From a virus, in IMG/VR virus record IMGVR_UViG_3300029235_000303: a DNA stretch of 64,000 nt; one strand, 5' to 3'. The notes beneath the pieces were generated by a model, which worked only from the letters and a program-made list of their open reading frames with translations, made no database searches and had not been told where the DNA came from. Both the position numbers and the translations under genes were made by a program. Positions 1 to 64,000 of the stretch are shown one piece after another; positions within the stretch are counted from its first letter, which is position 1; each line of letters opens with the position of its first letter.

Positions 1-242
1 CGAAGCTGAAGGCTATCCATCAAACGGAAGTAACTATGAACTCCGTTGTGAATCTGCAAGAGCTTATTATGATGAGCAAATTGCAGACATAGACGCAAAT
101 TATAATTTTGAAGACTAACTGCGTCAAATATAATAACCACCCAAACCAAAAGCACCCAAACGCAAAGGGTGCTATTTTTGACTTGACAAATACAACAAAT
201 TTGATGTATTATAGGTGTATAAACAAAGGAGGAAATAAAAAT

Positions 243-578
243 ATGACACGAACCTTTATTGAAACACCAATTTTTACCGCTAAATGGCAAGACTTAGGAT
301 TAACTGATAAAAATTTAAAAGACTTACAAGAAATTTTATTAGAAAATCCAAAATTAGGAGATACTATTTCTCATACAGGTGGATTAAGAAAAATCCGTAT
401 CCCAATGGAGAATAAAGGAAAAGGGAAACGAAGTGGTGCAAGAGTAATTTATGTAGATGTTGATATAAAAGAAACTATATATTTTGTCAATGTCTACTCA
501 AAAGATGAAAAGGCAGACTTAACGCCTGATGAAAAGAAAGCTCTAAAGGCAGTAGTAAAAATTTTAAAGGAGGAATAA
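243..578 (+). CDS. Type II toxin, RelE/ParE superfamily (HigB-like)
   Basis: ATG at 243 after AAAGGAGG. Protein carries the HigB-type motif GGLRKIRIP...GKRSGARVIYV. The TTG-extended ORF from 108 was rejected. Confidence 0.65.
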   Translation: MTRTFIETPIFTAKWQDLGLTDKNLKDLQEILLENPKLGDTISHTGGLRKIRIPMENKGKGKRSGARVIYVDVDIKETIYFVNVYSKDEKADLTPDEKKALKAVVKILKEE

Positions 579-580
579 TC

Positions 581-898
581 ATGAGCAAATTTTTTGATGA
601 TACAATGCAAGGGTTATTAGAAGCTGTTGCAATTGACCAAAAGCAAATTGCAGTTCGAGAAGTAAGTGGTTTACCAGCCACTACTTTTCGTGCAGAGGAT
701 ATAGAGAACAACTTAATTGATAATGTTGTTAAATTACGGAAAGAGTCTAATATTTCTCAAAAGGAATTAGCCGATTTAACGGAAAGCAAACAGCAAAGTA
801 TCTCACGGTTTGAAAAGAAAACACATAGTCCATCATTAGTTTTATTTGTGAAAATTATTGATGCGCTTGGTTATAAAATGGAACTTGTAAAAAAATAA
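581..898 (+). CDS. HTH (XRE-family) antitoxin, HigA-like
   Basis: Starts 3 nt after the toxin stop. Helix-turn-helix segment ...ISQKELADLTESKQQSISRFE...; toxin-then-antitoxin order as in higBA. Confidence 0.55.
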   Translation: MSKFFDDTMQGLLEAVAIDQKQIAVREVSGLPATTFRAEDIENNLIDNVVKLRKESNISQKELADLTESKQQSISRFEKKTHSPSLVLFVKIIDALGYKMELVKK

Positions 899-988
899 TC
901 TCATAAAGTGTCATATTTATATAGCATCTAATGGAAATAAAAATCTGTTAGGTGCTATTTTTATACCCAAAAAGGAGGAAAATGCAAA

Positions 989-1177
989 ATGAAACGTAAA
1001 ATAGCATATATAATCATCACATTAGCACTCATATTGAGTGCTTTTTTAATTGGCAGAAATATGCCTAGCAAATACGATTATCTGAATTTAAACCAGATAA
1101 CATCAGTAACACAAAACGGAAATAATATAACAATCTACACAGATTCAGATTGCTATGATTTCACAATATCAAAATAA
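989..1177 (+). CDS. small secreted/membrane protein
   Basis: RBS AAAGGAGG then ATG; N-terminal hydrophobic signal/TM segment. Confidence 0.4.
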   Translation: MKRKIAYIIITLALILSAFLIGRNMPSKYDYLNLNQITSVTQNGNNITIYTDSDCYDFTISK

Positions 1178-1196
1178 AGAAGGGAGAATATTAATA

Positions 1197-1370
1197 TGTC
1201 AGAAAAACACAAACAAGTTCATACTGCCTACTGCGACTATCAGATTGCAAAGGCAAATAAACCTTCACGGGTTTACTCTGTAAAGACAGAAACGAAAGGC
1301 AACAAAGGAGTTAAGACAACAGGTTTATCAAAAGCAATGTTAGCGAAACAGTTGTCAATGTTGATTTAGA
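1197..1370 (+). CDS. small hypothetical protein (57 aa)
   Basis: AGAAGGGAGAATA SD then ATG; below the 60-aa ORF-track cutoff. Confidence 0.3.
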
Positions 1371-1385
1371 AGGGAGAATACAACT

Positions 1386-1526
1386 ATGAGTAAAATAAAA
1401 TATGATGCAATCAGAATTGCAAAGCAATTACTGTATTCAGAAGACACATTGCAAGCAATAGCCAACGCAAAAACGGAGAGTGAAATTTCACGTATTATGC
1501 GTGATGCAAGATTAAAGGAGGTATAA
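1386..1526 (+). CDS. small hypothetical protein (46 aa)
   Basis: Same AGAAGGGAGAATA SD context as the preceding gene. Confidence 0.3.
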   Translation: MSKIKYDAIRIAKQLLYSEDTLQAIANAKTESEISRIMRDARLKEV

Positions 1527-1532
1527 GGCAGA

Positions 1533-1769
1533 ATGGAAGCATTTAATTTTAGAATTATCAAGACAGCAAACGGAGCTGAAATAATAGACAGTACTCTATC
1601 AACTCCATATAATTCATTAACTCCATTACAGATGATGGATTATATCAATGTGGAAAACAGTCTGTATTTTACAGAAAGAAAGAGAAGATTACAGAAGGCA
1701 ACCGAATCAACAGTCATTGATAAGGTAAAGAATTTTGCAAGGAGGATAATACATGAAGGGATATTATAA
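1533..1769 (+). CDS. hypothetical protein
   Basis: GGAGG SD then ATG; tandem + strand gene. Confidence 0.35.
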   Translation: MEAFNFRIIKTANGAEIIDSTLSTPYNSLTPLQMMDYINVENSLYFTERKRRLQKATESTVIDKVKNFARRIIHEGIL

Positions 1770-1871
1770 CGGATTTGCCTATATGGGATTTGTGCCAAGT
1801 ATAGGCAAATATCAGCAGTTTGAAAGCGAAAATGCTTACAGAAATTATTTAAAAGAAAGAGGTGAAATATA

Positions 1872-2036
1872 ATGAAGTACATAACCTATGAAGAACCGCT
1901 AAAAGGCAAAACATTCACAGAAAAGCAGACGCATGAAGTCTATAGAGACTTAGCAGATAAGACAGAATATCCAGACTTTGAGTGTTGGAAATCAGATATG
2001 CTCAAGTCAGGAGTATTTGAAAAGTTTAGCAACTAA
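1872..2036 (+). CDS. small hypothetical protein (54 aa)
   Basis: AGAGGTGAAATATAATG; below the track cutoff. Confidence 0.3.
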   Translation: MKYITYEEPLKGKTFTEKQTHEVYRDLADKTEYPDFECWKSDMLKSGVFEKFSN

Positions 2037-2115
2037 ACGGTTTGTCAAAAGGCAAGCCGTTATTTTTTACCCAAAATACATATCAAAAATATTAAAAGAA
2101 AAGAGGTAGTTAATT

Positions 2116-3207
2116 ATGTGCAAAATTAATGGAAAGAAGTTAAAGGAGATTAGAGAAAGAGAAGGTTTAACATTGCAGGATGTCGCTAAAGGTTGCGGAG
2201 TCTCTTACTCAACAATATCAAAGTATGAAAGCGAGATTAATAATCCATCTGATGCAACAGTAGATAAGATATGTCTGCTTTTAAAGATAAACAAAAATGA
2301 TATTGAAGTTGCTGATGTTGGATATAGTTTTACATCAGGCGAAGGTAAACTAACTGAAAAGATAAGAAAGAAGAAAGGCTTTATTCGTTATTCAACTCCA
2401 CGGAATACAGAAGAGTTTATACAGGCTCACTCAAATGCAGGAGAAAGTATGGAAATGAAAGAAGTTGATTGTGCATTAAAGAACTCTTTCAGTATTGCCT
2501 CAAAGCGATACATTCTTATCAATCCAACATTCATACATATACCAGATTGGCAGAGAGATACGGATATGGCAAAGGTGCAGGAAATAGCACAGTATTTTAA
2601 TGAAGATAAATTTGATCCAGTTAAAGTATATGTTAGGAATGGAAAATTATTTGTGGCAGATGGAGCACATAGAGTTGTTGCATTTGTAATCAATGGAGAA
2701 ATAAAAATGCTTGTTGAAGTGCTTAATTGTTCAGAATATGAGGCAATTCTTACATTTTTAGGACAGCAATCTGCTAGGAAGTCGATGAGTGTAGCTGATA
2801 CATATAGAGCAGGTGTAAAGGCAAATATAAGAGAATATATAGAGTTTAAAAATTTATTTGAATCATACAATATTCAAATTGTAACCGATGATAATAAACT
2901 TGAAAACCCAATAGGCAAAGTTGCACCATCAAGAGAATTATTAAGAATGGCTAAGAATAATACGGAATTATTAGAACTCATAATCAAGACAATTAAAGCA
3001 ATTGATTGGACAGGAAGTGAAAAGAGTGCATTTACACTTAGGCTGTTCCAGATATTCAAGAAACTGTTTGCAAATTATGAAAAGAATACAGTTATTGAAG
3101 GACTTCTTGAAAACTGCAAGGGAGCTTCATATTTTGAAAATAAGATTGCACCTGTTAAGAGTAATGCTGAAATGTATGATATTTTGGCAAAGGCAATTTG
3201 TGAATAA
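2116..3207 (+). CDS. HTH (XRE) domain fused to ParB-like nuclease domain protein
   Basis: N-terminal LTLQDVAKGCGVSYSTISKYE helix-turn-helix. Central ...DPVKVYVRNGKLFVADGAHRVVAF, the ParB/Srx DGxHR motif. Confidence 0.6.
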   Translation: MCKINGKKLKEIREREGLTLQDVAKGCGVSYSTISKYESEINNPSDATVDKICLLLKINKNDIEVADVGYSFTSGEGKLTEKIRKKKGFIRYSTPRNTEEFIQAHSNAGESMEMKEVDCALKNSFSIASKRYILINPTFIHIPDWQRDTDMAKVQEIAQYFNEDKFDPVKVYVRNGKLFVADGAHRVVAFVINGEIKMLVEVLNCSEYEAILTFLGQQSARKSMSVADTYRAGVKANIREYIEFKNLFESYNIQIVTDDNKLENPIGKVAPSRELLRMAKNNTELLELIIKTIKAIDWTGSEKSAFTLRLFQIFKKLFANYEKNTVIEGLLENCKGASYFENKIAPVKSNAEMYDILAKAICE

Positions 3208-3271
3208 GAGAACATATACATATAAAGCTGCACTATCAGGCTATACGGGTAACAGAAAGGAAGTGAGATTT

Positions 3272-3469
3272 ATGCATAATTTTAGAAAGTCAAAGCGAAT
3301 GCGTGACTTTGATATAGTTTTACGGAAGAATGGATATACACCGACAAGGTGCAAGGGAAGTCATTTCGTGTATATCAATCGTACAACGCATAGGATAATG
3401 CCTGTTAATAAGGATCTGAATGACATGGTAAGGCAGCGATTGATTAAAGAGTATAACTTGGAGGTGTAA
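3272..3469 (+). CDS. hicA: HicA-family toxin (mRNA interferase), orphan
   Basis: AAAGGAAGTGAG SD then ATG at 3272. 65 aa with ...KGSHFVYINRTTHRIMPVNKDLNDMVRQRLIKE... matching the HicA/YcfA signature. The long ORF 3002-3469 is an upstream extension. Confidence 0.65.
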   Translation: MHNFRKSKRMRDFDIVLRKNGYTPTRCKGSHFVYINRTTHRIMPVNKDLNDMVRQRLIKEYNLEV

Positions 3470-3473
3470 AGAA

Positions 3474-3947
3474 ATGAAATGGATTGAGATTTTACGGAAA
3501 AATGATTGTGCATTATTACAAAGCGAAAGTGATACACAGTATGCAGTTGTTAGTGGTTATAATCCAACGCAGCCAGAAAATAAACAGTGGGCATATGGAA
3601 CTTATTTCACTTATTTCCATAATAACTTTAAGAAGATGTTATATCTTCAATCAGCTTATGATTGTTTCATGGAAAAGGTAAATGTGGATTATATTCCACG
3701 TTGCAGGTTATCAGAACTTGCAACACTTTTCAAGGACGGTTTAATCTCTGATGATAGAGAAAGTGCAATGGAATACTTTAATGAAGTTTGTGAAATGACA
3801 GATAAAGAGAAAGGGTGGTTCGGCATTGAAGAGAATAGTCCATTAGCAAACAGTAAGTTTGAGAATCCTATGTATAACAAGGGATATGACGATGGGTTTT
3901 CGGATGCAATGAATGAGAATGAAAGCGAGGACAAAAATTATGGTTAA
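3474..3947 (+). CDS. hypothetical protein (acidic C-terminus)
   Basis: Starts 5 nt after hicA. Not HicB-like (no RNase H fold or HTH motif seen). Confidence 0.4.
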   Translation: MKWIEILRKNDCALLQSESDTQYAVVSGYNPTQPENKQWAYGTYFTYFHNNFKKMLYLQSAYDCFMEKVNVDYIPRCRLSELATLFKDGLISDDRESAMEYFNEVCEMTDKEKGWFGIEENSPLANSKFENPMYNKGYDDGFSDAMNENESEDKNYG

Positions 3948-4218
3948 ATTTTGTGACGAATGTATAGATAGTTCGGATTGGATAGAAGAAATAACAGGAT
4001 ATAGACCTGTTGATGATTTAATTACTATTAATGAACTAAATGAGATTGCACAAGACCCAAATAAAAATGGAGGCGATGATGGTCTTGCTAATCATTGGGA
4101 TTATCCTTTGAGTGAAATCCCAAACCTTGTATGTGACGGCGAAGATGGTACAGAATATGTAATTGTCAGATTTGATGACGGGTGCAATGGATACGAATAT
4201 AGGGTATGTGAAATATGA
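3940..4218 (+). CDS. hypothetical acidic protein
   Basis: In-frame ATG (MVKFCDE...); start ambiguous (3913 or 3940). Confidence 0.35.
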   Translation: MVKFCDECIDSSDWIEEITGYRPVDDLITINELNEIAQDPNKNGGDDGLANHWDYPLSEIPNLVCDGEDGTEYVIVRFDDGCNGYEYRVCEI

Positions 4219-4273
4219 GATTCGTTGAAATAAAGTAAATGGATATTTCATAAGGAAGGGAAAGGTGATTGAT

Positions 4274-4546
4274 ATGTTCTTGGTATACGAAAAAAATTAT
4301 TTAAGTTACGGAGATGTAGATTGTGTTGAAGAAACTGATATGAAATTATATGACACAAAAGAAAAAGCAATAACAGAAATGGAACGGAGAAAGACAATGT
4401 ATATTGAAGATACAGAAAATGACTTCACATATATGGAAAATGAAAGTTCTGAAAATTGTATTGTTTTTGCAGATGAATTGTCAGAAACAGGCGATGATAG
4501 AGAAGGTGAATTTCATATTTGTGTAGTAGAATTAGAAGTAGAGTAA
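4274..4546 (+). CDS. hypothetical acidic protein
   Basis: GGAAGGGAAAGGTGATTGAT then ATG. Confidence 0.4.
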   Translation: MFLVYEKNYLSYGDVDCVEETDMKLYDTKEKAITEMERRKTMYIEDTENDFTYMENESSENCIVFADELSETGDDREGEFHICVVELEVE

Positions 4547-4585
4547 ATGCGTGTTTCCTTGGATTAGAAAGGTGGGTAAATATAT

Positions 4586-4786
4586 ATGAACGGAATGCAA
4601 ATTTGGGAAGTAAATGGAATTGATGACTTAGAAGGCACTTGTTTTGCACAGTGTTCTACTAAAGAAAAGGCAGAAAAGGCAATCCAAATTCTTGAAGAAA
4701 ACGGTTTTGAAGATATGCTTGAGGTTGAACAAAGTAGCTTACGATTAGACCAGTTATTGATTGAAGATAAATTAATTCAACTGTAA
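4586..4786 (+). CDS. hypothetical protein
   Basis: GTTTCCTTGG motif, then AAAGGTGGG SD, then ATG. Confidence 0.4.
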   Translation: MNGMQIWEVNGIDDLEGTCFAQCSTKEKAEKAIQILEENGFEDMLEVEQSSLRLDQLLIEDKLIQL

Positions 4787-4821
4787 AAATTCGTGTTCTC
4801 TTGGAATGGAGGTAAGAGAAG

Positions 4822-5043
4822 ATGATTGTAAATGCTTATTTAAAAGTAACTCAAAAACAATGGGAAGACATTAAAGAGAAATATGTAGAACCGAATATGT
4901 ATCATATTGTAAGCAGTTCAAAGCGAAAGTGCAAGCGTTGTGACGGATGCAGTGCGTATAATCCTTGTACAACTTATGAAGGATATTGTACAGAAGTAGA
5001 AGGATTAGTTGACAGAAATTCTACTTGCGAAAGTTGGCACTAA
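4822..5043 (+). CDS. hypothetical Cys-rich protein
   Basis: GGAGGTAAGAGAAG then ATG; CxxCxxC cluster. Confidence 0.4.
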   Translation: MIVNAYLKVTQKQWEDIKEKYVEPNMYHIVSSSKRKCKRCDGCSAYNPCTTYEGYCTEVEGLVDRNSTCESWH

Positions 5044-5073
5044 ATATGTGTTTTATATGGAGGAGAAATTAAA

Positions 5074-5289
5074 ATGAATGAATCATTATTAGCATTATTG
5101 AAAAAAGAGGATGGTCTTGTAAGAGATGTACGGTTAAATAAGGAAACTTATGAGATGTTGAGAGATAAAAATAAGCATCTTGCATCTGAATACATGGAAA
5201 AACTAGAAGAGTCTAAAGAGGTTCTTTTAGAGTGTCGAAAAGAAATCTCGCAGTATTTGGATTTTTTGGAGGTTTTAAAAGAGAGCTAA
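5074..5289 (+). CDS. hypothetical protein
   Basis: GGAGGAGAAATTAAA then ATG. Confidence 0.4.
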   Translation: MNESLLALLKKEDGLVRDVRLNKETYEMLRDKNKHLASEYMEKLEESKEVLLECRKEISQYLDFLEVLKES

Positions 5290-5324
5290 ATTCGCATTTC
5301 TTTAGAAGATTGGAGGAATCAAAA

Positions 5325-5570
5325 ATGAAAAAATCAAACATTAGAGTATTCGGAGAAATAAGTATTGCACATGTGGAAAAGAGAGGTTTATTTTCATATG
5401 CGGTTGTAAGGGACTTTGATAAAAAGGTACTTGCCAAATCTTTTTCATTTAGAAAATACATAAACGATACTATTCGTACAATGTATACAGGAGAATATTA
5501 CGCAACAGGTGATTACATATTGGTTGCTGACACTGTAAATGGAAATAAAGAAATTTATAGATGGCATTGA
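5325..5570 (+). CDS. hypothetical protein
   Basis: TTGGAGGAATCAAAA then ATG at 5325; the track ORF from 5232 is an extension. Confidence 0.4.
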   Translation: MKKSNIRVFGEISIAHVEKRGLFSYAVVRDFDKKVLAKSFSFRKYINDTIRTMYTGEYYATGDYILVADTVNGNKEIYRWH

Positions 5571-5603
5571 AACTAAGATTTCTTGGGAAAGGAGTGAAGA
5601 GAA

Positions 5604-5795
5604 ATGATGAATGGTGTTGATTTGATAAACAATCTAATTAATGAGCTTGAAAGAGCAAGGGATTTGTTGTATTCGCAGAATCCCGAAGAATCATCAGAAG
5701 AAGCTGTTTTGGTTAATGATATTAGAACAGATCTTGATAGATATTATGATATGGCAGATGAGATTGATGATGCAGTGAGATATATTGATGTTTAG
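5604..5795 (+). CDS. hypothetical acidic protein
   Basis: GATTTCTTGG motif, then AAAGGAGTG SD, then ATG. Confidence 0.4.
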   Translation: MMNGVDLINNLINELERARDLLYSQNPEESSEEAVLVNDIRTDLDRYYDMADEIDDAVRYIDV

Positions 5796-5825
5796 CAACT
5801 AAACAAAATAACGAGTAGACACAAA

Positions 5826-5865
5826 GGCAGTTAGGAGAATAAATACCTAGCTGCCTATTTTATTA
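5826..5865 (+). terminator. rho-independent terminator
   Basis: GGCAGTTAGG / CCTAGCTGCC stem followed by TATTTTATT. Confidence 0.5.
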
Positions 5866-5887
5866 CAAGAAAGAGAGGAAATGAATT

Positions 5888-6577
5888 ATGGAATTACGGA
5901 ATAATTGGTACAAAGCAGACAAGGGAAAACATTTTGTACTTACAGAAAAAGGCAAAGAAGAGTGTGCAAGTTACAAGCATAAAACAGTTGGTGAGCCTGT
6001 AGATGAATATGATTATGAAGCAACCGAATGGTCAGTTGATAAAGGTTATGTAATCGAAACTGATATTCCAGGATGGATAAAAGGACTCAAAGGATATAAA
6101 GTTGTGTATTATCACAAAGGAAAATATAGATTATCAGCAGGTAATCCGCAAATCTTCCCAACACGCAAAGCAGCAGAAGTTTATAAAAAGCATTATGAAT
6201 CATATACATGGTTCAATGATACCTTGGTAATTGAAGAAGTCGAATATGATGGTGTTCCATTAAGTGAATCTAAAATGTACAACGGAAAGGAAATTGTAGA
6301 TAAAGAACATTACTTTGGACTTGATGCACATGAAGTTGGTGAGTATTTCACAGAGGATATGATTGATTCCTTTATGGATTTATTACCACCAACTTGTATG
6401 AGAAGTGATTGTTTACAGATTGGCGAGCCATGTTCAAGCAGAATTGATGAAAACGGAGAGAGCAGAACAACATATTCCACATTTAAAAAGGTAGATGAAG
6501 GAATTTGGGAATACTGTGGTGATTGTTTTAGAGGTGAAAATTATATGCATGGAAAAGATATTCCATATGTGAGATAA
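5888..6577 (+). CDS. hypothetical protein with C-terminal Cys cluster
   Basis: GAGAGGAAATGAATT then ATG; 229 aa. Confidence 0.45.
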   Translation: MELRNNWYKADKGKHFVLTEKGKEECASYKHKTVGEPVDEYDYEATEWSVDKGYVIETDIPGWIKGLKGYKVVYYHKGKYRLSAGNPQIFPTRKAAEVYKKHYESYTWFNDTLVIEEVEYDGVPLSESKMYNGKEIVDKEHYFGLDAHEVGEYFTEDMIDSFMDLLPPTCMRSDCLQIGEPCSSRIDENGESRTTYSTFKKVDEGIWEYCGDCFRGENYMHGKDIPYVR

Positions 6578-6590
6578 GGAGATGGTATAG

Positions 6591-6860
6591 ATGTTAAATA
6601 TCAAATGGGATAACGGAGTTACAGGATATTTAAGCAAAAGCGAAAAAGAACTGTGTGAAAAGATTGATAGAGAAATCAGTGCTATCAATGCAGTAAGCAA
6701 AGCGGAAATATCTGTAGTAATCAGTATTGAAGGTGGCAATCAATTCCACATAAAGAAAGATACTGGTTCATTGATTGGATATATGAACGCAGAACAATGT
6801 TGGTATGCATTGAAGGGAATTATGACAAGTTTGTTATACATGGAAAGGCAGGTTGATTAG
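6591..6860 (+). CDS. hypothetical protein
   Basis: GGAGATGGTATAG then ATG. Confidence 0.4.
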   Translation: MLNIKWDNGVTGYLSKSEKELCEKIDREISAINAVSKAEISVVISIEGGNQFHIKKDTGSLIGYMNAEQCWYALKGIMTSLLYMERQVD

Positions 6861-6861
6861 T

Positions 6862-7821
6862 ATGAAATATACAATAGATACATTAAGAGAGATTAACGCA
6901 AGATTTTGTGGTTCGCATATACTTATGAATTACGATGTAGATAAGGCAAATATGTATGTTGAACTTATAGAAAATACAAGGTCTGAAAAGAGTCCAAGTG
7001 TAGGTGATTGCGTTAGATATACAAATGAATATGGAGATTACTATGGAGCAGCTCATATTGAAAAAGCAGATGCGAATGAAATTTATATCTGTGAACGACC
7101 ATATACACCTTTTATCCATGAATACGAAGGCAGAATTAATTGTAATACAAGTGGTGGAGCATGGACACATTTACCAACAAGAGAACTGAAATATATAGGT
7201 AAAATTGAAAAGAGATTTTGTGATTGGGGTAATTGTGGAGGCTGTGCAGATGGTGCTATTGATTTTATAGCAGAAGTAAGTTTATGGGAATATGTAGATA
7301 GTAAAAATCCTTTTGTAAGTGAAAATGGATATAAGTTCACAACAAAGGATTTTGATAAACAGTATATATCATTCAATCCTGAAGATAATTCACCTTATGT
7401 ATATTTGGGAGATAGTAATGCATGGAAAAGCAAAACAGATTTATATGCTTATCTAAGAACATACAGAGCAGAGATTTTCGAAGGACATTGGCAGAATCAG
7501 TTTATTGTATGGACTTGGAAAGAGAAACAGCATCATGTATCACCAACAGAATTTGATAGTCTTAAATTAGTAGAAGATACATTCCTGATGAATGGTGACA
7601 TCATGAGATGTAAAAGAAAATATGATGAAATTACTCATACTGTACACACATATTATGTTTGGTATTGGGATGATCCAACTAAAGACTTCTTTGAGGCAAG
7701 TGCGGAACAGAATAAAATAAGAGAAAAATATTATACACTTGATAGAAAAACTCCAACATATATTGTTGCAAGAGAAGAAATAAAGTCTGGAATTGAAATT
7801 TCAAAACATAAGGAGGTGTAA
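6862..7821 (+). CDS. hypothetical protein (Cys-rich)
   Basis: ATG at 6862; 320 aa. Confidence 0.45.
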   Translation: MKYTIDTLREINARFCGSHILMNYDVDKANMYVELIENTRSEKSPSVGDCVRYTNEYGDYYGAAHIEKADANEIYICERPYTPFIHEYEGRINCNTSGGAWTHLPTRELKYIGKIEKRFCDWGNCGGCADGAIDFIAEVSLWEYVDSKNPFVSENGYKFTTKDFDKQYISFNPEDNSPYVYLGDSNAWKSKTDLYAYLRTYRAEIFEGHWQNQFIVWTWKEKQHHVSPTEFDSLKLVEDTFLMNGDIMRCKRKYDEITHTVHTYYVWYWDDPTKDFFEASAEQNKIREKYYTLDRKTPTYIVAREEIKSGIEISKHKEV

Positions 7822-7825
7822 TAGT

Positions 7826-8167
7826 ATGCAAGTTATAGATAAAGCCATTACACCAGACGGAATAGAAATTGAACTTAGAGATTTAAGTGGAGAACATAAA
7901 CTGCCAGATTATGATGGAATGGAAATTGTTTTTCATACAATTGCAAAGAAAACATTCCCACCCAATAAAGGATGGTATGCACAGAAAGGAAAAGAATTTC
8001 ATTTATGTATTTGTTGCTATAAAAATTATACATCAGATATGTTAAAGGCAGATTACGAAGAATTGAAAAATGGTACAAAAACTCTTGCAGATTTGAAATC
8101 ATATTTTTGGAATGGGTACAGGGATCGTTATGTACTCGGATTGGAAGGAAGTGAAAAATTATGCTGA
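7826..8167 (+). CDS. hypothetical protein
   Basis: AAGGAGGTGTAATAGT then ATG at 7826. Confidence 0.45.
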   Translation: MQVIDKAITPDGIEIELRDLSGEHKLPDYDGMEIVFHTIAKKTFPPNKGWYAQKGKEFHLCICCYKNYTSDMLKADYEELKNGTKTLADLKSYFWNGYRDRYVLGLEGSEKLC

Positions 8168-8352
8168 AAATTGAAATTAAAACAGGCAATGCAGCATTTT
8201 GTGATCCATTTACAGGTGAACCAAGTGAATTTGATGAAGCTATAGAATGCAAAAGATTACTTGAAGGTATTTGTAGAGAACTTGAAGATGGTGTAACAAG
8301 CGGAAGCATCATTGACATAAACGGAAATAAAGTTGGTCAATGGAGCAGATAG
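8161..8352 (+). CDS. hypothetical protein
   Basis: Overlapping start; compact gene array. Confidence 0.35.
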   Translation: MLKIEIKTGNAAFCDPFTGEPSEFDEAIECKRLLEGICRELEDGVTSGSIIDINGNKVGQWSR

Positions 8353-8364
8353 GAGCGTGATTAT

Positions 8365-8595
8365 ATGAAGAGACAAGAAATATTTAATGAAAAAATAGAG
8401 CATTTTAAAAATCATCCTAAATATAAATGGTTAAGAAAATATGCAGATGATGCATTAACATGGGATACTATGTGTGGATTTTATCAAATTAAGGCAGAAG
8501 ATTTTATTGATAGAATTATATCTGCATCATTAAATTATATAGAAGATTGGCTGAATGGTAAGAATCAATTGGAATGGAGTGGCATTGAAAATTAG
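8365..8595 (+). CDS. hypothetical protein
   Basis: GGAGCGTGATTAT then ATG. Confidence 0.4.
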   Translation: MKRQEIFNEKIEHFKNHPKYKWLRKYADDALTWDTMCGFYQIKAEDFIDRIISASLNYIEDWLNGKNQLEWSGIEN

Positions 8596-8646
8596 CATGA
8601 AATTGGAATTTACAGTGAAATTTTAGAAAGGTAAAAGGTGATTTAT

Positions 8647-8898
8647 ATGAAAAAATATGTAGTAATTTGTTATGCAGTACACGAAAAAGAAATCGCAAGT
8701 CATGATGCATTCGATAATGAGGATGATGCTTATGCATTTCTCGAAAAGGATGCACAGAATACTTATGAAGAAGAAATGAATAACGCAAGCGAAGAAGATA
8801 AGAATTCGATTGATTTTACAATAAGTGATGATGGTTCAGCATATCTTTCATCTTATGATGGAGAATATGAATGGACTTGGGAAGTAATTGAGGTTTAA
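8647..8898 (+). CDS. hypothetical acidic protein
   Basis: AAAGGTGATTTAT then ATG. Confidence 0.45.
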   Translation: MKKYVVICYAVHEKEIASHDAFDNEDDAYAFLEKDAQNTYEEEMNNASEEDKNSIDFTISDDGSAYLSSYDGEYEWTWEVIEV

Positions 8899-8911
8899 TA
8901 CAGAGAATAAT

Positions 8912-8949
8912 AAGACAGACGCAAACAAATGTGTCTGTCTTATTTATTT
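8912..8949 (+). terminator. rho-independent terminator
   Basis: AAGACAGAC / GTCTGTCTT 9-bp stem followed by ATTTATTT. Confidence 0.55.
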
Positions 8950-8965
8950 GGAAGGAGTAAATGAA

Positions 8966-9301
8966 ATGATTATATTGCAAAGAGATTCACGGTATGAGGT
9001 GGGTGATCCTGATTGTGTGTTTAAAGTAAAATCAGGTGACTTAATTACGCCTATAAAGCGAATTGGATATAAAACTACATTTGATGATTGGGAAGATTAC
9101 GGAGAAATCACGGATGAAGATATAAAAGATTTATATATTTTCTGTTGTCCTAACGATGAAATTCAAACAGAAGTTTATATTTCAATTTGTTCAAATTGGG
9201 ATTTAATTTTTGTTGGCAGATATAAAGGTATTTTCTTTGATAATACAGAGGCTATTACAGCAAAAATTAATGCATGGATTAACAACAATATGGAGGTGTG
9301 A
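8966..9301 (+). CDS. hypothetical protein
   Basis: GGAAGGAGTAAATGAA then ATG; the track ORF from 8888 spans the terminator. Confidence 0.45.
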   Translation: MIILQRDSRYEVGDPDCVFKVKSGDLITPIKRIGYKTTFDDWEDYGEITDEDIKDLYIFCCPNDEIQTEVYISICSNWDLIFVGRYKGIFFDNTEAITAKINAWINNNMEV

Positions 9302-9303
9302 CT

Positions 9304-9525
9304 ATGAATACATTAGAAGATATTTTAGTAGCATTAGGAAGTAAAAAACCATTCTTAGACAAGATAATAATTGATGAAGATGGTGGAAGGCAGCCATTCA
9401 CCAAAGGCGGTGCTAAAGCATATGAAAAATTGACAGAAATCTTATATGCGGTTGGAGAACTTACTAATACAGATATGAATAGTATTGTTGAAGAATTAGA
9501 TAGTATAGCGAATCAGGATATGTAG
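9304..9525 (+). CDS. hypothetical protein
   Basis: GGAGGTGTGACT then ATG. Confidence 0.4.
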   Translation: MNTLEDILVALGSKKPFLDKIIIDEDGGRQPFTKGGAKAYEKLTEILYAVGELTNTDMNSIVEELDSIANQDM

Positions 9526-9537
9526 GAGGTAAGCGAA

Positions 9538-9741
9538 ATGGTACAATTACGGCAATACAAAATGGTTGAAGGAATTGGAAGTCATTGGAATAAACGATGG
9601 GAAATCCAAGAGAAATATAAATATTTTGAAAATGGAGAATGGGTTTATTCCTGGCATTTAGTATTTTGGAGCAGTGATAAAGCGAGATGCGAAGAAGTGT
9701 TTGAGAAATATAAAAAATTAGGAGGTAAGCGAAATGATTGA
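9538..9741 (+). CDS. hypothetical protein
   Basis: GGAGGTAAGCGAA then ATG. Confidence 0.4.
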   Translation: MVQLRQYKMVEGIGSHWNKRWEIQEKYKYFENGEWVYSWHLVFWSSDKARCEEVFEKYKKLGGKRND

Positions 9742-10045
9742 GTTAAAAGATTTATTGGAAGAAAATGAAACACTTGTGACATTTCATCTTTGCAATGAAT
9801 ATTGGTCACGGAATGCAATCACAGTAAAAGGAAGTGATGATATTTCTGGTGCATTAGAAATGACATTACATAGAATACTTGAAGCTGGTGGAACAGAAAA
9901 TGATGTAAAGCGAATTATGGGTGCGGAAATTCCAACAGAAGACGAACTTAAAGAACTTGAAGAGTTTGATGAATTTAGCTGGATAGACTTAGGTTATGTA
10001 TTATCTGGTTTGATTGATTTATGGGAAGAAAGTGAGGTTGATTGA
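9734..10045 (+). CDS. hypothetical acidic protein
   Basis: The same GGAGGTAAGCGAAATG context repeated; overlapping start. Confidence 0.4.
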   Translation: MIELKDLLEENETLVTFHLCNEYWSRNAITVKGSDDISGALEMTLHRILEAGGTENDVKRIMGAEIPTEDELKELEEFDEFSWIDLGYVLSGLIDLWEESEVD

Positions 10046-11021
10046 TATGACAATAGAAATATTAAAAACCAGAATAGATGAAATATTAAAGAAAATGTTG
10101 GGTGTAAATGAAGATGGTGGCATCGAAATTTATACTGACTACAGAGAAAGAGAACTTTCTGATAGTTTCTTAAAAGAGATATTTGAGCATGATAATCCAA
10201 GAGAGGCATTTAATGATGAATTAGCTGATTGGGCTATGGATTATGCAATGGAGTATGGAGAAGATGAGTTTGAAAAGGATATTCGTGAAGAAATGACGGA
10301 TGAAGAGGAAGAGTATTTTACAGATAATTTTAATGAGATATGGGAGTATGTAAGAGAAAATACATATTTTTATTACAACGCCGAGGATTTTAATAATGAA
10401 GTCAAAGTAAATATTATGGTGGATTGTGGTAATTGGAATTACGATTGCGTTTGCGATAATGTTCTGAATTGGTATGGAAATTCAGGAGATGGAAGTATTG
10501 ACAAAGAATCATCTATGCTATGGTTAGCAAAAACACAAGGTAAAGCAACTGCATTAAGAAAGGCATGTAAACAAGTACATAGGGATGATGGATATTATGT
10601 AGATAGAGATAAAAACAAAGACAAATTTATAGAAAGCTGCATACAGGAATTTGAAAATCTTCTATCACATATGGCAACTGTAACATTTCTTGTAAAAATG
10701 CCGTTATTTGATTTGTTTGATTTAATCGAATTACAGAATAAAGAATATGACGAAAAAGGAAAATATGATCCACGAAAGAATGAAAAATCAAAATCTTATA
10801 TAGTTCTTGGAAAAGAAACAATGTGTGGGTTGTATGATTCTTGGTCTGGTGGTGGTTCTGTATTAGAAGTAGAACTGGATAAGGATGTTAAACTTCCTAT
10901 TAAATATGCAATCTTTTGTGTAGAGGGATGTAAGATGCATGGATATGATATTGATGAAGTTTATGGACTGATTGATAGTTGTTGGAAAGAAACAGTAAAG
11001 GAAATAAAAGAGGTTGCATAA
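10046..11021 (+). CDS. hypothetical highly acidic protein
   Basis: GAGGTTGATTGAT then ATG at 10046. Confidence 0.45.
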
Positions 11022-11069
11022 AACCAAAGGAAAGAACTGTTTCTTGAAAAGAAAGTGAGGTAAAAAATT

Positions 11070-11243
11070 ATGATGACAAGAGAAAGATTTGCAGAAACAA
11101 GCTGGAAAATGAGTTATGAGGAATATCAGAAATGCGATTGTACTGAATGCAAAAGAGAAGAATGTCCACATAGAGGAGCATATAGAAGAGTGCCTGAGAT
11201 TGATGGTGGACTTGGTTTATGTCCTAATCTGAAGGGAGAGTGA
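11070..11243 (+). CDS. small Cys-rich protein (57 aa)
   Basis: GAAAGTGAGGTAAAAAATT then ATG. Confidence 0.3.
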   Translation: MMTRERFAETSWKMSYEEYQKCDCTECKREECPHRGAYRRVPEIDGGLGLCPNLKGE

Positions 11244-11248
11244 TTAAG

Positions 11249-11443
11249 ATGTTTAAATATATTATCAGTTATGATGGTGGTCAGTTAAGAGACAGTGGAG
11301 ATTTTGAATGGGGATTATTTAATTCCTATGGTGAAGCAGAAGAAGCTGCCAATGATGCAAAAGAAGAATATATGAATGACTGGGACGTTGAAGGCAGTGA
11401 ATATGATCCTGATGATTTCTGTATTGAGATTGTGGAGGTGTAG
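11249..11443 (+). CDS. hypothetical acidic protein
   Basis: GAAGGGAGAGTGATTAAG then ATG. Confidence 0.4.
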   Translation: MFKYIISYDGGQLRDSGDFEWGLFNSYGEAEEAANDAKEEYMNDWDVEGSEYDPDDFCIEIVEV

Positions 11444-11445
11444 GT

Positions 11446-11631
11446 ATGGTATGTGTAAAAATATTAGGAATTGTAATCAAACATGGAAAGAATGATGTTG
11501 GTTATTGGGAAGGATTTAATCTTACTGAAGCCGAAGAAAATGCAATCTGGAATATCCTTAGTAAACATGATTCAGAAGGTTGTTCTTTGAGAGGGACACC
11601 AAAAGAAATCGCAGAAGAGATTGGAGAGTGA
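11446..11631 (+). CDS. hypothetical protein
   Basis: GGAGGTGTAGGT then ATG. Confidence 0.4.
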   Translation: MVCVKILGIVIKHGKNDVGYWEGFNLTEAEENAIWNILSKHDSEGCSLRGTPKEIAEEIGE

Positions 11632-11636
11632 TAAAT

Positions 11637-12065
11637 ATGGAAGAGAAAATTACTACAACAGAAAATTTAGCAACAGAACTTTTGGGATGTATGGGTTCGG
11701 CAATAGTAGATTATGGAAATTATACTATTGCAGTTTGGGAACATTGCCATAAGGGAAGCATTGCAGAGATTTATAAGCTGATTGAGATGCCAAAGGAATA
11801 TGAACTAGGAAGATGTGAATGTAAGATTTCAAGAATTGAAAGAAAAGAAAGTTTTGAAGATCCGGGACACGCAATGAAATGGGCGCTTGATAAAGTAGTA
11901 AATGGAAATATGGAATACATTAAGCAAGAAGAACTACCTAAGTATTGGAAAACAAAAGCCATTTGTATCGAATTTGCAGATGGTTCTGATGCTTTAGCAC
12001 AAGAAAATGGATATACATTAGAACAATGTATGGAAATGACAGATGCTAAGTTCTTTTTAGATTAG
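11637..12065 (+). CDS. hypothetical protein
   Basis: TTGGAGAGTGATAAAT then ATG at 11637. Confidence 0.45.
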   Translation: MEEKITTTENLATELLGCMGSAIVDYGNYTIAVWEHCHKGSIAEIYKLIEMPKEYELGRCECKISRIERKESFEDPGHAMKWALDKVVNGNMEYIKQEELPKYWKTKAICIEFADGSDALAQENGYTLEQCMEMTDAKFFLD

Positions 12066-12081
12066 TTAAAAGGAGATAAAT

Positions 12082-12381
12082 ATGATAAGCACAATAGAAA
12101 GAGATTTTATAGTAAAAGATGGTGTAGCAAGTTTTCCGATGAAAGAATATCCAAACTATTGCGGAATTGAAGATATTGGATATATTTCACACGGAGAATG
12201 GGCAGACGCAGAACTTGAATACAAGGGAAAATTATTCAATGAAAATGTGGTGTCAGATGTAATGTGGGAAAGATTTATTGAAGAATTTCCTGATAAAGAT
12301 GGAAATTATGAAGCGTTTAATCAGTATATGTATGACAATAAAGACGAAGTATATGAGTTATTAGAAGGTTGGAGTGATTAA
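12082..12381 (+). CDS. hypothetical protein
   Basis: AAAGGAGATAAAT then ATG. Confidence 0.4.
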   Translation: MISTIERDFIVKDGVASFPMKEYPNYCGIEDIGYISHGEWADAELEYKGKLFNENVVSDVMWERFIEEFPDKDGNYEAFNQYMYDNKDEVYELLEGWSD

Positions 12382-12382
12382 T

Positions 12383-12694
12383 ATGGTAGATCAGTGGACA
12401 GGTGAATGGACGGAAGAAAAAGATTATAGTACATATCCAAAAGAAAAATGGTGCGATTACGATTATATGGCTGCATGGATCAGAGAACAGAAATACGAAC
12501 CAGAAACATCAATGAAAAATTTAATAGGAATGATTTTTGGTTATTACTTTGAAAATAATGATGTAAAAGAAAGAGGATATTTTGCAATTAAGGATGAAAG
12601 AAAATATCCTGATAATCTTATGATATTTGTTCCAGATGTAGCAGAATATGTATTTGCAAGTGGTGGATTAAGTGAATTTGATTATGAAACATAG
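12383..12694 (+). CDS. hypothetical protein
   Basis: TTGGAGTGATTAAT then ATG. Confidence 0.4.
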   Translation: MVDQWTGEWTEEKDYSTYPKEKWCDYDYMAAWIREQKYEPETSMKNLIGMIFGYYFENNDVKERGYFAIKDERKYPDNLMIFVPDVAEYVFASGGLSEFDYET

Positions 12695-12700
12695 ATTGGA

Positions 12701-13090
12701 GTGATGAAAATGAGAAGAACAACTAAAAAAGAACGAAAAGAAAATGCAAATAGATTTTATAATATGTTTATGAATAGTAATTGCAATCAGGCAGCTATTG
12801 TAGTTGAAAAAACAGAAAGTAGTAACCCGAATATCAATAGGTGCAGATTCATAGCAGTTCCATCAACACTTGCATTTATGGAAAATCCAATAGTAATCGC
12901 AGAGTCTGTATCTGGGATTACAGGTTGTTTTATAGAATTATTAGATGATATTAAGTCAAGAAGAGGAACAGAAAAAACATATTTTGATGATGGTTTTAAT
13001 GATTGGCTTGAAGAAACGTATAAGTTCAGAATTACATATAAGGATGGACTTGTATTTATGTTGGAAAAGAATATTGAAGAAACACAGTAA
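12701..13090 (+). CDS. hypothetical protein
   Basis: TTGGAGTGATGAAA then ATG (12701 or 12710). Confidence 0.4.
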   Translation: MMKMRRTTKKERKENANRFYNMFMNSNCNQAAIVVEKTESSNPNINRCRFIAVPSTLAFMENPIVIAESVSGITGCFIELLDDIKSRRGTEKTYFDDGFNDWLEETYKFRITYKDGLVFMLEKNIEETQ

Positions 13091-13124
13091 ATAGCAATTT
13101 CAAACGGAAAGGATGGTTGATTAT

Positions 13125-13340
13125 ATGTGCGATGAACTAAAAAAAGTTATTAAAAATGCAATAATCACCGCTACAAGGGTAGACGGATATAATCAAGTTA
13201 TTATTATGGAAAACGATGGTAGTTATGGTTATACAAGAAAATATGAAGGTTGCTGCCCTGATTGGTCAGGGAAAATTATAGGTGAAATTGTTACGTTTTG
13301 GAAGAATGGAATATTAAACGCAAAATATGTAAGTAGATGA
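13125..13340 (+). CDS. hypothetical protein
   Basis: AAAGGATGGTTGATTAT then ATG. Confidence 0.4.
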   Translation: MCDELKKVIKNAIITATRVDGYNQVIIMENDGSYGYTRKYEGCCPDWSGKIIGEIVTFWKNGILNAKYVSR

Positions 13341-13363
13341 ATAAGGAAGGATGGTTGATTTAT

Positions 13364-13585
13364 ATGAGATTACATTTATTCTGGCTTGATAAGAATTGGA
13401 AGAAACGTGGCGATTGTGCCAATAATTATAACCTCGTTATTGATATGGAAAATAAGACATATAAGGTATATACGAATGCCTTTTATGGATATTATCATCC
13501 AGATGATATTGAGGTTAAATATAAAACAGATATTACAGATTACATAGAATATTTAAAGAAAAATGGATTTACAGAAATGGAGTGA
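13364..13585 (+). CDS. hypothetical protein
   Basis: AAGGAAGGATGGTTGATTTAT then ATG; same context as the previous gene. Confidence 0.4.
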   Translation: MRLHLFWLDKNWKKRGDCANNYNLVIDMENKTYKVYTNAFYGYYHPDDIEVKYKTDITDYIEYLKKNGFTEME

Positions 13586-13590
13586 TTTAT

Positions 13591-14007
13591 ATGTTAAAGG
13601 CAATAAATATTAAATGGGACACAGACGGAGATAAGAAAGTGTTAAATGAACTCCCAACGGAAGTACCGATTCCAGAAAACACAGAAGAGGAAGATATCTG
13701 TGATTATTTATCCGATGAGTATGGATACTGTGTATTTGGATTCGATGTTGTAACAGTTAAAGGATTCAGAGGTTTGTTTATTAATGGTACACGCAACGGA
13801 TATGCTCCCGAACAGTGTTATAAAACAATGACAGTTAATCAGATGATAGAGAAATTAACTGAATTGAGAGATTATGACAATGCTGGTGACTGTCCGATTT
13901 ATCTGTCAAATGACAACGGTTATACTTATGGGCATATAAATGCAGACACAATGAATCTTGGAACGTATACAGAAGATAATGGTATTGAGATTGAAGAGAG
14001 GTGGTAA
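13591..14007 (+). CDS. hypothetical protein
   Basis: AATGGAGTGATTTAT then ATG. Confidence 0.45.
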   Translation: MLKAINIKWDTDGDKKVLNELPTEVPIPENTEEEDICDYLSDEYGYCVFGFDVVTVKGFRGLFINGTRNGYAPEQCYKTMTVNQMIEKLTELRDYDNAGDCPIYLSNDNGYTYGHINADTMNLGTYTEDNGIEIEERW

Positions 14008-14009
14008 TT

Positions 14010-14338
14010 ATGTTAGCAAGTGAAGCATTAGCAATAACAAATGTAAAAATTATAAGAATGATGCTATCCAGTATGGTATCAAGGAACTTGAAAAGAAAAT
14101 TAAAGAACATGCAGAAAAGGGACATAGAAATTGTATTGTTAGCTTCTATAGTCATCCGTATGGATATAGGGATTTTATAGAAAAGTATGGTGAAGAAAAC
14201 AAAGAGCATCATAAATTGTACAATATTGAAACAGAATTAAGAGAATATTTCACAAAGAACGGATTTATTTTTAAGAGAGTAACAGATGATGTTTGTGGTG
14301 GTGTTAGACAAGATCCATATTGGATAATCTGTTGGTAG
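14010..14338 (+). pseudogene. frameshifted CDS candidate
   Basis: ATG at 14010 opens a 60-aa frame. A protein-like, start-less frame (…KELEKKIKEHAEKGHRNCIVSFYSHPYGYRDFIEKYGEENKEH…YWIICW) runs in the -1 frame to 14338. An A5 run at 14045-14049 is a plausible slip or indel site. Confidence 0.3.
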
Positions 14339-14349
14339 GAGGTGTGACT

Positions 14350-14547
14350 ATGCAAGATATTGATATTCACTTTAGGCAAACAGGAAACAATGAGTATTGG
14401 TTGCTATACAATCACGAATCATTTGTGATTAAAACATATAATGATGGAAAATTTCATAACAAATTATATGAGTGCGAAAAGGAAATTCCAGAAGAACTTG
14501 AATGGTTTGTTGATACTGTAATTAGAAGAGAGTTAAAAATGGAGTGA
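14350..14547 (+). CDS. hypothetical protein
   Basis: GGTAGGAGGTGTGACT then ATG. Confidence 0.4.
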   Translation: MQDIDIHFRQTGNNEYWLLYNHESFVIKTYNDGKFHNKLYECEKEIPEELEWFVDTVIRRELKME

Positions 14548-14553
14548 TAAATT

Positions 14554-14742
14554 ATGATTAACAGAGAAGATTATGATTTTACAAAAGGAAACGAATTGTA
14601 TAATAAAATTGTTAGAGTGCTTACAGATTTTGAAAGTAAAGAAGACAATGAAGAATTAAACGCAAATGAAGCGGATATGTATGAAACATTGTGCGAAGCT
14701 CAAAACTTCTTGGAAGAAAATTTTGAGTGGATTTCAAAGTAA
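14554..14742 (+). CDS. hypothetical acidic protein
   Basis: AATGGAGTGATAAATT then ATG. Confidence 0.4.
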   Translation: MINREDYDFTKGNELYNKIVRVLTDFESKEDNEELNANEADMYETLCEAQNFLEENFEWISK

Positions 14743-14760
14743 AGAATGGAGTGATGATAT

Positions 14761-15255
14761 ATGGCAGAGAATTTAGAAATAAGTTATGGCATTCCTAGTA
14801 TAGAACATATTAAAGCATTATATGATGAGGTTATACCATTATTAAAGCAATTAAAAACAAAAGCAGATGTAATTGAGTTTGGTGAAAAACACAAAGTTAC
14901 AATGGAAATCAATTATGATTTGGCTAAGTTATATGATGAGAAAGAGCCTATTAAAGTTATCCGTTGTGAAGCATGGGGCGATTTAGATTGTATCTATGTC
15001 TATACAAACGGAGATAATCCTATGTTTGATGTCTGGTGTGATTTTGGTGATTTTGACTTTATTGAAGGAATAACTATTAAAGATTTGGAAGAATCGTATA
15101 CAGAAGGAATTAAGATGTTATGGTACATGAACGAGACAAGAGAGGATGATTTGAAAGCAATAGTTGAGATATTACATAATCACGGAATCAGTTATGATGA
15201 AATGGAAACTGATTATAAATTGGATAAAAATGTAATTGATAAGTGCAGAAATTAA
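14761..15255 (+). CDS. hypothetical protein
   Basis: AATGGAGTGATGATAT then ATG. Confidence 0.45.
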   Translation: MAENLEISYGIPSIEHIKALYDEVIPLLKQLKTKADVIEFGEKHKVTMEINYDLAKLYDEKEPIKVIRCEAWGDLDCIYVYTNGDNPMFDVWCDFGDFDFIEGITIKDLEESYTEGIKMLWYMNETREDDLKAIVEILHNHGISYDEMETDYKLDKNVIDKCRN

Positions 15256-15275
15256 ATAGAAGTGGAGTGACAAAT

Positions 15276-15611
15276 ATGAATTATACTTATTTTGGAAACA
15301 GAATTGAAAGAAGCCCATTAGGAAATATGGGGTTACAGTTATTAGAAGCTCAAGAGAAATTAGTTTCTCAGGAATATGAAGTTGAGAATCTTAGAATTAA
15401 AGCAGCCATGTATAAAGCATATTTCTTTCGTAATTCTACTTTAGCAGAAAAATTACAAAAACAAAGTGAAGAAAACAGAAATGCACTTATTGGAGAGTTC
15501 GATGGTTTTTCATATGCAAGTTGGAGAGCCAATGCTGTATATAGAACAGTTGAAGATATGTTTGATGAAGGCTTATTAACTGAAAACGAATATAGAGAAT
15601 GTAAGATATGA
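15276..15611 (+). CDS. hypothetical protein
   Basis: AGTGGAGTGACAAAT then ATG at 15276. Confidence 0.4.
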   Translation: MNYTYFGNRIERSPLGNMGLQLLEAQEKLVSQEYEVENLRIKAAMYKAYFFRNSTLAEKLQKQSEENRNALIGEFDGFSYASWRANAVYRTVEDMFDEGLLTENEYRECKI

Positions 15612-15628
15612 AATGGAGTGATTTATTA

Positions 15629-15805
15629 TGGTAAAAATATTAAGAGATTTTTGGAATAAGGCAGATGGAGTTTATGATTTTGTAGATAAGAATGGAGTTT
15701 CTATTGATGATATGAATTATCCCTTAGAAACAGAAGTATTAAATGAACGGTTGATTGAAGGTGAACAGTATGAGATTACATTAAATGTAGAAGTAAGGGA
15801 GTGAT
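15629..15805 (+). CDS. small hypothetical protein (58 aa)
   Basis: AATGGAGTGATTTATT then ATG; below the track cutoff. Confidence 0.35.
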
Positions 15806-15810
15806 GAAGT

Positions 15811-16050
15811 ATGCAGATTGTAAAAGAAAGTATTATCAAGAAATATTCATATGAAAATGGAGATCATAGCACTTATACAGAAGTGATAGAACAGTACCAT
15901 TATGATTCAGAAGAGGAACGGAATAAACATGCAGAACAAATGACCAAGAAAGGATTTAACGATAGTGGTCAGGTTAAAGAAAATGTTGGTACGATTATGA
16001 ATCCAAAACTTGTATGGTTCGGAAGCTATTATAAATACAAGAGAGATTAA
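15811..16050 (+). CDS. hypothetical protein
   Basis: AGGGAGTGATGAAGT then ATG. Confidence 0.4.
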   Translation: MQIVKESIIKKYSYENGDHSTYTEVIEQYHYDSEEERNKHAEQMTKKGFNDSGQVKENVGTIMNPKLVWFGSYYKYKRD

Positions 16051-16101
16051 CCTTAAAACAAGAGTTTCTTTAGAAAAATTAGAAAGGAATAGGTGATTAT
16101 T

Positions 16102-16647
16102 ATGAAAATATATGATTATAGTAATTTATTACAGGCTGTAAGGGAAACAAATACAAACAAAATCATAGCGGAAAACAATAGAATAGCAGATAAGAAAAAT
16201 ACTTTATCAAAATTGGAAATGGAATTAAAAGCAAGTGGTTTATTAGACGATTGGTATGATTTAAAAAGACTTTGTAGAGAAACTAATGTAAGATTTATGC
16301 CTTATGGTGGATGGGACGAAGAGAAACAGGGAGTATTGATGGATGACTTTCAATACTTTGAAGATAATGGAATGTTTATGAAGTGTATGAGTTCTGGATC
16401 TCATTGGTCTGATTACTTCGGATTTTCTTATAAGGATAGAGAGTTTAAATGGAAAATCTGTCACACTACATCATCTACATTATTCAATGACTTTGATGAT
16501 GAAGTGAGTGAACTTAACACAAAAATTAAACTGATTGAATTATTCATGGAAAGGTATGAAGAATATAGAAATATTCAGTTACAAAGAATTTACATGAAGA
16601 TAGGTAAAATCACAGAAGAAACTATGGCGATTAAAAACGATAGATAA
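16102..16647 (+). CDS. hypothetical protein
   Basis: GGAATAGGTGATTATT then ATG. Confidence 0.45.
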   Translation: MKIYDYSNLLQAVRETNTNKIIAENNRIADKKNTLSKLEMELKASGLLDDWYDLKRLCRETNVRFMPYGGWDEEKQGVLMDDFQYFEDNGMFMKCMSSGSHWSDYFGFSYKDREFKWKICHTTSSTLFNDFDDEVSELNTKIKLIELFMERYEEYRNIQLQRIYMKIGKITEETMAIKNDR

Positions 16648-16686
16648 CTAATGAAATGAGGATTTATTGGTAAGATTGGAGGCTAT

Positions 16687-16887
16687 ATGATGAAACGTGA
16701 TTTAGTAGATGAATTGTATAAAATAGCATATAAGCGATATAGGGAAAAATATCCAAATAAAGATTTTGCATCTATTCCCAATTTCTTAGATTCACTTTGG
16801 TTTAGTATTGAAGGTGAACTTAATAGAAATGGATACGATGCTGCAAGAAAATATGTAGAAGAAGCAGATTTAATTGTATTAAGATGA
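16687..16887 (+). CDS. hypothetical protein
   Basis: TTGGAGGCTAT then ATG. Confidence 0.4.
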   Translation: MMKRDLVDELYKIAYKRYREKYPNKDFASIPNFLDSLWFSIEGELNRNGYDAARKYVEEADLIVLR

Positions 16888-16978
16888 ATGGTAAGAATGG
16901 AGGCTAACATTTGTTGTTTTGAATGTCCTGTTGAATAGAATGAAACGATGATTTTTTGACAGAATGGAGGATTAGAAT

Positions 16979-17281
16979 ATGACAAGAGAAAAAGCCACGA
17001 GAATTGTAAATGGATTTTTTAATGATATGAATCCTACTTTATGGAATGGAGAAGGTAATAAACCCGAAAGCTTTGATGAACGACCTTGGCAATGCAAAAT
17101 AGTTGATGGTATAAATCTTGAAATTACTTTTGCTTATGACGAAGAAGATGGATGGCATCATTATTGCGATTTAGTTTATACCAAAGATAACAGTTCTTTT
17201 GACTTAATGAGTGGTTATAGAATTGATTCTAAACTAAATGTGATAGATACAGTAATGGATATATGTAGAGACTATGAGTAA
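16979..17281 (+). CDS. hypothetical protein
   Basis: ATGGAGGATTAGAAT then ATG. Confidence 0.4.
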   Translation: MTREKATRIVNGFFNDMNPTLWNGEGNKPESFDERPWQCKIVDGINLEITFAYDEEDGWHHYCDLVYTKDNSSFDLMSGYRIDSKLNVIDTVMDICRDYE

Positions 17282-17316
17282 GTATTGGAATCGTGGTTTA
17301 GATAGGAGTGATTGGA

Positions 17317-17502
17317 ATGGATTATAAAATAGGTGATACAGTAAAAATATCTGTTTATGTAACAGAAAAATGGGGCAGATTAGTTACTTGTAAAATCACC
17401 AATAAGTATATAAGAAATAATACTACTTATTATTCTTTGCAAGAGATAAATGGAATTTATAGAGTAAGTAACGTAAAAGAAAACCGATTCATACTTGATT
17501 AA
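17317..17502 (+). CDS. hypothetical protein
   Basis: ATAGGAGTGATTGGA then ATG. Confidence 0.4.
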   Translation: MDYKIGDTVKISVYVTEKWGRLVTCKITNKYIRNNTTYYSLQEINGIYRVSNVKENRFILD

Positions 17503-17551
17503 CATGAAACAGAAATCTAACGAATCGGCTATTTAAATAGGAAGTGGTAAT

Positions 17552-17734
17552 ATGAACGAAACACAAGAAAAGATATATGGCTTGTTGGAAAGTTATTTAG
17601 AATACTGTAAGACAAACGGATATACAGAGTTTGAGGTATGGTGTGAAGATAATATTGATACTATTAATGAGGATGCATTAATACAAGATATATATCAGGA
17701 AGTAAACTATATAGCTGATAAATTATTTGAATAG
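17552..17734 (+). CDS. hypothetical acidic protein
   Basis: AGGAAGTGGTAAT then ATG. Confidence 0.4.
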   Translation: MNETQEKIYGLLESYLEYCKTNGYTEFEVWCEDNIDTINEDALIQDIYQEVNYIADKLFE

Positions 17735-17750
17735 AAAGTGAGGAAATAAT

Positions 17751-18047
17751 ATGGTAAGAAAAATTAACAATAGATTGTATAAAGTTAATACATATGCTTC
17801 TGCACACATTATTGAAGTAGATGATAATTATGATGAAGAAGTACAGAAACTAAGAAAAGAAATCCAACTTGACAGTATTGGATGCAAATTGAACTTACTT
17901 GCATATCTTGCCACATTAACGGTACAAGGATATGCAATCTTAAGTGTAACTGAGTTTAATTCAGATGGAAGCAAGCCTAGAGTTGCTTATGCAAGCAATA
18001 AAGATTTTAAAAAGATTGTTAAGTATTATCTTGGGAAGAAAGCCTAA
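17751..18047 (+). CDS. hypothetical protein
   Basis: GTGAGGAAATAAT then ATG. Confidence 0.4.
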   Translation: MVRKINNRLYKVNTYASAHIIEVDDNYDEEVQKLRKEIQLDSIGCKLNLLAYLATLTVQGYAILSVTEFNSDGSKPRVAYASNKDFKKIVKYYLGKKA

Positions 18048-18077
18048 GAATCAGCGATTTAGAAAGGAGAATTAAAA

Positions 18078-18266
18078 ATGAAACAGAATCATTATATTGT
18101 AACTTTTAACAATGGGAAAACTGTATTTGCATCTGGGTTTAATACGGAGGAAGTAGAAATCCTTGCAAAAGCCGTAATGATAAAGAATGGATTATCTTAT
18201 GACATTAAAAGTGTTAAGACAACAAGTAATTTATCTGATATGGCAGATACAGATTTTGTAGCATAG
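18078..18266 (+). CDS. hypothetical protein
   Basis: AAAGGAGAATTAAAA then ATG. Confidence 0.4.
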   Translation: MKQNHYIVTFNNGKTVFASGFNTEEVEILAKAVMIKNGLSYDIKSVKTTSNLSDMADTDFVA

Positions 18267-18297
18267 GAAACGGAAATTTCAAAAGGGGGAAGATGAA

Positions 18298-18594
18298 ATG
18301 ACAATCAAGGATGTAAAAGAAGAATATAAAAATAAATATATAGAATTAGAAGTATATGAAGCAGTGAGTAATGGAAAATATTATCCTAGTAATTTTCATA
18401 CGGATAATTGCAGATCATTAGGAGAAGATTCACCATATGGAAACTATACTGAGGATATGGAAGTAGGTCTATATGAGCTGATGGATGAAGAAGAATACAA
18501 TAATACTATAATGGCAAATTGTGATATTTATGCAGATTTTGAAGATTGGTATGGTGATAAATATGCAAAAGTATTATGTGTTATGATTAAGTAA
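18298..18594 (+). CDS. hypothetical acidic protein
   Basis: AAGGGGGAAGATGAA then ATG. Confidence 0.4.
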   Translation: MTIKDVKEEYKNKYIELEVYEAVSNGKYYPSNFHTDNCRSLGEDSPYGNYTEDMEVGLYELMDEEEYNNTIMANCDIYADFEDWYGDKYAKVLCVMIK

Positions 18595-18629
18595 ACAATT
18601 AGATACTATTAGAAATGGTGGTAAAATTT

Positions 18630-18824
18630 ATGGATAGGAAAGAATATTTATTAAGACAGGTACTAAAGTTATTTAAGCAACAAAAAGAAAGTCGTTATGT
18701 TTTAAATATTGAAGAGATGACTGTTATATACGATGGAACTGAATGTGATGGAAGTTGTCTTTGTGATGATATTATGGAAGAATTAGGAATTGACAGCTTA
18801 GAAGATATTGAGGATGAGAAATAA
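18630..18824 (+). CDS. hypothetical protein
   Basis: AATGGTGGTAAAATTT then ATG; start 18615 or 18630. Confidence 0.4.
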   Translation: MDRKEYLLRQVLKLFKQQKESRYVLNIEEMTVIYDGTECDGSCLCDDIMEELGIDSLEDIEDEK

Positions 18825-18855
18825 AGTGTGATATAATATGTAAGAAAGAAGGTTG

Positions 18856-19377
18856 ATGAATATGGCAGGATATAGCGGATGGTCAATGAGTAACAATGCG
18901 GTTGATGCTTATTCAAATGGGGAGAAACCATTAAGTAAATGGACAAAGGCAGATATTTTTGATACAATAGAAGAACAGGAAATTGAATTAAAATGCTCAA
19001 TGGAAAAATTTAAGAAACTACCTGTGAAAGTTTTAAAAGAAGTTTGTTTGAGGTATTCTTCGTGGCATCATACAAGTAATCATTATAATCAGACAGATTT
19101 TTATTCTTTGGATATAAGCAGAATAGAAAATTTAACAGATGAAAAAATTGATAGATTACTTGCAGATTACAAGGCAGAGAAAAAGAATGAAGAAAAGCCT
19201 ACTGAAGAGAAATGGAGATGTGCTTTTTTAGAATGGTCTGGAACTAGAAAACATCCAGTTGCAAAAGAAATAGTCGAAGAGGGTATTGTAAAAGGCGATT
19301 GGTTCTATCGTAAAAATGGAACTAAAAAGAAAACAACAGCAAATGGGTTTGAATTTATTAAAAAATTGGAGGAATGA
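18856..19377 (+). CDS. hypothetical protein
   Basis: GAAAGAAGG, then TTG/ATG cluster. Confidence 0.45.
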   Translation: MNMAGYSGWSMSNNAVDAYSNGEKPLSKWTKADIFDTIEEQEIELKCSMEKFKKLPVKVLKEVCLRYSSWHHTSNHYNQTDFYSLDISRIENLTDEKIDRLLADYKAEKKNEEKPTEEKWRCAFLEWSGTRKHPVAKEIVEEGIVKGDWFYRKNGTKKKTTANGFEFIKKLEE

Positions 19378-19382
19378 TAATA

Positions 19383-19655
19383 ATGGCATTTATAAATGAA
19401 CAAGGAATAAAAATTAGCTTTGAGTGTTCAGATTTAATCAAAGAACTTAAAGAAGATATTGCTGAATTTGGTGGAGACACAGTTGTTGCTGTTTGGTGTA
19501 AGGATAATTCAGGAGTTACATTATATGTAAATTATGATTTTATTAATGAAGAACAGCCAATAACTGAAAAAGAAGTAGACAAAGATGAATGCATACAAAA
19601 AATGACAATGAGTGCATTATTAATATTACTAGAAAAACAAAATGAAATTTTGTAA
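19383..19655 (+). CDS. hypothetical protein
   Basis: TTGGAGGAATGATAATA then ATG. Confidence 0.4.
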   Translation: MAFINEQGIKISFECSDLIKELKEDIAEFGGDTVVAVWCKDNSGVTLYVNYDFINEEQPITEKEVDKDECIQKMTMSALLILLEKQNEIL

Positions 19656-19687
19656 TTAAGAATAAAATATAATATTAATTAAATTGA

Positions 19688-19720
19688 GACGGATAATTAT
19701 ATATTATCTGTCTTTTTTAT
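19688..19720 (+). terminator. rho-independent terminator
   Basis: GACGGATAAT / ATTATCTGTC stem (one G-U pair), then TTTTTTAT. Confidence 0.55.
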
Positions 19721-19737
19721 TGGATTGGAGTGATATT

Positions 19738-19941
19738 ATGAGAAGAGAATTTAAAGTAAATAAAACAAAATGTGCGATAGTAAATCGTAATACTGGCAAT
19801 CTGGAAATTAACAAATATAATCAAAAATATGAAGTTAGGTGTTTTTCACAAAAATATAATGGTTGGATTAGGTTGTGTAGTTGTGCAACTATCTCTGAAG
19901 GAAGAGAAAAGGCTGTACAAATATTATCATTGGCGATATAA
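19738..19941 (+). CDS. hypothetical Cys-containing protein
   Basis: TTGGAGTGATATT then ATG at 19738; the track start 19684 lies inside the terminator. Confidence 0.4.
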   Translation: MRREFKVNKTKCAIVNRNTGNLEINKYNQKYEVRCFSQKYNGWIRLCSCATISEGREKAVQILSLAI

Positions 19942-19971
19942 TATGTATATAATTATTTTTGGAGGTACAAT

Positions 19972-20220
19972 ATGACAAAATTGGGGTTATTAGAAGCGTT
20001 TCAATATGCTGTCGAAACAGTAAATGTTACAAAATTTGAAGAAGCTTTAATAATATTTTCTGTTGAGTATGGTGTTCAGATACCAAGGGAGGCGGCAGAG
20101 TTAATTAAAGCTCAAGATGATAATTTGTCAAAAGAAAAATTAAAGGAAATTATGCTAAAGATACAAATGCCTATCTATAATTATATTAAGACAAATGGCA
20201 ATGTTAATGAGTTAAAGTAA
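19972..20220 (+). CDS. hypothetical protein
   Basis: TGGAGGTACAAT then ATG. Confidence 0.4.
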   Translation: MTKLGLLEAFQYAVETVNVTKFEEALIIFSVEYGVQIPREAAELIKAQDDNLSKEKLKEIMLKIQMPIYNYIKTNGNVNELK

Positions 20221-20245
20221 CAAATAGAATAATAGAGAATATAGT

Positions 20246-20279
20246 AAGAGACTTGTAAAAGCAAGTCTCTTATTTTTAT
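20246..20279 (+). terminator. rho-independent terminator
   Basis: AAGAGACTTG / CAAGTCTCTT 10-bp stem, then ATTTTTAT. Confidence 0.55.
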
Positions 20280-20298
20280 GGAAAGAACGGTGATTACT

Positions 20299-20523
20299 AT
20301 GTTTGATTACAAAGAATTTAAGAAGGAAATGTGCAAAAGAGGACATGAAGTACATAAACATGGAGATTATATAACTATTGAACCCAATAATAATTATGAA
20401 GGATATAATAAAGGATTTTTATATGCATCAGATGTCATTAAAGGATTTGAGCATGAATTAAGACTTATTTATATGCATCATTTTAACACTTGGATATATA
20501 GTGCAAGATTTAAAATTGTATGA
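20299..20523 (+). CDS. hypothetical protein
   Basis: GAACGGTGATTACT then ATG. Confidence 0.4.
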   Translation: MFDYKEFKKEMCKRGHEVHKHGDYITIEPNNNYEGYNKGFLYASDVIKGFEHELRLIYMHHFNTWIYSARFKIV

Positions 20524-20578
20524 TAGAATTAAAATATAGTAACTGTGGGAACGGAATTTAAAAACGGAGGTAAATATT

Positions 20579-20692
20579 ATGATAGAATTAATTAGTGTAA
20601 TTATAGCTTGGATTGTTGTATTCACAATTCCAAACAGATTTCTAAGTAAATCAGAAGCTAAGAAGAGAGAAGAAAGATATAAAAATATGTAG
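20579..20692 (+). CDS. small membrane protein (37 aa)
   Basis: AACGGAGGTAAATATT then ATG; a single TM helix. Confidence 0.3.
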   Translation: MIELISVIIAWIVVFTIPNRFLSKSEAKKREERYKNM

Positions 20693-20710
20693 AAAGGAGG
20701 TTGATGTAAA

Positions 20711-21361
20711 ATGTTAGGTGCATTATTAGCATTAGGAATTTTTGGTGGAGCTGCTGCAAAAGCAGCTTATGATAATTATGATATGAAGAAATATTCTACA
20801 AGGTATGATGAGAATGGAAATCGTCACTATTTTGATAGACTTGGTACTGATTATATTAACGGAGAAAAAATTATAAGTGGTGGTTATACAGATACTAAAG
20901 GTATTTATCATAGAACGGAGACAGGTTTAAATAGTAACAAAGTATATACAGATTATGTGTGTCCATCTGAACAGCTAAAAAAGAAATATGATGAAGAAGA
21001 TAAAGAATATTGCCGTAAAAATGGATTCCCCGCATATCCAGCTTATAATCCACGATTTAAAAGAAAAGTAACAACTGAATTTGAAACAGGCAAAGTGGTA
21101 GCTGCCGTAGTATGGTTTCATAATATATTTACTCAGGAAAATCATTGGGTTAAGTTTTATGTTAAATCTGATGCAAAAGAGTATGAATATGATACACCAG
21201 GAGAATACGACAAAGGAATTGAGATTACTAAAGAGGAAGCTGAGTTATATGATAGAATATTAGGTAAATCTCACAGTGGTATGGTATTCGGAAACAAGAT
21301 TTGGGATGGATTTGACACGAGAAAGCCTGAAGGATGGGATGAAGCACATAGGAAGAAATAA
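20711..21361 (+). CDS. hypothetical protein with N-terminal TM/signal
   Basis: AAAGGAGGTTGATGTAAA then ATG. Confidence 0.45.
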   Translation: MLGALLALGIFGGAAAKAAYDNYDMKKYSTRYDENGNRHYFDRLGTDYINGEKIISGGYTDTKGIYHRTETGLNSNKVYTDYVCPSEQLKKKYDEEDKEYCRKNGFPAYPAYNPRFKRKVTTEFETGKVVAAVVWFHNIFTQENHWVKFYVKSDAKEYEYDTPGEYDKGIEITKEEAELYDRILGKSHSGMVFGNKIWDGFDTRKPEGWDEAHRKK

Positions 21362-21393
21362 TAGTTTCATTGGAAGATGGGAGTTGAGAAATT

Positions 21394-21633
21394 ATGAGAA
21401 TATCTAAAGATATACAAAGAAAAATGCATAAATTAGCACAACTGACTTCACAAGCAGCTATGCTTGATAAAGAAATCAATGATTATTTTGAAAGTAAAGG
21501 ATATGATATTGATGAACTTCGTAGTGGGGACGGAACAACGATTGACGAATTAAATTATGGCAATGATATTACAAATACTTTTGTTAATGATTTTGAAAAT
21601 GGAAAGTATGAATATTGTCGGGATATAGGGTAA
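21394..21633 (+). CDS. hypothetical protein
   Basis: GATGGGAGTTGAGAAATT then ATG. Confidence 0.4.
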   Translation: MRISKDIQRKMHKLAQLTSQAAMLDKEINDYFESKGYDIDELRSGDGTTIDELNYGNDITNTFVNDFENGKYEYCRDIG

Positions 21634-21727
21634 CAAGAATCCAAGTTTTCATAAAACGGTAACGATGTCCGTAGGCAGAAAATCTCTGATGTGTTATAGT
21701 TAATTAAAAACACAAGGAGAATTTAGT

Positions 21728-21970
21728 ATGAAGAATATTGATAGAATGAAGCTGGCTCTTATAGATCAGATTACAAATATGACAACAGAACAATTTGAAA
21801 GATTAAACGATATATTGTGTGAAGAATATGACTTTAATCATGGGTATGTTAATAAAGCTGCAATATTTACTTGTGAAGATTGTAGGAGATTATATGGAAA
21901 ATGCGTTGAATCTGAACGAACAGAAGAATGCGATGAGCGATTTATAAAGTATTTAGAAAGTGAAGTGTAA
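21728..21970 (+). CDS. hypothetical Cys-containing protein
   Basis: AAGGAGAATTTAGT then ATG. Confidence 0.4.
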   Translation: MKNIDRMKLALIDQITNMTTEQFERLNDILCEEYDFNHGYVNKAAIFTCEDCRRLYGKCVESERTEECDERFIKYLESEV

Positions 21971-22015
21971 TTTAAATGAAATCTAAGTTTACTTACGAAT
22001 GGAAAGGAGAATATT

Positions 22016-22345
22016 ATGGATGGATTACATGGAATACATTATTTAAAGACCGATTTAGATAGATTAGATTATTATTCACAACATAATAATACTGATAAGG
22101 TAGATGAATATAAAGATTTGATAGTGGAACATTTGAGAGAATTAATACATAATACAGATCCATATTCAAAAGAGTTGCAAGTAAAAGAGATTCTGTCTAA
22201 AGAAGTGTTTGATAAAATGTCAGACCAGGGAGCTGCACAAGTATTAAGAAGTATATTATTTGCAGATAAAAATAATATTATTGATTGGACACAGGCATTT
22301 TATTATATACAGAAATATATGCCAGAACTGAAAATGTTCGATTAA
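22016..22345 (+). CDS. hypothetical protein
   Basis: AAAGGAGAATATT then ATG. Confidence 0.4.
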   Translation: MDGLHGIHYLKTDLDRLDYYSQHNNTDKVDEYKDLIVEHLRELIHNTDPYSKELQVKEILSKEVFDKMSDQGAAQVLRSILFADKNNIIDWTQAFYYIQKYMPELKMFD

Positions 22346-22391
22346 AATGCCAAGTAAATTTAACTTTCTTTTGATGATTGGGGGTAGAAAA

Positions 22392-22826
22392 ATGGAAAAT
22401 AAAAATTTAGATAGCTATGGATATTTATTAAATTGCCCAGATGAAATGCTTGGCGATGTGAATAAAACGATGAACGATAAACGAGCCATCATAAATTGGA
22501 ATAATTTTAATGTAGGTGATGCTTTTTATACAGAAAATATTTACAGATGTGTAATGGTAGATCACGTAATGAAAAGAATTATGTTTGTAACTGAAGAGGA
22601 ATATAAAAATGAGTTTGAATTAAGATATAATAACAATAAATATAAAAAGCCAGATATGAGAGAAAAGATAAAAGAATATATTAGTGAACTTGACACAGAA
22701 ATTGACAGGCTTGAGAATTCATTAAAAAATACTGATAGTCCATATGATTTACAGATTAAAGGTAGGTTGAATGCAATAATCGAAGTAAAGAATGATTTAT
22801 TGGGAAGATTTGAAGAGGTGATATAA
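22392..22826 (+). CDS. hypothetical protein
   Basis: TGGGGGTAGAAAA then ATG at 22392. Confidence 0.4.
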   Translation: MENKNLDSYGYLLNCPDEMLGDVNKTMNDKRAIINWNNFNVGDAFYTENIYRCVMVDHVMKRIMFVTEEEYKNEFELRYNNNKYKKPDMREKIKEYISELDTEIDRLENSLKNTDSPYDLQIKGRLNAIIEVKNDLLGRFEEVI

Positions 22827-23033
22827 ATGGTAAGATATATGGAATGTTCTACATGTGGCAAGTCATTACTTGAAAATTCAATTATTGTTGTAAGAACTGG
22901 GTTTACAGATAAATATTGTTCATATGGTTGTGCAGCAATTGGTAGTGGATTTTTTGAAAATATAAAATTAACTGATGAAATTGTCCAAGAACACAAATCT
23001 TGTGATGGAAAAGATTGGCTAATAGGAGATTGA
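22827..23033 (+). CDS. zinc-ribbon protein
   Basis: GAAGAGGTGATATAA then ATG; CSTCG...CSYGC. Confidence 0.4.
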   Translation: MVRYMECSTCGKSLLENSIIVVRTGFTDKYCSYGCAAIGSGFFENIKLTDEIVQEHKSCDGKDWLIGD

Positions 23034-23043
23034 GGTGATATAA

Positions 23044-23331
23044 ATGTATGAAGAAGAAATAAATGCGGCATTGATCTCCATACAACAATTTAAAATTGCA
23101 TATAGTAATGAAAATGGAGTTATAACTGTTGGTGATATTAAAGATTTAATGGCTAATATAGATACTATAGAAGAATGTGTAAGAAAGCAAAAGAGAATCC
23201 CAACAACTAACGAAAGAGAATTTGGCTTATTGGGAAAATCAAAAATTGTACATCGGTGTAGTATTTGTGGTAGTAATGTATATTCTACAAATACATATTG
23301 TCCTCAATGTGGGCAGAAATTTTGTATGTGA
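23044..23331 (+). CDS. protein with C-terminal zinc ribbon
   Basis: TGAGGTGATATAA then ATG; CSICG...CPQCG. Confidence 0.4.
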   Translation: MYEEEINAALISIQQFKIAYSNENGVITVGDIKDLMANIDTIEECVRKQKRIPTTNEREFGLLGKSKIVHRCSICGSNVYSTNTYCPQCGQKFCM

Positions 23332-23375
23332 AGTATTAGATTTAATTGAAGAATTGATGAAATGAGGTAATGTAG

Positions 23376-23639
23376 ATGGAAAATAAAAAAACATTAAAAT
23401 ATTTAAATGATATGAAGAATAGTAAAATGCCACCATTTGACAGTCAATATGAATTTTTCTTTGCTACACTGGAAGATTATTATATTGCAAAATCAAATGG
23501 TGCAAAGATAATAAAAGAGGAGCTTATGGAATGGGATTCTGAAGCACAAAAAGAAATTGTTAATATATTGGCTGATATTATAGAATCTGATGAATTGATT
23601 GGCTTTGATAGAAATGATATTTTATCGTTAGCTGATTAA
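23376..23639 (+). CDS. hypothetical protein
   Basis: AATGAGGTAATGTAG then ATG. Confidence 0.4.
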   Translation: MENKKTLKYLNDMKNSKMPPFDSQYEFFFATLEDYYIAKSNGAKIIKEELMEWDSEAQKEIVNILADIIESDELIGFDRNDILSLAD

Positions 23640-23673
23640 ATGACGATTTCAAAGTAAAATTAGGAGGTATAAG

Positions 23674-23991
23674 ATGTATTTAGTAAAAATGAACGATGGC
23701 GATAAAATAATGGAAACAGCAAATGAAGTTAAAGCTTTAGATAAAAATAAAATTGTAAAAATTTATTCACTAACAGAGGTAGACTATAATTCAGTAGTGT
23801 CTACATCTGATATAAGGGACTGTATTTATAATTATTTGAAAGGAGAGCAGATGGAAAAAGATGCCATAGTAGATTATGTATCTAAAACTTTAGATGTAAA
23901 AAAGAATGAAGTTTCCAAAGTGATTACTGCAATGAAAAAGGAGAAAATCATATATATAGTAGAGGAATTTGGATGGCTAGGAATAGATTAA
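23674..23991 (+). CDS. hypothetical protein
   Basis: TTAGGAGGTATAAG then ATG. Confidence 0.4.
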   Translation: MYLVKMNDGDKIMETANEVKALDKNKIVKIYSLTEVDYNSVVSTSDIRDCIYNYLKGEQMEKDAIVDYVSKTLDVKKNEVSKVITAMKKEKIIYIVEEFGWLGID

Positions 23992-24164
23992 GATGATGAA
24001 AAATTGCTAATAGCAGAACGGAGGATGATAAAAATGGAAAGACAGTACACTGTAGAAATGACAATAACGGTTGATGAATTAGTTTTTGGATAGCTTAGAA
24101 GAAGCTCCTTTCCAAGTTGATACTATGTAAAATAAAGACAGTTGAAGATTGTTTTCAAGAGGAA

Positions 24165-24788
24165 AGTAATTATATGGAAATAAATATAGGTGATAAATTT
24201 GGTGATTGGACTGTGCTAGCTTTGTCAGATAAAACAGATTCGTCACACAATAAGTATTACACATGTCAATGTGTGTGTGGGACAATTAGAGCAATTAACA
24301 AAGGAAAATTAATTTCAGGAAAGTCTAAGTCTTGTGGTTGTAAAAGAAAATTAGATATGACTAGGAAAATCGTAAAAGATTTATTGTTTTTAGAGCCTTT
24401 TGGCTATGAAAATGGAAAAGTTATATGGAAATGTAAATGTCTAAAATGTGGAAGAATGTGCTACAGAACTGTATCTAAAGCAAAAGAAGTTGGTACTTGT
24501 GGAAATCATAGAGATGGAAAAACATTAAATGAAAATAGAAAAAAGCGTACACAGGTCGATGGAACCATTGTACAAACTTTAACTCAAAAAGTTTCAAAAA
24601 ATAATACTTCAGGTATAAAAGGAGTTTCTTTTGACAAAACCAGAAAATTATGGGTTGCTCAAATTGGATTTCAAGGAAAGAATTATAGTCTCGGTAAATT
24701 TAAAAAAATTGAAGATGCAGAAAAAGCAAGAAAAGATGCAGAAGATAGATTTTTTAAACCGATTATAGATAAGTATAAAAAAGACTGA
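24165..24788 (+). CDS. AP2-domain DNA-binding protein (homing-endonuclease-associated type) with N-terminal Cys cluster
   Basis: ATG at 24165. C-terminal ...SGIKGVSFDKTRKLWVAQIGFQGKNYSLGKFKKIEDAEKAR is AP2-like. N-terminal CQCVCG...CGCKRK. Confidence 0.45.
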   Translation, partial: SNYMEINIGDKFGDWTVLALSDKTDSSHNKYYTCQCVCGTIRAINKGKLISGKSKSCGCKRKLDMTRKIVKDLLFLEPFGYENGKVIWKCKCLKCGRMCYRTVSKAKEVGTCGNHRDGKTLNENRKKRTQVDGTIVQTLTQKVSKNNTSGIKGVSFDKTRKLWVAQIGFQGKNYSLGKFKKIEDAEKARKDAEDRFFKPIIDKYKKD

Positions 24789-24805
24789 TTTGAAAGGAGG
24801 GAAAA

Positions 24806-25138
24806 ATGCCAAGAATTAGAGATTGTGTTATTTGTGGTAAGAGGTTTACAAGTTACCATGGAATAAATGTATGTAGTGAACAATGTAAAATAGAAAAAAA
24901 GAAACGACAAGATGAAAATTCGAATAAAAGAAGATATAGTAAGGAATCGAATACACCAATAATTAAAATCTGTCCTATTTGTGGGGAAAAGTTTGAAACA
25001 CTTAGAAGAACATATTGTTCAGAAGAGTGTTCTGAGAAAGCACATAAAATACATGTAAAGGAAATTTCAGATCAATACTATAAAGATCATAGAGAAGAAA
25101 TAATTGATAAAGTAAAAGAAAGAAATAATAAATATTAA
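24806..25138 (+). CDS. zinc-finger protein
   Basis: AAAGGAGGGAAAA then ATG; two CxxC...C pairs. Confidence 0.4.
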   Translation: MPRIRDCVICGKRFTSYHGINVCSEQCKIEKKKRQDENSNKRRYSKESNTPIIKICPICGEKFETLRRTYCSEECSEKAHKIHVKEISDQYYKDHREEIIDKVKERNNKY

Positions 25139-25145
25139 TTATAAG

Positions 25146-25174
25146 GAAGCAGAAATTGTCTGCTTCTTTTTTTT
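25146..25174 (+). terminator. rho-independent terminator
   Basis: GAAGCAGA / TCTGCTTC stem followed by T8. Confidence 0.6.
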
Positions 25175-25201
25175 GTTACAAAAAAATGAGGTGAATAATG
25201 T

Positions 25202-25483
25202 TTGAGTAGATATAAGAACGGAAATCCAAAACATGCAAGTCGATTCATATGTTTAAAATGTATGCAAGAAAATATGTTAGCAAGAGGAATTCAGCGTAAG
25301 AAACAACGTGAGAAATTTCATATTAAAGATCTTACTTGTATATTATGCGGTGGAATTGAAACTAAAAATATGGAAGTAAGGTATTGTGATGATTATAAAG
25401 AGATTTATACAAAAGCATTAGAGAAAAGAGAGAATTATTATACAGGAGATTTTAGAAAGGTGGTTGATAATTATGTGTTATAA
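25202..25483 (+). CDS. zinc-finger protein
   Basis: TTG start after AATGAGGTG; CLKC...CILCG. Confidence 0.35.
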   Translation: MSRYKNGNPKHASRFICLKCMQENMLARGIQRKKQREKFHIKDLTCILCGGIETKNMEVRYCDDYKEIYTKALEKRENYYTGDFRKVVDNYVL

Positions 25484-26453
25484 AATAGAAGTCCAAAATA
25501 AAAATGCAGAGAAGCTTAACAGGAAGTTGGATGAGTTGAATCTTCCTATATATACGAGAAAATATTTCACTGTTAAAATTGAAAGCAAAGCAGGTGCATT
25601 AAATTATCTTGGAGTTATTGTAGATTTGCTCAATTGGTTTATTGAAGAGAAACTTATTAATAAAACAAATATTTCAGATATTGAGCCATCGGATTTTACA
25701 GATATCATGGCAGAAGATATTACATTATATTTAAAGACAAAAGAACAAAATGGAATGTCGCCAACTACATTAGAAACAAGGAAACATATTATAAGTAGCT
25801 TTTGGGATTATATGAGTAGAGTAAAGGGAACTGAAATTAAAGATGGATTCTTTAAAGATGTAACCTATAAGGGAATTCCATCTGGAAATAATTTAACAAA
25901 AAAACTTCCAACAGAAAAGCAGCTTAATGATATGGAAGAGAAAATAATGTGGAAAAAGGATGAATGTGTAAGAAATAGGAATATTGCTATCTTTCGAGTG
26001 TTAAGAGGAACTGGAATAAGAGAATCTGAACTTGCAGGTTTAGATTTGTCTAATTTGCATTTAAAAGAAGAAATGCCATACATTACTATTCTTGGCAAAG
26101 GTGTGTACAGAGAACTGCAAAATAGAACAGTATATCTTAGTGGATCTGCTTTAAAAGCATTAAGAGAATGGTTAGAATACAGAAGTACATTGAATAATGT
26201 TGTAGACAAAGAAGCTGTGTTTATAAATAAAAACGGTACACGTACAACAGAAAGAAATATTAAACAGATATTTGAAAATTATGGCAATGGCATCACTCCA
26301 CATATGATGCGACATTATTATGCCAGTATAATGAACAGAAATGGAAATCTTGCATTTGTACAGCAACAGCTTGGACATAGTAGTGTAAATACGACAGTTA
26401 ATAATTATGCAAACGGAGCAGTGGGAATGAAAGATATATTAGACAATATGTGA
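25473..26453 (+). CDS. tyrosine recombinase / phage integrase
   Basis: GGTGGTTGATAATT then ATG. ...LRGTGIRESELAGL... and ...HMMRHYYASIMNRNGNLAFVQQQLGHSSVNTTVNNYA are tyrosine-recombinase boxes (R, H-x-x-R, Y). Confidence 0.8.
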   Translation: MCYKIEVQNKNAEKLNRKLDELNLPIYTRKYFTVKIESKAGALNYLGVIVDLLNWFIEEKLINKTNISDIEPSDFTDIMAEDITLYLKTKEQNGMSPTTLETRKHIISSFWDYMSRVKGTEIKDGFFKDVTYKGIPSGNNLTKKLPTEKQLNDMEEKIMWKKDECVRNRNIAIFRVLRGTGIRESELAGLDLSNLHLKEEMPYITILGKGVYRELQNRTVYLSGSALKALREWLEYRSTLNNVVDKEAVFINKNGTRTTERNIKQIFENYGNGITPHMMRHYYASIMNRNGNLAFVQQQLGHSSVNTTVNNYANGAVGMKDILDNM

Positions 26454-26458
26454 TATGT

Positions 26459-26496
26459 AAAGGACGATACAGATTAATTTGTGTCGTCCTTATTCT
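26459..26496. terminator. bidirectional terminator hairpin between integrase and repressor
   Basis: AAGGACGATACA ... TGTGTCGTCCTT (11/12 bp) between convergent genes. Confidence 0.5.
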
Positions 26497-26743
26497 TACT
26501 TGCTTTATTAATTTCAGTTGCATAGGTTAGTAATCGCTTCATTTGATAGTCATCAGTATCTAATATTTCGAGTGGCGAACAATTAAGTTCTTTACAAATT
26601 GCCTCTAAAATATCAAATTTAATTGAAGTTGATTCACCTTTGTAGATTTTGTCAATCGTTGGATATGTTACGCCTATTTTTTTAGCCAGTTCGTAACGTG
26701 TCATATTTTTTTCTTTTAATTTGTTTTGAATAGATAATTTCAT
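26474..26743 (-). CDS. XRE-family HTH transcriptional repressor (cI/Cro-like)
   Basis: AGGAGGATTACATTC then ATG on the minus strand. ...MTRYELAKKIGVTYPTIDKIYKGE... helix-turn-helix. The 205-aa track ORF extends into the promoter and is rejected. Confidence 0.7.
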   Translation of the reverse strand: MKLSIQNKLKEKNMTRYELAKKIGVTYPTIDKIYKGESTSIKFDILEAICKELNCSPLEILDTDDYQMKRLLTYATEINKASKNKDDTN

Positions 26744-26819
26744 GAATGTAATCCTCCTATATACATAGAGTACCATATATAAAAGAAAAAATAAATATAA
26801 AAAATAATTGTAATAATAC

Positions 26820-26848
26820 TTGACAATATATATAGTGAAGTATATAAT
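26820..26848 (+). promoter_or_regulatory. consensus sigma-A-type promoter (TTGACA-17-TATAAT)
   Basis: TTGACA at 26820-26825, 17-nt spacer, TATAAT at 26843-26848, about 45 nt upstream of the mazF-like GTG. Confidence 0.6.
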
Positions 26849-26891
26849 ACAAAATATCAAAGGAACAAACAGAGAAAGGAGGGCTAACATA

Positions 26892-27242
26892 GTGGAAATT
26901 AAACGTGGTGAAATATATTTCGCTGATATAACTAAATATGATTCTAAAGGTTCAGAACAGAGTGGTAGAAGACCAGTACTGATATTGCAGAATGATATTG
27001 GCAATAAGTTTAGCCCTACCACTATAATTGCCATCATAACAACAAAATCTAAAAGGGAATTGCCAACACATGTAGAAATACATAAGAACAAGCTTAATGG
27101 GTTGAAATATGATTCTGTTGTGGCATTAGAGCAGATTTCGACAATTGATAAAGATAGGATTCAATTTAAAATTGGTGAATTATCTGCTGAAGATAATTTA
27201 AAGGTTATGGAAGCAATGAAAATTAGTTTGGCTATGATATAA
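26892..27242 (+). CDS. mazF: MazF/PemK/EndoA-family endoribonuclease toxin
   Basis: AGAAAGGAGGGCTAACATA then GTG. ...IKRGEIYFADI...GSEQSGRRPVLILQNDIGNKFSPTTIIAIIT...LPTHVEI... is nearly collinear with the B. subtilis EndoA (NdoA) motifs as recalled. No MazE-like gene upstream. Confidence 0.75.
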   Translation: MEIKRGEIYFADITKYDSKGSEQSGRRPVLILQNDIGNKFSPTTIIAIITTKSKRELPTHVEIHKNKLNGLKYDSVVALEQISTIDKDRIQFKIGELSAEDNLKVMEAMKISLAMI

Positions 27243-27260
27243 GAGTGAGGAGAGAACATT

Positions 27261-27557
27261 ATGAAGACAGAAACTTATGATTACGCAAGTATAGATGAAG
27301 CAATTGAAAGATTACAAAAGTTAAAAGCTGAAGGTAAAAATCCTAAAAATGTTGTTATATTAACAATGGATTTTGATAATAATACCTCTTCAAAGAAAAT
27401 CACAACTCCTGATGATGGATGTTTATTAGTAAGAAAATCAAAAACAATTATTGTGAACGAAGATGCTTATATCCCTCATATGCAGCTATTCAATACCGAA
27501 CAGGATATAGAGAATATTATTAAAAGAGGAATTATGCATGACATTCTGTTAAGATAA
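27261..27557 (+). CDS. hypothetical protein (possible cognate antitoxin or partner)
   Basis: GAGTGAGGAGAGAACATT then ATG, 18 nt after the toxin stop. Confidence 0.4.
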   Translation: MKTETYDYASIDEAIERLQKLKAEGKNPKNVVILTMDFDNNTSSKKITTPDDGCLLVRKSKTIIVNEDAYIPHMQLFNTEQDIENIIKRGIMHDILLR

Positions 27558-27585
27558 TTTATTCGAATATTTGTTTGGTTTTATA

Positions 27586-27614
27586 TTGACACAAACGTAT
27601 GTTTGGAGTAATAT
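27586..27614 (+). promoter_or_regulatory. sigma-A-like promoter (TTGACA-17-TAATAT)
   Basis: TTGACA at 27586-27591, 17-nt spacer, TAATAT (or TATAAT with a 20-nt spacer). Confidence 0.45.
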
Positions 27615-27636
27615 AATGGAAGAGGAAATAAAAAAT

Positions 27637-27671
27637 GCTTGACTAGAAAGTTGGCAGCTGGCTAGTCAAGC
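27637..27671. promoter_or_regulatory. 10-bp perfect inverted repeat (operator-like)
   Basis: GCTTGACTAG-N15-CTAGTCAAGC, centred on CAGCTG, just downstream of the promoter; no T tract follows. Confidence 0.4.
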
Positions 27672-27861
27672 AACATACAAAGTCTATTTCTTGGGGAAAT
27701 AATCAGTATGCATTCAAATTATACATAGTAATAGTTATAAAAGTCAATTGCATATCAGCAAAATTTCCAATTTTTTATCACAATTTAATAGCATTTTTAA
27801 TTTTTCTTTGGTATTTCCAAGGCTTATTAAAGTGCGCTAAAAATCAGAGAGGAGTGTTGTT

Positions 27862-28530
27862 TTGTTTATATTAACAGATGGAAAGAATTATGTTATGGAA
27901 AATCCTATGAAATTAGGTGAGTATATGATAACGACTTCAAGTTCTATGGCAAAGGAGTTTACCTACAAACAAGCGAGGTCGTTAGTGCAGAACAGTAGAA
28001 AGAAATATTCATGGATTAAGAAATATAATCTTATTGATGTGGATACAGGACAGAAATCTGATAAATCTCTTTATTATAGAGGAAATGCAAATGTTTATAC
28101 AGGAGATGAAGGTAATTTTGATTATGCTTTATTAGATAAGATTGAATCAGAAGCCAATTCTATCTTAGGGTTAGCAGGCTGGGACGACAATCAACTTATT
28201 ACATATAAAAATTTATTAAATACTGAACTATCAAAGTGCGATAGTGCAGAAAGTGATATTAATCATGCATTAGAAAAATATAAGAAAATACATAATGGCA
28301 AGAAGCCACAAGCTCATAAGGTAGCAAAGATAGGATATTTACTTGATGACATACGAGATAAACATAAACGAATAAAGCAGTGTATAAGGTATGTTCAGGT
28401 TATGCAAGATGCGATAGTCAAAGGATACAACATTGAGAAGATAAAATTGGAACTTAGTAAAGTCACTAGCGATGATTATAAAGGTAGAACGGAATATTGG
28501 AAAATGGCTAATGATATTTTGGAGGATTAA
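27862..28530 (+). CDS. hypothetical protein
   Basis: GAGAGGAGTGTTGTT then TTG; 222 aa. Confidence 0.4.
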   Translation: MFILTDGKNYVMENPMKLGEYMITTSSSMAKEFTYKQARSLVQNSRKKYSWIKKYNLIDVDTGQKSDKSLYYRGNANVYTGDEGNFDYALLDKIESEANSILGLAGWDDNQLITYKNLLNTELSKCDSAESDINHALEKYKKIHNGKKPQAHKVAKIGYLLDDIRDKHKRIKQCIRYVQVMQDAIVKGYNIEKIKLELSKVTSDDYKGRTEYWKMANDILED

Positions 28531-28532
28531 TT

Positions 28533-28724
28533 ATGGTGATATGTAAAAATTGTTTAATTGCTATGGTAGAGACTATGAGTTTTCAACCAGGAGAAAGAAA
28601 TCGACATGATAGATATTGTAAGTGTCCAAAATGTAAAAGAGAAACTAAACATATTAAAGTTATGAATTCTGAATTGTCTTTCGGTGAATATATGAATAAA
28701 GAATTGCGAAAGGCAGGTAGATGA
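28533..28724 (+). CDS. zinc-ribbon protein
   Basis: CKNC...CKCPKC; start overlaps the previous stop. Confidence 0.4.
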   Translation: MVICKNCLIAMVETMSFQPGERNRHDRYCKCPKCKRETKHIKVMNSELSFGEYMNKELRKAGR

Positions 28725-28725
28725 A

Positions 28726-30948
28726 ATGATTAATAAAGAGATGATGAGGATTATTAATAGTAATCCTGAGATGATGAAAATCATTAATGATTATTCAGAT
28801 GATGAAAACAAAAAATTAAAAAAATTATGTCACAAGATTTGGCGTGGGAAGATTGATATGTATGAATATGATGATTTATATGATGTCGCTATACAATGCT
28901 TAATGGAATCTGTGTATAGTTTTAATTCAGAGAAAGCAAATTTTGAAACATATTTAACAGGAAACATTAAAAGAAAATTTGATACATGGATGCGAGATAA
29001 TAGATTTCGACTAAAAAGAAATAATCTTGTCACGGATGAAAAAGGAAAAATAATTTATGACGAAAACGGCACTCCAACGATAATTAAAAATATCTCATTA
29101 GATGCACATACGGAAGATGATAATAACTTAATAGAGAAATTAGATTCAGGAATAAATATAGAAGATGAATGTAAATTTAATTTTGATTCTGATGAAAAAG
29201 TAGAAAAGTTTCTCAATTCATTATCTAAAATACAAAAAAATATCTTGCTTATGCGGATGGAGGATTTTCCTTCTGAGAAAATCAAAGAAGAATTAGGTAT
29301 TTCTAATGGAGAATATAACAGTGCAATGAAAGCAATAAAAATGAACAAAGGGCTTTCGATGTTCTCAATAAATAAAAATGATGGTGGTTATAATATGGAG
29401 GTAAATATGGAAGATAGAATTATTGAAATTAGCGAATCTGAAAATTACAGAATGGATAAATATAGTATGTACTCGTTGTTACAAGATAAAAAAAATGGGG
29501 ATATGAATTGCAACTATATCTTGCAGCGTGAACCGTTTCAATGGAGTAAGGAAGAAGCAAATAGATATTTCTGTCGTATTCTTAGCAATCTTCCAATTCC
29601 TGAAATTATACTTTGTGAACAGAAGAAAAAGGGATTAACTATATCACATTTGATTGATGGATTGCAGAGACTTTCATATGCAGAAGCTTTTAAGGAGAAT
29701 CGAATTAAGATTGGTTCGGCAGGAGCGGAAAGACACTTAATTCAGTATAGAGATTATGTTTTAGATGATAATGGAAATCGTGTGCCTGATGAAGAAGGAT
29801 TTCCTGAGTATGAAATGAAAGTTTTTGATGTTATTGGAAAATATTATAAAGATTTACCAGATGAGTTAAAGAAAAGATTTAATAATTTTAATATTAATGT
29901 AACAAAGTTTTTTGATTGTACTGACGAGCAGATTGCCGATCATATTCGTGATTACAATAATCATGCAAGTATGAATAAAGAACAGGGTGGATTACTCAAC
30001 GTATCAGCCGATATTGCTGGACATATTAAAAAGATTTCTCAAAAAAATTCATTTTTCAAAAACTGCGGTAAGTTTACAAATAATAATTCAATTAAAGGAA
30101 AACTTGAAAGAGTTGTTGTTGAATCAATTATGTTGTTATTCTTTCGTGAATCGTGGAGAGCGAGTTTAGATTCGATTTATAAATTCGTCAATGAAAATAC
30201 AACAGAACAGCAATTTTTAAAATTGAATTCACAGTTTAACAGATTGGAACTAGCATTAGGTGATAATAACAAAGATTTATCAAAGGAATTATTTACACCT
30301 ACAACAATGCCAATGTGGATTTCAGTGTTTGATAAATTTACTACATATAATATAGAAGATAGTCGTTTCGTAGATTTCTTAAATGCATATAACATAGAAC
30401 TCAAAGACAAAGAAATCAATGGTATATCAATGGCTGACTTTAAGGATCAACAGACCAAGAAAAAGACAACTATTGTAGGTAAGATTGATTTACTTATAAG
30501 GCTTATGAATGATTTTTTACATATTGATACAACTGAAACAGAGAATAATATAGAGTCTTCTGATAATAAGGTAACAAATGATAATGAATCTGAACAGAAT
30601 ACGGGTTGTGATGATGAAATATTATCATTTGTTAAAGAAAATGTTGCCGATGATATAGAGGATATTGATATAAAGGAATACCAGGATTTCGTGGATGTGT
30701 ATTTAGATATAAATAATCCATTATATATACAATGCAAGGCAGCATTAATGGCATTAACAGCATATGCTTACAGAACCGAAAAGGATGTTGAATTGGCGAC
30801 CTGGTTGGAAAATTATCAGAAGAATGCTACTGATAAGAATTATAGTCCATCACAAGATGTTAATTATAAGTATATTAAGATGGATTTTGATAATTACATA
30901 AACTTCTTAAATAATGTGAAGAAAGGAGGGATAATTAATGTTAATTAA
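28726..30948 (+). CDS. sigma-70-family-like N-terminal domain fused to DUF262/ParB-like (GmrSD N-terminal type) domain protein
   Basis: N-terminus ...FETYLTGNIKRKFDTWMRDNR... (sigma region 2 FxTY) and ...IQKNILLMRMEDFPSEKIKEELGISNGEYNSAMKAI (region 4 HTH). From about aa 250, ...ILQREPFQWSKEE...HLIDGLQRLS, the DUF262 DGQQR-type motif. Internal GGAGGTAAAT-ATG at 29410 is in frame. Confidence 0.5.
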   Translation: MINKEMMRIINSNPEMMKIINDYSDDENKKLKKLCHKIWRGKIDMYEYDDLYDVAIQCLMESVYSFNSEKANFETYLTGNIKRKFDTWMRDNRFRLKRNNLVTDEKGKIIYDENGTPTIIKNISLDAHTEDDNNLIEKLDSGINIEDECKFNFDSDEKVEKFLNSLSKIQKNILLMRMEDFPSEKIKEELGISNGEYNSAMKAIKMNKGLSMFSINKNDGGYNMEVNMEDRIIEISESENYRMDKYSMYSLLQDKKNGDMNCNYILQREPFQWSKEEANRYFCRILSNLPIPEIILCEQKKKGLTISHLIDGLQRLSYAEAFKENRIKIGSAGAERHLIQYRDYVLDDNGNRVPDEEGFPEYEMKVFDVIGKYYKDLPDELKKRFNNFNINVTKFFDCTDEQIADHIRDYNNHASMNKEQGGLLNVSADIAGHIKKISQKNSFFKNCGKFTNNNSIKGKLERVVVESIMLLFFRESWRASLDSIYKFVNENTTEQQFLKLNSQFNRLELALGDNNKDLSKELFTPTTMPMWISVFDKFTTYNIEDSRFVDFLNAYNIELKDKEINGISMADFKDQQTKKKTTIVGKIDLLIRLMNDFLHIDTTETENNIESSDNKVTNDNESEQNTGCDDEILSFVKENVADDIEDIDIKEYQDFVDVYLDINNPLYIQCKAALMALTAYAYRTEKDVELATWLENYQKNATDKNYSPSQDVNYKYIKMDFDNYINFLNNVKKGGIINVN

Positions 30949-31132
30949 AACATTGTTCAAAAGTATCGTATTGAAAAAGAAGATAAAAATCGAAGTAGTG
31001 GAAACCTTATCTGATATTTGTTTATACATACAATTAGACGGATTCAAAAAAGATAATGGGTATGGTCAATTTATGTATGCACATTATAACAATTTACAAG
31101 ATATTCTAAAAGAATATAAGGGAGAAAAATAA
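30938..31132 (+). CDS. hypothetical protein
   Basis: AAAGGAGGGATAATTA then ATG. Confidence 0.4.
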   Translation: MLIKTLFKSIVLKKKIKIEVVETLSDICLYIQLDGFKKDNGYGQFMYAHYNNLQDILKEYKGEK

Positions 31133-31223
31133 CTACGCAGGATATTACAATGTATTTTAGCAAAAAGTGTAATCCTAGACAGAACATAAATCTACCACTG
31201 ATTAATGAAAGGAGGGAAATTAA

Positions 31224-31418
31224 ATGATTGGATTTATTATGATTATAATTATAGTTTCAATTATATGTAGCTCATTTTTATTCGGATTTTACATGTCTTG
31301 TTGTAAAGAAAATGAAGTTGGAATGTTTAAAAAAACAACTTATGATGAAGAGAGATTAAATGAGTTAGAACAGCGAATTGAAATGTTAGAAAATAGGAAT
31401 CTAAGGGAGAATATATAA
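31224..31418 (+). CDS. small membrane protein
   Basis: AAAGGAGGGAAATTAA then ATG; one TM helix. Confidence 0.45.
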   Translation: MIGFIMIIIIVSIICSSFLFGFYMSCCKENEVGMFKKTTYDEERLNELEQRIEMLENRNLRENI

Positions 31419-31419
31419 A

Positions 31420-31578
31420 TGCCGGCATTTTTTATATTAGTCATTATAGGAATGATAATTTTATGGTTTCTACTGTCGCCTCTATTTTCAAAAATTGGTG
31501 AGTTTGTTACCAATATTATAAATAGGGTATTTTCGACAAATGAAATAAATAATGATAACGAAGAAAAGGAGACAAAGT
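31420..31578 (+). CDS. small membrane protein (about 52 aa)
   Basis: ATG next to the previous stop; hydrophobic N-terminus. Coordinates ±2. Confidence 0.3.
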
Positions 31579-32446
31579 GATGAAAAAAACAAAGAAAATT
31601 GGAGGAATTATAACAGTAGGTGTAATTGTTATTGTTGCAATACTATTGTTAATATCAAGTGTACGTGTGCCTGCTGGCTATATTGCCGTTCAGTACAGTA
31701 TGTCGGGTGGAGTAAAAGGCGATATTCTTACACAAGGATGGCATTTAAAGTCACCAACTGTAAAAACGACACTTTACTCGGTGAGTCTTGAACAGAGTTA
31801 TTTAACGTCTGGCAAGGACGGAGACTCTAAAGATGATGACAGCTTTTCAGCAAGTTCATCTGAAGGTAAGGCTATGCAGATAGATCTTACTTTTACATAT
31901 CAGTATAGTCCTGATAAGGTAGCTGATTTATTTACAAGATTCAGAGGTCAGTCTGGTAAGGAAGTAAGAGATAGTTTCATCAAACCAAACATTATTAGCT
32001 GGACTAAGGAAGTTGTTGCAAATTATAAGGTATCAGACATTCTTGGTTCTGAGAGAGCAAACGTTAATACAGCATTAACTGATTATCTTAATAAGAAGTT
32101 TGAACCTTATGGAATTGCAATTAGCAATGTATCATTAATTAACATTTCTGTGGATGAGAAGACACAAGAAGCTATTAATGCAAAGATTACAGCACAGCAG
32201 GCAGCCGAAACTCAGGAAATTAACAATCAGACAGCTATTAATAAGGCAAAGGCAGATGCAGAAGTAACTAAGGCAGAAGCAAAGGCTAAAGCTGATGCAC
32301 AGCTCATAGAAGCTCAGGCACAGGCAGAAGCTAACAGTAAATTAAGTTCTTCAATCACTGATGAACTTATAAGAATGAAGGAAGCAGAAGCAAGAGTTGA
32401 ACATGGCTGGGTCGAAATTCAGGGTGTCAATACTGTAGTTAAGTAA
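31577..32446 (+). CDS. SPFH/band-7 (prohibitin/HflC-like) domain protein
   Basis: N-terminal TM, then ...VRVPAGYIAVQYSMSGGVKGDILTQGWHLKSP... and an Ala/Gln/Glu-rich coiled-coil C-terminus. Less AT-skewed codons than neighbours. Confidence 0.65.
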   Translation: MMKKTKKIGGIITVGVIVIVAILLLISSVRVPAGYIAVQYSMSGGVKGDILTQGWHLKSPTVKTTLYSVSLEQSYLTSGKDGDSKDDDSFSASSSEGKAMQIDLTFTYQYSPDKVADLFTRFRGQSGKEVRDSFIKPNIISWTKEVVANYKVSDILGSERANVNTALTDYLNKKFEPYGIAISNVSLINISVDEKTQEAINAKITAQQAAETQEINNQTAINKAKADAEVTKAEAKAKADAQLIEAQAQAEANSKLSSSITDELIRMKEAEARVEHGWVEIQGVNTVVK

Positions 32447-32487
32447 TTATAAAGTAAATAAGGGTGTGGTGAAATTCCGCACCTGAC

Positions 32488-32565
32488 AATGGGCTGTGGT
32501 GAAGTGGTCAACACAACAGATTTTGATTCTGTCATTCGTGAGTTCAAGTCCCACCAGCCTAGTCT
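32488..32565 (+). other. tRNA-like element (imperfect; candidate tRNA-Gln UUG-like or att-site fragment)
   Basis: Perfect anticodon-arm-like hairpin ACAGA-TTTTGAT-TCTGT, canonical T-loop GTGAG-TTCAAGT-CCCAC, and acceptor-like pairing TGGGCTG/CAGCCTA, but no clean D-arm. A GC-rich island with atypical codons; 5' segment duplicated as GGGTGTGGTGAA / GGGCTGTGGTGAA. Confidence 0.3.
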
Positions 32566-32677
32566 TGAATCATTAAATCAGTTGGTAGAGCATTTGATTT
32601 TTAAGATGTTGGAAGACAGAAATGCAAAGAAACTAATCAAGATGAAAGTAACGTAGCATTTCAGGAGGTAGAATTGT

Positions 32678-32842
32678 ATGAAAAAGATAATTAAAAGCTA
32701 TATGGAATACGGAAAACATTGTGGAATTGCGAAACAAGTCGAAGGAAAGGTCGTTGATGCAGAATTAGGAAAAGATAATCTTTGGCATTTTGAATTTGGT
32801 GGATATAAATGGGTAGCAAGCGACTATGCATTTAAAGAGTAA
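32678..32842 (+). CDS. small hypothetical protein (54 aa)
   Basis: AGGAGGTAGAATTGT then ATG. Confidence 0.35.
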   Translation: MKKIIKSYMEYGKHCGIAKQVEGKVVDAELGKDNLWHFEFGGYKWVASDYAFKE

Positions 32843-32872
32843 AATTCTTTTCTTTGAATTATGAGGTGAAAT

Positions 32873-33148
32873 ATGGAGATACAAGAAATGGAAGTACATC
32901 AAACAGTAAAAAAATATATCTTAACAGAGGACGAATATCATAGTTTAATAAACCAAAATAGAAAATATGGAAGCAGAAAAATTAAAGAGTATATTATTTT
33001 TTGCATAGAGTATTACAAATTTGAATTAAACATTCGTGGAAGGCAAGAATTAATTCAGGATATTATTAATTTTGTAGAAGGAAACAGAAATGATATTCTG
33101 AATTTATATGACAAGAATTTTTTTAAATGGTTGGATGAAAATAGGTAA
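32873..33148 (+). CDS. hypothetical protein
   Basis: ATGAGGTGAAAT then ATG. Confidence 0.4.
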   Translation: MEIQEMEVHQTVKKYILTEDEYHSLINQNRKYGSRKIKEYIIFCIEYYKFELNIRGRQELIQDIINFVEGNRNDILNLYDKNFFKWLDENR

Positions 33149-33199
33149 ATGATAACAAGAATTAAATGTCCGATTTCTTTGGAAGGGAGGTAGAAAAAG

Positions 33200-33445
33200 A
33201 TGTTTAGAAGAAAAACAAAACTTGAGAAAATATTAGACAAGAGAATAAATTATGTGACATTTAGAGATTTTTTATCATCGTTATCACATAAGGAATTACA
33301 TATCTTGGCAGAAGAAATAATCTGGAAAGATTATGATGGATATAATGGTTCATCTTGTTATATGGAACAAAATCATTATGACTTAATGGATAGATGGCAA
33401 AAAGAATTTTATATAGAGGAAAGAGAGTATTTATTGCCATATTAA
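33200..33445 (+). CDS. hypothetical protein
   Basis: GATTTCTTTGG, then AAGGGAGGTAGAAAAAG, then ATG. Confidence 0.4.
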   Translation: MFRRKTKLEKILDKRINYVTFRDFLSSLSHKELHILAEEIIWKDYDGYNGSSCYMEQNHYDLMDRWQKEFYIEEREYLLPY

Positions 33446-33476
33446 TGTTAGGTTTCATAGGAAGAAAGGTGAAAAG

Positions 33477-33848
33477 ATGCAAATAAATATTAGTTATACA
33501 TTATATACAGACGGTGATTACAGTTTAAGGAATGCCGAAGATTTTGGCTGTACTAATAGAGATGTAGTAGTTGATGATTCTGAATATTATGATTATATTG
33601 GTTCTATGGAATTTAAATATGAAGATGAGTGGCATTGTAAAAGCGAAGCAAAAGATTTTCTTTGGAGATTTTTATGTGATGGAATTCATATATCTTATAC
33701 ACATCCTTGGTTGCTTAAAGATTTTTATGATATTATGAAATATTTAGAAAATGTTATCAATGAATATCAAGAGGGAATATCTGTAGAAAAAAGGCAAATA
33801 ACAGGTAATTATGAAGGTACTGAAATTAAAATAGAAATATCACAGTAA
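33477..33848 (+). CDS. hypothetical protein
   Basis: GGTTTCATAGG, then AAGAAAGGTGAAAAG, then ATG. Confidence 0.4.
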   Translation: MQINISYTLYTDGDYSLRNAEDFGCTNRDVVVDDSEYYDYIGSMEFKYEDEWHCKSEAKDFLWRFLCDGIHISYTHPWLLKDFYDIMKYLENVINEYQEGISVEKRQITGNYEGTEIKIEISQ

Positions 33849-33885
33849 AGTTCGATTTCATAGGAAAGTGAGGAGAAAATAATTT

Positions 33886-34248
33886 ATGAATGGTATACAA
33901 ATTATATCGCAAGAAGCAATGACAACACTCAGAGTTATACCAGCTATCTTATTGGTATTATCAATGTTTATAATCTTACCAATAACATTCCGTATTGGAA
34001 ATAAAACGAATAATTGGAAGTTGGCATTTAAGTTTGAAATAATATCTGGAATAATATATGGAATTATAATTATAACGATTTTATTTTTAGGATTGTTTGA
34101 TAAGCCAACAGGCTATTATAAATACACTGTAAAAATTTCTAATGAATGTAGTTTATTGGAATTTAACGAACAATACAAAATTATCAAAGAAAATAGAGAC
34201 GGAACATATGTTATTACTGATGATTTAGATTATGAAAATGGAAGATAA
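33886..34248 (+). CDS. membrane protein (2-3 TM)
   Basis: GATTTCATAGG, then AAAGTGAGGAG, then ATG. Confidence 0.45.
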   Translation: MNGIQIISQEAMTTLRVIPAILLVLSMFIILPITFRIGNKTNNWKLAFKFEIISGIIYGIIIITILFLGLFDKPTGYYKYTVKISNECSLLEFNEQYKIIKENRDGTYVITDDLDYENGR

Positions 34249-34294
34249 AGCCAAGTAAAACTTCGTTTCATGCGAAATTAAGAAAGGAGACAAT

Positions 34295-34606
34295 ATGTTA
34301 AACGTAGGAGATTATGTAGGGCAGATTAACAAAGATTCATCTGGTGTATGGAAGTTATATAAGGATAAGATAAATAAAATCACTACAACAAAGAAATATG
34401 GTAGAAGATATTTTACCAAGACAGTGTTTCGACCATTAGATGCAGATGATGTAGATAATAATACAAAAGACATGGAAGAGTCGATTGGTAAAGGATATAT
34501 CATCACAAGAGAAGTGTTTGGATTAAATGATAAGACAAGAACATATGCTGAAAGATGGATAAAATGGGCTAATGAAAACCCAAATAAGGCAACTGGTTTG
34601 ATATAA
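34295..34606 (+). CDS. hypothetical protein
   Basis: AAGAAAGGAGACAAT then ATG. Confidence 0.4.
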   Translation: MLNVGDYVGQINKDSSGVWKLYKDKINKITTTKKYGRRYFTKTVFRPLDADDVDNNTKDMEESIGKGYIITREVFGLNDKTRTYAERWIKWANENPNKATGLI

Positions 34607-34739
34607 ATGGAGAATATAACAGTAAAAACAATTAACAAAAATAAATATAAGAAAGAAGAGGTACAAAACATGGATGGATTTATGATGTTTAAGAAGGCTT
34701 TACAGAAGCACTTCGATGAAATGCAGAAAGAAGAAGACA

Positions 34740-35747
34740 ATGACAAAAGACAATTATAGTATTTATAAGCATACATCACCAAGCGGTAAATCTTATATAG
34801 GAATTACAAAGCAAGGAAAGAAAAGATTTGGTAAAGACGGAAATGGTTATAAAAAACAAAGAAAATTTTATAATGCTATTCAAAAATATGGGTGGGATAA
34901 TTTTAAACATGAAATTATAGAAGATAATTTATCTTTTGAACAAGCCTGTTTTGGTGAACAGCTATATATTGAAATTTATGATTCAATAAATAATGGGTAC
35001 AATATTGCAATTGGAGGAGAGGGTGTACAAGAAATAGGGAATAGAAAGGTTGTGCATTTCTCACAAGATTTAAAACCTGTAAACATTTTTAAATCAGTTT
35101 CATATTGTTCAAATATAGTAGGATTTAAAAGTATCACAACGATTAGTAATTGGTGCTATGATGGAAAACTTCACTGTGGATATTATTGGAAATTTTTAGA
35201 TGAATGTGAAAATGTAAAAATTGATTATGATTTATTTGATGATGTTATGGTGAATTATAATTATTTGAATTTTAATCCATATTCTGACAAAGAAGAAAAA
35301 ATTCATAATTCTCAGAAAGGCAAAAGAAGCAATAGTAAACGAAAAATAAATCAATATGCAATGGATGGAACTTATATACGAACATGGGATAGTATTATTG
35401 ATGCGGTTACATATTATAAGATGCCAAATGATTCAACAATTATAAGAGCAATAAAAAATAAGTACAATTGTTTTGGATACAGATGGACATATTACGATGG
35501 AAGTATTGCAGATATATTACCTAATATAACCAAGAATAAGAAAATCTTACAGTTTGATATAAATGAAGTTTTTATAAATAAATATAATAATTCCATACAA
35601 GCAGAAAAAGAAACTGGAATATCCAGAAAAAATATTACTAGAGCTTGCAGTGGTGGAAGAAAAACAGCTGGTGGGTATATATGGAGATATGAAGAAAATA
35701 TGTCTGATGAGGATCTGGATAAGGCACTTGCAGAATTAAGTGAGTAA
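34740..35747 (+). CDS. GIY-YIG homing endonuclease with C-terminal NUMOD-like HTH repeats
   Basis: ...YSIYKHTSPSGKSYIGITKQ...RFGK... (GIY...YIG), downstream NGYNIAIGGEG. C-terminal ...AEKETGISRKNITRACSGGRKTAGGYIWRY (NUMOD1-like). Start 34716 or 34740. Confidence 0.65.
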   Translation: MTKDNYSIYKHTSPSGKSYIGITKQGKKRFGKDGNGYKKQRKFYNAIQKYGWDNFKHEIIEDNLSFEQACFGEQLYIEIYDSINNGYNIAIGGEGVQEIGNRKVVHFSQDLKPVNIFKSVSYCSNIVGFKSITTISNWCYDGKLHCGYYWKFLDECENVKIDYDLFDDVMVNYNYLNFNPYSDKEEKIHNSQKGKRSNSKRKINQYAMDGTYIRTWDSIIDAVTYYKMPNDSTIIRAIKNKYNCFGYRWTYYDGSIADILPNITKNKKILQFDINEVFINKYNNSIQAEKETGISRKNITRACSGGRKTAGGYIWRYEENMSDEDLDKALAELSE

Positions 35748-35858
35748 TTGTTACAAATATACCATATATAGTATTAATAAGCAATATATACTATATATGG
35801 TATATATTTTACGCTAGAAAGAAATGCACATTTCTTGAGAAATTTTGGAGGTTAAGAC

Positions 35859-36230
35859 ATGAAAAATAGAAATAGTTATGAACGATTAAAACGCATTCAG
35901 ACATCGTTATCTGAATTGTCAAAGAGTCTTGACGAACAGTATTGCAAGATGCGTCAGGAATGTATGGATGAAATTATTGAGGATAGAAAAGAATATGTGA
36001 CAAAGAAAAATGAAATGTATTCACTGTATGAGAAAATTTCTGAAAGCGATTCTATGAGAATGACATGGATTAAGAATAAATTACCATGGTATATTACAAA
36101 ATTTTGTAAGATTTCAAGTACAGAAATATCATTGAGAGATACAAGTATTTTAATTGGTGTAAATTTTGGAAAATCATATAGACCAAATTGTTATATTGAG
36201 ATTACACCAAGAGATATTGGATGGATTTAA
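35859..36230 (+). CDS. hypothetical protein
   Basis: TTGGAGGTTAAGAC then ATG. Confidence 0.4.
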   Translation: MKNRNSYERLKRIQTSLSELSKSLDEQYCKMRQECMDEIIEDRKEYVTKKNEMYSLYEKISESDSMRMTWIKNKLPWYITKFCKISSTEISLRDTSILIGVNFGKSYRPNCYIEITPRDIGWI

Positions 36231-36243
36231 GGAGAATAATACA

Positions 36244-36798
36244 ATGTCAAACTTATATGTATATCTAATATGCTCTCGTAACAAGGATAATAAGGATATT
36301 CCAAATTTCAAGGAACGAGCCGAGACAATCCTTGAATATAGAGAAAATGAAGATAAGGTAATTGATGCTTTTAAGAGTTTTGCAGTCAAAGGACTTACTG
36401 GCGAACAGACAAGGTTATACAGGTCAGTTAATTCAAGAAATGAAGAAAAAATCAGAGAAGAATTTATTATCCGTCTGTTGAGAGACAAACCAAGTATGAC
36501 ACAGCTTAATCGTACATTAGCATCCGTTGCACAGCAGGTACAAAATCGTGATGAGAGTAAATGGCTGTTTGATTTTGATGTGGATGATAGAGAAATGGCG
36601 GCTAATTTTCTTTCTGATATTAACCATTTTTCGGGAATTAAGCTCATTGATATGAAATGTCATAAGACTCCTCATGGCTATACTATTGTAGTTCCGCATG
36701 GTTTTGATACAAGAAAACTTATGGAAAAGTGGAAAGGTTATGATATTACATTAAAGAAAGATGGGCTGTTGTTTTTGGATATGATAACGAATAAGTGA
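36244..36798 (+). CDS. hypothetical protein (…KTPHGYTIVVPHGFD… motif)
   Basis: AAGGAGAATAATACA then ATG at 36244; track ORF 36166 is an extension. Confidence 0.4.
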   Translation: MSNLYVYLICSRNKDNKDIPNFKERAETILEYRENEDKVIDAFKSFAVKGLTGEQTRLYRSVNSRNEEKIREEFIIRLLRDKPSMTQLNRTLASVAQQVQNRDESKWLFDFDVDDREMAANFLSDINHFSGIKLIDMKCHKTPHGYTIVVPHGFDTRKLMEKWKGYDITLKKDGLLFLDMITNK

Positions 36799-36808
36799 GG
36801 TAAAATTG

Positions 36809-37252
36809 ATGAAATATAGAGAAGAAAATAAAGACTTGTTTACAGTACCAGAAGATTATTATTTAGCACATTGTATTAGTGCTGATTTTGGAATGGGTAA
36901 AGGGATTGTAGTTGAATTCAATAAAAGATTTGATATGAAACGAAAATTACAGACAAAATATCCAGATTATCTTAATCAGTATACTCATAAGAGAATTGGT
37001 GGTGACTGTCTATTAGAAGGTAGAGTATTAAATCTTATTACAAAAGAGAGATATTTTCACAAGCCAACAATCGTTACAATGAGACTTGCACTTGAAAAGA
37101 TGAAACAGATTTGTTTGGAGAATAATATCAAAAAGATTGCAATGCCTGTAATTGGTTGTGGTTTAGATAGGCTGAACTGGAATGATGTCTCAGAACAAAT
37201 TAAAAATGTTTTTGCAGATACGGATATTGAGATTTTAGTGTGTAAGAGGTGA
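36809..37252 (+). CDS. macro domain protein (OARD1/TARG1-like ADP-ribose processing)
   Basis: ...DLFTVPEDYYLAHCISADFGMGKGIVVEF... and ...IAMPVIGCGLDRLNWNDV... match the macro-domain ADP-ribose pocket motifs. Confidence 0.6.
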   Translation: MKYREENKDLFTVPEDYYLAHCISADFGMGKGIVVEFNKRFDMKRKLQTKYPDYLNQYTHKRIGGDCLLEGRVLNLITKERYFHKPTIVTMRLALEKMKQICLENNIKKIAMPVIGCGLDRLNWNDVSEQIKNVFADTDIEILVCKR

Positions 37253-37255
37253 ATT

Positions 37256-38029
37256 ATGGCAGTATTTGTAACAGGCGATATACATGGAAATCCTGTAAGA
37301 TTAAGTAAAGATAGTTTCTATGAACAGAAAGATTTCTCTGGAAATAAAGATGAGAACATTGTAATTATTCTTGGCGATTTTGGTCTTGTATGGAACAGAG
37401 ATGGTGAAAGCAAACAGGAAAAATATTGGTTGGATTGGTTAAATCAGAAATCATTCACAACTATATTTGTTGACGGAAATCACGAATGTTTTCCAAGAAT
37501 CTATAGTTATCCTATAAAAGAGTGGCGTGGTGGTAAGGTTCATGAAATTAGATCCAATGTATTACATTTAATGCGTGGCGAAGTGTTTACCATTGAAAAT
37601 AAGAAATTCTTTGCATTTGGTGGTGCATCAAGTCATGATATTCAGGATGGCATTCTTGATTACAATGACGAAGATTGGAGAGAAGAAGCCAAGAAGCTTG
37701 ATAAGCAAGGTAAGTATATGTATCGTATCAAGGATTTATCTTGGTGGAAAGAGGAATTGCCAACAGATGAAGAAATGCAGTATGGACTAGAGGTTTTAAA
37801 AGAAAATAACAATATAGTTGATTATATTATTACACATAGCCCTTCTACATCAGATTTGTATCTTATGGGTGGTAAAGGATTATATGAATCAGATATATTG
37901 ACTAATTATTTGGAAGAAGTGAAAGCTACAACTGAATACAAAAAACATCTGTTTGGTCATATGCATTTAAATAAGGCAATCAATGACAGAGATATTTGTT
38001 TGTATGAACAGATTGTTAGGATATTGTAA
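37256..38029 (+). CDS. calcineurin-like metallophosphoesterase
   Basis: ...VTGDIHGN..., ...ILGDFG..., ...VDGNHE... metal-ligand motifs in the canonical order. Confidence 0.65.
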   Translation: MAVFVTGDIHGNPVRLSKDSFYEQKDFSGNKDENIVIILGDFGLVWNRDGESKQEKYWLDWLNQKSFTTIFVDGNHECFPRIYSYPIKEWRGGKVHEIRSNVLHLMRGEVFTIENKKFFAFGGASSHDIQDGILDYNDEDWREEAKKLDKQGKYMYRIKDLSWWKEELPTDEEMQYGLEVLKENNNIVDYIITHSPSTSDLYLMGGKGLYESDILTNYLEEVKATTEYKKHLFGHMHLNKAINDRDICLYEQIVRIL

Positions 38030-38043
38030 AGTGAGGTGAGAAT

Positions 38044-38433
38044 GTGAAAATAAAAGATAAAATACGAAATAAATTAAGAACTTGGTTCTTTGAGACTGAA
38101 TTAAAGGACTTGCAAAAATCTACTATACAGATGCAAATGGCACGAAACCAATATTCAGACGCATATAGATTAGTCAATGATTGTCATCAATTAATAAATT
38201 CAATGATGGATGTCGGAACTGATATTCATTTACATAGCGACTATTCTTGGGCTGTTGTATGTATTAAAGGTCACCCAGAGTACGTATCATTTATGCCATT
38301 ATCATCTGGTGATGCTCGTGATGTAATCAGATTTTTACAACAATTCAAATATTCAGATAGAGTAATTGATTCCCCTTTTGCATTTAAAAATATGATTAAT
38401 GACCATATTATGGATAATCCATTTGTAAAGTAG
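38044..38433 (+). CDS. hypothetical protein
   Basis: AGTGAGGTGAGAAT then GTG. Confidence 0.35.
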   Translation: MKIKDKIRNKLRTWFFETELKDLQKSTIQMQMARNQYSDAYRLVNDCHQLINSMMDVGTDIHLHSDYSWAVVCIKGHPEYVSFMPLSSGDARDVIRFLQQFKYSDRVIDSPFAFKNMINDHIMDNPFVK

Positions 38434-38516
38434 AGAATAATCTAATATAGAAGTAATTCTATTCAAAGGCTGGTCAGCCAAATTTTCCAAATAAAAGTAA
38501 CAAGAAATATTTTTTT

Positions 38517-38560
38517 CCTATGGTTTTAGCAGACGTGTTAATTCCATAGGATTTTACAAC
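38517..38560. repeat. hairpin carrying a degenerate copy of the 55.7-kb CRISPR-like repeat
   Basis: CCTATGG-TTTTAGCAGACGTGTTAATT-CCATAGG, then ATTTTACAAC. It shares GTTTTAG...TGTTAATT...AGG with the repeat GTTTTAGAACCATGTTAATTTATAAGG, and GGATTTTAcAAc with GGATTTTAgAAt of the degenerate third repeat. Confidence 0.35.
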
Positions 38561-38636
38561 AAAATAATTAAGAAGAAAGGGTTTAACAGTAAATTCTAGG
38601 ATAAATGATTGCGCAATCTCTGTAGATTAAAGGATT

Positions 38637-39623
38637 TTGACAGAGAATAAAGAAAAAAATAATTATTGTGAGTTAAATGTATTAAGTTTATGCGATGGTA
38701 TGTCATGTGGACACATTGCATTAGAGAAAGCAGGATTTAATGTTGGTAAATATTTTGCATCAGAGATTAAGGACGTGGCAATTAAGGTAACAAGAGACAA
38801 CTATCCTGAAACAATTCACATTGGAGATGTGAACAAGATTACATATAAAGATGGTGTATTACATACAGAAGTCGGAGACTTTGAAACAGATATTGATATT
38901 GTAATGTTTGGTAGTCCTTGTCAGAGTTTTTCAAGAGCAATGATTAAAGAGAGAAAGATTGGTCTTGAAGATCCAGAACGTTCAGGTCTGTTTTATGAGT
39001 GCAATAGAGTATTGAAAGAAGTAAATCCAAAGTATTTCCTTATGGAAAATGTAGTGATGAAACCTGAAGATGAAGCCGTTATTAGTGAAATGATGGGAGT
39101 AAAACCTATCAGAATCAATTCTTCTCTTGTAGTAGGACAGCTTAGAGATAGATATTATTGGACTAATATTCCAGGAGTAACAGTTCCAGAAGATAAAGGA
39201 GTTACTTTACAAAGTGTACTCAATGATGGATATGTACCAAACGAGAAAGCAAAATGCCTTTGCAAGAATGATTCTCACGGATATTACAACGGCTGTTTTT
39301 GGACACCAATTAAGAGGTTTCACAGATTCTATTATAAGTCGTTTGGAACAATGGTGTTCCCATCGAAAGAGTATTTTGATAACTGTTTAGAGGTTACAAA
39401 GAGAATATTAGATGGAAGAAAATCTTCTGCAAAAATCTATGATGATTACAATGGTCATGATTTTGATGAAGCAAGATATTTATGGAAAGAAGAGAGAGCA
39501 AGATTGCAAGGAGTTCCAGAAGAATATGTAGAAAATATGACTGAAAAAGATGCGGCAGATGTTCTTGGTGATGGTTGGACTGTACCTGTAATCGCACACA
39601 TTTTCAGTTTTATGAAATTTTAA
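38637..39623 (+). CDS. DNA (cytosine-5)-methyltransferase
   Basis: Motif I LSLCDGMSCGHIAL, motif IV GSPCQSFS (PCQ), motif VI LMENVV. TTG start after AAAGGA. Confidence 0.8.
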   Translation: MTENKEKNNYCELNVLSLCDGMSCGHIALEKAGFNVGKYFASEIKDVAIKVTRDNYPETIHIGDVNKITYKDGVLHTEVGDFETDIDIVMFGSPCQSFSRAMIKERKIGLEDPERSGLFYECNRVLKEVNPKYFLMENVVMKPEDEAVISEMMGVKPIRINSSLVVGQLRDRYYWTNIPGVTVPEDKGVTLQSVLNDGYVPNEKAKCLCKNDSHGYYNGCFWTPIKRFHRFYYKSFGTMVFPSKEYFDNCLEVTKRILDGRKSSAKIYDDYNGHDFDEARYLWKEERARLQGVPEEYVENMTEKDAADVLGDGWTVPVIAHIFSFMKF

Positions 39624-39721
39624 CAGAGAATAACAGAATATGAAGTTCGTAGGAAAGCGGAATTTCTTCTGAGTTCAGAGAACAAATACATATAAAAATA
39701 AAGAAAAAGAGGATTAAATAT

Positions 39722-40027
39722 ATGAGTAAAGCTGTTTTAGTGTTAGATATGCCTGGAACTTGTTGTGATTGTAATTTTTGTAGAGAAATACAAGAAGGTA
39801 TCGAAGCATGTTGTGAATTAATGGATGAGCCAAATGATAATACTCTTTGTAGAATGGTTGATAGTAAAAATGGATATTGTCAAGAAAAACCAAATTGGTG
39901 TCCATTAAAAGAATTACCAGAAGAGACTCACAATGATGAATATATGGATGAATATTGTGATGGCTATGATAATGGTTGGAACTCATTAAGAAAGGAAATT
40001 TTAGGCGAAGATGAGGAGAATAAGTAG
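39722..40027 (+). CDS. Cys-rich small protein
   Basis: GAGGATTAAATAT then ATG; multiple CxxC. Confidence 0.4.
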   Translation: MSKAVLVLDMPGTCCDCNFCREIQEGIEACCELMDEPNDNTLCRMVDSKNGYCQEKPNWCPLKELPEETHNDEYMDEYCDGYDNGWNSLRKEILGEDEENK

Positions 40028-40375
40028 ATGACAGTTGGTGTAAAAATATATGAAGCAAAAGATACAATTAAGAAATACGAAAACCTTGGGTATAGATTTG
40101 TTGGTGAAGAAAATGTGGGTGAAGGATACCTAAAGCTCATATTCAGAGATCCTATTATTCAAAAAGAGAATTTAATTAAAATACCAAATGTTTCATCTAC
40201 TGTTACAGGTACGATTCCAAGAGTATTTCTTTTTAAAACTGATTTACCATTTGACGATGCCGAGAAAATAGGTGAATGGATTTATAAAAGTATTAAGAAA
40301 GGTGTGCTTGTTATTCCAGAATGTGTTGAATTTATAGGTGTAGAAGATTTGTATAAGACAGAAAGGATAGAATAA
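40028..40375 (+). CDS. hypothetical protein
   Basis: Start overlaps the previous stop. Confidence 0.4.
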   Translation: MTVGVKIYEAKDTIKKYENLGYRFVGEENVGEGYLKLIFRDPIIQKENLIKIPNVSSTVTGTIPRVFLFKTDLPFDDAEKIGEWIYKSIKKGVLVIPECVEFIGVEDLYKTERIE

Positions 40376-40573
40376 ATGAATAAAGAAAAACAAATTGAGG
40401 TATTAGAAGACCTGAAATCTTATGTAAATGAAAATTGGGATGAGTATGAATATGCAGATGATATAAACGATGCCAATGTAGCACTAGATGCAGCAATAAC
40501 TTTACTCAAATCGTCTAAAGTTGCAGGTACATTAACCATAAATAATAAAAGTTATATAGTTCTTGAAGGGTAA
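40376..40573 (+). CDS. hypothetical protein
   Basis: ATG overlapping the stop. Confidence 0.4.
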   Translation: MNKEKQIEVLEDLKSYVNENWDEYEYADDINDANVALDAAITLLKSSKVAGTLTINNKSYIVLEG

Positions 40574-40620
40574 GAATCATAGATTTCTTTTGGAGAATAT
40601 ATTAGCAGGAGGTGATGCGA

Positions 40621-41303
40621 TGAGCAAGATATACGATTATGAAGAATATCAAAATCAACGAGTAAAAGTTACATATACTGATAAAAGAAAATACAGAGAA
40701 GAAAACATTGTTGGTCTATATGGACAAGTTATTAAGACTACAAGTGGATCAATAGCGGTTCAGATTGATGGAATGTATAATGCAGCAAGCTCCAATGGAT
40801 TATATTGGTTTAAAAGAAGTGAATTGGATATTATTAGAGATGAAAGTGAGGATAATAAAATGACAGGATTTAATAAAGTGGCGATTGTAAATTTGGTAGA
40901 TGATTACAATAAGAAGGATTATGGATTTGCTTTATATGATGAAGATATGAATGAAATTGTTAAGTACGATACAAACCATCCGTTATATGTGATTGTAAAT
41001 GCAAGAGGAAAAGATAATAGAGTCCTTGGAATTTTAAAAGAAGTAAAGTCAGTAGAAGCATATGGCAAGTGCGTAACGGCACAGATCGTTGGAGTTGTTA
41101 ATATGAATGCGTATAATGCAAGAATTGATAAGGAAAATTATCAGAAAGAAATCGCAAAGCAGAAAGCTTCTATTGAGAAGGAGTTAAAGTCTGAGATTGA
41201 AAAGATGAATAATATTGCTTTATATGAAAAGATGGCAAAGGAGCATCCTGAAAATCCAAGACTCACTGAACTTGTTAATGCACTAAAAGAGTTAGGAGAA
41301 TAA
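40621..41303 (+). CDS. hypothetical protein
   Basis: GATTTCTTTTGG, then AGCAGGAGGTGATGCG, then ATG at 40621. Confidence 0.45.
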
Positions 41304-41304
41304 T

Positions 41305-41565
41305 ATGGCAGGATTTATATCAAAACAGCCAAATGGATTATATTGTAGATTTTCGAGTGTCACGGATTGTCCTACGGCATGGAACATGACACGAGAAGAT
41401 TATATCAATATGAAAATGCAGGAAGCAAAAGAAGATGCTGAAGATGTGTTGGATAATTATTTGAAGCCGTTTGATATGGTGGTAGATATGTATTATCCAA
41501 ACAATATGACAAAAGAGGAATTTGATGAATTTCTTGAAGAGACTGGATATAACAAAGGAGAATAA
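41305..41565 (+). CDS. hypothetical protein
   Basis: GGAGAATAAT then ATG. Confidence 0.4.
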   Translation: MAGFISKQPNGLYCRFSSVTDCPTAWNMTREDYINMKMQEAKEDAEDVLDNYLKPFDMVVDMYYPNNMTKEEFDEFLEETGYNKGE

Positions 41566-41570
41566 TCTAT

Positions 41571-41720
41571 ATGAAGAACTGTGTAATTTTAGAAATGGAA
41601 AATAGTAATGATTTTGAGAATGCTATGAATGATTATTTGGATGATGGATATAAAGTAGAATCCAGCTCATGTAATAGTAGATACTATAAAGCAATTCTTG
41701 TGTTAAAGGAGGATGAATAA
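41571..41720 (+). CDS. small hypothetical protein (49 aa)
   Basis: GGAGAATAATCTAT then ATG. Confidence 0.3.
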   Translation: MKNCVILEMENSNDFENAMNDYLDDGYKVESSSCNSRYYKAILVLKEDE

Positions 41721-41725
41721 AACAT

Positions 41726-42085
41726 ATGAAGAAGAAAATTTTATATAGTTTGGCTTTGCTATTAGCATTTATGTTTATATTAACTGGCTGTGCAAAATGC
41801 ATTAGTACCGAAACATCTACAGTTCAAGTAAAAATAATAGATGAATATCACAGGGCTGCTTATACAACAATGTATTATAGTCCTGCGACTAAAACAATGA
41901 TGCCACAATCGCATCCAGCAGTTTATAGAATCACTGTTGAATATAACGGTGTAGAATATAATATTTCTGGTAGTAATACATATAACAAATATTCAGACAA
42001 AATTGGAGAATATGTTGATGGAATATTAGAAACCAAGAAATATGACGATGGTACTGTTAGGTACAATATTGTTGACTTACCATAG
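41726..42085 (+). CDS. lipoprotein
   Basis: AAAGGAGGATGAATAAAACAT then ATG. Signal peptide with lipobox LTGC. Confidence 0.55.
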   Translation: MKKKILYSLALLLAFMFILTGCAKCISTETSTVQVKIIDEYHRAAYTTMYYSPATKTMMPQSHPAVYRITVEYNGVEYNISGSNTYNKYSDKIGEYVDGILETKKYDDGTVRYNIVDLP

Positions 42086-42417
42086 TAAATAAATGATATT
42101 ACAAAAGACATAGTAAACCGAAGTTTCTTTGGAGTTAGGAGGTAGAAATAGCAAATTTAAATTTAGAAGATTTTAGTGAAGAATACAGAAAAACAGCACC
42201 AATGGAATGTTCTTTGTATTTAGTTTCTTGTTTAGATAAAGATACACAAACGCAGTTAAAGAAAGATTGGAATGAAGCTGGTGGTGTTAAAGTAATTCCA
42301 TATTGGAAATGGTGTATGGAACATATTGATGTAATCTATCACAAATAAGAGAATAATACATTGAAAGGAGCGAGAGATTTGCTGCAGCATTAAATCTGGA
42401 TTTGCTCTGAGTAAGAA

Positions 42418-43293
42418 ATGTTAGAGATTAACAAAATATACAATGAAGATTGCCTTGAAGGTATGAAAAAGATTGATGATAAATCGGTCGATTTCATCTT
42501 CACAGATCCACCTTATAATACGACTAATAATTCTTGGGAATGTGAAATGCCGTTAAATGATTATGTCGAGTTATCAGGACAATATTTCTATGAAACAGAT
42601 CTATTTAATTTGGCTCAAGTAACAAATAGTAGTCTTGAGTATACAAGAGATTGGTTTTATGAGAACAAAAAAGATGGTTTATGGACTCATTACAATCGAA
42701 TTATCAAAGATAATGGTTGCATTGCATTATGGGCGCAATCACCATTTGATAAGAGGCTCGCTTGTAGTAATGAAAAGCTATATCGCTATGAATGGATTAT
42801 CGAAAAGACCAAAGCAACTGGTCATCTAAATGCAAAGAAAATGCCTATGAAGGCACACGAAAATGTCTTGATTTTCTATAAGAAACTCCCTACATATAAT
42901 CCACAAATGACAGAAGGACATACGCCTGTTCATTCTTATACAAAGCATACGACAGATGGTAACTGTTATGGTGCTACAAAGACTGGTATTTCAGGTGGTG
43001 GCAGTACACAAAGATATCCAAGAGATGTTCTGCAGTTCAAGTGGGATACTCAGAAAAGTAGCTTACATCAGTGCCAAAAGCTTGTTGAAGCGTGTGAGTA
43101 TTTTATTAAGACATATACCAATCAAGGAGATTTAGTTCTTGATTCATGTGCAGGAAGTTGTACAACTGCAATTGCAGCTTTAAATACAGGTAGAAATTAC
43201 ATATGTTTTGAGAAAGATAAGGATATTTTTGAGGTTGGAAGTAAGAGAGTAGCTGAATATGCTAATCAAGATTTGTTGATGAGTGCTACATAA
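42418..43293 (+). CDS. DNA methyltransferase, N6-adenine/N4-cytosine (beta class, DPPY)
   Basis: N-terminal ...IYNEDCLEGMKKIDDKSVDFIFTDPPY... and C-terminal ...GDLVLDSCAGSCTTAIAA... (FxGxG SAM motif) in beta-class order. Confidence 0.8.
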   Translation: MLEINKIYNEDCLEGMKKIDDKSVDFIFTDPPYNTTNNSWECEMPLNDYVELSGQYFYETDLFNLAQVTNSSLEYTRDWFYENKKDGLWTHYNRIIKDNGCIALWAQSPFDKRLACSNEKLYRYEWIIEKTKATGHLNAKKMPMKAHENVLIFYKKLPTYNPQMTEGHTPVHSYTKHTTDGNCYGATKTGISGGGSTQRYPRDVLQFKWDTQKSSLHQCQKLVEACEYFIKTYTNQGDLVLDSCAGSCTTAIAALNTGRNYICFEKDKDIFEVGSKRVAEYANQDLLMSAT

Positions 43294-43336
43294 GAAGCAA
43301 TAAAGAAATCTTTCATGTGAAGATTGGAGGTAAACA

Positions 43337-43552
43337 ATGGGTAAAATTAGTAAACAGACATTTATTGTAGAAGTTGCAACTGATAAAGATTCTTTTGAAG
43401 ATTGGTTAGCAGAGAAGTGTTCAGAAATTTATAATATGGCAATTGATGATTTTATGGAAGCTATTGACGAAGAGGATAGAGACGAATGCTTAGTTGATGA
43501 TATGAAAAGAATCGAAGAATTAGCAGAAAAGGTTAAAGGAAGTAGAGAATAA
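43337..43552 (+). CDS. hypothetical acidic protein
   Basis: TTGGAGGTAAACA then ATG. Confidence 0.4.
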   Translation: MGKISKQTFIVEVATDKDSFEDWLAEKCSEIYNMAIDDFMEAIDEEDRDECLVDDMKRIEELAEKVKGSRE

Positions 43553-43616
43553 TTAACTAAATAATACGAAAGGAGTGAGTGGCAGCCTTAAAGATATATC
43601 GCTCTGAGTAGATTAA

Positions 43617-44348
43617 ATGGTATATCAAGGAAGTAAAAACAGGTTGGCAAAATTTTTAGTGCCGATTATTCAGAAGTATATTGATGATAATAATATTAAA
43701 ACTTACATAGAGCCTATGTGTGGTGGAGCTAATCTTATTGATAAGATTAAATGTGATAATAGAATTGGAGCAGATATTAACGAAGAGTTGATTGCTTTGT
43801 TGAAATATGCTCAGATAGACAACGGTTTATCTATTGCACCTGAAGTATGTACATTTGAACATTATGCAGAGGTTAGAGAGGACAGAAAACTTGGAACTCA
43901 TAAGTATTCGCCAGAATATATTGCATTGATTGGATATATGGCAAGCTATGGTGGCAGATACTTTGATGGTGGTTATGGTAGAGATTCAAAGGGTGGCAGG
44001 AGTATTTATAATGAGAGATTAAATAATTTCAAGGAACAAGCACCGAATTTGAATGATATTGAATTTATGTGCTGTGATTATAAGAATTTCTCAGATTATA
44101 AAAACTGTGTATTTTATTTTGATCCACCTTACAAAGATACAAAACAGTATTCTAAACAGTCAATTGACTACGATTCTTTTTACGATTTTCTTCGTAAACT
44201 TTCAGAGAACAATATAGTGTTGGTAAGTGAATATAATATGCCTAATGATTTTAAGTGTATTTGGCAGAAAGAGCGTAAAGTGTTGCAGAAGTCAGATAGA
44301 GTAACAGGCGAAAAAGCAGTAGAAAAGTTGTTTGAAATAAGAGAATAA
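43617..44348 (+). CDS. Dam-family (D12 class) N6-adenine DNA methyltransferase
   Basis: ...YQGSKNRLAKFLVPII... (compare the Dam KWAGGK region), ...EPMCGGANL..., ...FYFDPPYKDT. Confidence 0.7.
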   Translation: MVYQGSKNRLAKFLVPIIQKYIDDNNIKTYIEPMCGGANLIDKIKCDNRIGADINEELIALLKYAQIDNGLSIAPEVCTFEHYAEVREDRKLGTHKYSPEYIALIGYMASYGGRYFDGGYGRDSKGGRSIYNERLNNFKEQAPNLNDIEFMCCDYKNFSDYKNCVFYFDPPYKDTKQYSKQSIDYDSFYDFLRKLSENNIVLVSEYNMPNDFKCIWQKERKVLQKSDRVTGEKAVEKLFEIRE

Positions 44349-44367
44349 ATATCTGGGAGGTGACAAT

Positions 44368-44757
44368 TTGATAGAACCACAGTTTTGTGTTGTAGAGGAA
44401 TTAATATCTATGGAATATATGGACAGAAGTGTTTTAATCCTATATCCATATGAACTTAGCAATGAACCAATATTAAAAGACAATATTCCAAAAATGACAA
44501 AAGTGATAAGAGAATATATAAAAGAGTCTGAAATGTATAGCAAGTGTGTAGATACAATTCCAAATCTTATATGGGATTCTCAAAAAATATCTATGCAAAA
44601 TGAAGCTGATGAACATCAAAGAAAAGCTGATGAACTTGCAAAAATAATGAATGAAGGTATCAGCCCTTATGCATGGTATGTCAAAGGTAGGTTTAATGGA
44701 GAGATAGGTGGGTTTCATTATAATGTAGATAATATAGTTTATTTGGATAGAAACTAA
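44368..44757 (+). CDS. hypothetical protein
   Basis: TGGGAGGTGACAA then TTG. Confidence 0.35.
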   Translation: MIEPQFCVVEELISMEYMDRSVLILYPYELSNEPILKDNIPKMTKVIREYIKESEMYSKCVDTIPNLIWDSQKISMQNEADEHQRKADELAKIMNEGISPYAWYVKGRFNGEIGGFHYNVDNIVYLDRN

Positions 44758-44901
44758 CAAGAAATTTTGGTTTCATGGTTTGTCACGAAAACCATACAAT
44801 ATTCGAGACAAAAAGAGAATATAACAATGTAATTACAAGTTAAGGAAAGGAAAAAAGTTCACATGTGAGTAAAGCTGCGCAGCTACTATTGGTGAACAAA
44901 T

Positions 44902-45738
44902 TTGAAAAATACATATATTAAATCGCCTCTAAATTATGTCGGAGGCAAGTATAAGTTACTACCAATCATTGTACCAATGTTCCCAGATAAGATAAATACT
45001 TTTGTGGATTTATTTGGTGGAGGTTTTAATGTTGGTATTAATGTAAATGCCGATCATATTATCTATAATGATATATGCAAACAGGTAGTTGGTTTTCTAA
45101 AATATTTACAAGGTTCAAATATTGAAGAAGTGCTACAGAAAATTGATTCATATATTGATAAGTATGAATTAACGAAAGAAAACAAAGAAGGATATTTACT
45201 GTTTAGAGAAGAATACAACATAGGTATCAAAGATCCAATTAAATTCTATACGCTTTTATGTTATGCGTTCAATAATCAAATCAGATTCAATTCCAAAGGT
45301 GAATATAATATGCCTTTTGGCAAAGATAGATCAAGTTTTAATCCCACTCTTAGACAAAAATTTATAGATTTTCACAAGCGACTAAATGAAATAGATTGTA
45401 GTTTCTTAAATATTCCATTTGAGAGATTTGATTTTTCTGATTTTATGGAAGGTGATTTTGTTTATGCAGATCCACCATATTTTAATTCTGTTGCTACATA
45501 CAATGAAAATGGTGGTTGGACAGAAGAAATGGAGAATAAATTACTAGAGACTCTTGATACTTTGAATGATAAAGGCGTTAAGTTTGCATTAAGTAATAAT
45601 CTCAAATATGATAATCCATTACTTGATAAATGGAAAGATAAATACATAGTTCATTATTTAAAACATGATTATAGCAACTGCAATTATCAGAAAAAGGACA
45701 AGAGTGCCGATTGCGAGGTATTAATCACAAATTATTAA
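44902..45738 (+). CDS. Dam-family (D12 class) N6-adenine DNA methyltransferase, second copy
   Basis: ...SPLNYVGGKYKLLPII..., ...DLFGGGFNVG..., ...VYADPPYFNS. TTG start. Confidence 0.7.
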   Translation: MKNTYIKSPLNYVGGKYKLLPIIVPMFPDKINTFVDLFGGGFNVGINVNADHIIYNDICKQVVGFLKYLQGSNIEEVLQKIDSYIDKYELTKENKEGYLLFREEYNIGIKDPIKFYTLLCYAFNNQIRFNSKGEYNMPFGKDRSSFNPTLRQKFIDFHKRLNEIDCSFLNIPFERFDFSDFMEGDFVYADPPYFNSVATYNENGGWTEEMENKLLETLDTLNDKGVKFALSNNLKYDNPLLDKWKDKYIVHYLKHDYSNCNYQKKDKSADCEVLITNY

Positions 45739-45827
45739 AATCTCAATCTCTGAAATGCCCTAAAATCAAGGCTTTCAGAGGTTGGAAAAGCCAAGGAAAA
45801 CCACGTTTCCTTTGGTCATGAAAGTAG

Positions 45828-46232
45828 GTGAGAAAAATATATTGGGATTTAAATATTGAAGAATGGGAATTTAAAAATAATTACGAAGACATCTATTTTC
45901 TGCTTCATTGTTTATACAATGCAAAAACTGAGTTATACGACAGAACTCTTACTGATATGAGAAGTAAGTATGATCCGACTGAAGCATTTATAGATGGCTG
46001 GAATGGCTGGAATAGAAGTAGATCGAATTGGTATTCCAAGAAATTATACGATAAATGTGTGAAATGTATTGAGTTAAAAACAAGAGGTCATTTTATATAC
46101 AGACATTGGAAAGAATGTGTTTGGAAGTACGAAGGTCTTTCAGCACAAGAATGGATAAATTTATATCAGCAGTTGATTAAAGAAAATAAATACGACAGTT
46201 GGATAATTGAGTATATAGAAATTGGAGAATAA
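45828..46232 (+). CDS. hypothetical protein
   Basis: GTG start inside AGTAGGTGAG; the start is uncertain. Confidence 0.35.
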   Translation: MRKIYWDLNIEEWEFKNNYEDIYFLLHCLYNAKTELYDRTLTDMRSKYDPTEAFIDGWNGWNRSRSNWYSKKLYDKCVKCIELKTRGHFIYRHWKECVWKYEGLSAQEWINLYQQLIKENKYDSWIIEYIEIGE

Positions 46233-46236
46233 CAAT

Positions 46237-46515
46237 ATGAACAAAAGACAGAAAAAGAAATTATTTAAGCAGACACTTATCAAGGTTAGAAAATTGCATC
46301 CACAGAAGGGCGATGTAATTTGTTTTCAGCTAGATTTAGATCGGGTTGATGCTGAAACTATGTGCCAGTTTATGAAAGTTTATTCGAATAATGATGTTTT
46401 CGGTGAATCGAAGTTAGCTTTTGTACCTGTTGATATTAAGCAACTTAAACATAAAAAGGACGCTCAGATATATATTGACAAGTTACAGAGTATTGTAGAT
46501 CAGATGGGAGAATAA
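46237..46515 (+). CDS. hypothetical protein
   Basis: TTGGAGAATAACAAT then ATG. Confidence 0.4.
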   Translation: MNKRQKKKLFKQTLIKVRKLHPQKGDVICFQLDLDRVDAETMCQFMKVYSNNDVFGESKLAFVPVDIKQLKHKKDAQIYIDKLQSIVDQMGE

Positions 46516-46519
46516 AACT

Positions 46520-46744
46520 ATGGGTAAAGTTGTAGATATGAGTAATTTTGATCCGTTATTTGATAATTTGGAAAAGTATGTGAATAAACAAGGATGTACT
46601 CTCGGTAAAGACGCCGAGAGATTACAAAAGTTATTATATTCAATTCAGTATTGTTATATACATGGAGTATTAACAGATAGTCAAAATGAATCGGCTTGTA
46701 AGAAATTTAGAAAACAATTTCAGAAAGCTTTATATGAGAAATAA
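46520..46744 (+). CDS. hypothetical protein
   Basis: GGGAGAATAAAACT then ATG. Confidence 0.4.
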   Translation: MGKVVDMSNFDPLFDNLEKYVNKQGCTLGKDAERLQKLLYSIQYCYIHGVLTDSQNESACKKFRKQFQKALYEK

Positions 46745-46843
46745 GAAAGAAGCATTTCCTGTTAATTTTGTCTAAGAGCATTTCTACACACGGTTTTCCA
46801 AAATAAAAAAGAGAGAATAACTAAATATAAGGAGGTATAGAAC

Positions 46844-47101
46844 TTGCATATAAGAATTGTTGGTTTTAGCGACAGATATGATGATTATAAACTTCTTGGA
46901 TATACAGAAGTAGAGAATATATCAGAAGTTTTTAAGACGCTAGATTATATGAGAAAGAACGAAATTCCATTAATAATCAATACTAATGATGTCATTGATA
47001 CAGACGGAGAAGAATATTACATAGATAGTATTACAATGGTATTCCCAAAAGTGAGTGGTGAGATTGGAAGTTGTATTACTGTTTATGTTGAAGATGTTTA
47101 G
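46844..47101 (+). CDS. hypothetical protein
   Basis: AAGGAGGTATAGAAC then TTG. Confidence 0.35.
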   Translation: MHIRIVGFSDRYDDYKLLGYTEVENISEVFKTLDYMRKNEIPLIINTNDVIDTDGEEYYIDSITMVFPKVSGEIGSCITVYVEDV

Positions 47102-47113
47102 AAGGATAAAGAT

Positions 47114-47596
47114 ATGAAAATAGAATTGATTAGATTAAAATTTAATGGCACTCATTCGTACAAGTATAATCCATTTAAGCATTGCTGTGATGAAATTCAG
47201 AAGGATAAAACTATTGTATTTACAGGTGAAGATATAAATGATATTGGTGGAGAATATGAAGATGATGGCATCTATATTCCACAATTTTGTACTTCCTATA
47301 CACAAACAGTTGGTTCTTGGGAGGACGAATGGGAGCAGACAGACAATTTTCCAATTAAATTCTGCCCTCATTGCGGTGAAAAGATTGAGATTTCAGTTGT
47401 AGATAAGATTGATGTATCTGATAAATATGAAGAATTAACTAAGCAGCGTGATGAATTATGGGAGAGGTGTCAGAGAACAGATAGTAAGAAGAAAGAATCT
47501 GAACTAAGAGAGCAGGTTGGAAAGCTTGATAAGCAGATTGACAGTTTCTATTGGTTGGATGAGTGGAAAGGAGAATATTATTATGGCAGTATTTAA
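47114..47596 (+). CDS. hypothetical protein with zinc ribbon
   Basis: GAAGGATAAAGAT then ATG; ...CPHCG... Confidence 0.4.
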   Translation: MKIELIRLKFNGTHSYKYNPFKHCCDEIQKDKTIVFTGEDINDIGGEYEDDGIYIPQFCTSYTQTVGSWEDEWEQTDNFPIKFCPHCGEKIEISVVDKIDVSDKYEELTKQRDELWERCQRTDSKKKESELREQVGKLDKQIDSFYWLDEWKGEYYYGSI

Positions 47597-47858
47597 AAAT
47601 TTTAAAGATGATGAATTGATTGTAAGTTGTAAGTGTGGATGTGACGAAGGTATTCATTTTAAAATTCATGATTATGGAGATGGCGACTATGCTTTCTTAT
47701 CATATACAAATGGTAACTTTTACACTCAGCAAAGACCATTCTTTGAAAAATTGAAGAAGATTTGGGCGATTATTATGAATAAGGATTTTTATTATTCAGA
47801 TATTGTGCTTACAAAGGAAGATTTTAAAGAGTTTAAGGAATGGATTAATAGAAAGTAA
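47583..47858 (+). CDS. hypothetical protein
   Basis: GGAAAGGAGAATATTATT then ATG at 47583. Confidence 0.4.
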   Translation: MAVFKNFKDDELIVSCKCGCDEGIHFKIHDYGDGDYAFLSYTNGNFYTQQRPFFEKLKKIWAIIMNKDFYYSDIVLTKEDFKEFKEWINRK

Positions 47859-47869
47859 AGGAGATTGCT

Positions 47870-48070
47870 ATGAATAGAAATTTGGATGGATATTATTTTA
47901 GAGTTAAAAGAGATGGAAAATGGGACAATGTTTGTTGGTCTGATATGACAGATGAAGAAAGAGACGAGCAAATGACTAATCGTAGTGAAGAATGGTTAAA
48001 GTCGCTATGTAAGGGACTTGGTAATGTTATTCATAAGATTGGTGAAGATTTAGATATTGCGTGTGAATAA
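47870..48070 (+). CDS. hypothetical protein
   Basis: AAAGGAGATTGCT then ATG. Confidence 0.4.
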   Translation: MNRNLDGYYFRVKRDGKWDNVCWSDMTDEERDEQMTNRSEEWLKSLCKGLGNVIHKIGEDLDIACE

Positions 48071-48172
48071 AAGTAAATTCAGGTTTCTTTGGTAACAAAG
48101 AGAGAATATTAAAGTAAGGATAAAATCAATGATTTTTATGAACTAAGAAAAAATAAAAGAGGTGAACGATTA

Positions 48173-48799
48173 ATGTCTTTAGTATATAAAAATGACACAT
48201 ATAACTATAATGGTGAATATGAAATGGGTTCATTAAATAAATTTGCACAAGTAGAAAGAAGATTGTCAGCAAAGAAACAAGCATTAGATGATATGAAGAA
48301 TGAATATAATCTTATTGAACAACAGGCATTTCGCACTTATAAAGAGAATATTCAGTATATACTGCTTGATCAACCTTCTACGATTAAAACGTGTAGAGAA
48401 TGGTTAAATATGTTATCAAAGAATCAGGATGCAGATGGTAACAAGCTTGATAAGAGAAAGAAATATAAAGAAAAGGAAACATATGATTGGTATATTGATT
48501 ATATTAAAAAGCTTCTTGATATTGAGTATATGAATAACGTTAAATTCATTGATTATAATTTTGGTCAAGCTACTAATATCCAGTTTGAATATAAAGAGCA
48601 TAATTGGTATTTAGAAATTCCTCATATTAAAGCTATCAAATTAGATGCATATAAGAATTATGGTGGCAGTGTATTTAAACTTGCGTTAGTACACAATAAT
48701 ACAGAATATAGTTGTAGTTGGTCGCAGTTTGGCTCTACATATGAGGAAGATGAATTAAGAGATATTATGGCACAAGGTATTGAGAAATATTGTAATTAG
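48173..48799 (+). CDS. hypothetical protein
   Basis: AAGAGGTGAACGATTA then ATG. Confidence 0.45.
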   Translation: MSLVYKNDTYNYNGEYEMGSLNKFAQVERRLSAKKQALDDMKNEYNLIEQQAFRTYKENIQYILLDQPSTIKTCREWLNMLSKNQDADGNKLDKRKKYKEKETYDWYIDYIKKLLDIEYMNNVKFIDYNFGQATNIQFEYKEHNWYLEIPHIKAIKLDAYKNYGGSVFKLALVHNNTEYSCSWSQFGSTYEEDELRDIMAQGIEKYCN

Positions 48800-48851
48800 T
48801 TGAGGTAACTTCACAGGAAAGCAACATATCCTTGGATTATAGAGGTGATAT

Positions 48852-49142
48852 ATGAAACGAGAAAATTTAGAAAAAGCAACAAAAATTAATCAAGAAATCA
48901 AGAGACTCGAACAAGAAATAGAGTTTCTTGACGATGCAAATATGAGAAGAACACATTCAATAGTTAAGGCATTAAAACCAAAGGAGTATACATATAAGGG
49001 ATATTTTTGCTCAGAGCGAAATATTGATTCTATTGGTTCATGTATATATTTAGATCATAAAGAATGTGTAGCTCTTGCAGATTTTAAACGAAATGAAATT
49101 GAAGAATTGCAGAAGCAATATGAATTATTGGATTCTGAATAA
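48852..49142 (+). CDS. hypothetical protein
   Basis: ATATCCTTGG, then ATTATAGAGGTGATAT, then ATG. Confidence 0.4.
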   Translation: MKRENLEKATKINQEIKRLEQEIEFLDDANMRRTHSIVKALKPKEYTYKGYFCSERNIDSIGSCIYLDHKECVALADFKRNEIEELQKQYELLDSE

Positions 49143-49170
49143 AAGAGAATAATACATTGGAGGTGAAATT

Positions 49171-49563
49171 ATGTATCAAAATTGTTGTAAGAAATGTGGA
49201 AGCATTTCACTGCATACAGAATTAAAAGGTAATAATACAGGACTTTATTGTGATGATTGCGGAGCATGGATCAAATGGCTCGGAAAAAATGAATTGAGAG
49301 CTTTCGAACATGCAAATAAATCAAGAGGTTTAAGAGCAACTGCAAAAATATATGGCGATGTATTTGCCAATAATTCAACAGATAATGAAAACATTAGTGA
49401 TTGTTTGATTATTGGATTTGATAAACATAAGGGTGAACAAACTTGGATGTCTATTGGTAGAAAAGATGGAGACGCATTGAACATTGTAAACATGATTAAG
49501 GATGAAAGAGCAGAAGAATTATATAAGCAACTACTTTCAACTCAAAAATCAGTTTCGCAGTAA
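49171..49563 (+). CDS. hypothetical protein with N-terminal zinc ribbon
   Basis: TTGGAGGTGAAATT then ATG; CKKCG...CDDCG. Confidence 0.4.
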   Translation: MYQNCCKKCGSISLHTELKGNNTGLYCDDCGAWIKWLGKNELRAFEHANKSRGLRATAKIYGDVFANNSTDNENISDCLIIGFDKHKGEQTWMSIGRKDGDALNIVNMIKDERAEELYKQLLSTQKSVSQ

Positions 49564-49683
49564 ACCAATCTTTCTTTGGAAAATTTTTAATCATATCTAA
49601 GCCATTCGGCTATGGGAATCCCAACAAATAAGAGAATATTACAGTATAACTAATAAAAATATTACATATAAAGGAGATTTTAA

Positions 49684-50235
49684 ATGAAGAACACAAATTG
49701 GAAAGTGCCAGTAATTATTGGCGTAGGAGTATTAGCAGTTATTTTGATGATTGTATTTGGTGTACAGAGTTCGCAGAATAAAGCTATTGCACTTGAGGAG
49801 CAGGTAAATACAGCGTCATCAGATATTAAGGTACAGGAAAAGCGAAGAGTTGATCTTGTATATAACCTTGCTGATTGCGTAAAACAGTATGACAAACATG
49901 AAGCTGATACATTGACAGCAGTTGCAGATGGTCGTGGATCAACAGGAGATATTGAGAATGTAACAACAGCTATTACAGCAGTTGCAGAAGCATATCCTGA
50001 GTTGAAGTCAAATGAGAACTATAAGACTCTTATGAATGAGTTATCTATGACAGAGAATATGATTGCAGAGTATCGCAGCAATTACAATAAGCAGATTAAG
50101 GAATACAAGAGATATGTAAGAAAGTTCCCTACAAGACAGTTCCTTGGATTGCTTGGATATGAAGTGCAGGAATATGAGTATCTGGATTACAATGCGCCAG
50201 TTGATGCTCCACAGTCGTTGTTCAAAGAGGATTAG
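49684..50235 (+). CDS. lemA: LemA family protein
   Basis: N-terminal TM, then ...DIKVQEKRRVDLVYNLADCVKQYDKHEADTL... and ...AYPELKSNENYKTLMNELSMTENMIAEYRSNYN..., matching the LemA pattern. Confidence 0.65.
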   Translation: MKNTNWKVPVIIGVGVLAVILMIVFGVQSSQNKAIALEEQVNTASSDIKVQEKRRVDLVYNLADCVKQYDKHEADTLTAVADGRGSTGDIENVTTAITAVAEAYPELKSNENYKTLMNELSMTENMIAEYRSNYNKQIKEYKRYVRKFPTRQFLGLLGYEVQEYEYLDYNAPVDAPQSLFKED

Positions 50236-50238
50236 TAT

Positions 50239-51000
50239 ATGAGACATGGTAGAAAGGGTTTTGATTTTGGCGATTTTGAAATAACAAAACGTGAAATTTT
50301 GGCTAGTATTTCTATCATTGCAGTTATGATTCTGTTTGGTATTCTGATTTCTTCCAAGATTTCAGAATGTCAAATGGATAAAAATGAAATTTATAATAAG
50401 GCTGTTAAGATAGAAAGTCAAGAAATGTTCCAATACGGAATGGACACAAATGTTGGTAATGCGTTTGTATATGGTGATTTAAAAGCGGTAGATACAGTTA
50501 CATATCCTGAAATCGGTGGAGAATATATGTATGTAGAAAAAATTAAAGAGCAATATACGATGCATACAAGACAAGTAGCTCATACAAGAACTGTTAATGG
50601 CAAATCACAAACTTATTATACAACAGAAACATATTGGACTTGGGATAAAGTTGGAAGTGAAGATATTAAGTGCAAAGAAATATTGTTTTGTGGAGTAATT
50701 TTCACAAGTAATAAAATTGATTTACCTGGTACTGATTATATTGACACAATTAAAGAGTCAAGTCATGTGAGATATAAGTATTATGGTGTTGACACTGAAT
50801 ATAAAGGAACAATTTTTACAGATTTGAGAGATAAAACCATTTCTGATAACACATCATTTTATAATAATTTGACTATTGACGAGACGATAGAAAGGCTAGA
50901 ATCTGATTTTCCAATTATTATTTTCTGGATCTTTTGGGTTATTTTAATCGGTGGAATGGTATTTGGGTTCTACTATTTGGATAATAGATGGTTAGATTAG
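50239..51000 (+). CDS. membrane protein (N- and C-terminal TM), LemA partner
   Basis: Starts 4 nt after lemA; hydrophobic helices at both ends. Confidence 0.45.
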   Translation: MRHGRKGFDFGDFEITKREILASISIIAVMILFGILISSKISECQMDKNEIYNKAVKIESQEMFQYGMDTNVGNAFVYGDLKAVDTVTYPEIGGEYMYVEKIKEQYTMHTRQVAHTRTVNGKSQTYYTTETYWTWDKVGSEDIKCKEILFCGVIFTSNKIDLPGTDYIDTIKESSHVRYKYYGVDTEYKGTIFTDLRDKTISDNTSFYNNLTIDETIERLESDFPIIIFWIFWVILIGGMVFGFYYLDNRWLD

Positions 51001-51040
51001 CAAGAAATTTTTCTTTCTTGTGAAGAGTGGAGGTGTGAAT

Positions 51041-51343
51041 ATGTATCAAGAATTAAAAGGTGATGAAAATTTTTCAGATAAATACGCAACATGGGTTATA
51101 GCATATTGTTTAGATACAGATTCATTTTTTGTAACGAATCAAAGACATTTCTTTTGGGAATATAATGATGAATTCCAATGCGAAAACGATGCGGTTAATT
51201 ATTTCAGAAACCATTTGAATGAGTTTAGAAATGCTAGGAAAGAAATATTAAGTAATTGTGGTGGATGGAGCATTGATAAGGATTTGTTTTTAGAAAACAC
51301 GAAAGAAAGGTTTTTAAATGCAAATAGGAGAATAATATCATGA
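51041..51343 (+). CDS. hypothetical protein
   Basis: AGTGGAGGTGTGAAT then ATG. Confidence 0.4.
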   Translation: MYQELKGDENFSDKYATWVIAYCLDTDSFFVTNQRHFFWEYNDEFQCENDAVNYFRNHLNEFRNARKEILSNCGGWSIDKDLFLENTKERFLNANRRIIS

Positions 51344-51657
51344 AGTTGATTAACAAATATGCAAATTCAAGATATTCAAAAATGAATGAATATTATTGTG
51401 GAATCACAACAGAATTGGACAAGCTTGTTGTACTTGATCCTAATGGACACTGGAAACATTATGTGCTTTGTGATTATGAGTATGGTTGTTTGCCCATCAG
51501 AATTCCAGGTGGAACACTTGGAACTATTGAGTATGATGAGAATAAGATTATTACAAAAATTCATGTTTGCACTGATTATGTTGTAAAAACTTATCCTGAT
51601 GATGTAAATGAACAGCTTCAGAAGTTTATTGGTCAGAAGATAGAAATGGAAGAATAA
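51340..51657 (+). CDS. hypothetical protein
   Basis: Overlapping ATGA start. Confidence 0.4.
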   Translation: MKLINKYANSRYSKMNEYYCGITTELDKLVVLDPNGHWKHYVLCDYEYGCLPIRIPGGTLGTIEYDENKIITKIHVCTDYVVKTYPDDVNEQLQKFIGQKIEMEE

Positions 51658-51661
51658 CATT

Positions 51662-51919
51662 ATGGGACAGTTAATTGATAAAACAGTATTACGAAAAGAA
51701 TTATCTAAGCTGCCATCTGAAATGGGATTTGTAAGAAAGTCTGATGTAATGCAAACTCTTGGCAGTCAGAAATGTGCTTACAATATAAAAGAAGAGAAAA
51801 ATAAAACACTTGATGAAGTCCTAAAAGCTTGTGACATTGAATGTGGATTTTACAGTGGCGATGTTAAAAATCTTACAAGGCACGTTTTAATGAGAGTGTT
51901 GGATGGATTGAGAGAATAA
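51662..51919 (+). CDS. hypothetical protein
   Basis: ATG 4 nt after the previous stop. Confidence 0.4.
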   Translation: MGQLIDKTVLRKELSKLPSEMGFVRKSDVMQTLGSQKCAYNIKEEKNKTLDEVLKACDIECGFYSGDVKNLTRHVLMRVLDGLRE

Positions 51920-51938
51920 ATAATTGTGAGGTGATGAA

Positions 51939-52835
51939 GTGAAATATACAGAGCGAAAAGATTACAACAAGGTAATAACAGTTAAACTTGTAATTCCAGG
52001 TGGCTGTAATGCGAAATGTCCGTTTTGTTACAATAAAGACAAAGATATGTCGTGTGATAAGCAACAGTTTTTAGATAATTTCATCGAATCACTTGATGAT
52101 ATTACAACAAGAATAGGTGATAAAAATCCTATATCAGTTGATATAACTGGTGGCGAACCAACTTTAGATCCTGAATATTTATCAAAAGTGTTTATCAAAT
52201 TGAAAGAGTTCAATATTAAATCAAAGGTTCTTAGAGTAACTATGACAACAAATGGCACTCATCTAAAAGAAGTAATTCCATATATGAAAGATGTTGTTGA
52301 TTATGTAAATATTTCAATTCACGATTGGCGACCAATAAGAAGAGAAGAAATACTTGGATTTTGTTTCAATGGGATTGACTACAAGGATATGATTCAGCAG
52401 CTTAACAATATTGGAATTACAGTATCAGCGTGTGCAGTTATATTTAAGAAAATTCCAAACTTTGTAAAGTGGAGAGACTTCTTCATTAATTGGGCGAAAG
52501 ATGTAGGGTTTATTGCGGTAAGATTTAGATGTGATGTTTTCTGGAATGATTCTGATATATTTGATTCTTATTTAACAGAGTCGATGAGTGAAACTGATAA
52601 ATTTGATGTTATTGATTATGAAAACACAACGGATTCTCATTGGTGTAGACTTCGCAGAAAAGATAAGATGAGAGTATTTTTCTTGCATGGTGTTTTAGAC
52701 ACTTCAATCAAAACAAAAGGTATTGAATATGTAATAGATACTGATGGTCACTGTTATTGTGATTATTACAGAAGGACTAAAGTAGAAGATTATCAATATG
52801 AAGTTGGAAAGATTTATGATGCAGTGAGTGATTAA
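51939..52835 (+). CDS. radical SAM protein
   Basis: ...VIPGGCNAKCPFCYN... (CxxxCxxC) and ...DITGGEPTLDPEY...; C-terminal extra Cys (HCYCDYY). GTG start after GAGGTGATGAA. Confidence 0.6.
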   Translation: MKYTERKDYNKVITVKLVIPGGCNAKCPFCYNKDKDMSCDKQQFLDNFIESLDDITTRIGDKNPISVDITGGEPTLDPEYLSKVFIKLKEFNIKSKVLRVTMTTNGTHLKEVIPYMKDVVDYVNISIHDWRPIRREEILGFCFNGIDYKDMIQQLNNIGITVSACAVIFKKIPNFVKWRDFFINWAKDVGFIAVRFRCDVFWNDSDIFDSYLTESMSETDKFDVIDYENTTDSHWCRLRRKDKMRVFFLHGVLDTSIKTKGIEYVIDTDGHCYCDYYRRTKVEDYQYEVGKIYDAVSD

Positions 52836-53149
52836 ATAGAGAATAACTTAACAGTACGAATGTTCTTTTGGCGATTACATATTCATTTATCCAGATTCTA
52901 CGTAGGATATTAAAGATGAGGCTGTATCATAAAATAACTGTGTTGCTTCGTACATAGATAAAGTTATTGACAGCCAGTGCCACATTCTTTTCTTGAGAAA
53001 GAAGAGTAAACCAGATGAGAGTTTGGTAACGATTGAAACAATCATATTGTACAAGCTAGACGAAGATTTAATGATGATGTAACAGCAGAGGATCAGAAAG
53101 CTATTGATGCATTTAACAAAAAGTTTGTGAATAAGGAGGATAAAGCAGC

Positions 53150-53593
53150 GTGATTAAAGGTGATCGAATTAAATTAGTTAAGAAAATGGGTGTGTTTGAT
53201 AACATTGGTGAGATTTGTGAAGTAACTGATATTCAGGAAGGTGGAGCAACCTGCTTTAAGTTCTGTGAATGTAATCTTGGTTGTATGTCATATGACGAGT
53301 ATGAAAAGTATTTTTTTGAGAAGGTTGAGACACCTGTAAAGGGGACTTGGAGTAAATGGGGAGTGCCTCTTCCTATAGCTTTCTTTGATATTGGAGGTGT
53401 TAAAAGGATTATTAATTATCAGTCAAGAACTAATGGGAAAAAGGTGCAAGTAAGATATGGAGAGATTAAAGCAGAAGCTACTTGCTGCAAAGATGATGTT
53501 TTTGATTTTGAGAAAGGATTAGCACTTGCAAAAAGTCGTTTGATTGTAAAATATCTTGATAATCAGGTTAAGTCGATTGCAAAGGCGATGTAA
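53150..53593 (+). CDS. hypothetical protein
   Basis: AAGGAGGATAAAGCAGC then GTG. Confidence 0.4.
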   Translation: MIKGDRIKLVKKMGVFDNIGEICEVTDIQEGGATCFKFCECNLGCMSYDEYEKYFFEKVETPVKGTWSKWGVPLPIAFFDIGGVKRIINYQSRTNGKKVQVRYGEIKAEATCCKDDVFDFEKGLALAKSRLIVKYLDNQVKSIAKAM

Positions 53594-53608
53594 TGAGAAA
53601 ATAAATAT

Positions 53609-53935
53609 ATGGCTGGTAAAGAATTAAGTAAAGTACAGTTTATGAAAACCTTTGAAGATTACTATAATTTTGAACAGAAAAACATTATCTTAAATTCAAT
53701 CAGAGTAGCAGTATTATATGATGATAAACACTTTAAAAATATTCCATTTTATATTCAAGTAGCAGGTGAAAATGGATTTCGTGTTAAACCATACTTTTCA
53801 AAAGGAAAGTTTCTTATTATGTACGACTATGTGGTGGAAGCATATAAGGTTACAATTCCAGCTAATGCATTTTCTTATCATATGAATGAGAATGGAGATT
53901 TTGAAATCTGCATTCCGAGCGCAGAGAATAAATAA
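53609..53935 (+). CDS. hypothetical protein
   Basis: GAGAAAATAAATAT then ATG. Confidence 0.4.
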   Translation: MAGKELSKVQFMKTFEDYYNFEQKNIILNSIRVAVLYDDKHFKNIPFYIQVAGENGFRVKPYFSKGKFLIMYDYVVEAYKVTIPANAFSYHMNENGDFEICIPSAENK

Positions 53936-53960
53936 GAATGGTGTCAATGGAGGTAAAACA

Positions 53961-54533
53961 ATGGAGAAGTTTTATATTGTAACAAATGAGAAATTCCTCA
54001 AAGAGATTGATGATTATAGAAAACATGGCGAAGAGAGAAGAATAGTAACAAATAATTTTTTCGAGGATAAAGGTATTGCTGGGAATGAATATTATATCGG
54101 TGGAGATGGATTTGTAAATCGTCCATTTAAAGAATATGAAAAGCATAATATTAGATTATATATTACCGATTGCAATGAAAATAATCAGAAATTTGGTAAA
54201 GAGTTACTGAAACCAAATAAATTATTCAACGATTCTGATGTGTTAATGAGGAAATTTAGAGCTAACAGTAAGACTTTAAAAGAGTTTCAAGACTTATGTA
54301 TTGAAAATAATATTGTTATTAACAATCATCCCATTCGAGTAGGAGACTATTTCAAGGAATTGCATTTAGGTGGGTATTCAGTTTCAAGGTTTGAGTATGA
54401 GAATAAGTTATATTTAAATATTTCTACAACAAAATATGAAACTATTACACCAGACGATGATACAGGTTTTACAGAAATTAAAGGTAGTGAATTTTATAAA
54501 GTGCTTGAAGAATTTGAATCGAAGAATGAGTAA
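53961..54533 (+). CDS. hypothetical protein
   Basis: AATGGAGGTAAAACA then ATG at 53961. Confidence 0.4.
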   Translation: MEKFYIVTNEKFLKEIDDYRKHGEERRIVTNNFFEDKGIAGNEYYIGGDGFVNRPFKEYEKHNIRLYITDCNENNQKFGKELLKPNKLFNDSDVLMRKFRANSKTLKEFQDLCIENNIVINNHPIRVGDYFKELHLGGYSVSRFEYENKLYLNISTTKYETITPDDDTGFTEIKGSEFYKVLEEFESKNE

Positions 54534-54560
54534 ATATCGGTTTCCTTGGGAGGTAAAATA

Positions 54561-54986
54561 ATGGAGATTTTAGGAAATAAATTAAAAAGATTTTTTGACA
54601 TTGTAGATAATCCACCAAATGATGCTGAAATTACATATGCTGGAAATAGATATGAGGTATGGGAAATATCTGGAAACCTATTTAATAAGATGTGTGATAT
54701 GTCAGAAGATGAATTTGTTAAATTAGCAGGCGAAGATGCATGGTGGAGACAGTGTGATGGTAGTGTACTTGGAGTACCTGATACAAAATTCATTATTAGT
54801 GGTGAAGAAATGGTAGGTTGGAATACAAGAGGAGAATATGAAAATTTTCAGTATGCTAAATTGACTGATTATCTGTGCTATGGAATTGGAGCATCGCAAC
54901 CTAAAAATGTATGTGCTTGTTGTGTGGATCTTGCAAAATACAATGATATGACAATGGCAGAATTATTTGAAAAGTATGGAGAATAA
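54561..54986 (+). CDS. hypothetical protein
   Basis: GGTTTCCTTGGG, then AGGTAAAATA, then ATG. Confidence 0.4.
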   Translation: MEILGNKLKRFFDIVDNPPNDAEITYAGNRYEVWEISGNLFNKMCDMSEDEFVKLAGEDAWWRQCDGSVLGVPDTKFIISGEEMVGWNTRGEYENFQYAKLTDYLCYGIGASQPKNVCACCVDLAKYNDMTMAELFEKYGE

Positions 54987-55060
54987 CCTATTAGGGAGGT
55001 GCATGACATATCGAAAAATATCTAAGTATCAAAGATGCGTCAAATTACTTAGTTGAAGAA

Positions 55061-55243
55061 ATGAAGAAGCATGACGAGTCTTATGGTGGTGAAGTAAAAG
55101 ATGTTGAGCTTGACAAAGAGCAAGCAGATAAACAGACATTAGGATGGATAAAATTGGCTTTATCTAATTCTGGTTATCCAAGTAGAGAATGTAAAGAAAG
55201 ATTAAAAAGAATATATGAAGGAGTTAAACACGATGGAGAATAA
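55061..55243 (+). CDS. hypothetical protein
   Basis: ATG at 55061; short basic/acidic protein. Confidence 0.35.
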   Translation: MKKHDESYGGEVKDVELDKEQADKQTLGWIKLALSNSGYPSRECKERLKRIYEGVKHDGE

Positions 55244-55490
55244 CAAAGTAAGACAGTTTATAGATTTACTTATCAATGAGGAAGTGACAATCGAAAATGC
55301 AGTTAAGACATCGGGTGTTGGCAATATGAAATTAGTTGATGTTTTAAAGTCTATTTCAGAGATGGAGTTTGAAAGTATTAAAGCCTTTTCAAGTGCTGTT
55401 TCTGGTATGAATAGTATGAAGGAAGCCATTCAGACGGTCAAGGATCTGGATGATGCGTTAGTAGAGCTAAAGAAATCTTCTGAAAAGTAG
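55233..55490 (+). CDS. hypothetical protein
   Basis: GAAGGAGTTAAACACG then ATG at 55233. Confidence 0.4.
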   Translation: MENNKVRQFIDLLINEEVTIENAVKTSGVGNMKLVDVLKSISEMEFESIKAFSSAVSGMNSMKEAIQTVKDLDDALVELKKSSEK

Positions 55491-55731
55491 AGAATATAAA
55501 AACAGCAGAACAGATTGTACAAGTTTGGCGACCTAACAATCTGCTCTACAGAGAATAAAATATAGGATAAACTATATTTGTTCTATTGTAACAAATCTAT
55601 TTGGCTAATTCAAGCCAGTTTATCCTATAACAAGTATTCCAAAAGAGAAATCAATTGGATAGTGGGCGTGGGTTTCGTCTATTGAACTTAAACTTCAAGA
55701 ATACCAAGTAAATTACAAATACATATTTGAG
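55491..55731 (+). ncRNA. structured leader / candidate guide-scaffold (tracrRNA- or omega-RNA-like) upstream of repeat array
   Basis: No ORF. Nested stems: AGCAGAACAGATTG...CAATCTGCTCT; 13-bp TATAGGATAAACT / AGTTTATCCTATA enclosing ATTTGTT-ctattgt-AACAAAT and TGGC...GCCA; a GC-rich GGGCGTGGGTTTCG patch. AGTTTATCCTATAA is partly complementary to the repeat 3' end TTATAAGGTAATAAAC. Confidence 0.3.
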
Positions 55732-55894
55732 GTTTTAGAACCATGTTAATTTATAAGGTAATAAACCTATGCTATTGAACGATATTAAGTCTGATAGTTT
55801 TAGAACCATGTTAATTTATAAGGTAATAAACCAGGCTTGCATGGTTGGCTTAATATAAAAGGATTTTAGAATGATGTTAATTTAAGGAGAACTC
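55732..55894 (+). CRISPR. mini CRISPR-like array (2 perfect + 1 degenerate 36-nt repeats, spacers 29 and 28 nt)
   Basis: R1 55732-55767 and R2 55797-55832 are both GTTTTAGAACCATGTTAATTTATAAGGTAATAAACC. S1 55768-55796, S2 55833-55860. Degenerate R3 55861-55894 GGATTTTAGAATGATGTTAATTTAAGGAGAACTC runs into the ATG of the TnpB-like gene. Confidence 0.6.

Positions 55895-64000: not shown

Follow-up and report, generated by a model that had tools for sequence, protein, structure and literature searches.

Background

MazF is among the best-studied toxins. To our knowledge, its protein partners are MazE-type antitoxins encoded upstream or mimics of MazE, and a link between MazF and a phage genetic switch has so far been shown just for host-encoded MazF, in phi3T. 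Toxin genes that precede the antitoxin gene within one operon are found in higBA, mqsRA and hicAB. The antitoxin PaaA2 itself has no DNA-binding domain, and in the omega-epsilon-zeta module of pSM19035 a folded antitoxin without DNA-binding function is accompanied by a separate small repressor that governs transcription. RegB of phage T4 is an early endoribonuclease with a fold related to that of toxin-antitoxin (TA) toxins and is used in phage development.

TA genes in a prophage immunity region have been described as paaR2-paaA2-parE2 of the E. coli O157:H7 prophage CP-933P, which is reported to be regulated by a separate CI-like repressor (PMC8630535). For phi3T and SPbeta, a second report states that AimX and YosL neutralise the EndoA-type MazF of the host and that MazF activity tilts the outcome toward lysogeny (PMC10769878).

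The locus analysed here is part of a stretch of viral DNA of 64,000 nucleotides (the window) and combines a mazF gene, a small gene directly downstream (p98) and a divergent XRE-family gene upstream. Our main reading, to which a rough probability of 0.55 is given, is a toxin-first MazF module whose inhibitor is without a DNA-binding domain and whose transcription is left to the immunity repressor of the prophage. In the preliminary description of this DNA, a reverse-order TA pair and a repressor-controlled toxin were offered as alternatives; the evidence presented below suggests that both apply together, in a three-component logic.

Layout of the locus

Features are collected in Table 1. All coordinates of the preliminary description were confirmed when re-read from the sequence, and on public contigs independent gene callers gave identical 89-, 116- and 98-aa products. 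The integrase gene is itself mosaic (38-100% identity among relatives). The hairpin at the junction of the convergent genes int and XRE has a stem of 14 pairs in the plus-strand terminator scan, which returned no call for the minus strand. It doubles as coding sequence for the conserved XRE C-terminus KDDTN and delimits the exchangeable immunity cassette on its left. mazF and p98 are encoded opposite to the repressor and face a downstream sigma-like gene cluster; their transcription would start near 26855. The mazF-p98 unit is bounded downstream by the second rightward promoter-like site, which was kept in 15 distinct variants. A further site inside mazF (27145-27172, 10/12) could drive p98 alone; promoter-like matches in the region were at chance level (21 found versus 26 expected).

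Table 1. Positions of genes and other features of the mazF-p98 locus in the window.
Feature	Position	Strand	Remarks
Integrase gene (tyrosine recombinase, 329 aa)	25464..26453	+	Pfam Phage_integrase, E=9e-29
Hairpin between convergent int and XRE genes	26460..26491		Intrinsic terminator call, + strand only; T-rich tail ATTCTTACTT
XRE-family HTH gene (89 aa)	26474..26743	-	Start codon 26743-26741, stop end 26474
Intergenic region XRE/mazF	26744-26891		148 bp
Imperfect palindrome ATACTTGACAATATATATAGTGAAGTAT, candidate operator	26816..26843		Spans -35 hexamer and spacer; 17-nt arms, 88% complementary
Sigma-70-type promoter TTGACA-17-TATAAT	26820..26848	+	12/12 match; hexamers 26820-26825 and 26843-26848
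Conserved 5' leader	26855..26891	+	Shine-Dalgarno AAGGAGG (26876-26882); start of constant mazF module
mazF (116 aa)	26892..27242	+	PF02452; GTG start 26892, stop 27240-27242
Spacer, 18 nt	27243..27260	+	p98 Shine-Dalgarno GAGGAG (27247-27252)
p98 (98 aa)	27261..27557	+	Undescribed family; same frame as mazF
Second promoter-like site TTGACA-17-TAATAT	27586..27614	+	Rightward; precedes p222 and sigma-like gene
Candidate small RNA, ~84 nt	27628..27747	-	Promoter TTGACT-18-TATAAT (27747-27718), hairpin 27671-27637, U-run

The MazF protein

The 116-aa product matched Pfam PF02452 (PemK_toxin) with 106.3 bits (cut-off 23.1, E=1.2e-30) over residues 4-112, PHROG 1936 'MazF-like growth inhibitor' with E=1e-30, and B. 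subtilis EndoA (PDB 4me7, 4mdx) over residues 2-116 (phmmer E=5e-31, 58% identity). For residue conservation, EndoA was aligned with 11 MazFs that are paired with a p98-family gene and are 30-85% identical to the window protein. In these 12 sequences the catalytic R27 (R25 in B. subtilis) was invariant, as were Q23, P28, Q33, N34, G37, N38, T59, H60, S75 and E80, and T50 (T48 in B. subtilis) was kept in at least 90%. By these matches and the retained catalytic Arg and Thr, the protein is of genuine EndoA/MazF type, in agreement with its initial assignment. It is predicted to be toxic and to act as an EndoA-type mRNA endoribonuclease.

Repressor, promoter and exchangeable immunity cassette

The XRE protein matched Pfam HTH_26 (E=1e-17) and HTH_3 (E=4e-11) as well as PHROG transcriptional repressor families, and is probably the immunity repressor of the prophage. 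In otherwise near-identical phages it was replaced by at least six other repressor types. All seven types end in KDDT(K/N) or KDDAK, and the seven repressor clusters map almost 1:1 onto seven promoter-region clusters. The swap boundary lies just past the -10 hexamer: the sequence upstream of it varies with the repressor type, and leader, mazF and p98 stay constant, the leader being conserved in 27 distinct upstream variants. Judged by these comparisons, the promoter belongs to the repressor cassette, and promoter and repressor types have been exchanged together. The earlier picture of a 148-bp region with a repressor-linked promoter divergent from the XRE gene is thereby upheld.

The promoter is the sole 12/12 match to TTGACA-17-TATAAT in the 64-kb window. 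In shuffled sequences 0.18 such matches were expected; since 17 of 100 shuffles contained at least one, the match alone is not statistically compelling. Promoter function is supported by position and by conservation, equivalent -35/17/-10 elements being present at the same place, and at the same distance from the leader, in all seven cassette types. A candidate operator near the promoter is provided by the imperfect palindrome (Table 1), although the repeat content of the window cassette was not above that of shuffles. In two other cassettes repeats were clearly more numerous than in shuffles (L011, 25 versus a mean of 4.3 and a maximum of 13; L023, 15 versus 3.6), and in several the cassette-specific repeats overlap the -35/-10 elements. 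The XRE protein would be a candidate for binding and repression at the mazF promoter.

This exchange bears on two other explanations of the XRE gene. If the divergent XRE protein were the MazF antitoxin, in an unusual head-to-head XRE-MazF pairing, it would follow the precedent of type II systems, where HTH-type antitoxins combine with various toxin folds, and its low-scoring match to the HTH domain of the PezA antitoxin (25 bits, cut-off 290) would fit. However, near-identical MazFs are accompanied by repressors of 70-100 aa with less than 40% or no detectable identity, these have in common a single segment, the C-terminal KDDT(K/N), whose coding sequence is the terminator stem, and some relatives carry an RHH regulator or none. 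As the same MazF is found with seven unrelated repressor types, this explanation was rejected as highly improbable.

Alternatively, the pair could be a conventional TA module, for addiction or against phages, with expression in the lysogen, where it either stabilises the prophage or aborts superinfecting phages; XRE would then be the dedicated regulator of the module and not the master repressor of the phage. Integrase-adjacent sites are a common home of accessory genes, and a small divergent regulator was found in nearly all contexts, both points in favour of this explanation. It can also draw on the known addictive TA module paaR2-paaA2-parE2 in a prophage immunity region (PMC8630535) and on the description of host MazEF as a domesticated phage-defence mechanism (PMC10769878). 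Nevertheless, at least seven unrelated regulator specificities have been swapped together with matching promoter/operator DNA while the TA genes were unchanged. Swapped regulator and promoter next to constant TA genes are the signature of heteroimmunity among phages; a regulator specific to the TA genes should stay with them. In addition, the pair lies on the strand opposite the repressor and faces the sigma-like genes, one relative (L157) carries the pair without any divergent regulator, and the PADLOC models of known anti-phage defence systems match neither MazF nor p98. We consider a lysogen-expressed addiction or defence module doubtful.

The downstream partner p98

A profile search of 1.84 billion proteins yielded 62 clusters of the p98 family, of about 90-105 aa each, and 61 close homologues were collected. 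p98 had no match in Pfam, NCBIfam, PHROG or PADLOC, and no DNA-binding domain was found with Pfam and NCBIfam. By tblastn it had no match in 50,697 GenBank phage records or in PLSDB plasmids, and megablast of the window DNA against phages likewise gave none. The AF2 model (pLDDT 90.8) is a compact alpha/beta fold with six strands, in which no RHH domain was seen; it had no significant fold match in the PDB, and BFVD returned only members of the same family. No resemblance to MazE or another known antitoxin was found in sequence or fold. Classical antitoxins, unlike the compact predicted p98, are labile and partly disordered. p98 is clearly under purifying selection: in 15 sequences at 52-94% identity, 18 columns were invariant. 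Its conserved residues include the Q81-G90 loop and the H73/H93/D94 region.

Homologous phages contain the same gene pair, and the 98-aa gene, at first noted merely as a candidate partner, is a conserved one. Family members at 22-61% identity were located directly behind a PemK_toxin gene in 10/10 context look-ups. In approximately 145 fetched loci, every untruncated p98 copy was preceded by MazF at a gap of -13 to +29 nt (18 nt here), and this held even at about 20% p98 identity. In four loci (L134-L137), MazFs of 40% identity are followed by genes of 91-93 aa that also belong to the family, as an HMM built without them scored them at E ~1e-14. The pair was kept whether the divergent regulator was of XRE or RHH/Arc type or absent. 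MazF/p98 adjacency is obligate in the loci found.

MazF and p98 distances are correlated (Mantel r=0.68, p=2e-4). Every context retrieved comes from the same broad phage lineage, whose members are related and have sigma-like and DUF262 genes downstream, so that adjacency and Mantel correlation are partly explained by shared descent. Within the close family, MazF and p98 alleles recombine freely, and no fine-scale co-adaptation is therefore visible. Charge mimicry by p98 was considered and is uninformative, the family being just mildly acidic (median pI 6.2). A role of p98 as Cro-like operator binder was ruled out because its identity stays at 87-100% across the seven immunity types. From gene order and conservation, p98 is most probably a MazF inhibitor or immunity protein.

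Search for MazE and RNA antitoxins

The 148 bp upstream of mazF hold just promoter and leader, and the next gene is divergent; an upstream co-transcribed RHH/AbrB antitoxin gene, as in canonical mazEF, is absent from this place. The preliminary description, which had noted the lack of an upstream MazE, could be extended to the 64-kb window (of a genome of ~155 kb): tblastn found no MazE (best E=3.4), whether the query was full-length EndoAI or the C-terminal half of that protein. A DNA-binding, autoregulating antitoxin of mazEF type is likewise not apparent at the locus, where promoter exchange follows the XRE cassette, not the TA genes.

An RNA antitoxin of type I or III might govern MazF instead, for example the candidate small RNA on the minus strand, 70-150 nt downstream of p98. 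This candidate folds well (-24.4 kcal/mol, z=-5.0), and its promoter, stem and T-run are conserved. It had no match in Rfam. It converges on mazF-p98 and overlaps not mazF but the leader of the following operon, to which it would be cis-antisense. In the small-RNA region no stretch of at least 12 nt was complementary to the mazF-p98 mRNA, no ToxI-type tandem repeats were found at the locus, and no promoter antisense to mazF was above chance level. With neither tandem repeats nor complementarity to the toxin mRNA, an RNA antitoxin was rejected and is considered very improbable.

UACAU content of phage transcripts

Under a maximal-order Markov model, UACAU was not depleted on the phage sense strand (123 observed versus 107 expected; rank 961 of 1024 among pentamers); the test presumes EndoA specificity for the MazF of this phage. 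On the same assumption, a host-shutoff weapon combined with motif-free phage transcripts was rejected in its simple form, and an inhibitor would be needed because the motif is not depleted. A UACAU between Shine-Dalgarno sequence and AUG of the XRE mRNA was taken as chance, as it is absent from an 87%-identical allele.

These counts also bear on the view that MazF is solitary, without a protein antitoxin and silenced only by the repressor. p98 would then be linked to MazF without inhibiting it, as a specificity or targeting cofactor or as an effector of the same early programme, and MazF would be an unrestrained early host-shutoff RNase with a role comparable to that of T4 RegB. A promoter that is part of the repressor cassette agrees with this view, as do the dissimilarity of p98 to any known antitoxin in sequence or fold, the classification of MazF-like proteins under host takeover in PHROG, and other phage MazFs with neither MazE nor p98 (PMBT24, Perkons and the loci L125-L133). 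A comparable case is RacR/YdaS, reported as a repressor-controlled prophage 'toxin' (PMC5700373); the status of YdaS/YdaT as a TA system is disputed in a later paper (PMC8630535). However, an uninhibited EndoA-like enzyme would cut the sense-strand transcripts of the phage, where UACAU occurs at normal frequency. Spacing of -13 to +29 nt and co-occurrence down to ~20% identity are, moreover, typical of physically interacting pairs. A solitary MazF is therefore regarded as unlikely.

Proposed mechanism

In our main reading, mazF and p98 would form a two-gene, toxin-first operon, and a single exchangeable immunity cassette would be made up of the XRE gene with its operators and of the near-consensus promoter. 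p98, small and folded, would most likely neutralise MazF by direct binding, as an immunity protein or antitoxin of a new family. Because p98 has no recognisable DNA-binding domain, autoregulation as in mazEF would not be expected and control would fall to the divergent XRE protein. In the lysogen the mazF promoter would be held off. Upon induction or fresh infection it would fire, and mazF-p98 would be the first early transcript, at the position that corresponds to that of cro in lambdoid phages. The most likely consequence would be a brief, self-limiting RNase pulse, with the toxin translated first and the inhibitor building up later. Such a pulse could aid host takeover or the lysis-lysogeny outcome while later phage messages would be spared. 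We infer this timing of expression and this biological role of mazF-p98.

More tentatively, the phage's own MazF and its dedicated non-MazE inhibitor may be parts of the genetic switch itself at the cro position, a possibility that we rate as low. The length of the RNase pulse, set by accumulation or decay of p98, could then decide or lock the lysis-lysogeny outcome post-transcriptionally.

Occurrence and significance

The exact p98 sequence was found on contigs of 0.2 to more than 1 Mb, 95-200 kb from their ends, which shows the element to be an integrated prophage. It was indexed in 759 blocks of a public assembly collection. Named contigs with the exact sequence were mostly from human-gut metagenomes, and one metagenome-assembled genome was labelled Lachnospira eligens. 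The prophage is very common in the human gut, and how it is regulated may therefore influence induction in a gut commensal of high prevalence.

A downstream, globular and unrelated partner would add a new route of MazF inhibition, in the first toxin-first MazF module found. An mRNA interferase as the first transcript of a repressor-controlled promoter would tie it directly to the phage genetic switch. The locus offers a testable operon of three small genes and one 148-bp control region.

Comparison with known systems

The phage MazF resembles B. subtilis EndoA (MazF/YdcE; 4ME7, 4MDX) in full-length alignment at 58%, with equivalents of Arg25 and Thr48 and the RNA-groove motifs kept. It differs from the EndoA-EndoAI (MazE/YdcD) pair in that an RHH-type MazE is missing upstream and nothing like the C-terminal helix of MazE is found in the window. 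Moreover, the partner gene is downstream, unrelated in sequence and of predicted alpha/beta fold, and the TA module does not include the promoter. No report of toxin-first gene order for MazF was found in the searched literature. Toxin-first order is shared with higBA, mqsRA and hicAB, whose antitoxins carry HTH domains and autoregulate, whereas p98 is without a detectable DNA-binding domain.

A regulator of XRE or RHH type, a MazF and a p98 in which no DNA-binding signature was seen would together fit a three-component system, in which the linkage of regulator and promoter is drawn from their co-exchange. The regulator is encoded on the opposite strand and is not co-transcribed with the TA genes. 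In omega-epsilon-zeta, by contrast, the regulator is within the operon, the toxin is of kinase type, the antitoxin gene comes first and there is no phage immunity context. T4 RegB differs from the phage MazF in being RelE/YoeB-like, in having no dedicated inhibitor gene and in belonging to a virulent phage.

Like paaR2-paaA2-parE2, the module lies in a prophage immunity region and its putative regulator is separate. There, TA genes and repressor share a transcript on the lysogenic side, the toxin has the ParE fold and the order is antitoxin-then-toxin; mazF-p98 is on the cro side and runs away from the repressor gene, its toxin is a MazF and the toxin gene comes first. In phi3T/SPbeta, as reported, MazF is owned by the host and is inhibited by mimics of the C-terminal region of MazE, whereas here MazF is owned by the phage and p98 is unlike MazE. 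If the switch reading is true, the locus would represent a new structural class of MazF inhibitor, so far in one lineage of uncultivated prophages to which a very common human-gut prophage belongs, and a self-contained counterpart of the hijack of host MazEF by phi3T via AimX and YosL.

Locus layout and the MazF toxin

The locus was arranged as in the preliminary description, with the gene for the XRE-family HTH protein, the 148-bp region, the promoter, mazF and the gene for the 98-aa protein (p98) at the positions listed in the table.

Features of the locus and of other parts of the window
Feature	Position	Strand	Remarks
Tyrosine recombinase	25464-26453	+	3' end at terminator-like hairpin
Terminator-like hairpin	26460-26491	called on +	also codes final XRE residues
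XRE-family HTH gene, 89 aa	26474-26743	-	Pfam HTH_26, E=1e-17
Intergenic region XRE/mazF, 148 bp	26744-26891		holds promoter and Shine-Dalgarno
Promoter TTGACA-17-TATAAT	26820 to 26848	+	12/12 consensus match
Shine-Dalgarno AAGGAGG of mazF	26876-26882	+	strong
mazF ORF, 116 aa	26892-27242	+	GTG start
p98 ORF, 98 aa	27261-27557	+	18 nt past mazF, same frame, own GAGGAG
Promoter TTGACA-17-TAATAT	27586-27614	+	convergent with next
Promoter TTGACT-18-TATAAT	27747-27718	-	convergent with previous
740-aa protein	28726-30948		sigma-70-like N-terminus (regions 2 and 4) fused to DUF262/GmrSD_N (ParB-like nuclease) domain
289-aa SPFH/Band 7 family protein, then tRNA-Gln(UUG)	31577-32562		tRNA gene at 32490-32562
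Two DNA methyltransferases	38637-39623, 42418-43293		one C-5 cytosine type, one N6/N4 type
432-aa ORF, TnpB-type transposon nuclease	55895-57193		OrfB_IS605 and Cas12f1-like TNB domains

The mazF product scored 106 bits against Pfam PemK_toxin (cut-off 23), and its end-to-end phmmer match in the PDB was B. subtilis EndoA (4me7, 4mdx; E=5e-31, 58% identity). R27 and T50 are the counterparts of the catalytic EndoA residues Arg25 and Thr48, and the GSEQ, RPVL, QNDIGN, PTH and LEQ motifs are kept. The catalytic Arg is kept by all MazFs partnered with the p98 family. By homology, the phage toxin is a genuine EndoA/MazF of the MazF/PemK family, as had been proposed. The 148-bp region held no MazE gene, again as described, and no EndoAI/MazE-like sequence was found in the 64-kb window.

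Most related mazF alleles start with ATG where this one has GTG, which may lower the toxin-to-partner translation ratio. Further phage-borne MazF genes, 43-54% identical, had neither an upstream MazE nor a p98-family partner (fetched loci L125, L128, L129, L130, L132 and L133; L001, PMBT24; L002, Perkons). Several were located between a sigma-like gene and a large ORF of ~540-555 aa and were followed by a ~50-aa gene; the MazF stop of L132 was overlapped by 4 nt by a 77-aa gene. Because of this set, Firmicutes phages may commonly have MazF genes that lack MazE or are paired with a non-canonical partner.

Genomic setting

The window has a G+C content of 31%, with almost all genes on the + strand. 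The same locus was present in 64 distinct IMG/VR contigs of a few kb to 217 kb (many 146-167 kb), and the exact p98 sequence was indexed in 759 blocks of a public assembly collection. Many p98-bearing assembly contigs measured 0.2 to >1 Mb, and the locus stood 95-200 kb away from their ends, so the element is an integrated prophage. Lachnospira eligens was the label of one MAG with the exact p98, and this label is the sole basis for a host assignment. Window DNA and p98 had no match in 50,697 GenBank phage records or in PLSDB plasmids. The sole match in a species-representative genome collection was L146 (CALBXN010000010.1), a 66-kb contig with a MazF and 54%-identical p98 pair, which had been assigned to an 'uncultured Treponema sp.' MAG, perhaps as a phage contig placed in the wrong bin.

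Elsewhere in the window, the two methyltransferases suggest anti-restriction self-modification. The sigma-like and DUF262 parts of the 740-aa protein were separate neighbouring genes in several related phages (L135 5925-8140; L147 2528-4591; L157 2714-3916).

A protein family accompanying MazF

No match to p98 was found in Pfam, NCBIfam, PHROGs or PADLOC. Fifteen homologues of 52-94% identity had 18 invariant columns in common, which marks p98 as a real, constrained gene. When 1.84 billion representative proteins were searched with a profile, only 62 clusters came up, nearly all of 90-105 aa. The downstream gene had been named as the candidate partner of the toxin, and the search for a conserved pair in homologous phages bore this out: in 10/10 context look-ups (members 22-61% identical to p98) the family gene directly followed a PemK_toxin gene, and in all fetched loci every p98-family match had a MazF gene upstream, copies cut by contig ends aside, with gaps of -13 to +29 nt. 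Behind the MazF of L134-L137, which is only 40% identical, lies a 91-93-aa gene without BLASTP similarity to p98; an HMM built without these genes recognised them as p98-family (E about 1e-14). The pair was kept whether the divergent regulator was XRE, RHH/Arc-type or absent. Pairwise divergences of MazF and p98 were correlated across 15 lineages (Mantel r=0.68, p=2e-4), as expected of co-inherited partners, which is no proof of contact. p98 represents a new family of proteins always accompanying MazF.

A confident AlphaFold2 model from a 55-sequence alignment (pLDDT 90.8, pTM 0.83) predicted a compact alpha/beta fold built from six strands and two helices. Conservation was highest in the C-terminal third, where H73, Q81, G90 and an MHDI motif lie. 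Comparison with the RHH, AbrB, Phd/YefM and HTH families gave no match, and p98 had no similarity to MazE. In form, the model is closer to a folded immunity protein than to a classical antitoxin with its partial disorder; this is an analogy, and no membership is claimed.

Promoter and exchangeable repressor cassette

The perfect consensus promoter noted earlier was the sole 12/12 match in the 64-kb window. At least one such match occurred in 17/100 shuffles, so its significance comes from context and conservation, not from the match alone. The 170 nt 5' of mazF were compared among 27 distinct variants. The leader, from just past the -10 to the start codon, was conserved together with mazF, whereas the -10, spacer, -35, remaining intergenic DNA and repressor gene varied as one block with the repressor allele. 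Repressors clustered into seven types and promoter regions likewise into seven, and the two sets matched almost 1:1, the sole exception being four loci with repressor cluster 3 and promoter type 0. In each cassette the -35/17-nt/-10 promoter stood at constant distance from the leader. The left recombination boundary is the terminator-like hairpin between int and XRE, and hence the seven repressor types, otherwise unrelated, share a C-terminal KDDT(K/N) or KDDAK, a tail coded by the hairpin stem (26474-26491).

On this evidence the mazF promoter belongs to the repressor cassette, not to the toxin, and the co-exchange is what phage heteroimmunity classically looks like. This pattern implies that XRE binds at the mazF promoter, and it supports the transcriptional control by the phage repressor put forward in the preliminary description. 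Several cassettes had their own repeated motifs overlapping the promoter: AATCTATATAAATATTG twice in L011 (repeat count clearly above shuffles), TTAAGATATAT in L028, where three exact copies and further variants occur, and AAGTTGATTA in L023, where copies are both direct and inverted (marginally above shuffles, 15 vs a maximum of 14). Counts in L028 (51 vs 52) and L013 (13 vs 15) were not above shuffles. Support for binding is weaker for the window's own cassette: the search for an operator yielded one candidate, an imperfect palindrome across the -35 and spacer (26816-26843), and repeat content was at chance level.

Whichever of the seven immunity types was present, MazF and p98 kept 82-100% identity. 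This constancy rules out either protein as a Cro-like operator binder, and XRE as a specific protein antitoxin; that XRE is the MazF antitoxin at all is highly improbable. An ordinary addiction or defence TA system expressed in lysogens, with XRE as its dedicated regulator, is unlikely, and the swapping of cassettes speaks against it.

Candidate small RNA and hairpin 3' of p98

Between the convergent promoters lies a candidate minus-strand small RNA of ~84 nt, whose features are two hairpins and a terminator with a U-run (fold -24.4 kcal/mol, z=-5.0); Rfam gave no match. The RNA would lie cis-antisense to the next operon's leader (p222/sigma-like genes). Promoters, stem and T-run were kept in 15 distinct relatives. 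Control of MazF by an RNA antitoxin has very little probability, given that no tandem repeats were found and that this nearby candidate has no complementarity to the mazF-p98 mRNA.

The hairpin at 27637-27671 was compared with relatives L123, L105, L096, L109 and L117. Its 10-bp stem was invariant and its 15-nt loop occurred in both orientations, as AAAGTTGG(C/T)AGCTGG and the exact reverse complement CCAGCTACCAACTTT. Flipped loops stood on differing flanking backgrounds, which suggests that a 15-bp segment flanked by inverted repeats has been inverted repeatedly, either through template switching at a quasi-palindrome or through recombination.

Proposed function and comparison with known systems

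We propose that mazF-p98 is a toxin-first module in which p98, a predicted inhibitor without DNA binding, would restrain MazF, transcription being left to the prophage immunity repressor. UACAU, the EndoA target, was not depleted in phage sense-strand transcripts (123 observed, 107 expected), so an uninhibited EndoA-like MazF would be expected to harm phage messages, which argues for a co-expressed inhibitor. It is less probable, at perhaps one chance in five, that MazF is controlled by transcription alone and p98 is a non-inhibitory cofactor. With an inhibitory p98, the toxin-first order might give a short RNase pulse until the inhibitor builds up; timing and purpose of such a pulse are conjectural. 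A cluster of sigma-like genes follows downstream. PMC10769878 reports that EndoA-type MazF activity drives phage phi3T toward lysogeny and that its small MazF-binding proteins AimX and YosL permit lysis, which makes a switch-related role of mazF-p98 plausible.

New in this locus are a family always accompanying MazF, the toxin-before-partner order and the predicted control of both genes by an immunity cassette that is exchanged among relatives. A literature search for reverse-order MazF gave nothing relevant within the searched corpus. mazF-p98 is not a canonical mazEF: an upstream antitoxin and autoregulation were both looked for, and neither was found. Its position is that of cro in lambdoid phages. 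The regulatory logic is nearest to three-component systems, above all paaR2-paaA2-parE2, a module that PMC8630535 likewise places in the immunity region of a prophage, where a CI-like repressor regulates it. There, the TA genes are co-transcribed with the repressor, whereas mazF-p98 lies on the opposite, early side and differs further in its toxin-first order and toxin fold.

Follow-up and report, generated by a model that had tools for sequence, protein, structure and literature searches.

Does an open reading frame of a gut virus in which a sigma-70-type domain runs without a break into a DUF262/ParB-like domain encode a genuine composite regulator, and does the ribosome-binding site in its interior give rise to a second, shorter protein? 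We examined this question in a viral stretch of 64,000 nucleotides (IMG/VR record IMGVR_UViG_3300029235_000303), the whole of which is referred to here as the window. The initial annotation, made from the sequence alone, had proposed both the fusion and the separately initiated short form, and had called for profile searches, structure prediction and a search for split or fused homologues. The reading frame is real and has the coordinates given there:

28726–30948, + strand: sigma::DUF262 open reading frame, 740 aa from an ATG start, about 86.7 kDa, pI 5.0

All the motifs quoted earlier (ANFETYLTGNIKRKFDTWMRDNR, ILQREPFQW and HLIDGLQRL) lie within its translation. We ran the three kinds of analysis named above, and they upheld the fusion architecture: the in-frame joining of a sigma-70-type and a DUF262/ParB-like part is borne out by profile and fold searches and by its recurrence across assemblies.

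The N-terminal half resembles a minimal sigma-70 factor

Profile and fold searches support the presence, in aa 1–217, of a minimal sigma-70 factor composed of sigma2 and sigma4, in agreement with the previous placement of sigma region 2 and a region-4 helix-turn-helix within the first ~230 aa. Its parts are as follows:

28765–29007, + strand: sigma domain 2 (aa 14–94), three long helices, with the FETY motif of region 2.3
29020–29190, + strand: acidic sigma2–sigma4 linker (aa 99–155), containing a beta-hairpin that bears an ExGxxxxDExG motif
29191–29364, + strand: sigma domain 4 (aa 156–213), helix-turn-helix

The predicted fold runs from the three-helix sigma2 through the linker to the helix-turn-helix of sigma4, and a sigma3 domain is absent between the two. 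In Pfam, Sigma70_r2 matched aa 31–93 (E 8.9e-5; 22.6 bits against a GA of 24) and Sigma70_r4_2 matched aa 157–201 (E 4.3e-3; 17.1 bits against 25.7). TIGR02937 (sigma70-ECF) aligned to aa 31–195 of the whole protein at E 6.9e-9, and with the N-terminal half (aa 1–227) it reached E 2.7e-10 and a score of 40.1 against a cut-off of 42.9. The same half matched phrog_351, annotated as 'RNA polymerase sigma factor' (E 2.1e-15); the whole fusion protein had no match in PHROGs, its halves being matched only when searched separately. The Pfam and TIGR scores of the window protein, for the sigma as well as the DUF262 part, fall slightly under the curated cut-offs. Many homologues carry precomputed PF04542 and PF03235 matches, a family profile matches solved sigma factors (E 8e-8), and the stand-alone sigma protein of one relative with separate genes (L093) passes TIGR02937 (45.9 against 42.9). 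We take the half to be a candidate alternative sigma factor that would bind RNA polymerase.

The region is, however, very divergent, and the scores under the curated thresholds would also suit a protein whose sigma-like half is a mere sequence-specific DNA-binding or sensor domain that never enters a holoenzyme, the whole acting as a DndB- or NsnA-like nucleotide-dependent repressor or anti-silencer. Reading of the sequence further showed that the Trp dyad of region 2.3, which has an established role in sigma-70, is missing, a second point in favour of a plain DNA binder. Precedents exist: N-terminal DNA-binding additions are common in NsnA (PMC12065111), and in a survey of ParB-fold proteins DndB, which itself has a ParB fold, is described as a repressor that depends on ATP (PMC12704722). 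We nevertheless consider this reading unlikely, as the sigma2 and sigma4 folds both occur, joined by a linker and in the expected order, and the keeping of an RNA polymerase-binding sigma2 would be hard to explain in a plain DNA binder. The sigma proteins of split loci, one of which is the protein passing TIGR02937, are moreover free-standing and have the typical size of small alternative sigma factors (198–218 aa).

The C-terminal part is a DUF262 module that lacks a nuclease

The remainder of the protein comprises three folded domains:

29446–29970, + strand: ParB-DUF262 NTPase-fold domain (aa 241–415), motifs QRxxxQW, DGxQR and N411
29971–30555, + strand: all-helical domain (aa 416–610), at the position of the ParBDB / GmrSD-M / SspE-M domain
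30607–30945, + strand: acidic helical C-terminal domain (aa 628–740), pI 4.2

The three motifs of the first domain, for which we followed the ParB-DUF262 definitions of PMC12065111, are nearly invariant in the family. Pfam GmrSD_N (PF03235) matched aa 265–406 (E 9.4e-8; 32.8 bits against a gathering score of 33.2), the NsnA model of PADLOC matched aa 229–403, which is the DUF262 part only (E 3.1e-9), and this half also matched phrog_2598, a family of unknown function. PF02195 (ParBc) gave no match, and the protein has the motif DGLQR instead of the GxxR box of ParB-CTPases. The all-helical domain, a putative equivalent of ParBDB (a concept taken from PMC12065111), GmrSD-M and SspE-M, contains no conserved His/Asp catalytic residues, and a disordered acidic linker (aa 611–627) separates it from the C-terminal domain. 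Between lineages, the sigma part and the C-terminal domain exchange independently, so that the tail, at least, is not co-evolving with the sigma part.

The statement in the initial annotation that no HNH/DUF1524 partner is present held for the protein and for the three flanking genes tested. Pfam and NCBIfam gave no DUF1524 or HNH match in the protein, no His, Asp or Asn occurs among the nearly invariant columns after aa 416, and the family profile matched no nuclease among solved structures. Fold searches matched BrxU and SspE only at the level of the DUF262 domain (TM <0.2). Because neither a nuclease domain nor catalytic residues were found, the fusion protein is not a GmrSD enzyme. The DUF262 part and the tail are acidic (pI 4.9 and 4.2), a property that does not point to non-specific DNA binding and would be equally compatible with an inhibitory or mimic role. 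We infer that the module is a nucleotide-gated, DNA-sensing partner of the sigma factor.

The gene lies in a compact, probably early operon

The genes and the candidate promoter around the fusion gene are as follows:

27586–27614, + strand: candidate host sigma-A-type promoter TTGACA-17-TAATAT (10/12 matches, by consensus match only)
27862–28530, + strand: gene at the head of the operon, 222 aa, of no recognisable family
28533–28724, + strand: zinc-ribbon gene, 63 aa, CxxC...CxxC
30938–31132, + strand: downstream gene, 64 aa, with its own GGAGG at 30925, overlapping the end of the fusion reading frame by 11 nt

The candidate promoter sits in a 304-nt gap (27558–27861) upstream of the operon, and the number of sigma-A-type matches across the region is not above chance. 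The 222-aa gene belongs to no Pfam, PHROG or PADLOC family; relatives carry a gene of 189–243 aa at the equivalent position, and the similarity to the positional counterpart in MT835469 was not significant (E 0.068). The zinc-ribbon gene, which had weak matches in Pfam and PHROG searches, is preceded by its own GGAGG at 28521 and is ~95% conserved in a split-gene relative (L010). Its TGA ends 1 nt upstream of the ATG of the fusion gene (TGAaATG), an arrangement that suggests translational coupling between the two. No family was found for the 64-aa downstream gene by Pfam, PHROG or PADLOC. The candidate sigma-A-like promoter and the tightly packed or overlapping genes together point to an early operon, with whose genes the fusion gene is co-oriented.

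An integrase (tyrosine recombinase), Cro/C1-type HTH genes and a PemK/MazF toxin adjoin the fusion gene, and accessory genes of the conflict type abound in the window (RelE, PemK, DNA methyltransferases, Nmad4 and TnpB), with one C5 and three N6/N4 DNA methyltransferases among them. Apart from the fusion protein, searches of the window detected no sigma factor and no RNA polymerase. Such surroundings would suit a prophage-borne sensor for defence or superinfection exclusion, in which DUF262 detects invading (modified) DNA, as in GmrSD, SspE and Menshen NsnA, and the sigma domain is the output that switches on a toxin or another response gene or sequesters RNA polymerase. The PADLOC match to NsnA and the fold matches to BrxU and SspE favour this role, as does the frequency of extra N-terminal sensor domains on NsnA proteins (PMC12065111). 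The companions of such a system are, however, missing: neither an NsnB ATPase, an NsnC effector nor an HNH or other nuclease was found within 10 kb on either side, and across seven loci the same distance contained no AAA_15, DUF3696 or effector domains; the neighbouring genes searched with PADLOC had no match. The position and neighbours of the module are also unchanged in lineages down to 27% identity, which resembles a core regulatory gene and not a swappable cassette, and the tight, co-oriented packing with early genes likewise disagrees with a cassette. We therefore regard a defence sensor as improbable.

The junction retains the probable translation start of a formerly separate gene

Among clusters built at 50% identity, 721 matched the fusion protein, and fused homologues were found down to 26% identity. 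Among the best 145 cluster representatives, 67 were fused, 57 were DUF262-only and 4 were sigma-only. All five DUF262-only genes that we examined lie 1–58 nt downstream of a sigma-70-family gene (198–218 aa), four of them within 26 nt, and 4/5 of these split loci share the HTH/PemK context. The halves are separate, adjacent genes in L009, L011, L090, L092 and L093, in the order sigma gene, stop, Shine-Dalgarno sequence (SD), ATG and DUF262 gene; in L009 and L011 the junction reads stop-AGGAGG-9 nt-ATG. The pairing is not universal for the DUF262 subfamily, since proteins with DUF262 and a helical domain also occur without a sigma gene beside them, as does the homologue of Bacillus phage PJN02.

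At the corresponding place, the fusion gene contains the following features:

29377–29406, + strand: disordered inter-domain linker (aa 218–227, pLDDT <50), corresponding to the intergenic spacer of split-gene relatives
29397–29401, + strand: internal Shine-Dalgarno sequence GGAGG, read atG-GAG-Gta, with a 5-nt spacer
29407–30948, + strand: predicted short isoform from Met228, 513 aa, ~60 kDa, pI 4.9

The GGAGG with an in-frame ATG reported earlier thus exists, with two corrections: the spacer is 5 nt and not 7, and the ATG is at 29407–29409 (Met228) and not at 29410. In the AF2 model (pLDDT 90–91, with the junction at aa 218–228 disordered), the site falls at the end of the only disordered inter-domain linker. 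The predicted isoform would contain the DUF262, helical and C-terminal domains without sigma, and stand-alone homologues (470–550 aa) begin at the position equivalent to Met228.

The + strand of the window contains 64 copies of GGAGG and the - strand one. Some 20 of the + strand copies are not ahead of gene starts, and only the internal one precedes an in-frame ATG deep inside a reading frame, with 237 open codons. An SD-like purine core (GGAG/GAGG) and an in-frame ATG are kept in 30/30 distinct junctions at 27–100% identity. A strict 5-mer scan found a strong SD with an in-frame ATG in all 25 distinct fused reading frames, 32–41 codons upstream of the LQR motif, and only two further such sites elsewhere in these frames (~730 codons each); nine additional fused frames from bacterial genomes carry the same internal site. 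The Glu codon is GAG in every one of the 30 junctions, against 25% GAG usage in the reading frames, and the codon before it ends in G in 29/30 (background 18%) while encoding V, M, E, L, T, K or R. Up to 25 nt from the internal ATG, the RNA is unstructured in 13/13 lineages, its minimum free energy being 0 to -2.2 kcal/mol where the gene means are -4.1 to -5.7; the lineages counted throughout are not phylogenetically independent and represent only ~8 deep clades. The site thus combines a conserved SD, an in-frame start inside the reading frame and accessible RNA.

Would the cell nonetheless make the 740-aa fusion alone, the internal GGAGG-ATG being an unused relic of the fusion event or kept for the sake of a conserved Glu and Met? 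Chance would allow for one internal SD-ATG per genome, and Glu225 and Met228 are indeed conserved residues. A lone site of this kind could thus be a chance product in any one genome, but chance does not account for its retention in all the lineages examined. Nucleotide conservation goes further than the amino acids demand, as the invariant GAG and the third-position G in codons for seven different residues illustrate, and the residues concerned lie in a disordered linker, where constraint at the protein level should be small. With the unfailing presence of the strong SD in the 25 frames, the open local RNA and the retention of the site in lineages diverged to 27% identity, we judge the fusion-only reading quite unlikely. 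The short isoform suggested in the initial annotation has gained much support from this nucleotide-level conservation and from the coincidence of the site with the downstream gene start in split relatives. The comparative evidence (conserved site and split loci) is strong and indicates that the linker looks like a translated intergenic spacer and that two products, of ~87 and 60 kDa, are likely.

The family occurs in viral contigs and in Lachnospiraceae genomes

Homologous loci were found in IMG/VR viral contigs of 90–215 kb and in Lachnospiraceae genomes, including that of the isolate Faecalicatena contorta NLAE-zl-C134. A pattern scan of bacterial genomes, derived from the alignment, recovered 12 Lachnospiraceae loci; a scan of bacterial genomes with window-specific peptides found no locus. 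In an isolate genome, at least one homologue is embedded in a contig of 482 kb, consistent with an integrated prophage.

This location argues against a ParB analogue for plasmid-prophage maintenance, in which the sigma4 HTH would bind a centromere and the ParB fold would serve as the nucleotide switch. The ParB-fold domain is present, and the tyrosine recombinase and toxin neighbours do resemble a plasmid maintenance region; but PF02195 is not matched, DGLQR is not a GxxR box, the module is acidic and no ParA-type ATPase was called within 10 kb, which makes this role very unlikely. A sequencing or assembly error joining two genes, with which the split versions in relatives would agree, has virtually no probability and is rejected, because the identical 740-aa protein comes from many independent assemblies (274 blocks of public assemblies) and the frame is open through the sigma–DUF262 junction in at least 34 distinct fused sequences.

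A strand-specific motif marks candidate target promoters

The initial annotation had suggested a sigma factor for conserved intergenic motifs or a DNA-modification sensor. A strongly enriched motif is AGAGAATAW, with 33 copies in the window, all on the + strand, against 6.2 expected; none of 100 shuffles reached 33.

38432–59811, + strand: cluster of 26 of the window's 33 AGAGAATAW copies, candidate phage-specific promoters

Most clustered copies are located at gene ends or in spacers, 21–100 nt before the next start, and the genes whose starts they precede include methyltransferase genes. No -35-like partner element was seen with the motif. Enrichment of AGAGAATAW is 6–15-fold in loci with a protein of 52% or higher identity to that of the window, and the motif is near chance level in most loci at 27–35% identity. 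The copies may be targets of the sigma factor in the fusion, and the fading of the motif in more distant loci is accounted for just as well if any other factor has diverged in the ordinary phylogenetic way. Both suggested functions are compatible with the motif enrichment and the methyltransferase genes.

Comparison with known systems

A literature search on sigma–DUF262 fusions found no description of a phage sigma::DUF262 family. The earlier view that the combination is unusual needs to be tempered, as a 2025 survey (Kaljevic et al., PNAS; PMC12704722) already includes bacterial ParB-CTPase (PF02195)::Sigma70 fusions, one of which binds ATP; the DUF262 phage version would be a further variety of such a fusion. 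Both kinds unite sigma-70 domains and a nucleotide-binding domain of ParB/Srx fold in a single polypeptide, but the bacterial proteins have the canonical ParB box GEHRVRA, whereas the phage protein belongs to the DUF262 branch (DGLQR), continues into a helical domain and an acidic tail, is known in fused and split forms and carries a conserved internal start.

BrxU (PDB 7P9K) and the other type IV restriction enzymes of the GmrSD family, as well as SspE (PDB 6JIV), share the N-terminal DUF262 with QR...W and DGxQR motifs. Unlike GmrSD enzymes and SspE, the phage protein lacks DUF1524/HNH and a conserved catalytic His/Asp, and has a sigma factor at its N-terminus instead. Menshen NsnA has a similar layout, with an optional N-terminal nucleic-acid-related domain, DUF262 and a helical domain, and its reported N-terminal domains include folds like sigma region 1.1 (PMC12065111). 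They are not sigma2 plus sigma4, however, and in sister phages the N-terminal part is an independent gene.

ParB-fold transcription regulators of mobile elements include BisD of ICEclc (PMC12409273), which has an extra activator domain and acts on 11 promoters over ~50 kb, KorB of RK2 (PMC11790492), HerB/YfjB of F (PMC13370423) and VirB. As in BisD, KorB and HerB, a ParB-fold NTP-binding protein of a mobile element appears to be coupled to transcription control; those proteins are ParB-CTPase clamps with their own HTH and parS-like loading sites that act on the host sigma holoenzyme, whereas here the partner is itself a sigma factor and the fold is of the DUF262 branch. The likeness to T4 late transcription, which uses the minimal sigma gp55, gp33 and the sliding clamp gp45 (PMC7892883), would be functional only: gp45 is a replication clamp that is not fused to gp55, and gp55 lacks the sigma4 that the phage fusion has.

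ECF-type factors with fused C-terminal regulatory extensions (ECF41/42-type groups) and sigma/anti-sigma operons are well known; the fused form parallels the former, a factor of sigma2 and sigma4 only with a large C-terminal extension, and the split form a sigma gene followed by a co-transcribed partner. To our knowledge, ECF extensions are SnoaL-like, TPR or zinc-finger domains and not a ParB-DUF262 NTPase, and we know of no conserved internal start that yields such an extension alone. In T7 gene 4A/4B and lambda C/Nu3, an in-frame internal SD and AUG give a full-length and an N-terminally truncated protein. The predicted products of the phage fusion would similarly share an oligomerising C-terminal part, except that here a gene fusion, of which split relatives still exist, would account for the predicted two-product state.

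A proposed mechanism and its implications

We propose that the fusion gene was formerly two adjacent genes, the upstream one for a minimal alternative sigma factor (sigma2 plus sigma4) and the downstream one for a nuclease-less NsnA/GmrSD/SspE-type module consisting of a ParB-DUF262 NTPase, a helical domain and a variable acidic tail. In the lineage of the window, the sigma stop would have been lost while the SD and ATG of the downstream gene were retained. Because the stop codon is gone, the old spacer would be translated as a flexible linker, and because its SD and ATG are kept, the locus should give two proteins: the sigma::DUF262 fusion, started through translational coupling to the zinc-ribbon gene, and, from Met228, the DUF262 module alone. 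Dimers are the working form of DUF262 proteins such as BrxU and SspE; if dimerisation holds here, the two products could pair into dimers with two, one or no sigma domains. The sigma part would redirect host RNA polymerase to phage-specific promoters, for which the AGAGAATAW motifs are candidates, and the DUF262 module, gated by nucleotide and sensing DNA, would serve as its regulatory or targeting subunit, in cis when fused and in trans when free. Control could be activation by tethering to phage DNA, or inhibition. We give this account as a whole an even chance of being correct, jointly with the view that the carrier is a large temperate phage of gut Lachnospiraceae and the fusion gene one of its early genes.

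A more specific version is tentative and rather unlikely in its full form. In it, the nucleotide-gated DUF262/helical module would read the state of the DNA (the phage's own methylation or a loading site) and physically guide sigma and RNA polymerase to phage DNA, replacing or supplementing -35 recognition, and the dual starts would tune the switch by setting how much fused sensor there is relative to free sensor. Clamp-activated T4 late transcription, or RNA-guided sigma recruitment, would have a protein-based counterpart in such a system.

The locus is a clean natural case of a fusion that retains the ribosome-binding site of the downstream gene, with fused and split states coexisting in sister genomes, and it is useful for the study of fusion evolution and for annotation pipelines, which call one product here. 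Since the carrier Faecalicatena contorta NLAE-zl-C134 is an isolate, the question is testable at the bench. Control of sigma factors normally falls to anti-sigma proteins or proteolysis. If the proposed mechanism is true, a sigma factor hard-wired to a ParB/DUF262 nucleotide switch, covalently or through an adjacent gene, would couple the choice of promoter to an NTPase that senses DNA or nucleotides, a link that has not been described before. The family comprises hundreds of clusters and is abundant among phages of human-gut Lachnospiraceae, and its members would then show that the DUF262 fold, whose other known settings are modification-dependent restriction and defence sensors (GmrSD, SspE and Menshen), has been re-used by phages for gene regulation.

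Domain composition and predicted structure of the sigma::DUF262 protein

The initial annotation proposed that the gene at 28726-30948 (+ strand) joins a sigma-70-like domain in frame to a DUF262/ParB-like domain. Translation bore out the 740-aa ORF, including the quoted motifs, and both domains were recovered by profile searches. In Pfam, Sigma70_r2 matched aa 31-93 (E 8.9e-5), Sigma70_r4_2 aa 157-201 (E 4.3e-3) and GmrSD_N/DUF262 aa 265-406 (E 9.4e-8; 32.8 bits, gathering score 33.2), and the NCBIfam model TIGR02937 (sigma70-ECF superfamily) spanned aa 31-195, with an E-value of 6.9e-9 for the whole protein and 2.7e-10 for the N-terminal half alone. Every profile score of the window protein lay slightly below its curated threshold, with E-values that were significant all the same, and precomputed PF04542 and PF03235 matches were present on many homologues. 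The whole protein had no match in PHROGs; searched separately, the sigma half (aa 1-227) matched phrog_351 'RNA polymerase sigma factor' (E 2.1e-15) and the DUF262 half (aa 228-740) matched phrog_2598, of unknown function (E 5.4e-12). The family profile matched the solved sigma factors SigA, SigH, SigF and FliA (E 8e-8 to 4e-6) across regions 2 and 4, skipping region 3, and a profile of the part from DUF262 to the C-terminus found no solved relative by sequence. The near-invariant residues of the family were those of the DUF262 motifs (Q267, R268, E298, D311, G312, R315 and N411); in the helical half, near-invariant positions were hydrophobic only. The window protein carried no His-Me or other nuclease signature, and its identity as a GmrSD enzyme was therefore rejected.

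An AlphaFold2 model of the full protein, built on 146 family members (mean pLDDT 90.1), comprised the following parts:

aa 14-94, sigma2, three long helices
aa 99-155, acidic linker with a beta-hairpin
aa 156-213, sigma4 domain, four helices
aa 218-228, disordered stretch (pLDDT <50)
aa 241-415, alpha/beta domain
aa 416-610, all-helical domain
aa 612-626, second disordered linker, acidic
aa 628-735, helical C-terminal domain

In Foldseek, the full-length model matched BrxU at probability 0.99, followed by ParB and Noc. The short isoform, the 513-aa product of about 60 kDa predicted from an internal start at Met228, was modelled alone with a pLDDT of 91.0; its only matches were BrxU (probability 0.97), ParB/Noc and SspE, at low global TM scores. 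With a pI of 4.9 and a net charge of about -21, this isoform is acidic, its C-terminal domain even more so (pI 4.2). An ExGxxxxDExG beta-hairpin motif occurs twice, at 29035-29076 (aa 104-117) in the sigma2-sigma4 linker and at 29764-29802 (aa 347-359) in an insertion of the DUF262 domain. Both copies are conserved across the family and could represent an internal repeat or a common contact surface.

A conserved putative internal start

An internal ribosome-binding site just before the DUF262 part had also been proposed. The site exists, slightly displaced from the position first given: GGAGG lies at 29397-29401, and 5 nt further on comes an in-frame ATG (29407-29409) encoding Met228. We scanned 25 distinct junctions (the stretch between the sigma and DUF262 parts) from phage contigs and 9 more from bacterial genomes, these lineages not being independent but representing roughly eight deep clades. 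In every fused ORF examined, a strong SD (GGAGG, AGGAGG, AAGGAGG or AGGAG) preceded an in-frame ATG by 4-11 nt, and the LQR motif followed 32-41 codons after this ATG. Elsewhere in the 25 phage ORFs, each of about 730 codons, in-frame SD-ATG combinations numbered only two.

The junctions followed the nucleotide pattern NNG-GAG-GNN. The Glu codon was GAG in 30/30 junctions, as against 25% of Glu codons in these genes, and the preceding codon, encoding Val, Met, Glu, Leu, Thr, Lys or Arg, ended in G in 29/30 (background 18%). Judged by these codon patterns, conservation of the site acts at the nucleotide level. The 50 nt centred on the internal ATG were nearly unstructured in 13/13 lineages, with MFE values of 0 to -2.2 kcal/mol compared with gene means of -4.1 to -5.7, ranking in the least structured 1-17% of gene windows. 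GGAGG itself occurred 64 times on the + strand of the window and once on the - strand, about two thirds of the copies directly preceding gene starts, and thus serves almost exclusively as a ribosome-binding site here. That the site is kept down to 27% protein identity, within a disordered linker, argues for a function, and an internal SD surviving as an unused relic appears very unlikely.

The start at 28726 has a weak SD and lies 1 nt past the stop of the preceding zinc-ribbon gene (TGAaATG), an arrangement common to the 68%-identity clade. Given this weak SD and close spacing, synthesis of the long form (the whole fusion, about 87 kDa) probably depends on translational coupling, with the short form probably initiated at a consensus site of its own.

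Fused and split states of a mosaic gene

A search for split or fused homologues, suggested in the initial annotation, returned both states. Among the 145 best cluster representatives, 67 contained sigma, DUF262 and C-terminal domain, 57 had their N-terminus only a few residues ahead of the DUF262 domain, and 4 were sigma-only. We examined five DUF262-only genes (loci L009, L011, L090, L092 and L093), and at 5/5 a sigma-70-family gene (198-218 aa) ended 1-58 nt upstream, the spacing being at most 26 nt in four. TIGR02937 matched these split-locus sigma genes with E-values of 4e-12 to 6e-3, one of them above the cut-off. The conserved neighbourhood was present at four of the five split loci, namely L009, L090, L093 and, via its neighbour L010, the same phage type; L011 and L092 were too short to judge. 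In L009 the split junction has the sequence TAA-tt-AGGAGG-9 nt-ATG, in L011 stop...GGTGGAGG-5 nt-ATG, and the disordered linker of the fused protein therefore appears to be a translated intergenic spacer. As read from these loci, sigma and DUF262 constitute a conserved module encoded by either one gene or two. In L010 (883-2323), a split-gene relative, the DUF262 gene was itself divided among three ORFs (133, 308 and 76 aa) that flank stretches of unknown residues; poor assembly quality, not biology, is the probable cause.

Relative to proteins 68-92% identical to it, the window protein shared 81-100% identity in the DUF262 and helical core; identity was 43-100% in the sigma part and 39-89% in the C-terminal domain, and these two varied independently of each other. 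These alignments indicate that the parts of the gene evolve as a mosaic. Three homologous proteins, P0006, P0017 and P0009, were compared with the window protein for intragenic mosaic exchange: P0006 was identical in the sigma and core parts and 46% identical in the C-terminal domain, and P0017 was 43% identical in the sigma part and 89% in the C-terminal domain. The identities in P0006 and P0017 therefore place putative recombination breakpoints at the two disordered linkers.

Carriers and genomic context

The assembly collection listed the identical protein in 274 blocks, the contigs reaching several hundred kb in length. Close relatives of 720-760 aa numbered more than 886, and an exhaustive search of 50%-identity representatives matched 721 clusters. 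Seventy-seven loci came from IMG/VR viral contigs of about 90-215 kb. The 12 bacterial-genome loci were all in Lachnospiraceae or close relatives, including Lachnospira, Roseburia, Hungatella and Ruminococcus; the isolate Faecalicatena contorta NLAE-zl-C134 carries the gene within a 482-kb contig. One fused homologue (26% identity) was present in MT835469, a 176-kb GenBank phage contig from human faeces. This contig also holds, ahead of the module at 5139-5669, an additional small gene of DUF262-like type (DFQRGHVW...DGLQRL) and, just downstream of the sigma::DUF262 gene, a gene at 10268-10852 that is ParB-N-like by eye only; ParB-fold genes may have multiplied in these phages.

The conserved context begins with a tyrosine recombinase, Cro/C1-type HTH gene(s), a PemK/MazF toxin and a small ORF, and ends with a gene of about 190-240 aa without known function, a zinc-ribbon gene of about 60 aa and the sigma::DUF262 gene. 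The G+C content of 31% and the GGAGG ribosome-binding sites mark the element as a large temperate phage of gut Clostridia. The corresponding features of the window, with others of note, are:

243-578, RelE-type toxin gene
26474-27242, divergent pair with a common spacer: Cro/C1-type HTH gene (- strand) and PemK/MazF toxin gene (+ strand)
26820-26848, perfect TTGACA-17-TATAAT in that spacer, before the PemK gene
27261-27557, 98-aa gene of no family, after the toxin
27586-27614, TTGACA-17-TAATAT match, in the 304-nt gap ahead of a tightly packed run
27862-28530, first gene of the run, 222 aa, unknown
28533-28724, second, zinc-ribbon gene, 63 aa (CxxC...CxxC), probably coupled in translation to the next
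28726-30948, third, sigma::DUF262 gene
30938-31132, fourth
32490-32562, tRNA-Gln (anticodon TTG), amid small ORFs downstream of a Band_7/SPFH gene
55491-57193, region of a TnpB-type gene (432 aa; OrfB_IS605 and Cas12f1-like TNB domain)

The 404-nt spacer ahead of the TnpB-type gene holds two near-identical copies of a repeat of about 35 nt (ttttagaaccatgttaatttataaggtaataaacc) and a third, shorter and diverged. Since similar-sized genes hold the positions of the zinc-ribbon and 222-aa genes in distant relatives, both may be components of the sigma::DUF262 system, with a role such as that of an anti-sigma or RNA-polymerase-binding factor.

Two candidate promoter classes

The upstream TTGACA-17-TAATAT/TATAAT matches suggest that the packed run is expressed early by the host holoenzyme. 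A second motif, AGAGAATAW, had 33 copies in the window, every one on the + strand, compared with an expectation of 6.2 for both strands together, and 0/100 shuffles reached this count. Twenty-six copies lay between 38.4 and 59.8 kb (38432-59811, + strand), examples being those at 46812, 48101, 49144, 58376 and 58946 (+). Most were located in spacers or at the ends of genes, with the next start codon 21-100 nt downstream. The motif is unlike TATAAT and has no evident -35-like partner nearby; it has the appearance of a phage-specific promoter that consists of one -10-like element.

Copies precede each of four DNA methyltransferase genes clustered within 7 kb, about 200 nt upstream in the case of the C5 gene:

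38637-39623, 42418-43293, 43617-44348 and 44902-45738, one C5 (assigned by a precomputed Pfam match on the same gene in homologous locus L006), one N6/N4 and two D12/Dam-type

Together with the Nmad4, DUF488-N3a, radical-SAM and DUF6551 genes of the window, they give this genome arm the appearance of a region for anti-restriction and DNA modification.

Within the window we detected neither a further sigma factor nor an RNA polymerase. AGAGAATAW was enriched 6-15 times in loci whose protein was at least 52% identical to that of the window and was near chance level in most 27-35%-identity loci. The pattern fits a sigma half that would drive a second temporal class of promoters, a circumstantial link because divergence erodes the motif whichever factor reads it.

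Discussion

The best-supported reading of these comparisons is that the locus encodes a putative phage alternative sigma factor and a nuclease-less DUF262 NTPase partner, which would be made both fused and free. A prophage defence sensor with sigma as its output is unlikely, and we give equally little credence to a regulator that binds DNA through a sigma-like half and makes no contact with RNA polymerase. A ParB-like partition protein or an artefact is poorly supported or excluded.

Bacterial Sigma70-domain fusions, one of which binds ATP, are listed in a 2025 survey devoted to the ParB-CTPase fold (PMC12704722), so the general ParB::Sigma70 idea is already published, without a mechanism. The literature searched contained no account of this phage family of the DUF262 branch, its fused/split dimorphism or its conserved internal start. 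Because an isolate carries a homologue, the finding is open to bench test.

In GmrSD, SspE and Menshen NsnA, DUF262 domains act as NTP-switched DNA sensors (PMC12065111), and ParB-fold proteins of mobile elements control transcription, as in BisD (PMC12409273), KorB (PMC11790492) and HerB (PMC13370423). By analogy with these, we propose that the DUF262 partner of the phage sigma factor would act as its nucleotide-gated regulatory or targeting subunit. It may activate the sigma factor by tethering it to phage DNA, or inhibit it like an anti-sigma factor, as its acidity possibly hints.

Follow-up and report, generated by a model that had tools for sequence, protein, structure and literature searches.

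From a 64,000-nucleotide stretch of viral DNA (IMG/VR record IMGVR_UViG_3300029235_000303; hereafter the window), we identified a 147-aa macrodomain that, judged by homology, is apparently a genuine and active relative of human TARG1/OARD1. Together with the metallophosphoesterase (MPE) encoded directly after it, this macrodomain represents swappable cargo of a variable region and not a conserved three-gene machine, while the 184-aa protein encoded upstream (p184) is, in this lineage, the conserved left-edge gene of a cargo hotspot. As to function, we lean towards a stand-alone ADP-ribosylhydrolase, carried as an independently exchangeable cassette, which would reverse DarT-type ADP-ribosylation of DNA or ADP-ribosylation through other ester linkages. 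The carrier lineage consists of phages or prophages of roughly 150 kb from gut Clostridia (Lachnospiraceae/Oscillospiraceae), and the phage context of the macrodomain is provided by IMG/VR sister contigs and by phage-type genes in the window.

Gene layout and identity of the macrodomain

The locus comprises the following genes:

35859..36230, + strand: p123, 123 aa, an optional cassette immediately upstream of p184
36244..36798, + strand: p184, 184-aa protein of the uncharacterised phage family phrog_8839
36809..37252, + strand: stand-alone macrodomain of the TARG1/OARD1 type, 147 aa, predicted ADP-ribosylhydrolase
37256..38029, + strand: MPE, binuclear metallophosphoesterase of the calcineurin-like superfamily, 257 aa
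38044..38433, + strand: p129, 129 aa, an optional cassette that follows the macrodomain/MPE
38637..39623, + strand: orphan C5-cytosine DNA methyltransferase (Pfam DNA_methylase, E=7.6e-31; phrog_116, E=4.2e-47)

The open reading frames for p184, the macrodomain and MPE lie on the + strand where an earlier note on this DNA had placed them, and the peptides it quoted (AHCISADFGMGKGI, IGCGLDRLNW and KTPHGYTIVVPHGFD) were all found in the translations. Database searches returned 1066, 2583 and 4434 homologues, respectively, at E<=1e-3, and we therefore consider these to be real genes rather than chance open reading frames. A megablast comparison with 50,697 phage records gave no match for the region. 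Each start is preceded by a Shine-Dalgarno-like site (AGGAG ahead of 36244, GAGGT ahead of 36809 and GAGGTG ahead of 37256), and an in-frame TTG is present at 36806, just ahead of the macrodomain start. The intergenic gaps measure 10 nt between p184 and the macrodomain and 3 nt between the macrodomain and MPE, such that the MPE ribosome-binding site falls inside the 3' end of the macrodomain gene. Promoter-like and terminator-like signals between the three genes did not exceed background, and the genes are apparently transcribed together.

Residues 8-144 of the 147-aa macrodomain matched the human OARD1/TARG1 structures 4j5r, 4j5q, 2eee and 2l8r with an E-value of 2.6e-27 (phmmer against PDB sequences). 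Homology to these solved structures places positions 36809-37252 within the macro fold and, with the predicted catalytic lysine and aspartate intact, bears out the previous assignment of an OARD1/TARG1-like macro domain. Identity to human TARG1 is 47% across 139 aa, and the TARG1 sequence used for this value agrees with the phmmer alignment to the PDB entry. The likeness to TARG1 (C6orf130; ALC1-like class) extends to a single-domain architecture of ~150 aa with no additional domain, to both glycine-rich loops, and to the catalytic residues. Lys79, in the sequence LITKERY (codon 37043-37045), aligns with TARG1 K84; Asp120 (codon 37166-37168), which we take to be the counterpart of TARG1 D125, lies in the loop IGCGLDRL, identical to that of TARG1. 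Sharifi and colleagues are said to have described D125 in 2013 as the catalytic aspartate. The LITK lysine and the GCGLD aspartate are kept in every aligned phage homologue, and the glycine-rich ADP-ribose loops correspond to G28/G30/G32 (G28-x-G30-x-G32) and G116/G118. The present protein differs from TARG1 in a small insertion around residues 43-50 and in its origin from a gut-Clostridia phage or prophage.

The Pfam Macro score, 22.6 bits, narrowly exceeds its cut-off (22), and the NCBIfam DarG model reached 47 bits, well under its cut-off of 250. The N-terminal macrodomain of DarG, the antitoxin of DarTG, is homologous to the present protein (PADLOC, E=4.9e-16; positions 27-142 of the 329-position model), and the DarG-type structures 5m3i and 5m31 were matched at E=4.5e-5 and 4e-3, far behind TARG1 at 1e-27. 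In Thermus aquaticus DarG the counterpart of the same macrodomain lysine is the catalytic K80 (PMC8501950). The present protein differs from DarG in lacking the C-terminal DarT-binding domain (147 aa versus ~330 aa for the model) and in having no darT ADP-ribosyltransferase gene next to it; no sirtuin, PARG or ADP-ribosyltransferase was detected among the scanned window ORFs. Phage relatives with existing GenBank entries are the OARD1-like proteins of Fusobacterium phage Fnu1, Bacillus phage G (gp437) and Lactobacillus phages LP65 and LpeD, which share 41-47% identity over their full length; a comparison of LpeD orf100 with PDB sequences yielded nothing useful. We also observed chromosomal homologues at 46-49% identity in Oscillospiraceae and Ruminococcus, located in his-biosynthesis operons beside a Nudix gene.

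The flanking metallophosphoesterase and p184

The earlier description of a calcineurin-like phosphoesterase directly after the macrodomain holds: MPE matches Pfam PF00149 (E=7.8e-12) and phrog_1649, 'metallo-phosphoesterase' (E=1.5e-35), and has the fold together with all five metal-binding motifs (DxH, GD, GNH[ED], H and GHxH). The metal site is complete, with D8, H10, D41, N75, H76, H194, H235 and H237 invariant across 40 homologues. Both fold and motifs are common to metallophosphoesterases of the Dbr1/MPPED2/aq_1956 type, from which MPE differs by an identity of only 10-18% and by its own conserved insertion at ~residues 125-170, containing the invariant H127, D128, W163 and W164. Relative to Dbr1 itself, MPE lacks the C-terminal domain and retains the Asp in motif I. 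The nearest structural neighbours of the AF2 model (pLDDT 89.7) were Dbr1-like and other generic phosphodiesterases, again at 10-18% identity, and neither a GDxVDRG motif nor close structural similarity to lambda phosphatase/PP1, as in PPP-type enzymes, was found. From this model, MPE appears to be of the phosphodiesterase type, closest to Dbr1-type enzymes, rather than of the PPP protein-phosphatase type (lambda phosphatase/NinI-like).

The proposal that MPE hydrolyses cyclic-oligonucleotide signals gained no specific support from these Dbr1-like and generic neighbours. A broader version, in which MPE, alone and independently of the macrodomain, would attack host DNA or nucleotide immune signals with nuclease or phosphodiesterase activity, is possible, if on balance doubtful. 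The mycobacteriophage MPE Gp48 reportedly damages the DNA of its host and weakens host defence (PMC12287305), and MPE travels by itself in other phages. Against this, MPE has no sequence-level kinship to any characterised enzyme, as neither single-sequence nor profile searches matched PDB sequences, and its sole PADLOC match is partial and to an uncharacterised candidate family.

Upstream of the macrodomain, p184 belongs to phrog_8839 (E=3.2e-32), a family of unknown function, and matched no family in Pfam, NCBIfam or PADLOC. The family is widespread, with 402 clusters (50% identity) matching at E<=1e-3. In an alignment of 121 sequences K14, N16, R57 and Y59 are invariant, and conservation is 90% or higher at S11, R12, D15, R25, E54, N63, R65, W107, D110, D112, T142, G145, G153, F154, D155 and D173; a closer 16-sequence alignment displayed similar conservation. 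The motif that had been flagged as unrecognised, KTPHGY...HGFD, falls in a truly conserved family motif, TPNGYAVIVxHGFDTR. Despite a very confident AF2 model (pLDDT 98, pTM 0.90), no convincing match to a known fold was obtained; a BFVD search with this model returned uncharacterised viral proteins only, searches of PDB sequences with the single sequence or the family profile returned nothing, and a Pfam scan of the 121 family members found no consistent family. Among longer family members, a single fusion was observed, to DUF1653, and is uninformative.

Several candidate identities for p184 were compared. One possible identity is an archaeo-eukaryotic primase (AEP), a superfamily with DxD as motif I, an invariant His in motif II and an acidic motif III. 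A DxD is provided by D110 (at least 90% conserved) and D112, which along with D173 is invariant in the closer 16-sequence set; the candidate His152 varies (H, R or Q), and no sequence or profile match was found. We rejected a DarT-like ADP-ribosyltransferase or toxin, as p184 has no such fold match and mostly occurs without the macrodomain. A 2H phosphoesterase or Tpt1 was likewise rejected, since the HxT/S and Tpt1 motifs are absent; the 2H cyclic phosphodiesterase 1fsi aligned with p184 across 68 residues only. In Fnu1 the macrodomain is also preceded by a 184-aa protein, whose equal length made it a candidate p184 homologue; an HMM search showed that it is not one.

Homologues of p184 occur in Streptococcus prophages, within replication modules between a PriCT-helicase gene and RusA, and also in Lactococcus 949-group and Aerococcus phages; neither a macrodomain nor an MPE was found near them, and the distant p184 neighbourhoods of annotated phages revealed no common partner gene. 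Related loci retrieved with the 16-sequence alignment all belonged to the same lineage. Taken together, these sequence comparisons suggest that p184 is unrelated, a phage protein of wide distribution bordering the cargo slot, with no demonstrable functional tie to the macrodomain.

Turnover of neighbours at a cargo hotspot

Comparison of related viral loci revealed extensive turnover around the macrodomain. The order macrodomain followed by MPE was found in 27/75 related viral loci, p184 lies directly upstream of the macrodomain in 27/73, and all three genes occur together in 16/72. MPE was present in 16 of the 36 loci with p184 and in 10 of the 36 without it. Neither neighbour adjoined the macrodomain in any of 14 more divergent viral loci, in any of 49 loci from bacterial genomes, or in the isolated phages that we inspected (Fnu1, phage G and LpeD), where the OARD1-like genes differ from the present one in having other neighbours. 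Conversely, MPE without a macrodomain occurs also in another phage group, and most sister phages carry p184 without a macrodomain.

Upon closer inspection, the slot after p184 in sister phages was found to hold a variety of genes: a CCA-adding tRNA nucleotidyltransferase carrying an HD domain (26 loci), the macrodomain (16 loci), a CobB-type sirtuin (7 loci), a 121-aa gene (6 loci) or MPE alone (4 loci). The sirtuin is a canonical CobB-type NAD-dependent deacylase (NCBIfam NF001752, 306 bits, cut-off 221), and a few loci hold it together with the macrodomain in the order p184-SIR2-macrodomain. The flanking cassettes are also variable. p123 is 88-89% identical in six related loci (L008-L013) and elsewhere replaced by an unrelated 77-aa gene, and p129, which alternates with a 97-aa gene, trails the macrodomain, MPE or sirtuin at many of the sister loci; p123 matched no family or PDB entry, and p129 none significantly. 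At the right of the variable stretch, most related loci possess a Dcm-type gene, often as a different allele (26-36% identity). Several orphan DNA methyltransferases are located in the region, consistent with an accessory or counter-defence region. Pfam and PHROG scans of ~45 other window ORFs provided context only and did not identify a partner gene.

These observations bear on the idea that p184, the macrodomain and MPE constitute a three-gene functional module, one version of which has p184 as an ADP-ribosyltransferase-like toxin or as the target of the macrodomain. Tight packing and apparent co-transcription, the 16 loci with all three genes, and the conserved charged residues of p184, which suggest an enzyme, are in keeping with such a module. 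We nevertheless regard it as highly improbable, given that p184 homologues in Streptococcus, Lactococcus 949-group and Aerococcus phages are found away from both partners, that the commonest gene after p184 in sister phages is the CCA-adding enzyme, and that p184 is not clearly associated with MPE. Of the functional module claimed in the earlier note, the three-gene unit thus falls, as p184 and MPE come and go, and what stands is a lineage-restricted linkage between the macrodomain and MPE.

Within the lineage, both genes were found in 9 cases, the macrodomain only in 8, MPE only in 4 and neither in 48, corresponding to an odds ratio of 13.5 (p=1.8e-4, uncorrected for relatedness). The macrodomain-MPE junction is always 3 nt, over MPE identities of 86-100%. 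This linkage makes some cooperation between the two proteins possible, and one form it could take is a two-enzyme pathway on nucleic-acid ends or ADP-ribose derivatives, serving RNA repair or ADP-ribose clean-up. In one version, MPE would open 2',3'-cyclic or 2'-5' phosphodiester ends, or split ADP-ribose or its cyclic phosphate derivative, and the macrodomain would then remove ADP-ribose or ADP-ribose 1''-phosphate arising from a Tpt1-like or sirtuin-like step. In addition to the linkage, constant junction and embedded ribosome-binding site, this pathway is favoured by the RNA-end and NAD theme shared by the alternative cargos (CCA-adding enzyme and CobB-type sirtuin), and by the phage sirtuin/calcineurin-like/Nudix combinations that Aravind and colleagues described in predicted RNA-repair neighbourhoods (PMC9503650). 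It is, however, unlikely in our estimation, because the macrodomain occurs without MPE in 48/75 related viral, 14/14 divergent viral and 49/49 genome loci as well as in Fnu1, phage G and LpeD, MPE occurs without the macrodomain, and the window ORFs scanned yielded neither an RNA ligase nor a polynucleotide kinase nor Tpt1. Inheritance of a single block would, moreover, account for a linkage statistic that is uncorrected for shared ancestry.

Candidate roles of the macrodomain

For the favoured role as a stand-alone ADP-ribosylhydrolase, we envisage that the macrodomain gene would be co-transcribed with its neighbours, as part of a long series of small genes and orphan DNA methyltransferases that all point the same way, and used early in infection, a timing assumed from gene context. 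ADP-ribose would be bound in the glycine-rich cleft, and the TARG1-type Lys79/Asp120 pair would cleave it off its acceptor. The likeliest substrate would be ADP-ribose that an ADP-ribosyltransferase of the host attaches to the nucleic acid of the phage, such as the thymidine-linked ADP-ribose that DarT2-type toxins place on single-stranded DNA, and the macrodomain may thereby mimic an antitoxin as an orphan. By the same chemistry it could free Asp/Glu side chains and terminal RNA/DNA phosphates of ADP-ribose, and deacetylate O-acetyl-ADP-ribose. MPE would represent a second cargo gene, an active-looking phosphodiesterase often co-inherited with the macrodomain and not required by it.

The counter-defence function that had been suggested for this protein finds direct precedent, by analogy, in two studies. 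TARG1 strips DarT-made thymidine-linked ADP-ribose and rescues Escherichia coli from DarT toxicity, which the K84A variant fails to do (PMC8501950), and the PhiKZ protein AdfM (gp104), a stand-alone phage macrodomain, clears DarT2 marks off DNA and shields the phage (PMC13309987). Like AdfM, the present macrodomain has no toxin partner, an intact active site and a Thr-Lys (TK) catalytic-lysine motif, and by analogy it is predicted to share the removal of ADP-ribose from nucleic acid. Similarity between the two is weak (26% identity, pairwise E=2e-7): AdfM is nearest to DarG2 macrodomains whereas the present protein is much nearer TARG1, and the Asp loop reads GCANGGLD in AdfM and GCGLD here. 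Their settings also differ, a Pseudomonas host and a phage nucleus for AdfM versus a Firmicute host with no phage-nucleus context here. Further TARG1 substrates include O-acetyl-ADP-ribose, Asp/Glu-linked ADP-ribose and ADP-ribosylated nucleic-acid ends (PMC8053099), and owing to this promiscuity of TARG1-type enzymes, sequence cannot separate DNA, RNA, protein and small-molecule substrates.

An alternative is that the macrodomain acts downstream of sirtuins as an O-acetyl-ADP-ribose deacetylase or ADP-ribose-metabolite hydrolase, with a metabolic or host-takeover role rather than the reversal of immune marks. Deacetylation of O-acetyl-ADP-ribose is the activity by which the family was first defined (OARD1; PMC8053099), and the homologues in isolated phages, including that of Fnu1, carry the annotation 'O-acetyl-ADP-ribose deacetylase 1-like'. 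A CobB-type sirtuin occupies the same slot in sister phages, directly adjoining the macrodomain in a few loci. The chromosomal homologues with their Nudix neighbours in his operons further suggest that the family has a housekeeping role with ADP-ribose metabolites, and the phage copy may have retained this role. We consider this alternative rather unlikely even so: the window itself is without a sirtuin, sirtuin and macrodomain are mostly alternatives (7 sirtuin-first versus 16 macrodomain-first loci, with a handful holding both), and the benefit to a phage of clearing O-acetyl-ADP-ribose is not obvious.

Should the macrodomain be active on DarT-modified DNA, the "orphan antitoxin" counter-defence of the AdfM type, so far known from Pseudomonas jumbo phages, would be extended to temperate phages of the dominant gut Clostridia and to a TARG1-like rather than a DarG2-like enzyme, and ADP-ribosylation-based immunity would matter in the gut microbiome. 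The presence of the gene itself will not surprise specialists, as macrodomains are common in phages (~40% of medium-sized phages have them; PMC9503650) and OARD1-like ones have already been annotated. A far-reaching interpretation, which we offer as a long shot, is that the stretch from p184 to the Dcm-type gene is a swappable slot dedicated to tools that undo host attack on nucleic acids, the tool being a CCA-adding enzyme, a sirtuin, a TARG1-like macrodomain or a Dbr1-like phosphodiesterase, depending on the sister phage. Macrodomain and MPE would then form an undescribed two-step system, taking ADP-ribose off RNA or DNA and then healing the end, and p184 would belong to a new family of nucleic-acid-processing enzymes that anchors the slot.

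The more useful practical result is the cargo-hotspot map, which offers natural near-isogenic phage variants in which the host defences opposed by each cargo could be tested. The p184 family (~400 clusters at 50% identity, with a very confident model and no annotation) also presents a reasonable target for structural and functional work.

The three genes and their products

Three genes lie at the positions reported in the earlier note, and every peptide motif quoted there was found:

36244-36798, + strand: p184, a 184-aa phage-family protein
36809-37252, + strand: the macrodomain, a 147-aa TARG1/OARD1-type protein
37256-38029, + strand: MPE, a 257-aa metallophosphoesterase

Each gene is preceded by a Shine-Dalgarno-like site, with gaps of 10 nt (p184-macrodomain) and 3 nt (macrodomain-MPE), and no promoter-like or terminator-like signal was found between the three. 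The macrodomain appears to be co-transcribed with a series of accessory genes.

Residues 8-144 of the macrodomain match solved structures of human OARD1/TARG1 (E=2.6e-27), and its identity to human TARG1 is 47% over 139 residues (with a TARG1 sequence that agrees with the structure-match alignment). Such identity to solved structures effectively excludes a non-macro fold on sequence grounds. The generic Pfam Macro model is barely passed (22.6 bits vs a cut-off of 22), and the PADLOC and NCBIfam DarG models cover the macrodomain part only. D120 is the aspartate of the GCGLD loop, corresponding to TARG1 D125; both D120 and K79 are kept in all aligned phage homologues, down to 51% identity. K79 is the counterpart of K84, the catalytic lysine of TARG1 (PMC8501950). 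Compared with TARG1, DarG-type structures gave much weaker matches (5m3i, E=4.5e-5; 5m31, E=4e-3), and PhiKZ AdfM, a validated phage enzyme, is far more distant at 26% identity. Given this much greater proximity to TARG1, the macrodomain is assigned to the TARG1 class, as a single-domain protein with an intact TARG1-type active site. An identity as DarG, the antitoxin of DarTG, was ruled out, given the lack of a C-terminal domain and of a DarT neighbour.

MPE belongs to the calcineurin-like metallophosphoesterases (Pfam E=7.8e-12; PHROG phrog_1649); its metal-binding residues (D8, H10, D41, N75, H76, H194, H235 and H237) are all invariant among 40 homologues, and modelling places it with the phosphodiesterase type rather than the PPP protein phosphatases. 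PDB sequence searches, including a profile search, returned no relative. Identity to its nearest structural neighbours is only 10-18%, such that no substrate can be inferred. The suggested hydrolysis of cyclic-nucleotide signals is unsupported. A mycobacteriophage MPE has been reported to attack the genome of its host as a nuclease (PMC12287305), which may be one of several possible roles here.

p184 is a member of the large, uncharacterised phage family phrog_8839, which numbers 402 clusters (50% identity, E<=1e-3) and for which a Pfam scan of 121 members found no consistent family. Its AF2 model, of extremely high confidence (pLDDT 98, pTM 0.90), matched only uncharacterised viral proteins in BFVD. 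Strongly conserved charged and polar residues, with motifs SRNKDNK, GE..R.Y.S.N.R, W.FD.D, T.NG, GFD and D173, suggest that this unannotated family is enzyme-like. A DxD is also present, and the candidate motif-II histidine of archaeo-eukaryotic primases (AEPs) varies across homologues. In Streptococcus phage Javan74 (L006 2435-5543), a p184 homologue lies between RusA and a preceding 750-aa PriCT-2 and AAA_25 helicase protein, in which no primase catalytic domain is recognisable; this context prompted the attractive but unproven idea that p184 could be an AEP-like, minimal primase-like enzyme. The sole domain fusion found for the family is P0210 (308 aa), carrying a C-terminal DUF1653 domain.

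Neighbourhood conservation and a cargo hotspot

Conservation of the gene neighbourhood was tested in four data sets, supplemented by a reverse look from p184. Among 76 IMG/VR loci centred on macrodomain homologues (set i), MPE directly follows the macrodomain in 27 of 75 evaluable loci, and p184 directly precedes it in 27 of 73 and lies no more than 5 kb away in 37. The complete trio is present in 16/72, and neither MPE nor p184 neighbours any of the 14 macrodomains below 88% identity. The second set comprised 49 loci from GTDB species genomes (macrodomain identity 45-81%), and HMM searches within 5 kb detected this MPE family or p184 in none. MPE-centred contigs of another phage group (set iii) lack both macrodomain and p184, and isolated phages with an OARD1-like macrodomain (set iv: Fnu1, phage G and LpeD) have unrelated neighbours. 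The three-gene counter-defence, ADP-ribose or RNA-repair module proposed in the earlier note is therefore unsupported given this turnover, while its domain calls stand and a counter-defence role stays plausible.

In approximately 10 of the 49 GTDB loci, the gene is chromosomal and forms part of a histidine-biosynthesis operon, beside a Nudix gene. These his-operon homologues may show where in cells the macrodomain family came from and what housekeeping role it has there. In Oscillospiraceae, Ruminococcus and Ruminiclostridium (L136-L149; 46-49% identity), the neighbours are HisB-, HisH- and HisA-like genes and a small Nudix-like gene, called by appearance alone. Directly upstream of the LpeD macrodomain, orf100 (L233 2809-3486) carries a GGCFKN...DVDVF motif resembling, by eye only, a Pol-beta/CCA-type nucleotidyltransferase head domain; a PDB sequence search with orf100 gave no match.

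For the reverse look, the gene immediately 3' of p184 was recorded in 78 p184-centred loci of the same lineage. Most often (26/78; e.g. L161 4592-5965) this was a full-length, 457-aa CCA-adding tRNA nucleotidyltransferase (PolyA_pol head, tRNA_NucTran2_2 and HD domains), suggesting a tRNA-repair cargo as an alternative at the macrodomain's position. The macrodomain followed in 16 loci, a CobB-type sirtuin in seven (NCBIfam NF001752, 306 bits), a 121-aa gene in six, MPE in four, and assorted small genes in the remainder. Given this varied content and the turnover of neighbours, the region is a hotspot with mosaic cargo rather than an operon of fixed membership. In sister phages (L001-L005 6561-7301; L008 9231-10016), the gene directly 3' of p184 encodes a canonical CobB-type NAD-dependent deacylase, some also encoding a bacterial-type PARG (PF10021) ~3-4 kb downstream, and a few loci are ordered p184-SIR2-macrodomain. 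The window contains neither sirtuin nor PARG.

Within the lineage, macrodomain and MPE are both present in 9 loci, macrodomain only in 8, MPE only in 4 and neither in 48 (odds ratio 13.5, Fisher p=1.8e-4, a test that ignores shared ancestry), and the junction between them is an identical 3 nt in every case. This linkage keeps alive a cooperation of the two enzymes in RNA repair or ADP-ribose clean-up, and the CCA-adding enzyme and sirtuin cargos fit phage RNA-repair-linked NAD/ADP-ribose networks (PMC9503650). A single inherited macrodomain-MPE block would, however, explain the linkage. As the alternative cargos lean towards RNA and NAD processes, we retain such a pathway as an unlikely rival.

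A putative antitoxin-mimic role

TARG1 cleaves ester-type ADP-ribose links, including O-acetyl-ADP-ribose, Asp/Glu-linked ADP-ribose, and ADP-ribose attached to RNA or DNA terminal phosphates (PMC8053099). It also removes DarT-made thymidine-linked ADP-ribose, rescuing bacterial DarT toxicity in a K84-dependent manner (PMC8501950), and AdfM, a stand-alone phage macrodomain, strips the same mark to defeat DarTG2 (PMC13309987). Based on these activities, the intact TARG1-type active site and the independent assortment of neighbours, we favour a reading in which the macrodomain would act as an orphan "antitoxin-mimic" ADP-ribosylhydrolase, stripping host-imposed ADP-ribose from phage nucleic acid. 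Action on sirtuin-linked O-acetyl-ADP-ribose, a TARG1 substrate, appears improbable, even more so than the two-enzyme pathway.

Macrodomains are the commonest ADP-ribose-processing domains of viruses: ~40% of medium-sized phages carry them, as do 56% of jumbo phages (PMC9503650). GenBank already contains annotated OARD1-like phage proteins, and counter-defence by a phage macrodomain has been shown experimentally for AdfM (PMC13309987). Mildly new are a TARG1-like, not DarG2-like, enzyme lineage in gut Clostridia phages, the hotspot alternating CCA-adding enzyme, sirtuin, macrodomain and MPE, and the unannotated p184 family.

The surrounding element

GC content is ~31% across the window, and practically every gene lies on the + strand. 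Near-identical sequences are listed in IMG/VR as viral contigs of ~85-250 kb, and homologues occur in prophage-like regions of Lachnospiraceae, Oscillospiraceae and Ruminococcus genomes. An AAA_24 replication-type ATPase and a virion structural protein family are encoded in addition to the following:

108-578 and 3002-3469: two ~155-aa proteins, one ending in a RelE-like toxin domain (E=1.1e-7) and the other in a HicA-like one (E=4.1e-5)
25464-26453: integrase
28726-30948: 740-aa protein with a weak N-terminal sigma-70 region-2 match and a GmrSD_N/NsnA-like (DUF262-type) domain
34716-35747: GIY-YIG/NUMOD homing-endonuclease gene, upstream of the locus
38637-39623, 42418-43293, 43617-44348 and 44902-45738: four orphan DNA methyltransferases within 7 kb
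55895-57193: IS605 OrfB/TnpB gene with a Cas12f-like TNB domain
59305-59751: DUF1653 domain protein

The methyltransferases comprise one C5-cytosine, one N6/N4 and two Dam-like D12 class enzymes; no restriction partner was detected for these four (38637-45738), and the cluster fits an anti-restriction accessory region. Genes at 6853-7821, 11580-12065 and 51939-52835, encoding DUF4121 (E=1.5e-49), an Nmad4 domain (E=2.3e-17; 'nucleotide modification associated') and a radical-SAM protein, hint that other parts of the element can modify DNA or nucleotides.

The homing-endonuclease gene occupies the exact site of a 685-aa DUF8224 gene and a 129-aa gene in sister phages (L008 1468-3936). Remnants of both persist at 100% identity: 21 N-terminal residues of the DUF8224 protein (34670-34732) and 17 C-terminal residues of the 129-aa protein (35694-35744). 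This site (34670-35747), just upstream of the locus, has the appearance of a replaced cassette or a homing scar. Also identified was a single tRNA-Gln gene (anticodon TTG, + strand, 32490-32562) ~3.7 kb upstream of the three genes.

The RelE-like and HicA-like proteins carry N-terminal extensions of ~90-100 aa before the toxin domain, the HicA-like match (24 bits) falling under the Pfam cut-off of 27. A 730-aa gene resembling that of the 740-aa protein is conserved in sister loci (L005), and similar TnpB genes occur at other positions of the accessory region in sister phages L003 and L010.

What the first reader, a model, noticed from the sequence alone, without database searches (positions are those of the whole stretch)
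55491..55731. Highly structured 240-nt non-coding leader with an anti-repeat-like segment upstream of the array
The intergenic region between the 55233-55490 gene and repeat 1 has no ORF. It contains nested inverted repeats: a 13-bp stem TATAGGATAAACT/AGTTTATCCTATA enclosing a 7-bp hairpin and a TGGC/GCCA stem; an upstream 11-bp imperfect hairpin; and a GC-rich patch unusual for this AT-rich genome. One arm (ATAGGATAAAC) resembles the repeat 3' portion. The other arm (GTTTATCCTATAA) could therefore pair with crRNA repeats, as a tracrRNA anti-repeat would. Alternatively it is an omega-RNA-like scaffold.
Basis: seen in the sequence. Interest (0 to 1): 0.6.

Follow-up and report, generated by a model that had tools for sequence, protein, structure and literature searches.

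The report
Omega-RNA-derived leader of phage mini-CRISPR
The non-coding stretch ahead of a tiny phage CRISPR array is a conserved, structured RNA scaffold descended from the guide RNA of a transposon nuclease (TnpB). It most likely pairs with the repeats so that the neighbouring 432-aa TnpB-like protein can attack rival phages.

Summary
The 13-bp perfect hairpin at 55561-73/55617-29 is matched by only 1 of 1000 shuffles. However, the arm proposed as an anti-repeat is not one. Its fit to the repeat is at chance level, and sister phages with near-identical repeats carry unrelated hairpins at that spot.

The functional unit lies 3' of that hairpin, at 55630-55731. This core is conserved in all 15 distinct variants examined that sit upstream of mini-arrays next to TnpB-family genes (63-100% aa identity). 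Its helices show compensatory changes, including G.U pairs that are valid only on the + strand. One segment (55702-55715) pairs with repeat nt 16-29 and co-varies with it, so this is the real anti-repeat.

The core is homologous to the 3' coding end of tnpB genes, which is where omega RNAs begin. It is therefore an omega-RNA-derived, tracrRNA-like scaffold fused in cis to repeat 1, the arrangement described for transposon-CRISPR intermediates (TranC) and Cas12f.

Three spacers match other phage contigs perfectly, and the shared flank is on the 5' side. Unexpectedly, the leader ends in ATTTGAG|GTTT, the type II-A leader-repeat junction motif, and the 36-nt repeats are type II-A-like. Transcription, processing and cleavage remain inferred.

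The parts
55490..55496 (+). First copy of the GAGAATA gene-junction motif, overlapping the stop codon of the upstream gene.
   Evidence: The motif occurs 68 times on the + strand and 0 times on the - strand of the window. Its role (RBS-like or promoter-like) is not established.
55507..55547 (.). Hairpin 1: 12-bp stem with one mismatch, AGAACAGATTGT/ACAATCTGCTCT.
   Evidence: (I5). It is present only in the closest relatives. The mismatch is A.C on the + strand and G.U on the - strand, and the U-tract is on the - strand. Function unexplained; it is not part of the conserved scaffold.
55551..55557 (+). Second GAGAATA motif, with a sigma-70-like -10 (TAAAAT, ending at 55561). Candidate promoter region for the scaffold and array.
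   Evidence: A motif of this kind precedes the 5' hairpin or the core in L004, L007, L010 and L008. Promoter function is inferred only.
55561..55629 (+). 5' hairpin: 13-bp perfect stem 55561-73/55617-29 enclosing two small hairpins.
   Evidence: 1 of 1000 shuffles. A hairpin of unrelated sequence occupies the same position in L004, L007/L015, L010-L014 (with a C-G to U-A compensatory change), L124, L129, L151 and the L017 family. It is absent in L008. It is an accessory 5' stem, not an anti-repeat.
55630..55700 (+). Conserved scaffold core: stem A UCCAA/UUGGA (55638-42/55655-59), stem B UGGGCG/CGUCUA with loop UGGGUUU (55663-68/55676-81), and hairpin C UUGAA/UUCAA (55682-86/55694-98).
   Evidence: Alignments A2 and A4 with pair counts: 92-93% of cells paired against 34-51% in slid controls; stem A has 4 of 5 pairs with changes on both sides. 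Covariance model R1 scores 91 bits here. The core is homologous to tnpB 3' ends.
55702..55715 (+). Anti-repeat UACCAAGUAAAUUA, which pairs with repeat nt 16-29 (R1 55747-60 in cis; R2 55812-25 in trans).
   Evidence: (I8, I9) and the MFE folds of most of 13 variants (not L010). In one search, helix 4 has 5 of 13 pairs with changes on both sides. Examples: UACC:GGUA (window), UAUC:GAUA (L127), ACUA:UAGU (L010), ACUAUAU:AUAUGGU (L008), UACCC:GGGUA (L151). The duplex energy alone is unremarkable (-10.6 kcal/mol, 9% of random tiles).
55716..55731 (+). Hairpin D (CAAAU-ACAU-AUUUG) and the leader end ATTTGAG (55725-31), which abuts GTTT of repeat 1.
   Evidence: helix 6: G.U to A-U changes that work only on the + strand. 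ATTTGAG/GTTT is the conserved Group 1 type II-A leader-repeat junction (PMC5382924).
55732..55894 (+). Mini-array: R1 55732-67, S1 55768-96, R2 55797-832, S2 55833-62, and a degenerate R3 from 55863 that carries the RBS AAGGAG.
   Evidence: S1 has 29/29 matches in the viral contigs L135 and L136. The repeat is 24/36 identical to the S. pyogenes type II-A repeat, reached by 0 of 20000 shuffles.
55895..57193 (+). 432-aa TnpB-family effector gene.
   Evidence: NCBIfam guided_TnpB 8e-55; Pfam OrfB_IS605 plus Cas12f1-like_TNB. A profile of the family hits ISDra2 TnpB at 8e-9 and Cas12f structures. Foldseek top hits are Cas12f and TnpB, from a low-confidence model. D212, E351 and D392 are invariant, and G304 replaces the canonical RuvC-II Glu.
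57097..57180 (+). Vestigial homologue of the scaffold core inside the 3' coding end of the effector gene, at the canonical omega-RNA position.
   Evidence: R1 hit of 35.9 bits, E = 3e-4; alignment A5. No complete omega RNA follows, because the next gene starts at 57242.

Best explanation
The 3' 100 nt of the 'leader' (55630-55731), preceded by an accessory 5' hairpin (55561-55629), encode a + strand structured RNA. This RNA is the relocated 5' portion of a TnpB omega RNA (reRNA), and it works as a tracrRNA-like scaffold for the adjacent mini-CRISPR array and the 432-aa TnpB-family effector.

Proposed mechanism:
1. One transcript starts near the GAGAATA/TAAAAT element and runs through scaffold, array and effector gene.
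2. The scaffold folds into stem A, the G+C-rich stem B and hairpin C.
3. Its 3' segment (55702-15) base-pairs with the 3' half of a repeat, leaving the repeat tail AAUAAACC and the following spacer as the guide.
4. For repeat 1 this pairing is intramolecular, so scaffold + R1 + S1 form a natural single-guide RNA. For repeat 2 a scaffold copy must pair in trans.
5. The RNP recognises a 5' flanking motif (CCAAA in the L010 sister clade; GTAGA next to the window's S1 target). It cuts DNA of competing phages with a RuvC site that uses a relocated glutamate.
6. The leader end ATTTGAG|GTTT and the 36-nt type II-A-like repeats suggest that new spacers are inserted at the leader-proximal repeat by a host type II-A adaptation module.

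Shown by computation: conservation, covariation, strand, homology to tnpB 3' ends, spacer targets, catalytic-residue conservation.
Inferred: the transcript and its ends, processing, RNP formation, cleavage, and the route of spacer acquisition.
For: 1. Conservation. Only 55618/55630-55731 is retained across the clade down to 63-70% protein identity.
2. Covariation. On 14 distinct sequences, 92% of cells pair against 34-50% in slid controls. Ten pairs have changes on both sides, against 1-4 in slid controls. None of 500 shuffles reaches the observed values. Adding more distant scaffolds gives stem A three different sequences, all paired.
3. Strand. Frequent G.U pairs (stem B, hairpin D, anti-repeat) would be C.A on the - strand.
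4. The anti-repeat co-varies with the repeat.
5. Homology to omega-RNA territory. Model R1 hits the 3' end of the tnpB ORF in about 50 array-less relatives and in the window's own gene, and the sequences align. Canonical relatives end their downstream RNA in ...ATAACC, like the repeat end ...ATAAACC.
6. L081 is a natural deletion formed by recombination between the leader core and the gene's 3' end.
7. The effector is TnpB family, with D212/E351/D392 invariant and Gly at the canonical Glu position. This is the rearranged RuvC-II type that PMC10691335 predicts to be active.
8. Targets. Three spacers match other IMG/VR phage contigs over their full length; two independent ones share the 5' flank CCAAA, and the 3' flanks are not conserved.
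9. Spacer turnover is polar: the distal spacer is shared and the proximal ones differ (L001 vs L016; L011/L014/L027).
10. Split omega RNA acting as tracrRNA + crRNA is the published TranC model.
Against: - No expression data exist. Promoter, 5' end and processing sites are unknown, and the promoter scan gives only consensus-level hits.
- The anti-repeat:repeat duplex is AT-rich and thermodynamically unremarkable (-10.6 kcal/mol; 9% of random tiles match it). Unconstrained RNAduplex picks other registers in some variants.
- The sequences are related, and the structure was partly derived from them, which inflates paired-cell counts.
- Part of the core's conservation could be inherited from its origin as coding DNA.
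- The AF2 model is poor (pLDDT 62.5), so the geometry of the relocated Glu was not checked here.
- The window's own TAM rests on a single protospacer.
- If a type II-A module acquired the spacers, a 3' PAM would be expected, and none is seen.
Confidence: 0.72

Rival explanations
1. The region is only a CRISPR leader in the DNA sense: a promoter plus an integration signal for spacer acquisition. It sits on top of a decaying fragment of a former tnpB 3' end, and no scaffold RNA function exists.
For: The core is demonstrably a copy of a tnpB 3' coding end. The last 7 nt are the type II-A leader-anchoring motif ATTTGAG. Spacer turnover is polar.
Against: The reading frame is destroyed, yet the helices are kept through compensatory and wobble changes. 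The anti-repeat changes together with the repeat. According to PMC5382924, type II-A leaders are poorly conserved upstream of their last ~10 nt, whereas here about 100 nt are conserved.
Confidence: 0.12
2. One reading: the 3' arm of the 13-bp stem (GTTTATCCTATAA, 55618-30) is the anti-repeat that pairs with crRNA repeats.
For: Gapped complementarity to the repeat's 3' portion (-6.4 kcal/mol). The L010 clade and L093 keep a similar GGATAAA/TTTATCC hairpin.
Against: The complementarity is at chance level: 64% of random tiles do as well. The arm is sequestered in a perfect 13-bp stem. L004, L007, L015, L110, L114, L116 and L127 have unrelated hairpin sequences with essentially the same repeat, and L008 has no hairpin.
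Confidence: 0.03
3. The hairpins at 55507-47 and 55561-629 are transcription terminators or insulators (or 5' stabilising stem-loops) between the upstream operon and the CRISPR unit. They would not be part of the guide-RNA machinery.
For: Their position right after the upstream stop codon. Motif + hairpin + T-tract units occur elsewhere in the window, e.g. at 8903 and 20235. L129 has a classical terminator just upstream of its scaffold. The hairpin's sequence is free to vary and the hairpin is dispensable in L008.
Against: Neither hairpin is followed by a U-tract on the + strand; the scan finds only a weak inner site at 55601-18. The U-tracts lie on the - strand, where the window has no genes. 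This rival concerns only the 5' third of the region and is compatible with the main explanation.
Confidence: 0.3
4. The scaffold is a type II tracrRNA, or the array is a type II-A array, serving a host Cas9. The TnpB-like gene would then be an unrelated neighbouring insertion.
For: Type II-A-like repeats (24-28/36 identical), the ATTTGAG junction, 36-nt repeats with 29-32-nt spacers, and a terminal repeat that keeps only its 5' 22 nt.
Against: No Rfam tracrRNA hit and no other Rfam hit. The anti-repeat lies at the 3' end of the scaffold and pairs with the 3' half of the repeat, not the 5' half. No cas9, cas1, cas2 or csn2 was found among the window's larger ORFs. The scaffold is homologous to tnpB 3' ends. 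Scaffold, array and tnpB stay linked from 63% to 100% identity. The conserved protospacer flank is 5', not 3'.
Confidence: 0.04

Closest known systems
TranC (transposon-CRISPR intermediate) systems: TnpB-derived effectors whose reRNA is functionally split into tracrRNA + crRNA (Jin et al., Cell 2025, as summarised in PMC13565253, PMC13639567 and bioRxiv 10.64898/2026.03.27.714800). This includes the phage-borne CauTranC9.
   Same: A TnpB-sized effector (432 aa) without Cas12 domain accretion, next to a short array with no cas1/2/4. The scaffold is visibly derived from the omega/reRNA and pairs with the repeat. The system is phage-encoded and its spacers target other phages (for CauTranC9; here).
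   Different: Membership of a named TranC clade could not be tested because the sequences are not held. Here the scaffold lies upstream of the array and is fused to repeat 1, and the array lies upstream of the gene. The preprint looked for tracrRNAs between effector and array and found none for several clades, clade 9 among them. The repeats and the leader-repeat junction are type II-A-like. The effector has the rearranged RuvC-II glutamate and no zinc finger.
Cas12f (type V-F) tracrRNA:crRNA or sgRNA
   Same: A miniature TnpB-like effector. The tracrRNA's 3' anti-repeat pairs with the 3' part of a ~36-nt repeat, with the guide 3' of the repeat and a 5' PAM. Cas12f structures are the top fold and profile matches.
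   Different: NCBIfam Cas12f2 scores 35.8 bits against a cut-off of 450, so the protein is not a member by that model. The protein is closer to bona fide TnpBs (guided_TnpB 186.6 bits). No sequence similarity of the scaffold to any Rfam family.
TnpB omega RNA / reRNA of IS200/IS605 elements (e.g. ISDra2)
   Same: The scaffold core is homologous to the segment that overlaps the tnpB 3' end in array-less relatives of the same protein family. The tail before the guide ends in ...ATAA(A)CC, and the guide follows the scaffold 3' end.
   Different: It is not at the 3' end of the gene but upstream of it. It is no longer coding. A repeat:anti-repeat helix and a spacer array are inserted before the 3' tail. 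The guides are exchangeable spacers that match foreign phages, not transposon-flanking DNA.
Type II-A CRISPR leader-repeat junction, Group 1 (ATTTGAG/GTTT; Van Orden et al. 2017, PMC5382924)
   Same: An exact ATTTGAG|GTTT junction. The repeat is 36 nt, starts GTTT, has AAAC near its 3' end and a terminal C. Spacers are about 30 nt, and spacer turnover is leader-proximal.
   Different: No cas9-cas1-cas2-csn2 next to it. The rest of the leader is an RNA scaffold of TnpB origin. The protospacer flanks point to a 5' motif rather than a 3' PAM.

Membership tests
TnpB omega RNA (reRNA) | Sequence and structure homologous to the RNA that overlaps the 3' end of tnpB in the same protein family. | tested here: met
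   Model R1, built from leader cores, hits the tnpB 3' end in about 50 loci (E from 3e-6 to 0.7) and window 57097-57180. Alignment A5.
TnpB omega RNA (reRNA) | Encoded at or downstream of the 3' end of its tnpB gene, ending at the transposon right end, with the flanking DNA serving as guide. | tested here: not met
   The scaffold lies 164 nt upstream of the gene start and is followed by repeats and exchangeable spacers. Only 48 nt of intergenic DNA follow the gene.
TnpB omega RNA (reRNA) | Part of a mobile IS200/IS605 or IS607 element (TnpA, LE/RE ends, multiple copies). | not tested
   There is one locus per phage contig at a syntenic place. Small ORFs were not screened for TnpA, and element ends were not sought.
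tracrRNA of type V-F / TranC systems | A non-coding RNA gene next to the array and effector that carries an anti-repeat complementary to the repeat. | tested here: met
   55702-15 pairs with repeat nt 16-29. The pairing is kept by compensatory changes in L127, L010, L008, L093, L124 and L151.
tracrRNA of type V-F / TranC systems | Expressed as an RNA that forms a duplex with crRNA and is bound and required by the effector. | not testable with these tools
   No transcriptome or biochemical data. Here the scaffold is contiguous with repeat 1, so it may never exist as a separate transcript.
TranC / type V effector | TnpB/Cas12 RuvC nuclease fold with catalytic D-E-D. | tested here: inconclusive
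   Family membership is clear. D212 and D392 are canonical. The canonical Glu is replaced by the invariant G304, and E351 is an invariant alternative. This matches the rearranged RuvC-II groups predicted active in PMC10691335.
TranC / type V effector | Spacers match foreign DNA next to a 5' PAM/TAM. | tested here: met
   29/29, 31/31 and 29/29 matches in other IMG/VR contigs. The 5' flanks are GTAGA, CCAAA and CCAAA; the 3' flanks are unrelated. This rests on only three protospacers.
Type II-A CRISPR array and leader | Leader 3' end ATTTGAG abutting a 36-nt repeat of the form GTTT...AAAC(C). | tested here: met
   55725-31 ATTTGAG | 55732 GTTTTAG...ATAAACC. Motif definition from PMC5382924. Repeat identity to S. 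pyogenes and S. thermophilus CRISPR3 repeats is 24-28/36, reached by 0 of 20000 shuffles.
Type II-A CRISPR array and leader | Adjacent cas9, cas1, cas2 and csn2, and a tracrRNA with a 5' anti-repeat to the repeat's 5' half. | tested here: not met
   No such Pfam domains in the 20 other largest ORFs of the window. No Rfam tracrRNA. The rest of the ~180-kb phage and the host genome could not be searched.
Rho-independent terminator (for the two 5' hairpins) | G+C-rich stem followed by a U-tract on the transcribed (+) strand. | tested here: not met
   The scan finds only the weak inner site 55601-18. Both large stems are followed by A-rich sequence on the + strand.

The most novel reading that the evidence does not exclude
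A phage-borne hybrid CRISPR unit. An omega-RNA-derived scaffold doubles as the array leader and ends in the type II-A leader-anchoring motif. The host's type II-A Cas1-Cas2-Csn2 machinery therefore inserts each new spacer directly behind the scaffold-fused first repeat. The newest spacer is then automatically built into a natural single-guide RNA for a TnpB-like nuclease with a relocated catalytic glutamate. Under this reading, a transposon nuclease became an adaptive anti-phage weapon by capturing or mimicking a foreign CRISPR type's array rather than by duplicating its own omega RNA. The same array could in principle also feed the host Cas9.
Probability: 0.25. Interest if true: 0.8.

Novelty: new variant of a known kind. 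Interest (0 to 1): 0.6.

Why it matters
The locus shows, in one set of natural sequences, intermediate steps between a transposon guide RNA and a CRISPR tracrRNA/crRNA pair:
- array-less relatives with the scaffold at the gene's 3' end;
- relatives with a scaffold plus a single guide upstream of the gene;
- split forms with 1-4 spacers;
- a deletion derivative formed by recombination between the two scaffold copies.

It also locates the tracrRNA-like element upstream of the array, fused to repeat 1. This is a place not examined in a recent screen that failed to find tracrRNAs for several TnpB-derived CRISPR clades. That makes a 432-aa, phage-encoded, zinc-finger-less nuclease with a rearranged active site directly testable as a programmable enzyme.

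The type II-A-type leader-repeat junction gives a concrete, testable answer to how such minimal systems, which lack adaptation genes, renew their spacers.

Tried and rejected
- **Rfam.** An E-value-mode scan of 54500-58000 gave only three chance-level snoRNA/sRNA matches.
- **phmmer against PDB.** The single protein gave nothing; a family profile was needed.
- **megablast/blastn against INPHARED phages.** Only weak gene-internal matches. All 27 distinct spacers submitted, concatenated, found nothing there.
- **RNAalifold's long-range 'stem C'** (AAACUUCAAG with UUUGAGGUUUU across the leader-repeat junction). Rejected because the changes in L007/L015 and L002/L008 break it without compensation. 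The local hairpin UUGAA/UUCAA is the homologue of the long hairpin found in the L017 family and in canonical loci.
- **Minus-strand transcript.** It folds better overall (z = -4.3), and both 5' hairpins have U-tracts on that strand. The conserved core's G.U pairs nevertheless fix the core on the + strand.
- **L129 as a clean 'unsplit ancestor'.** Revised: L129 has a scaffold + array upstream as well, and its post-gene copy looks like a secondary fusion.
- **Type II 3' PAM.** Not seen in three protospacers.
- **Window spacer S2, L005 S1 and L008 S1.** No targets in IMG/VR.
- **AlphaFold2 with a shallow alignment.** Low-confidence model, used only for a coarse fold match.
- **Papers.** The TranC paper and the preprint's sequence tables are not held, so clade assignment was impossible.
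Full report
**1. What is at the coordinates**

The stretch 55491-55731 lies between a 91-aa ORF (55215-55490) and a mini-array. The array is:
- R1 55732-67 and R2 55797-832, two identical 36-nt repeats (GTTTTAGAACCATGTTAATTTATAAGGTAATAAACC);
- S1 55768-96 (29 nt) and S2 55833-62 (30 nt);
- a third repeat from 55863 that keeps only its first ~22 nt and runs into the RBS (AAGGAG) and the ATG (55895) of a 432-aa ORF.

The 13-bp perfect stem is non-random: 1 of 1000 shuffles reaches 13 bp. There is no ORF of 50 aa or more, and no Rfam family matches.

**2. The neighbouring gene**

- The 432-aa protein is a TnpB-family RNA-guided nuclease: NCBIfam guided_TnpB at 8e-55, plus Pfam OrfB_IS605 and Cas12f1-like_TNB.
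- A profile built from 25 relatives matches the ISDra2 TnpB structures (8e-9) and several Cas12f structures.
- A low-confidence AF2 model (pLDDT 62.5) has Cas12f and TnpB as its best Foldseek matches.
- Across 25 sequences down to 40% identity, D212 (IDLGVDN), E351 (NESYTS) and D392 (NADVNG) are invariant. The canonical RuvC-II glutamate position holds an invariant glycine (G304), and the zinc-finger cysteines are absent.
- This is the 'rearranged RuvC-II' configuration (Glu replaced by Gly, with an alternative Glu) that PMC10691335 describes for large TnpB branches, some of them virus-specific, and predicts to be active. That paper also notes branches that lost the zinc finger.

**3. Comparative data**

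- IMG/VR holds 306 relatives of the protein, and the best 79 loci were fetched. Pattern scans added viral, metagenomic and one genomic locus (Eubacterium segne BX4).
- The window is identical to parts of 95-183-kb phage contigs.
- Every relative with 63% or more protein identity has a 1-4-spacer array immediately upstream of the gene.
- Only the 3' ~100 nt of the leader (55630-55731) are conserved throughout.
- The 13-bp hairpin is not conserved in sequence. L004, L007/L015, L110, L114, L116 and L127 have essentially the window's repeat but carry GTAGAATGT/ACATTCTAC or GTGGAATAT/ATATTCCAC hairpins there. The L010 clade has ACAGGATAAA/TTTATCCTGT, with a compensated C-G to U-A variant. L124, L129, L151 and the L017 family have other hairpins, and L008 has none.
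- The hairpin is therefore a position-conserved, sequence-free and dispensable 5' stem. The arm proposed as an anti-repeat pairs with the repeat no better than 64% of random window tiles do.

**4. Structure of the conserved core**

On 14 distinct sequences (alignment A2) I tested this model:
- stem A: 55638-42/55655-59
- stem B: 55663-68/55676-81, with the invariant loop UGGGUUU
- hairpin C: 55682-86/55694-98
- anti-repeat 55702-15 paired to repeat nt 16-29
- hairpin D: 55716-20/55725-29

Results:
- 92% of cells form standard pairs, against 34-50% when the partners are slid by 1-3 columns.
- Ten pairs show changes on both sides, against 1-4 in the slid controls.
- None of 500 shuffles reaches the observed values.
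- With more distant scaffolds added (A4), stem A appears as UCCAA/UUGGA, UCUUG/CAAGA, UUCUG/CAGAA and, in L151, UCUAA/UUAGA.
- Many pairs are G.U or switch between G.U and A-U or G-C. This is compatible only with a + strand RNA.
- The anti-repeat helix changes together with the repeat: UACC:GGUA (window), UAUC:GAUA (L127), ACUA:UAGU (L010), ACUAUAUAGAUUAC:GUAAUUUUAUAUGGU (L008), UACUAU:AUGGUA (L093), UCCUC:GGGGA (L124), UACCC:GGGUA (L151).

Caveats: the sequences are related, the structure was partly read from them, and the duplex energy itself is ordinary for this AT-rich DNA.

**5. Origin of the scaffold**

- A covariance model of stems A to C (R1) finds the leader at 91 bits. It also hits, at E from 3e-6 to 0.7, one site in each of about 50 array-less TnpB loci, always overlapping the last ~70 nt of the tnpB ORF. 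It hits window 57097-57180 inside the 432-aa gene as well.
- The alignment shows the leader core is a frame-broken copy of the DNA encoding ...KVFPxAFxxGIEGxGLHP..., i.e. the segment where TnpB omega RNAs start.
- In those canonical loci a long hairpin and a tail ending ...ATAACC follow the stop codon. The repeats here end ...ATAAACC, and those of the L017 family end ...ATATAACC.
- Relative to the canonical RNA, the window's version has an extra helix inserted before the tail. Its 5' strand is the anti-repeat and its 3' strand is the repeat. The array is threaded through the loop of this helix.
- Intermediate forms exist. L133, L107 and L119 have a scaffold, one guide and a terminal repeat upstream of the gene; L104 has five repeats.
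- L081 has lost the array and the gene by recombination between the leader core and its homologue at the gene's 3' end.

This is the 'functional RNA splitting' route described for TranC systems.

**6. What the guides do**

- 29 distinct spacers occur in about 20 arrays.
- Closely related phages share the leader-distal spacer and differ in the proximal one: L001 has S1 + S2 and L016 has S2 only; L011, L014 and L027 share their distal spacer.
- The window's S1 matches two other IMG/VR contigs 29/29, inside a 163-aa ORF.
- A spacer of the L010 clade matches 13 contigs 31/31, and another matches one contig 29/29.
- The 5' flanks are GTAGA, CCAAA and CCAAA. The 3' flanks (TGG, TGT, AAG) share nothing. 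This fits repeat-to-spacer guides with a 5' TAM/PAM, as in TnpB and Cas12.
- The repeat's own end (AAACC) differs from these flanks, which would spare the array itself.
- No spacer matches the window or its relatives outside the arrays.

**7. An unexpected feature**

- The last 7 nt of the leader are ATTTGAG, abutting GTTT. This is exactly the Group 1 type II-A leader-repeat junction (87 of 167 loci). PMC5382924 reports that, together with the first repeat, it is essential and sufficient for spacer integration.
- The repeats are 36 nt, start GTTT, end AAACC, and are 24-28/36 identical to the S. pyogenes and S. thermophilus CRISPR3 repeats. None of 20000 shuffles reaches this.
- No cas1, cas2, cas9 or csn2 domain is found in the window's 20 other largest ORFs. 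Those ORFs encode an integrase, four DNA methyltransferases, an HTH protein and others, which suggests a temperate phage.
- A host type II-A adaptation module acting in trans is an attractive explanation for the polar spacer turnover, but it is untested. The missing 3' PAM argues for caution.

**8. Verdict**

The specific anti-repeat assignment is wrong. The alternative reading ('omega-RNA-like scaffold') is right, and a genuine anti-repeat exists about 85 nt further 3'.

The element belongs functionally with TranC/Cas12f-type tracrRNAs. It fails the positional definition of an omega RNA, and it could not be assigned to a named TranC clade.

It differs from what I could find described in three ways:
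- the scaffold serves as the array leader and is fused in cis to repeat 1;
- the array lies upstream of the effector, whereas PMC10691335 reports arrays almost always downstream;
- the repeat and leader end are type II-A-like.

Transcription, processing, RNP formation and cleavage are all inferred.

Noticed in passing
whole window, e.g. 55490, 55551, 57230, 57908: The heptamer GAGAATA occurs 68 times on the + strand and never on the - strand, at almost every gene junction. Many copies are GGAGAATA 5-9 nt before an ATG (RBS-like). AGAGAATA copies sit 10-20 nt upstream of a separate GGAGG, and some are followed by terminator-like hairpins. It may be a phage promoter or gene-junction signal.
   Followed up: partly
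window 57097-57180: The effector gene's own 3' end still matches the scaffold covariance model (35.9 bits). It is the canonical omega-RNA position, but only 48 nt separate the stop codon from the next gene, so no complete omega RNA follows.
   Followed up: yes
L081:3143-3260 (IMGVR_UViG_3300045988_119919): In a sister phage the leader scaffold runs straight into the last ~60 nt of the effector gene. Array and gene were deleted by recombination between the two homologous scaffold copies.
   Followed up: partly
window 55507-55547: Hairpin 1 has an A.C mismatch on the + strand that is a G.U pair on the - strand, and it is followed by UUUUUAUAUU on the - strand. It looks like a - strand terminator, although every ORF of 220 aa or more in the window is on the + strand. 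It is present only in the closest relatives. Unexplained.
   Followed up: partly
L129 (OGDN01006010.1), reverse strand 6470-6790 and 8200-8335: This relative (56% identity) has a scaffold + array (different 36-nt repeat, GATTGACAGGCCTGCAGAATTACAAGGTTATAAACA) upstream of the gene. It also has a second scaffold right after the gene, in which the anti-repeat is fused directly to a repeat-3'-like tail followed by unique sequence: a possible fixed-guide RNA.
   Followed up: partly
L017 family (L103-L108, L118, L119, L125, L126, L133): A second array-bearing clade (57-58% identity) with unrelated ~36-40-nt repeats ending GAATATAACC. The loop of its long hairpin C (GUGCGAA) is complementary to a downstream UUCGCA, and both change together in L103 (GUGUGAA/UUCACA), suggesting a pseudoknot. 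With about 404 aa and five repeats in L104, it might correspond to the published phage 'TranC clade 9', but this could not be checked.
   Followed up: no
spacers of all arrays: 28 of 29 distinct spacers begin with T or C. The repeat/spacer boundary, or an acquisition or processing preference, may be offset by one base.
   Followed up: no
window 25464-26453, 38637-45738, 28726-30948: The window encodes a tyrosine integrase, four DNA methyltransferases (C5, N4/N6, two Dam-like) and a 740-aa protein with GmrSD_N and weak sigma-70 region 2 matches. This is a temperate, heavily anti-restriction-equipped phage of about 180 kb. A 96%-identical copy of the effector gene lies on a 340-kb Eubacterium segne contig.
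   Followed up: partly
L151:1990-4455 (NCBI GCA_037193525.1): In this relative the gene after the effector is an 821-aa DNA methylase interrupted by an intein (Hint_2/Intein_splicing).
   Followed up: no
L136 reverse strand, around 9195-9224: Spacer 2 of L005 matches, at 25/30, a second site in the same target phage contig that carries the window's S1 protospacer. It may be an escape variant or a chance hit.
   Followed up: partly
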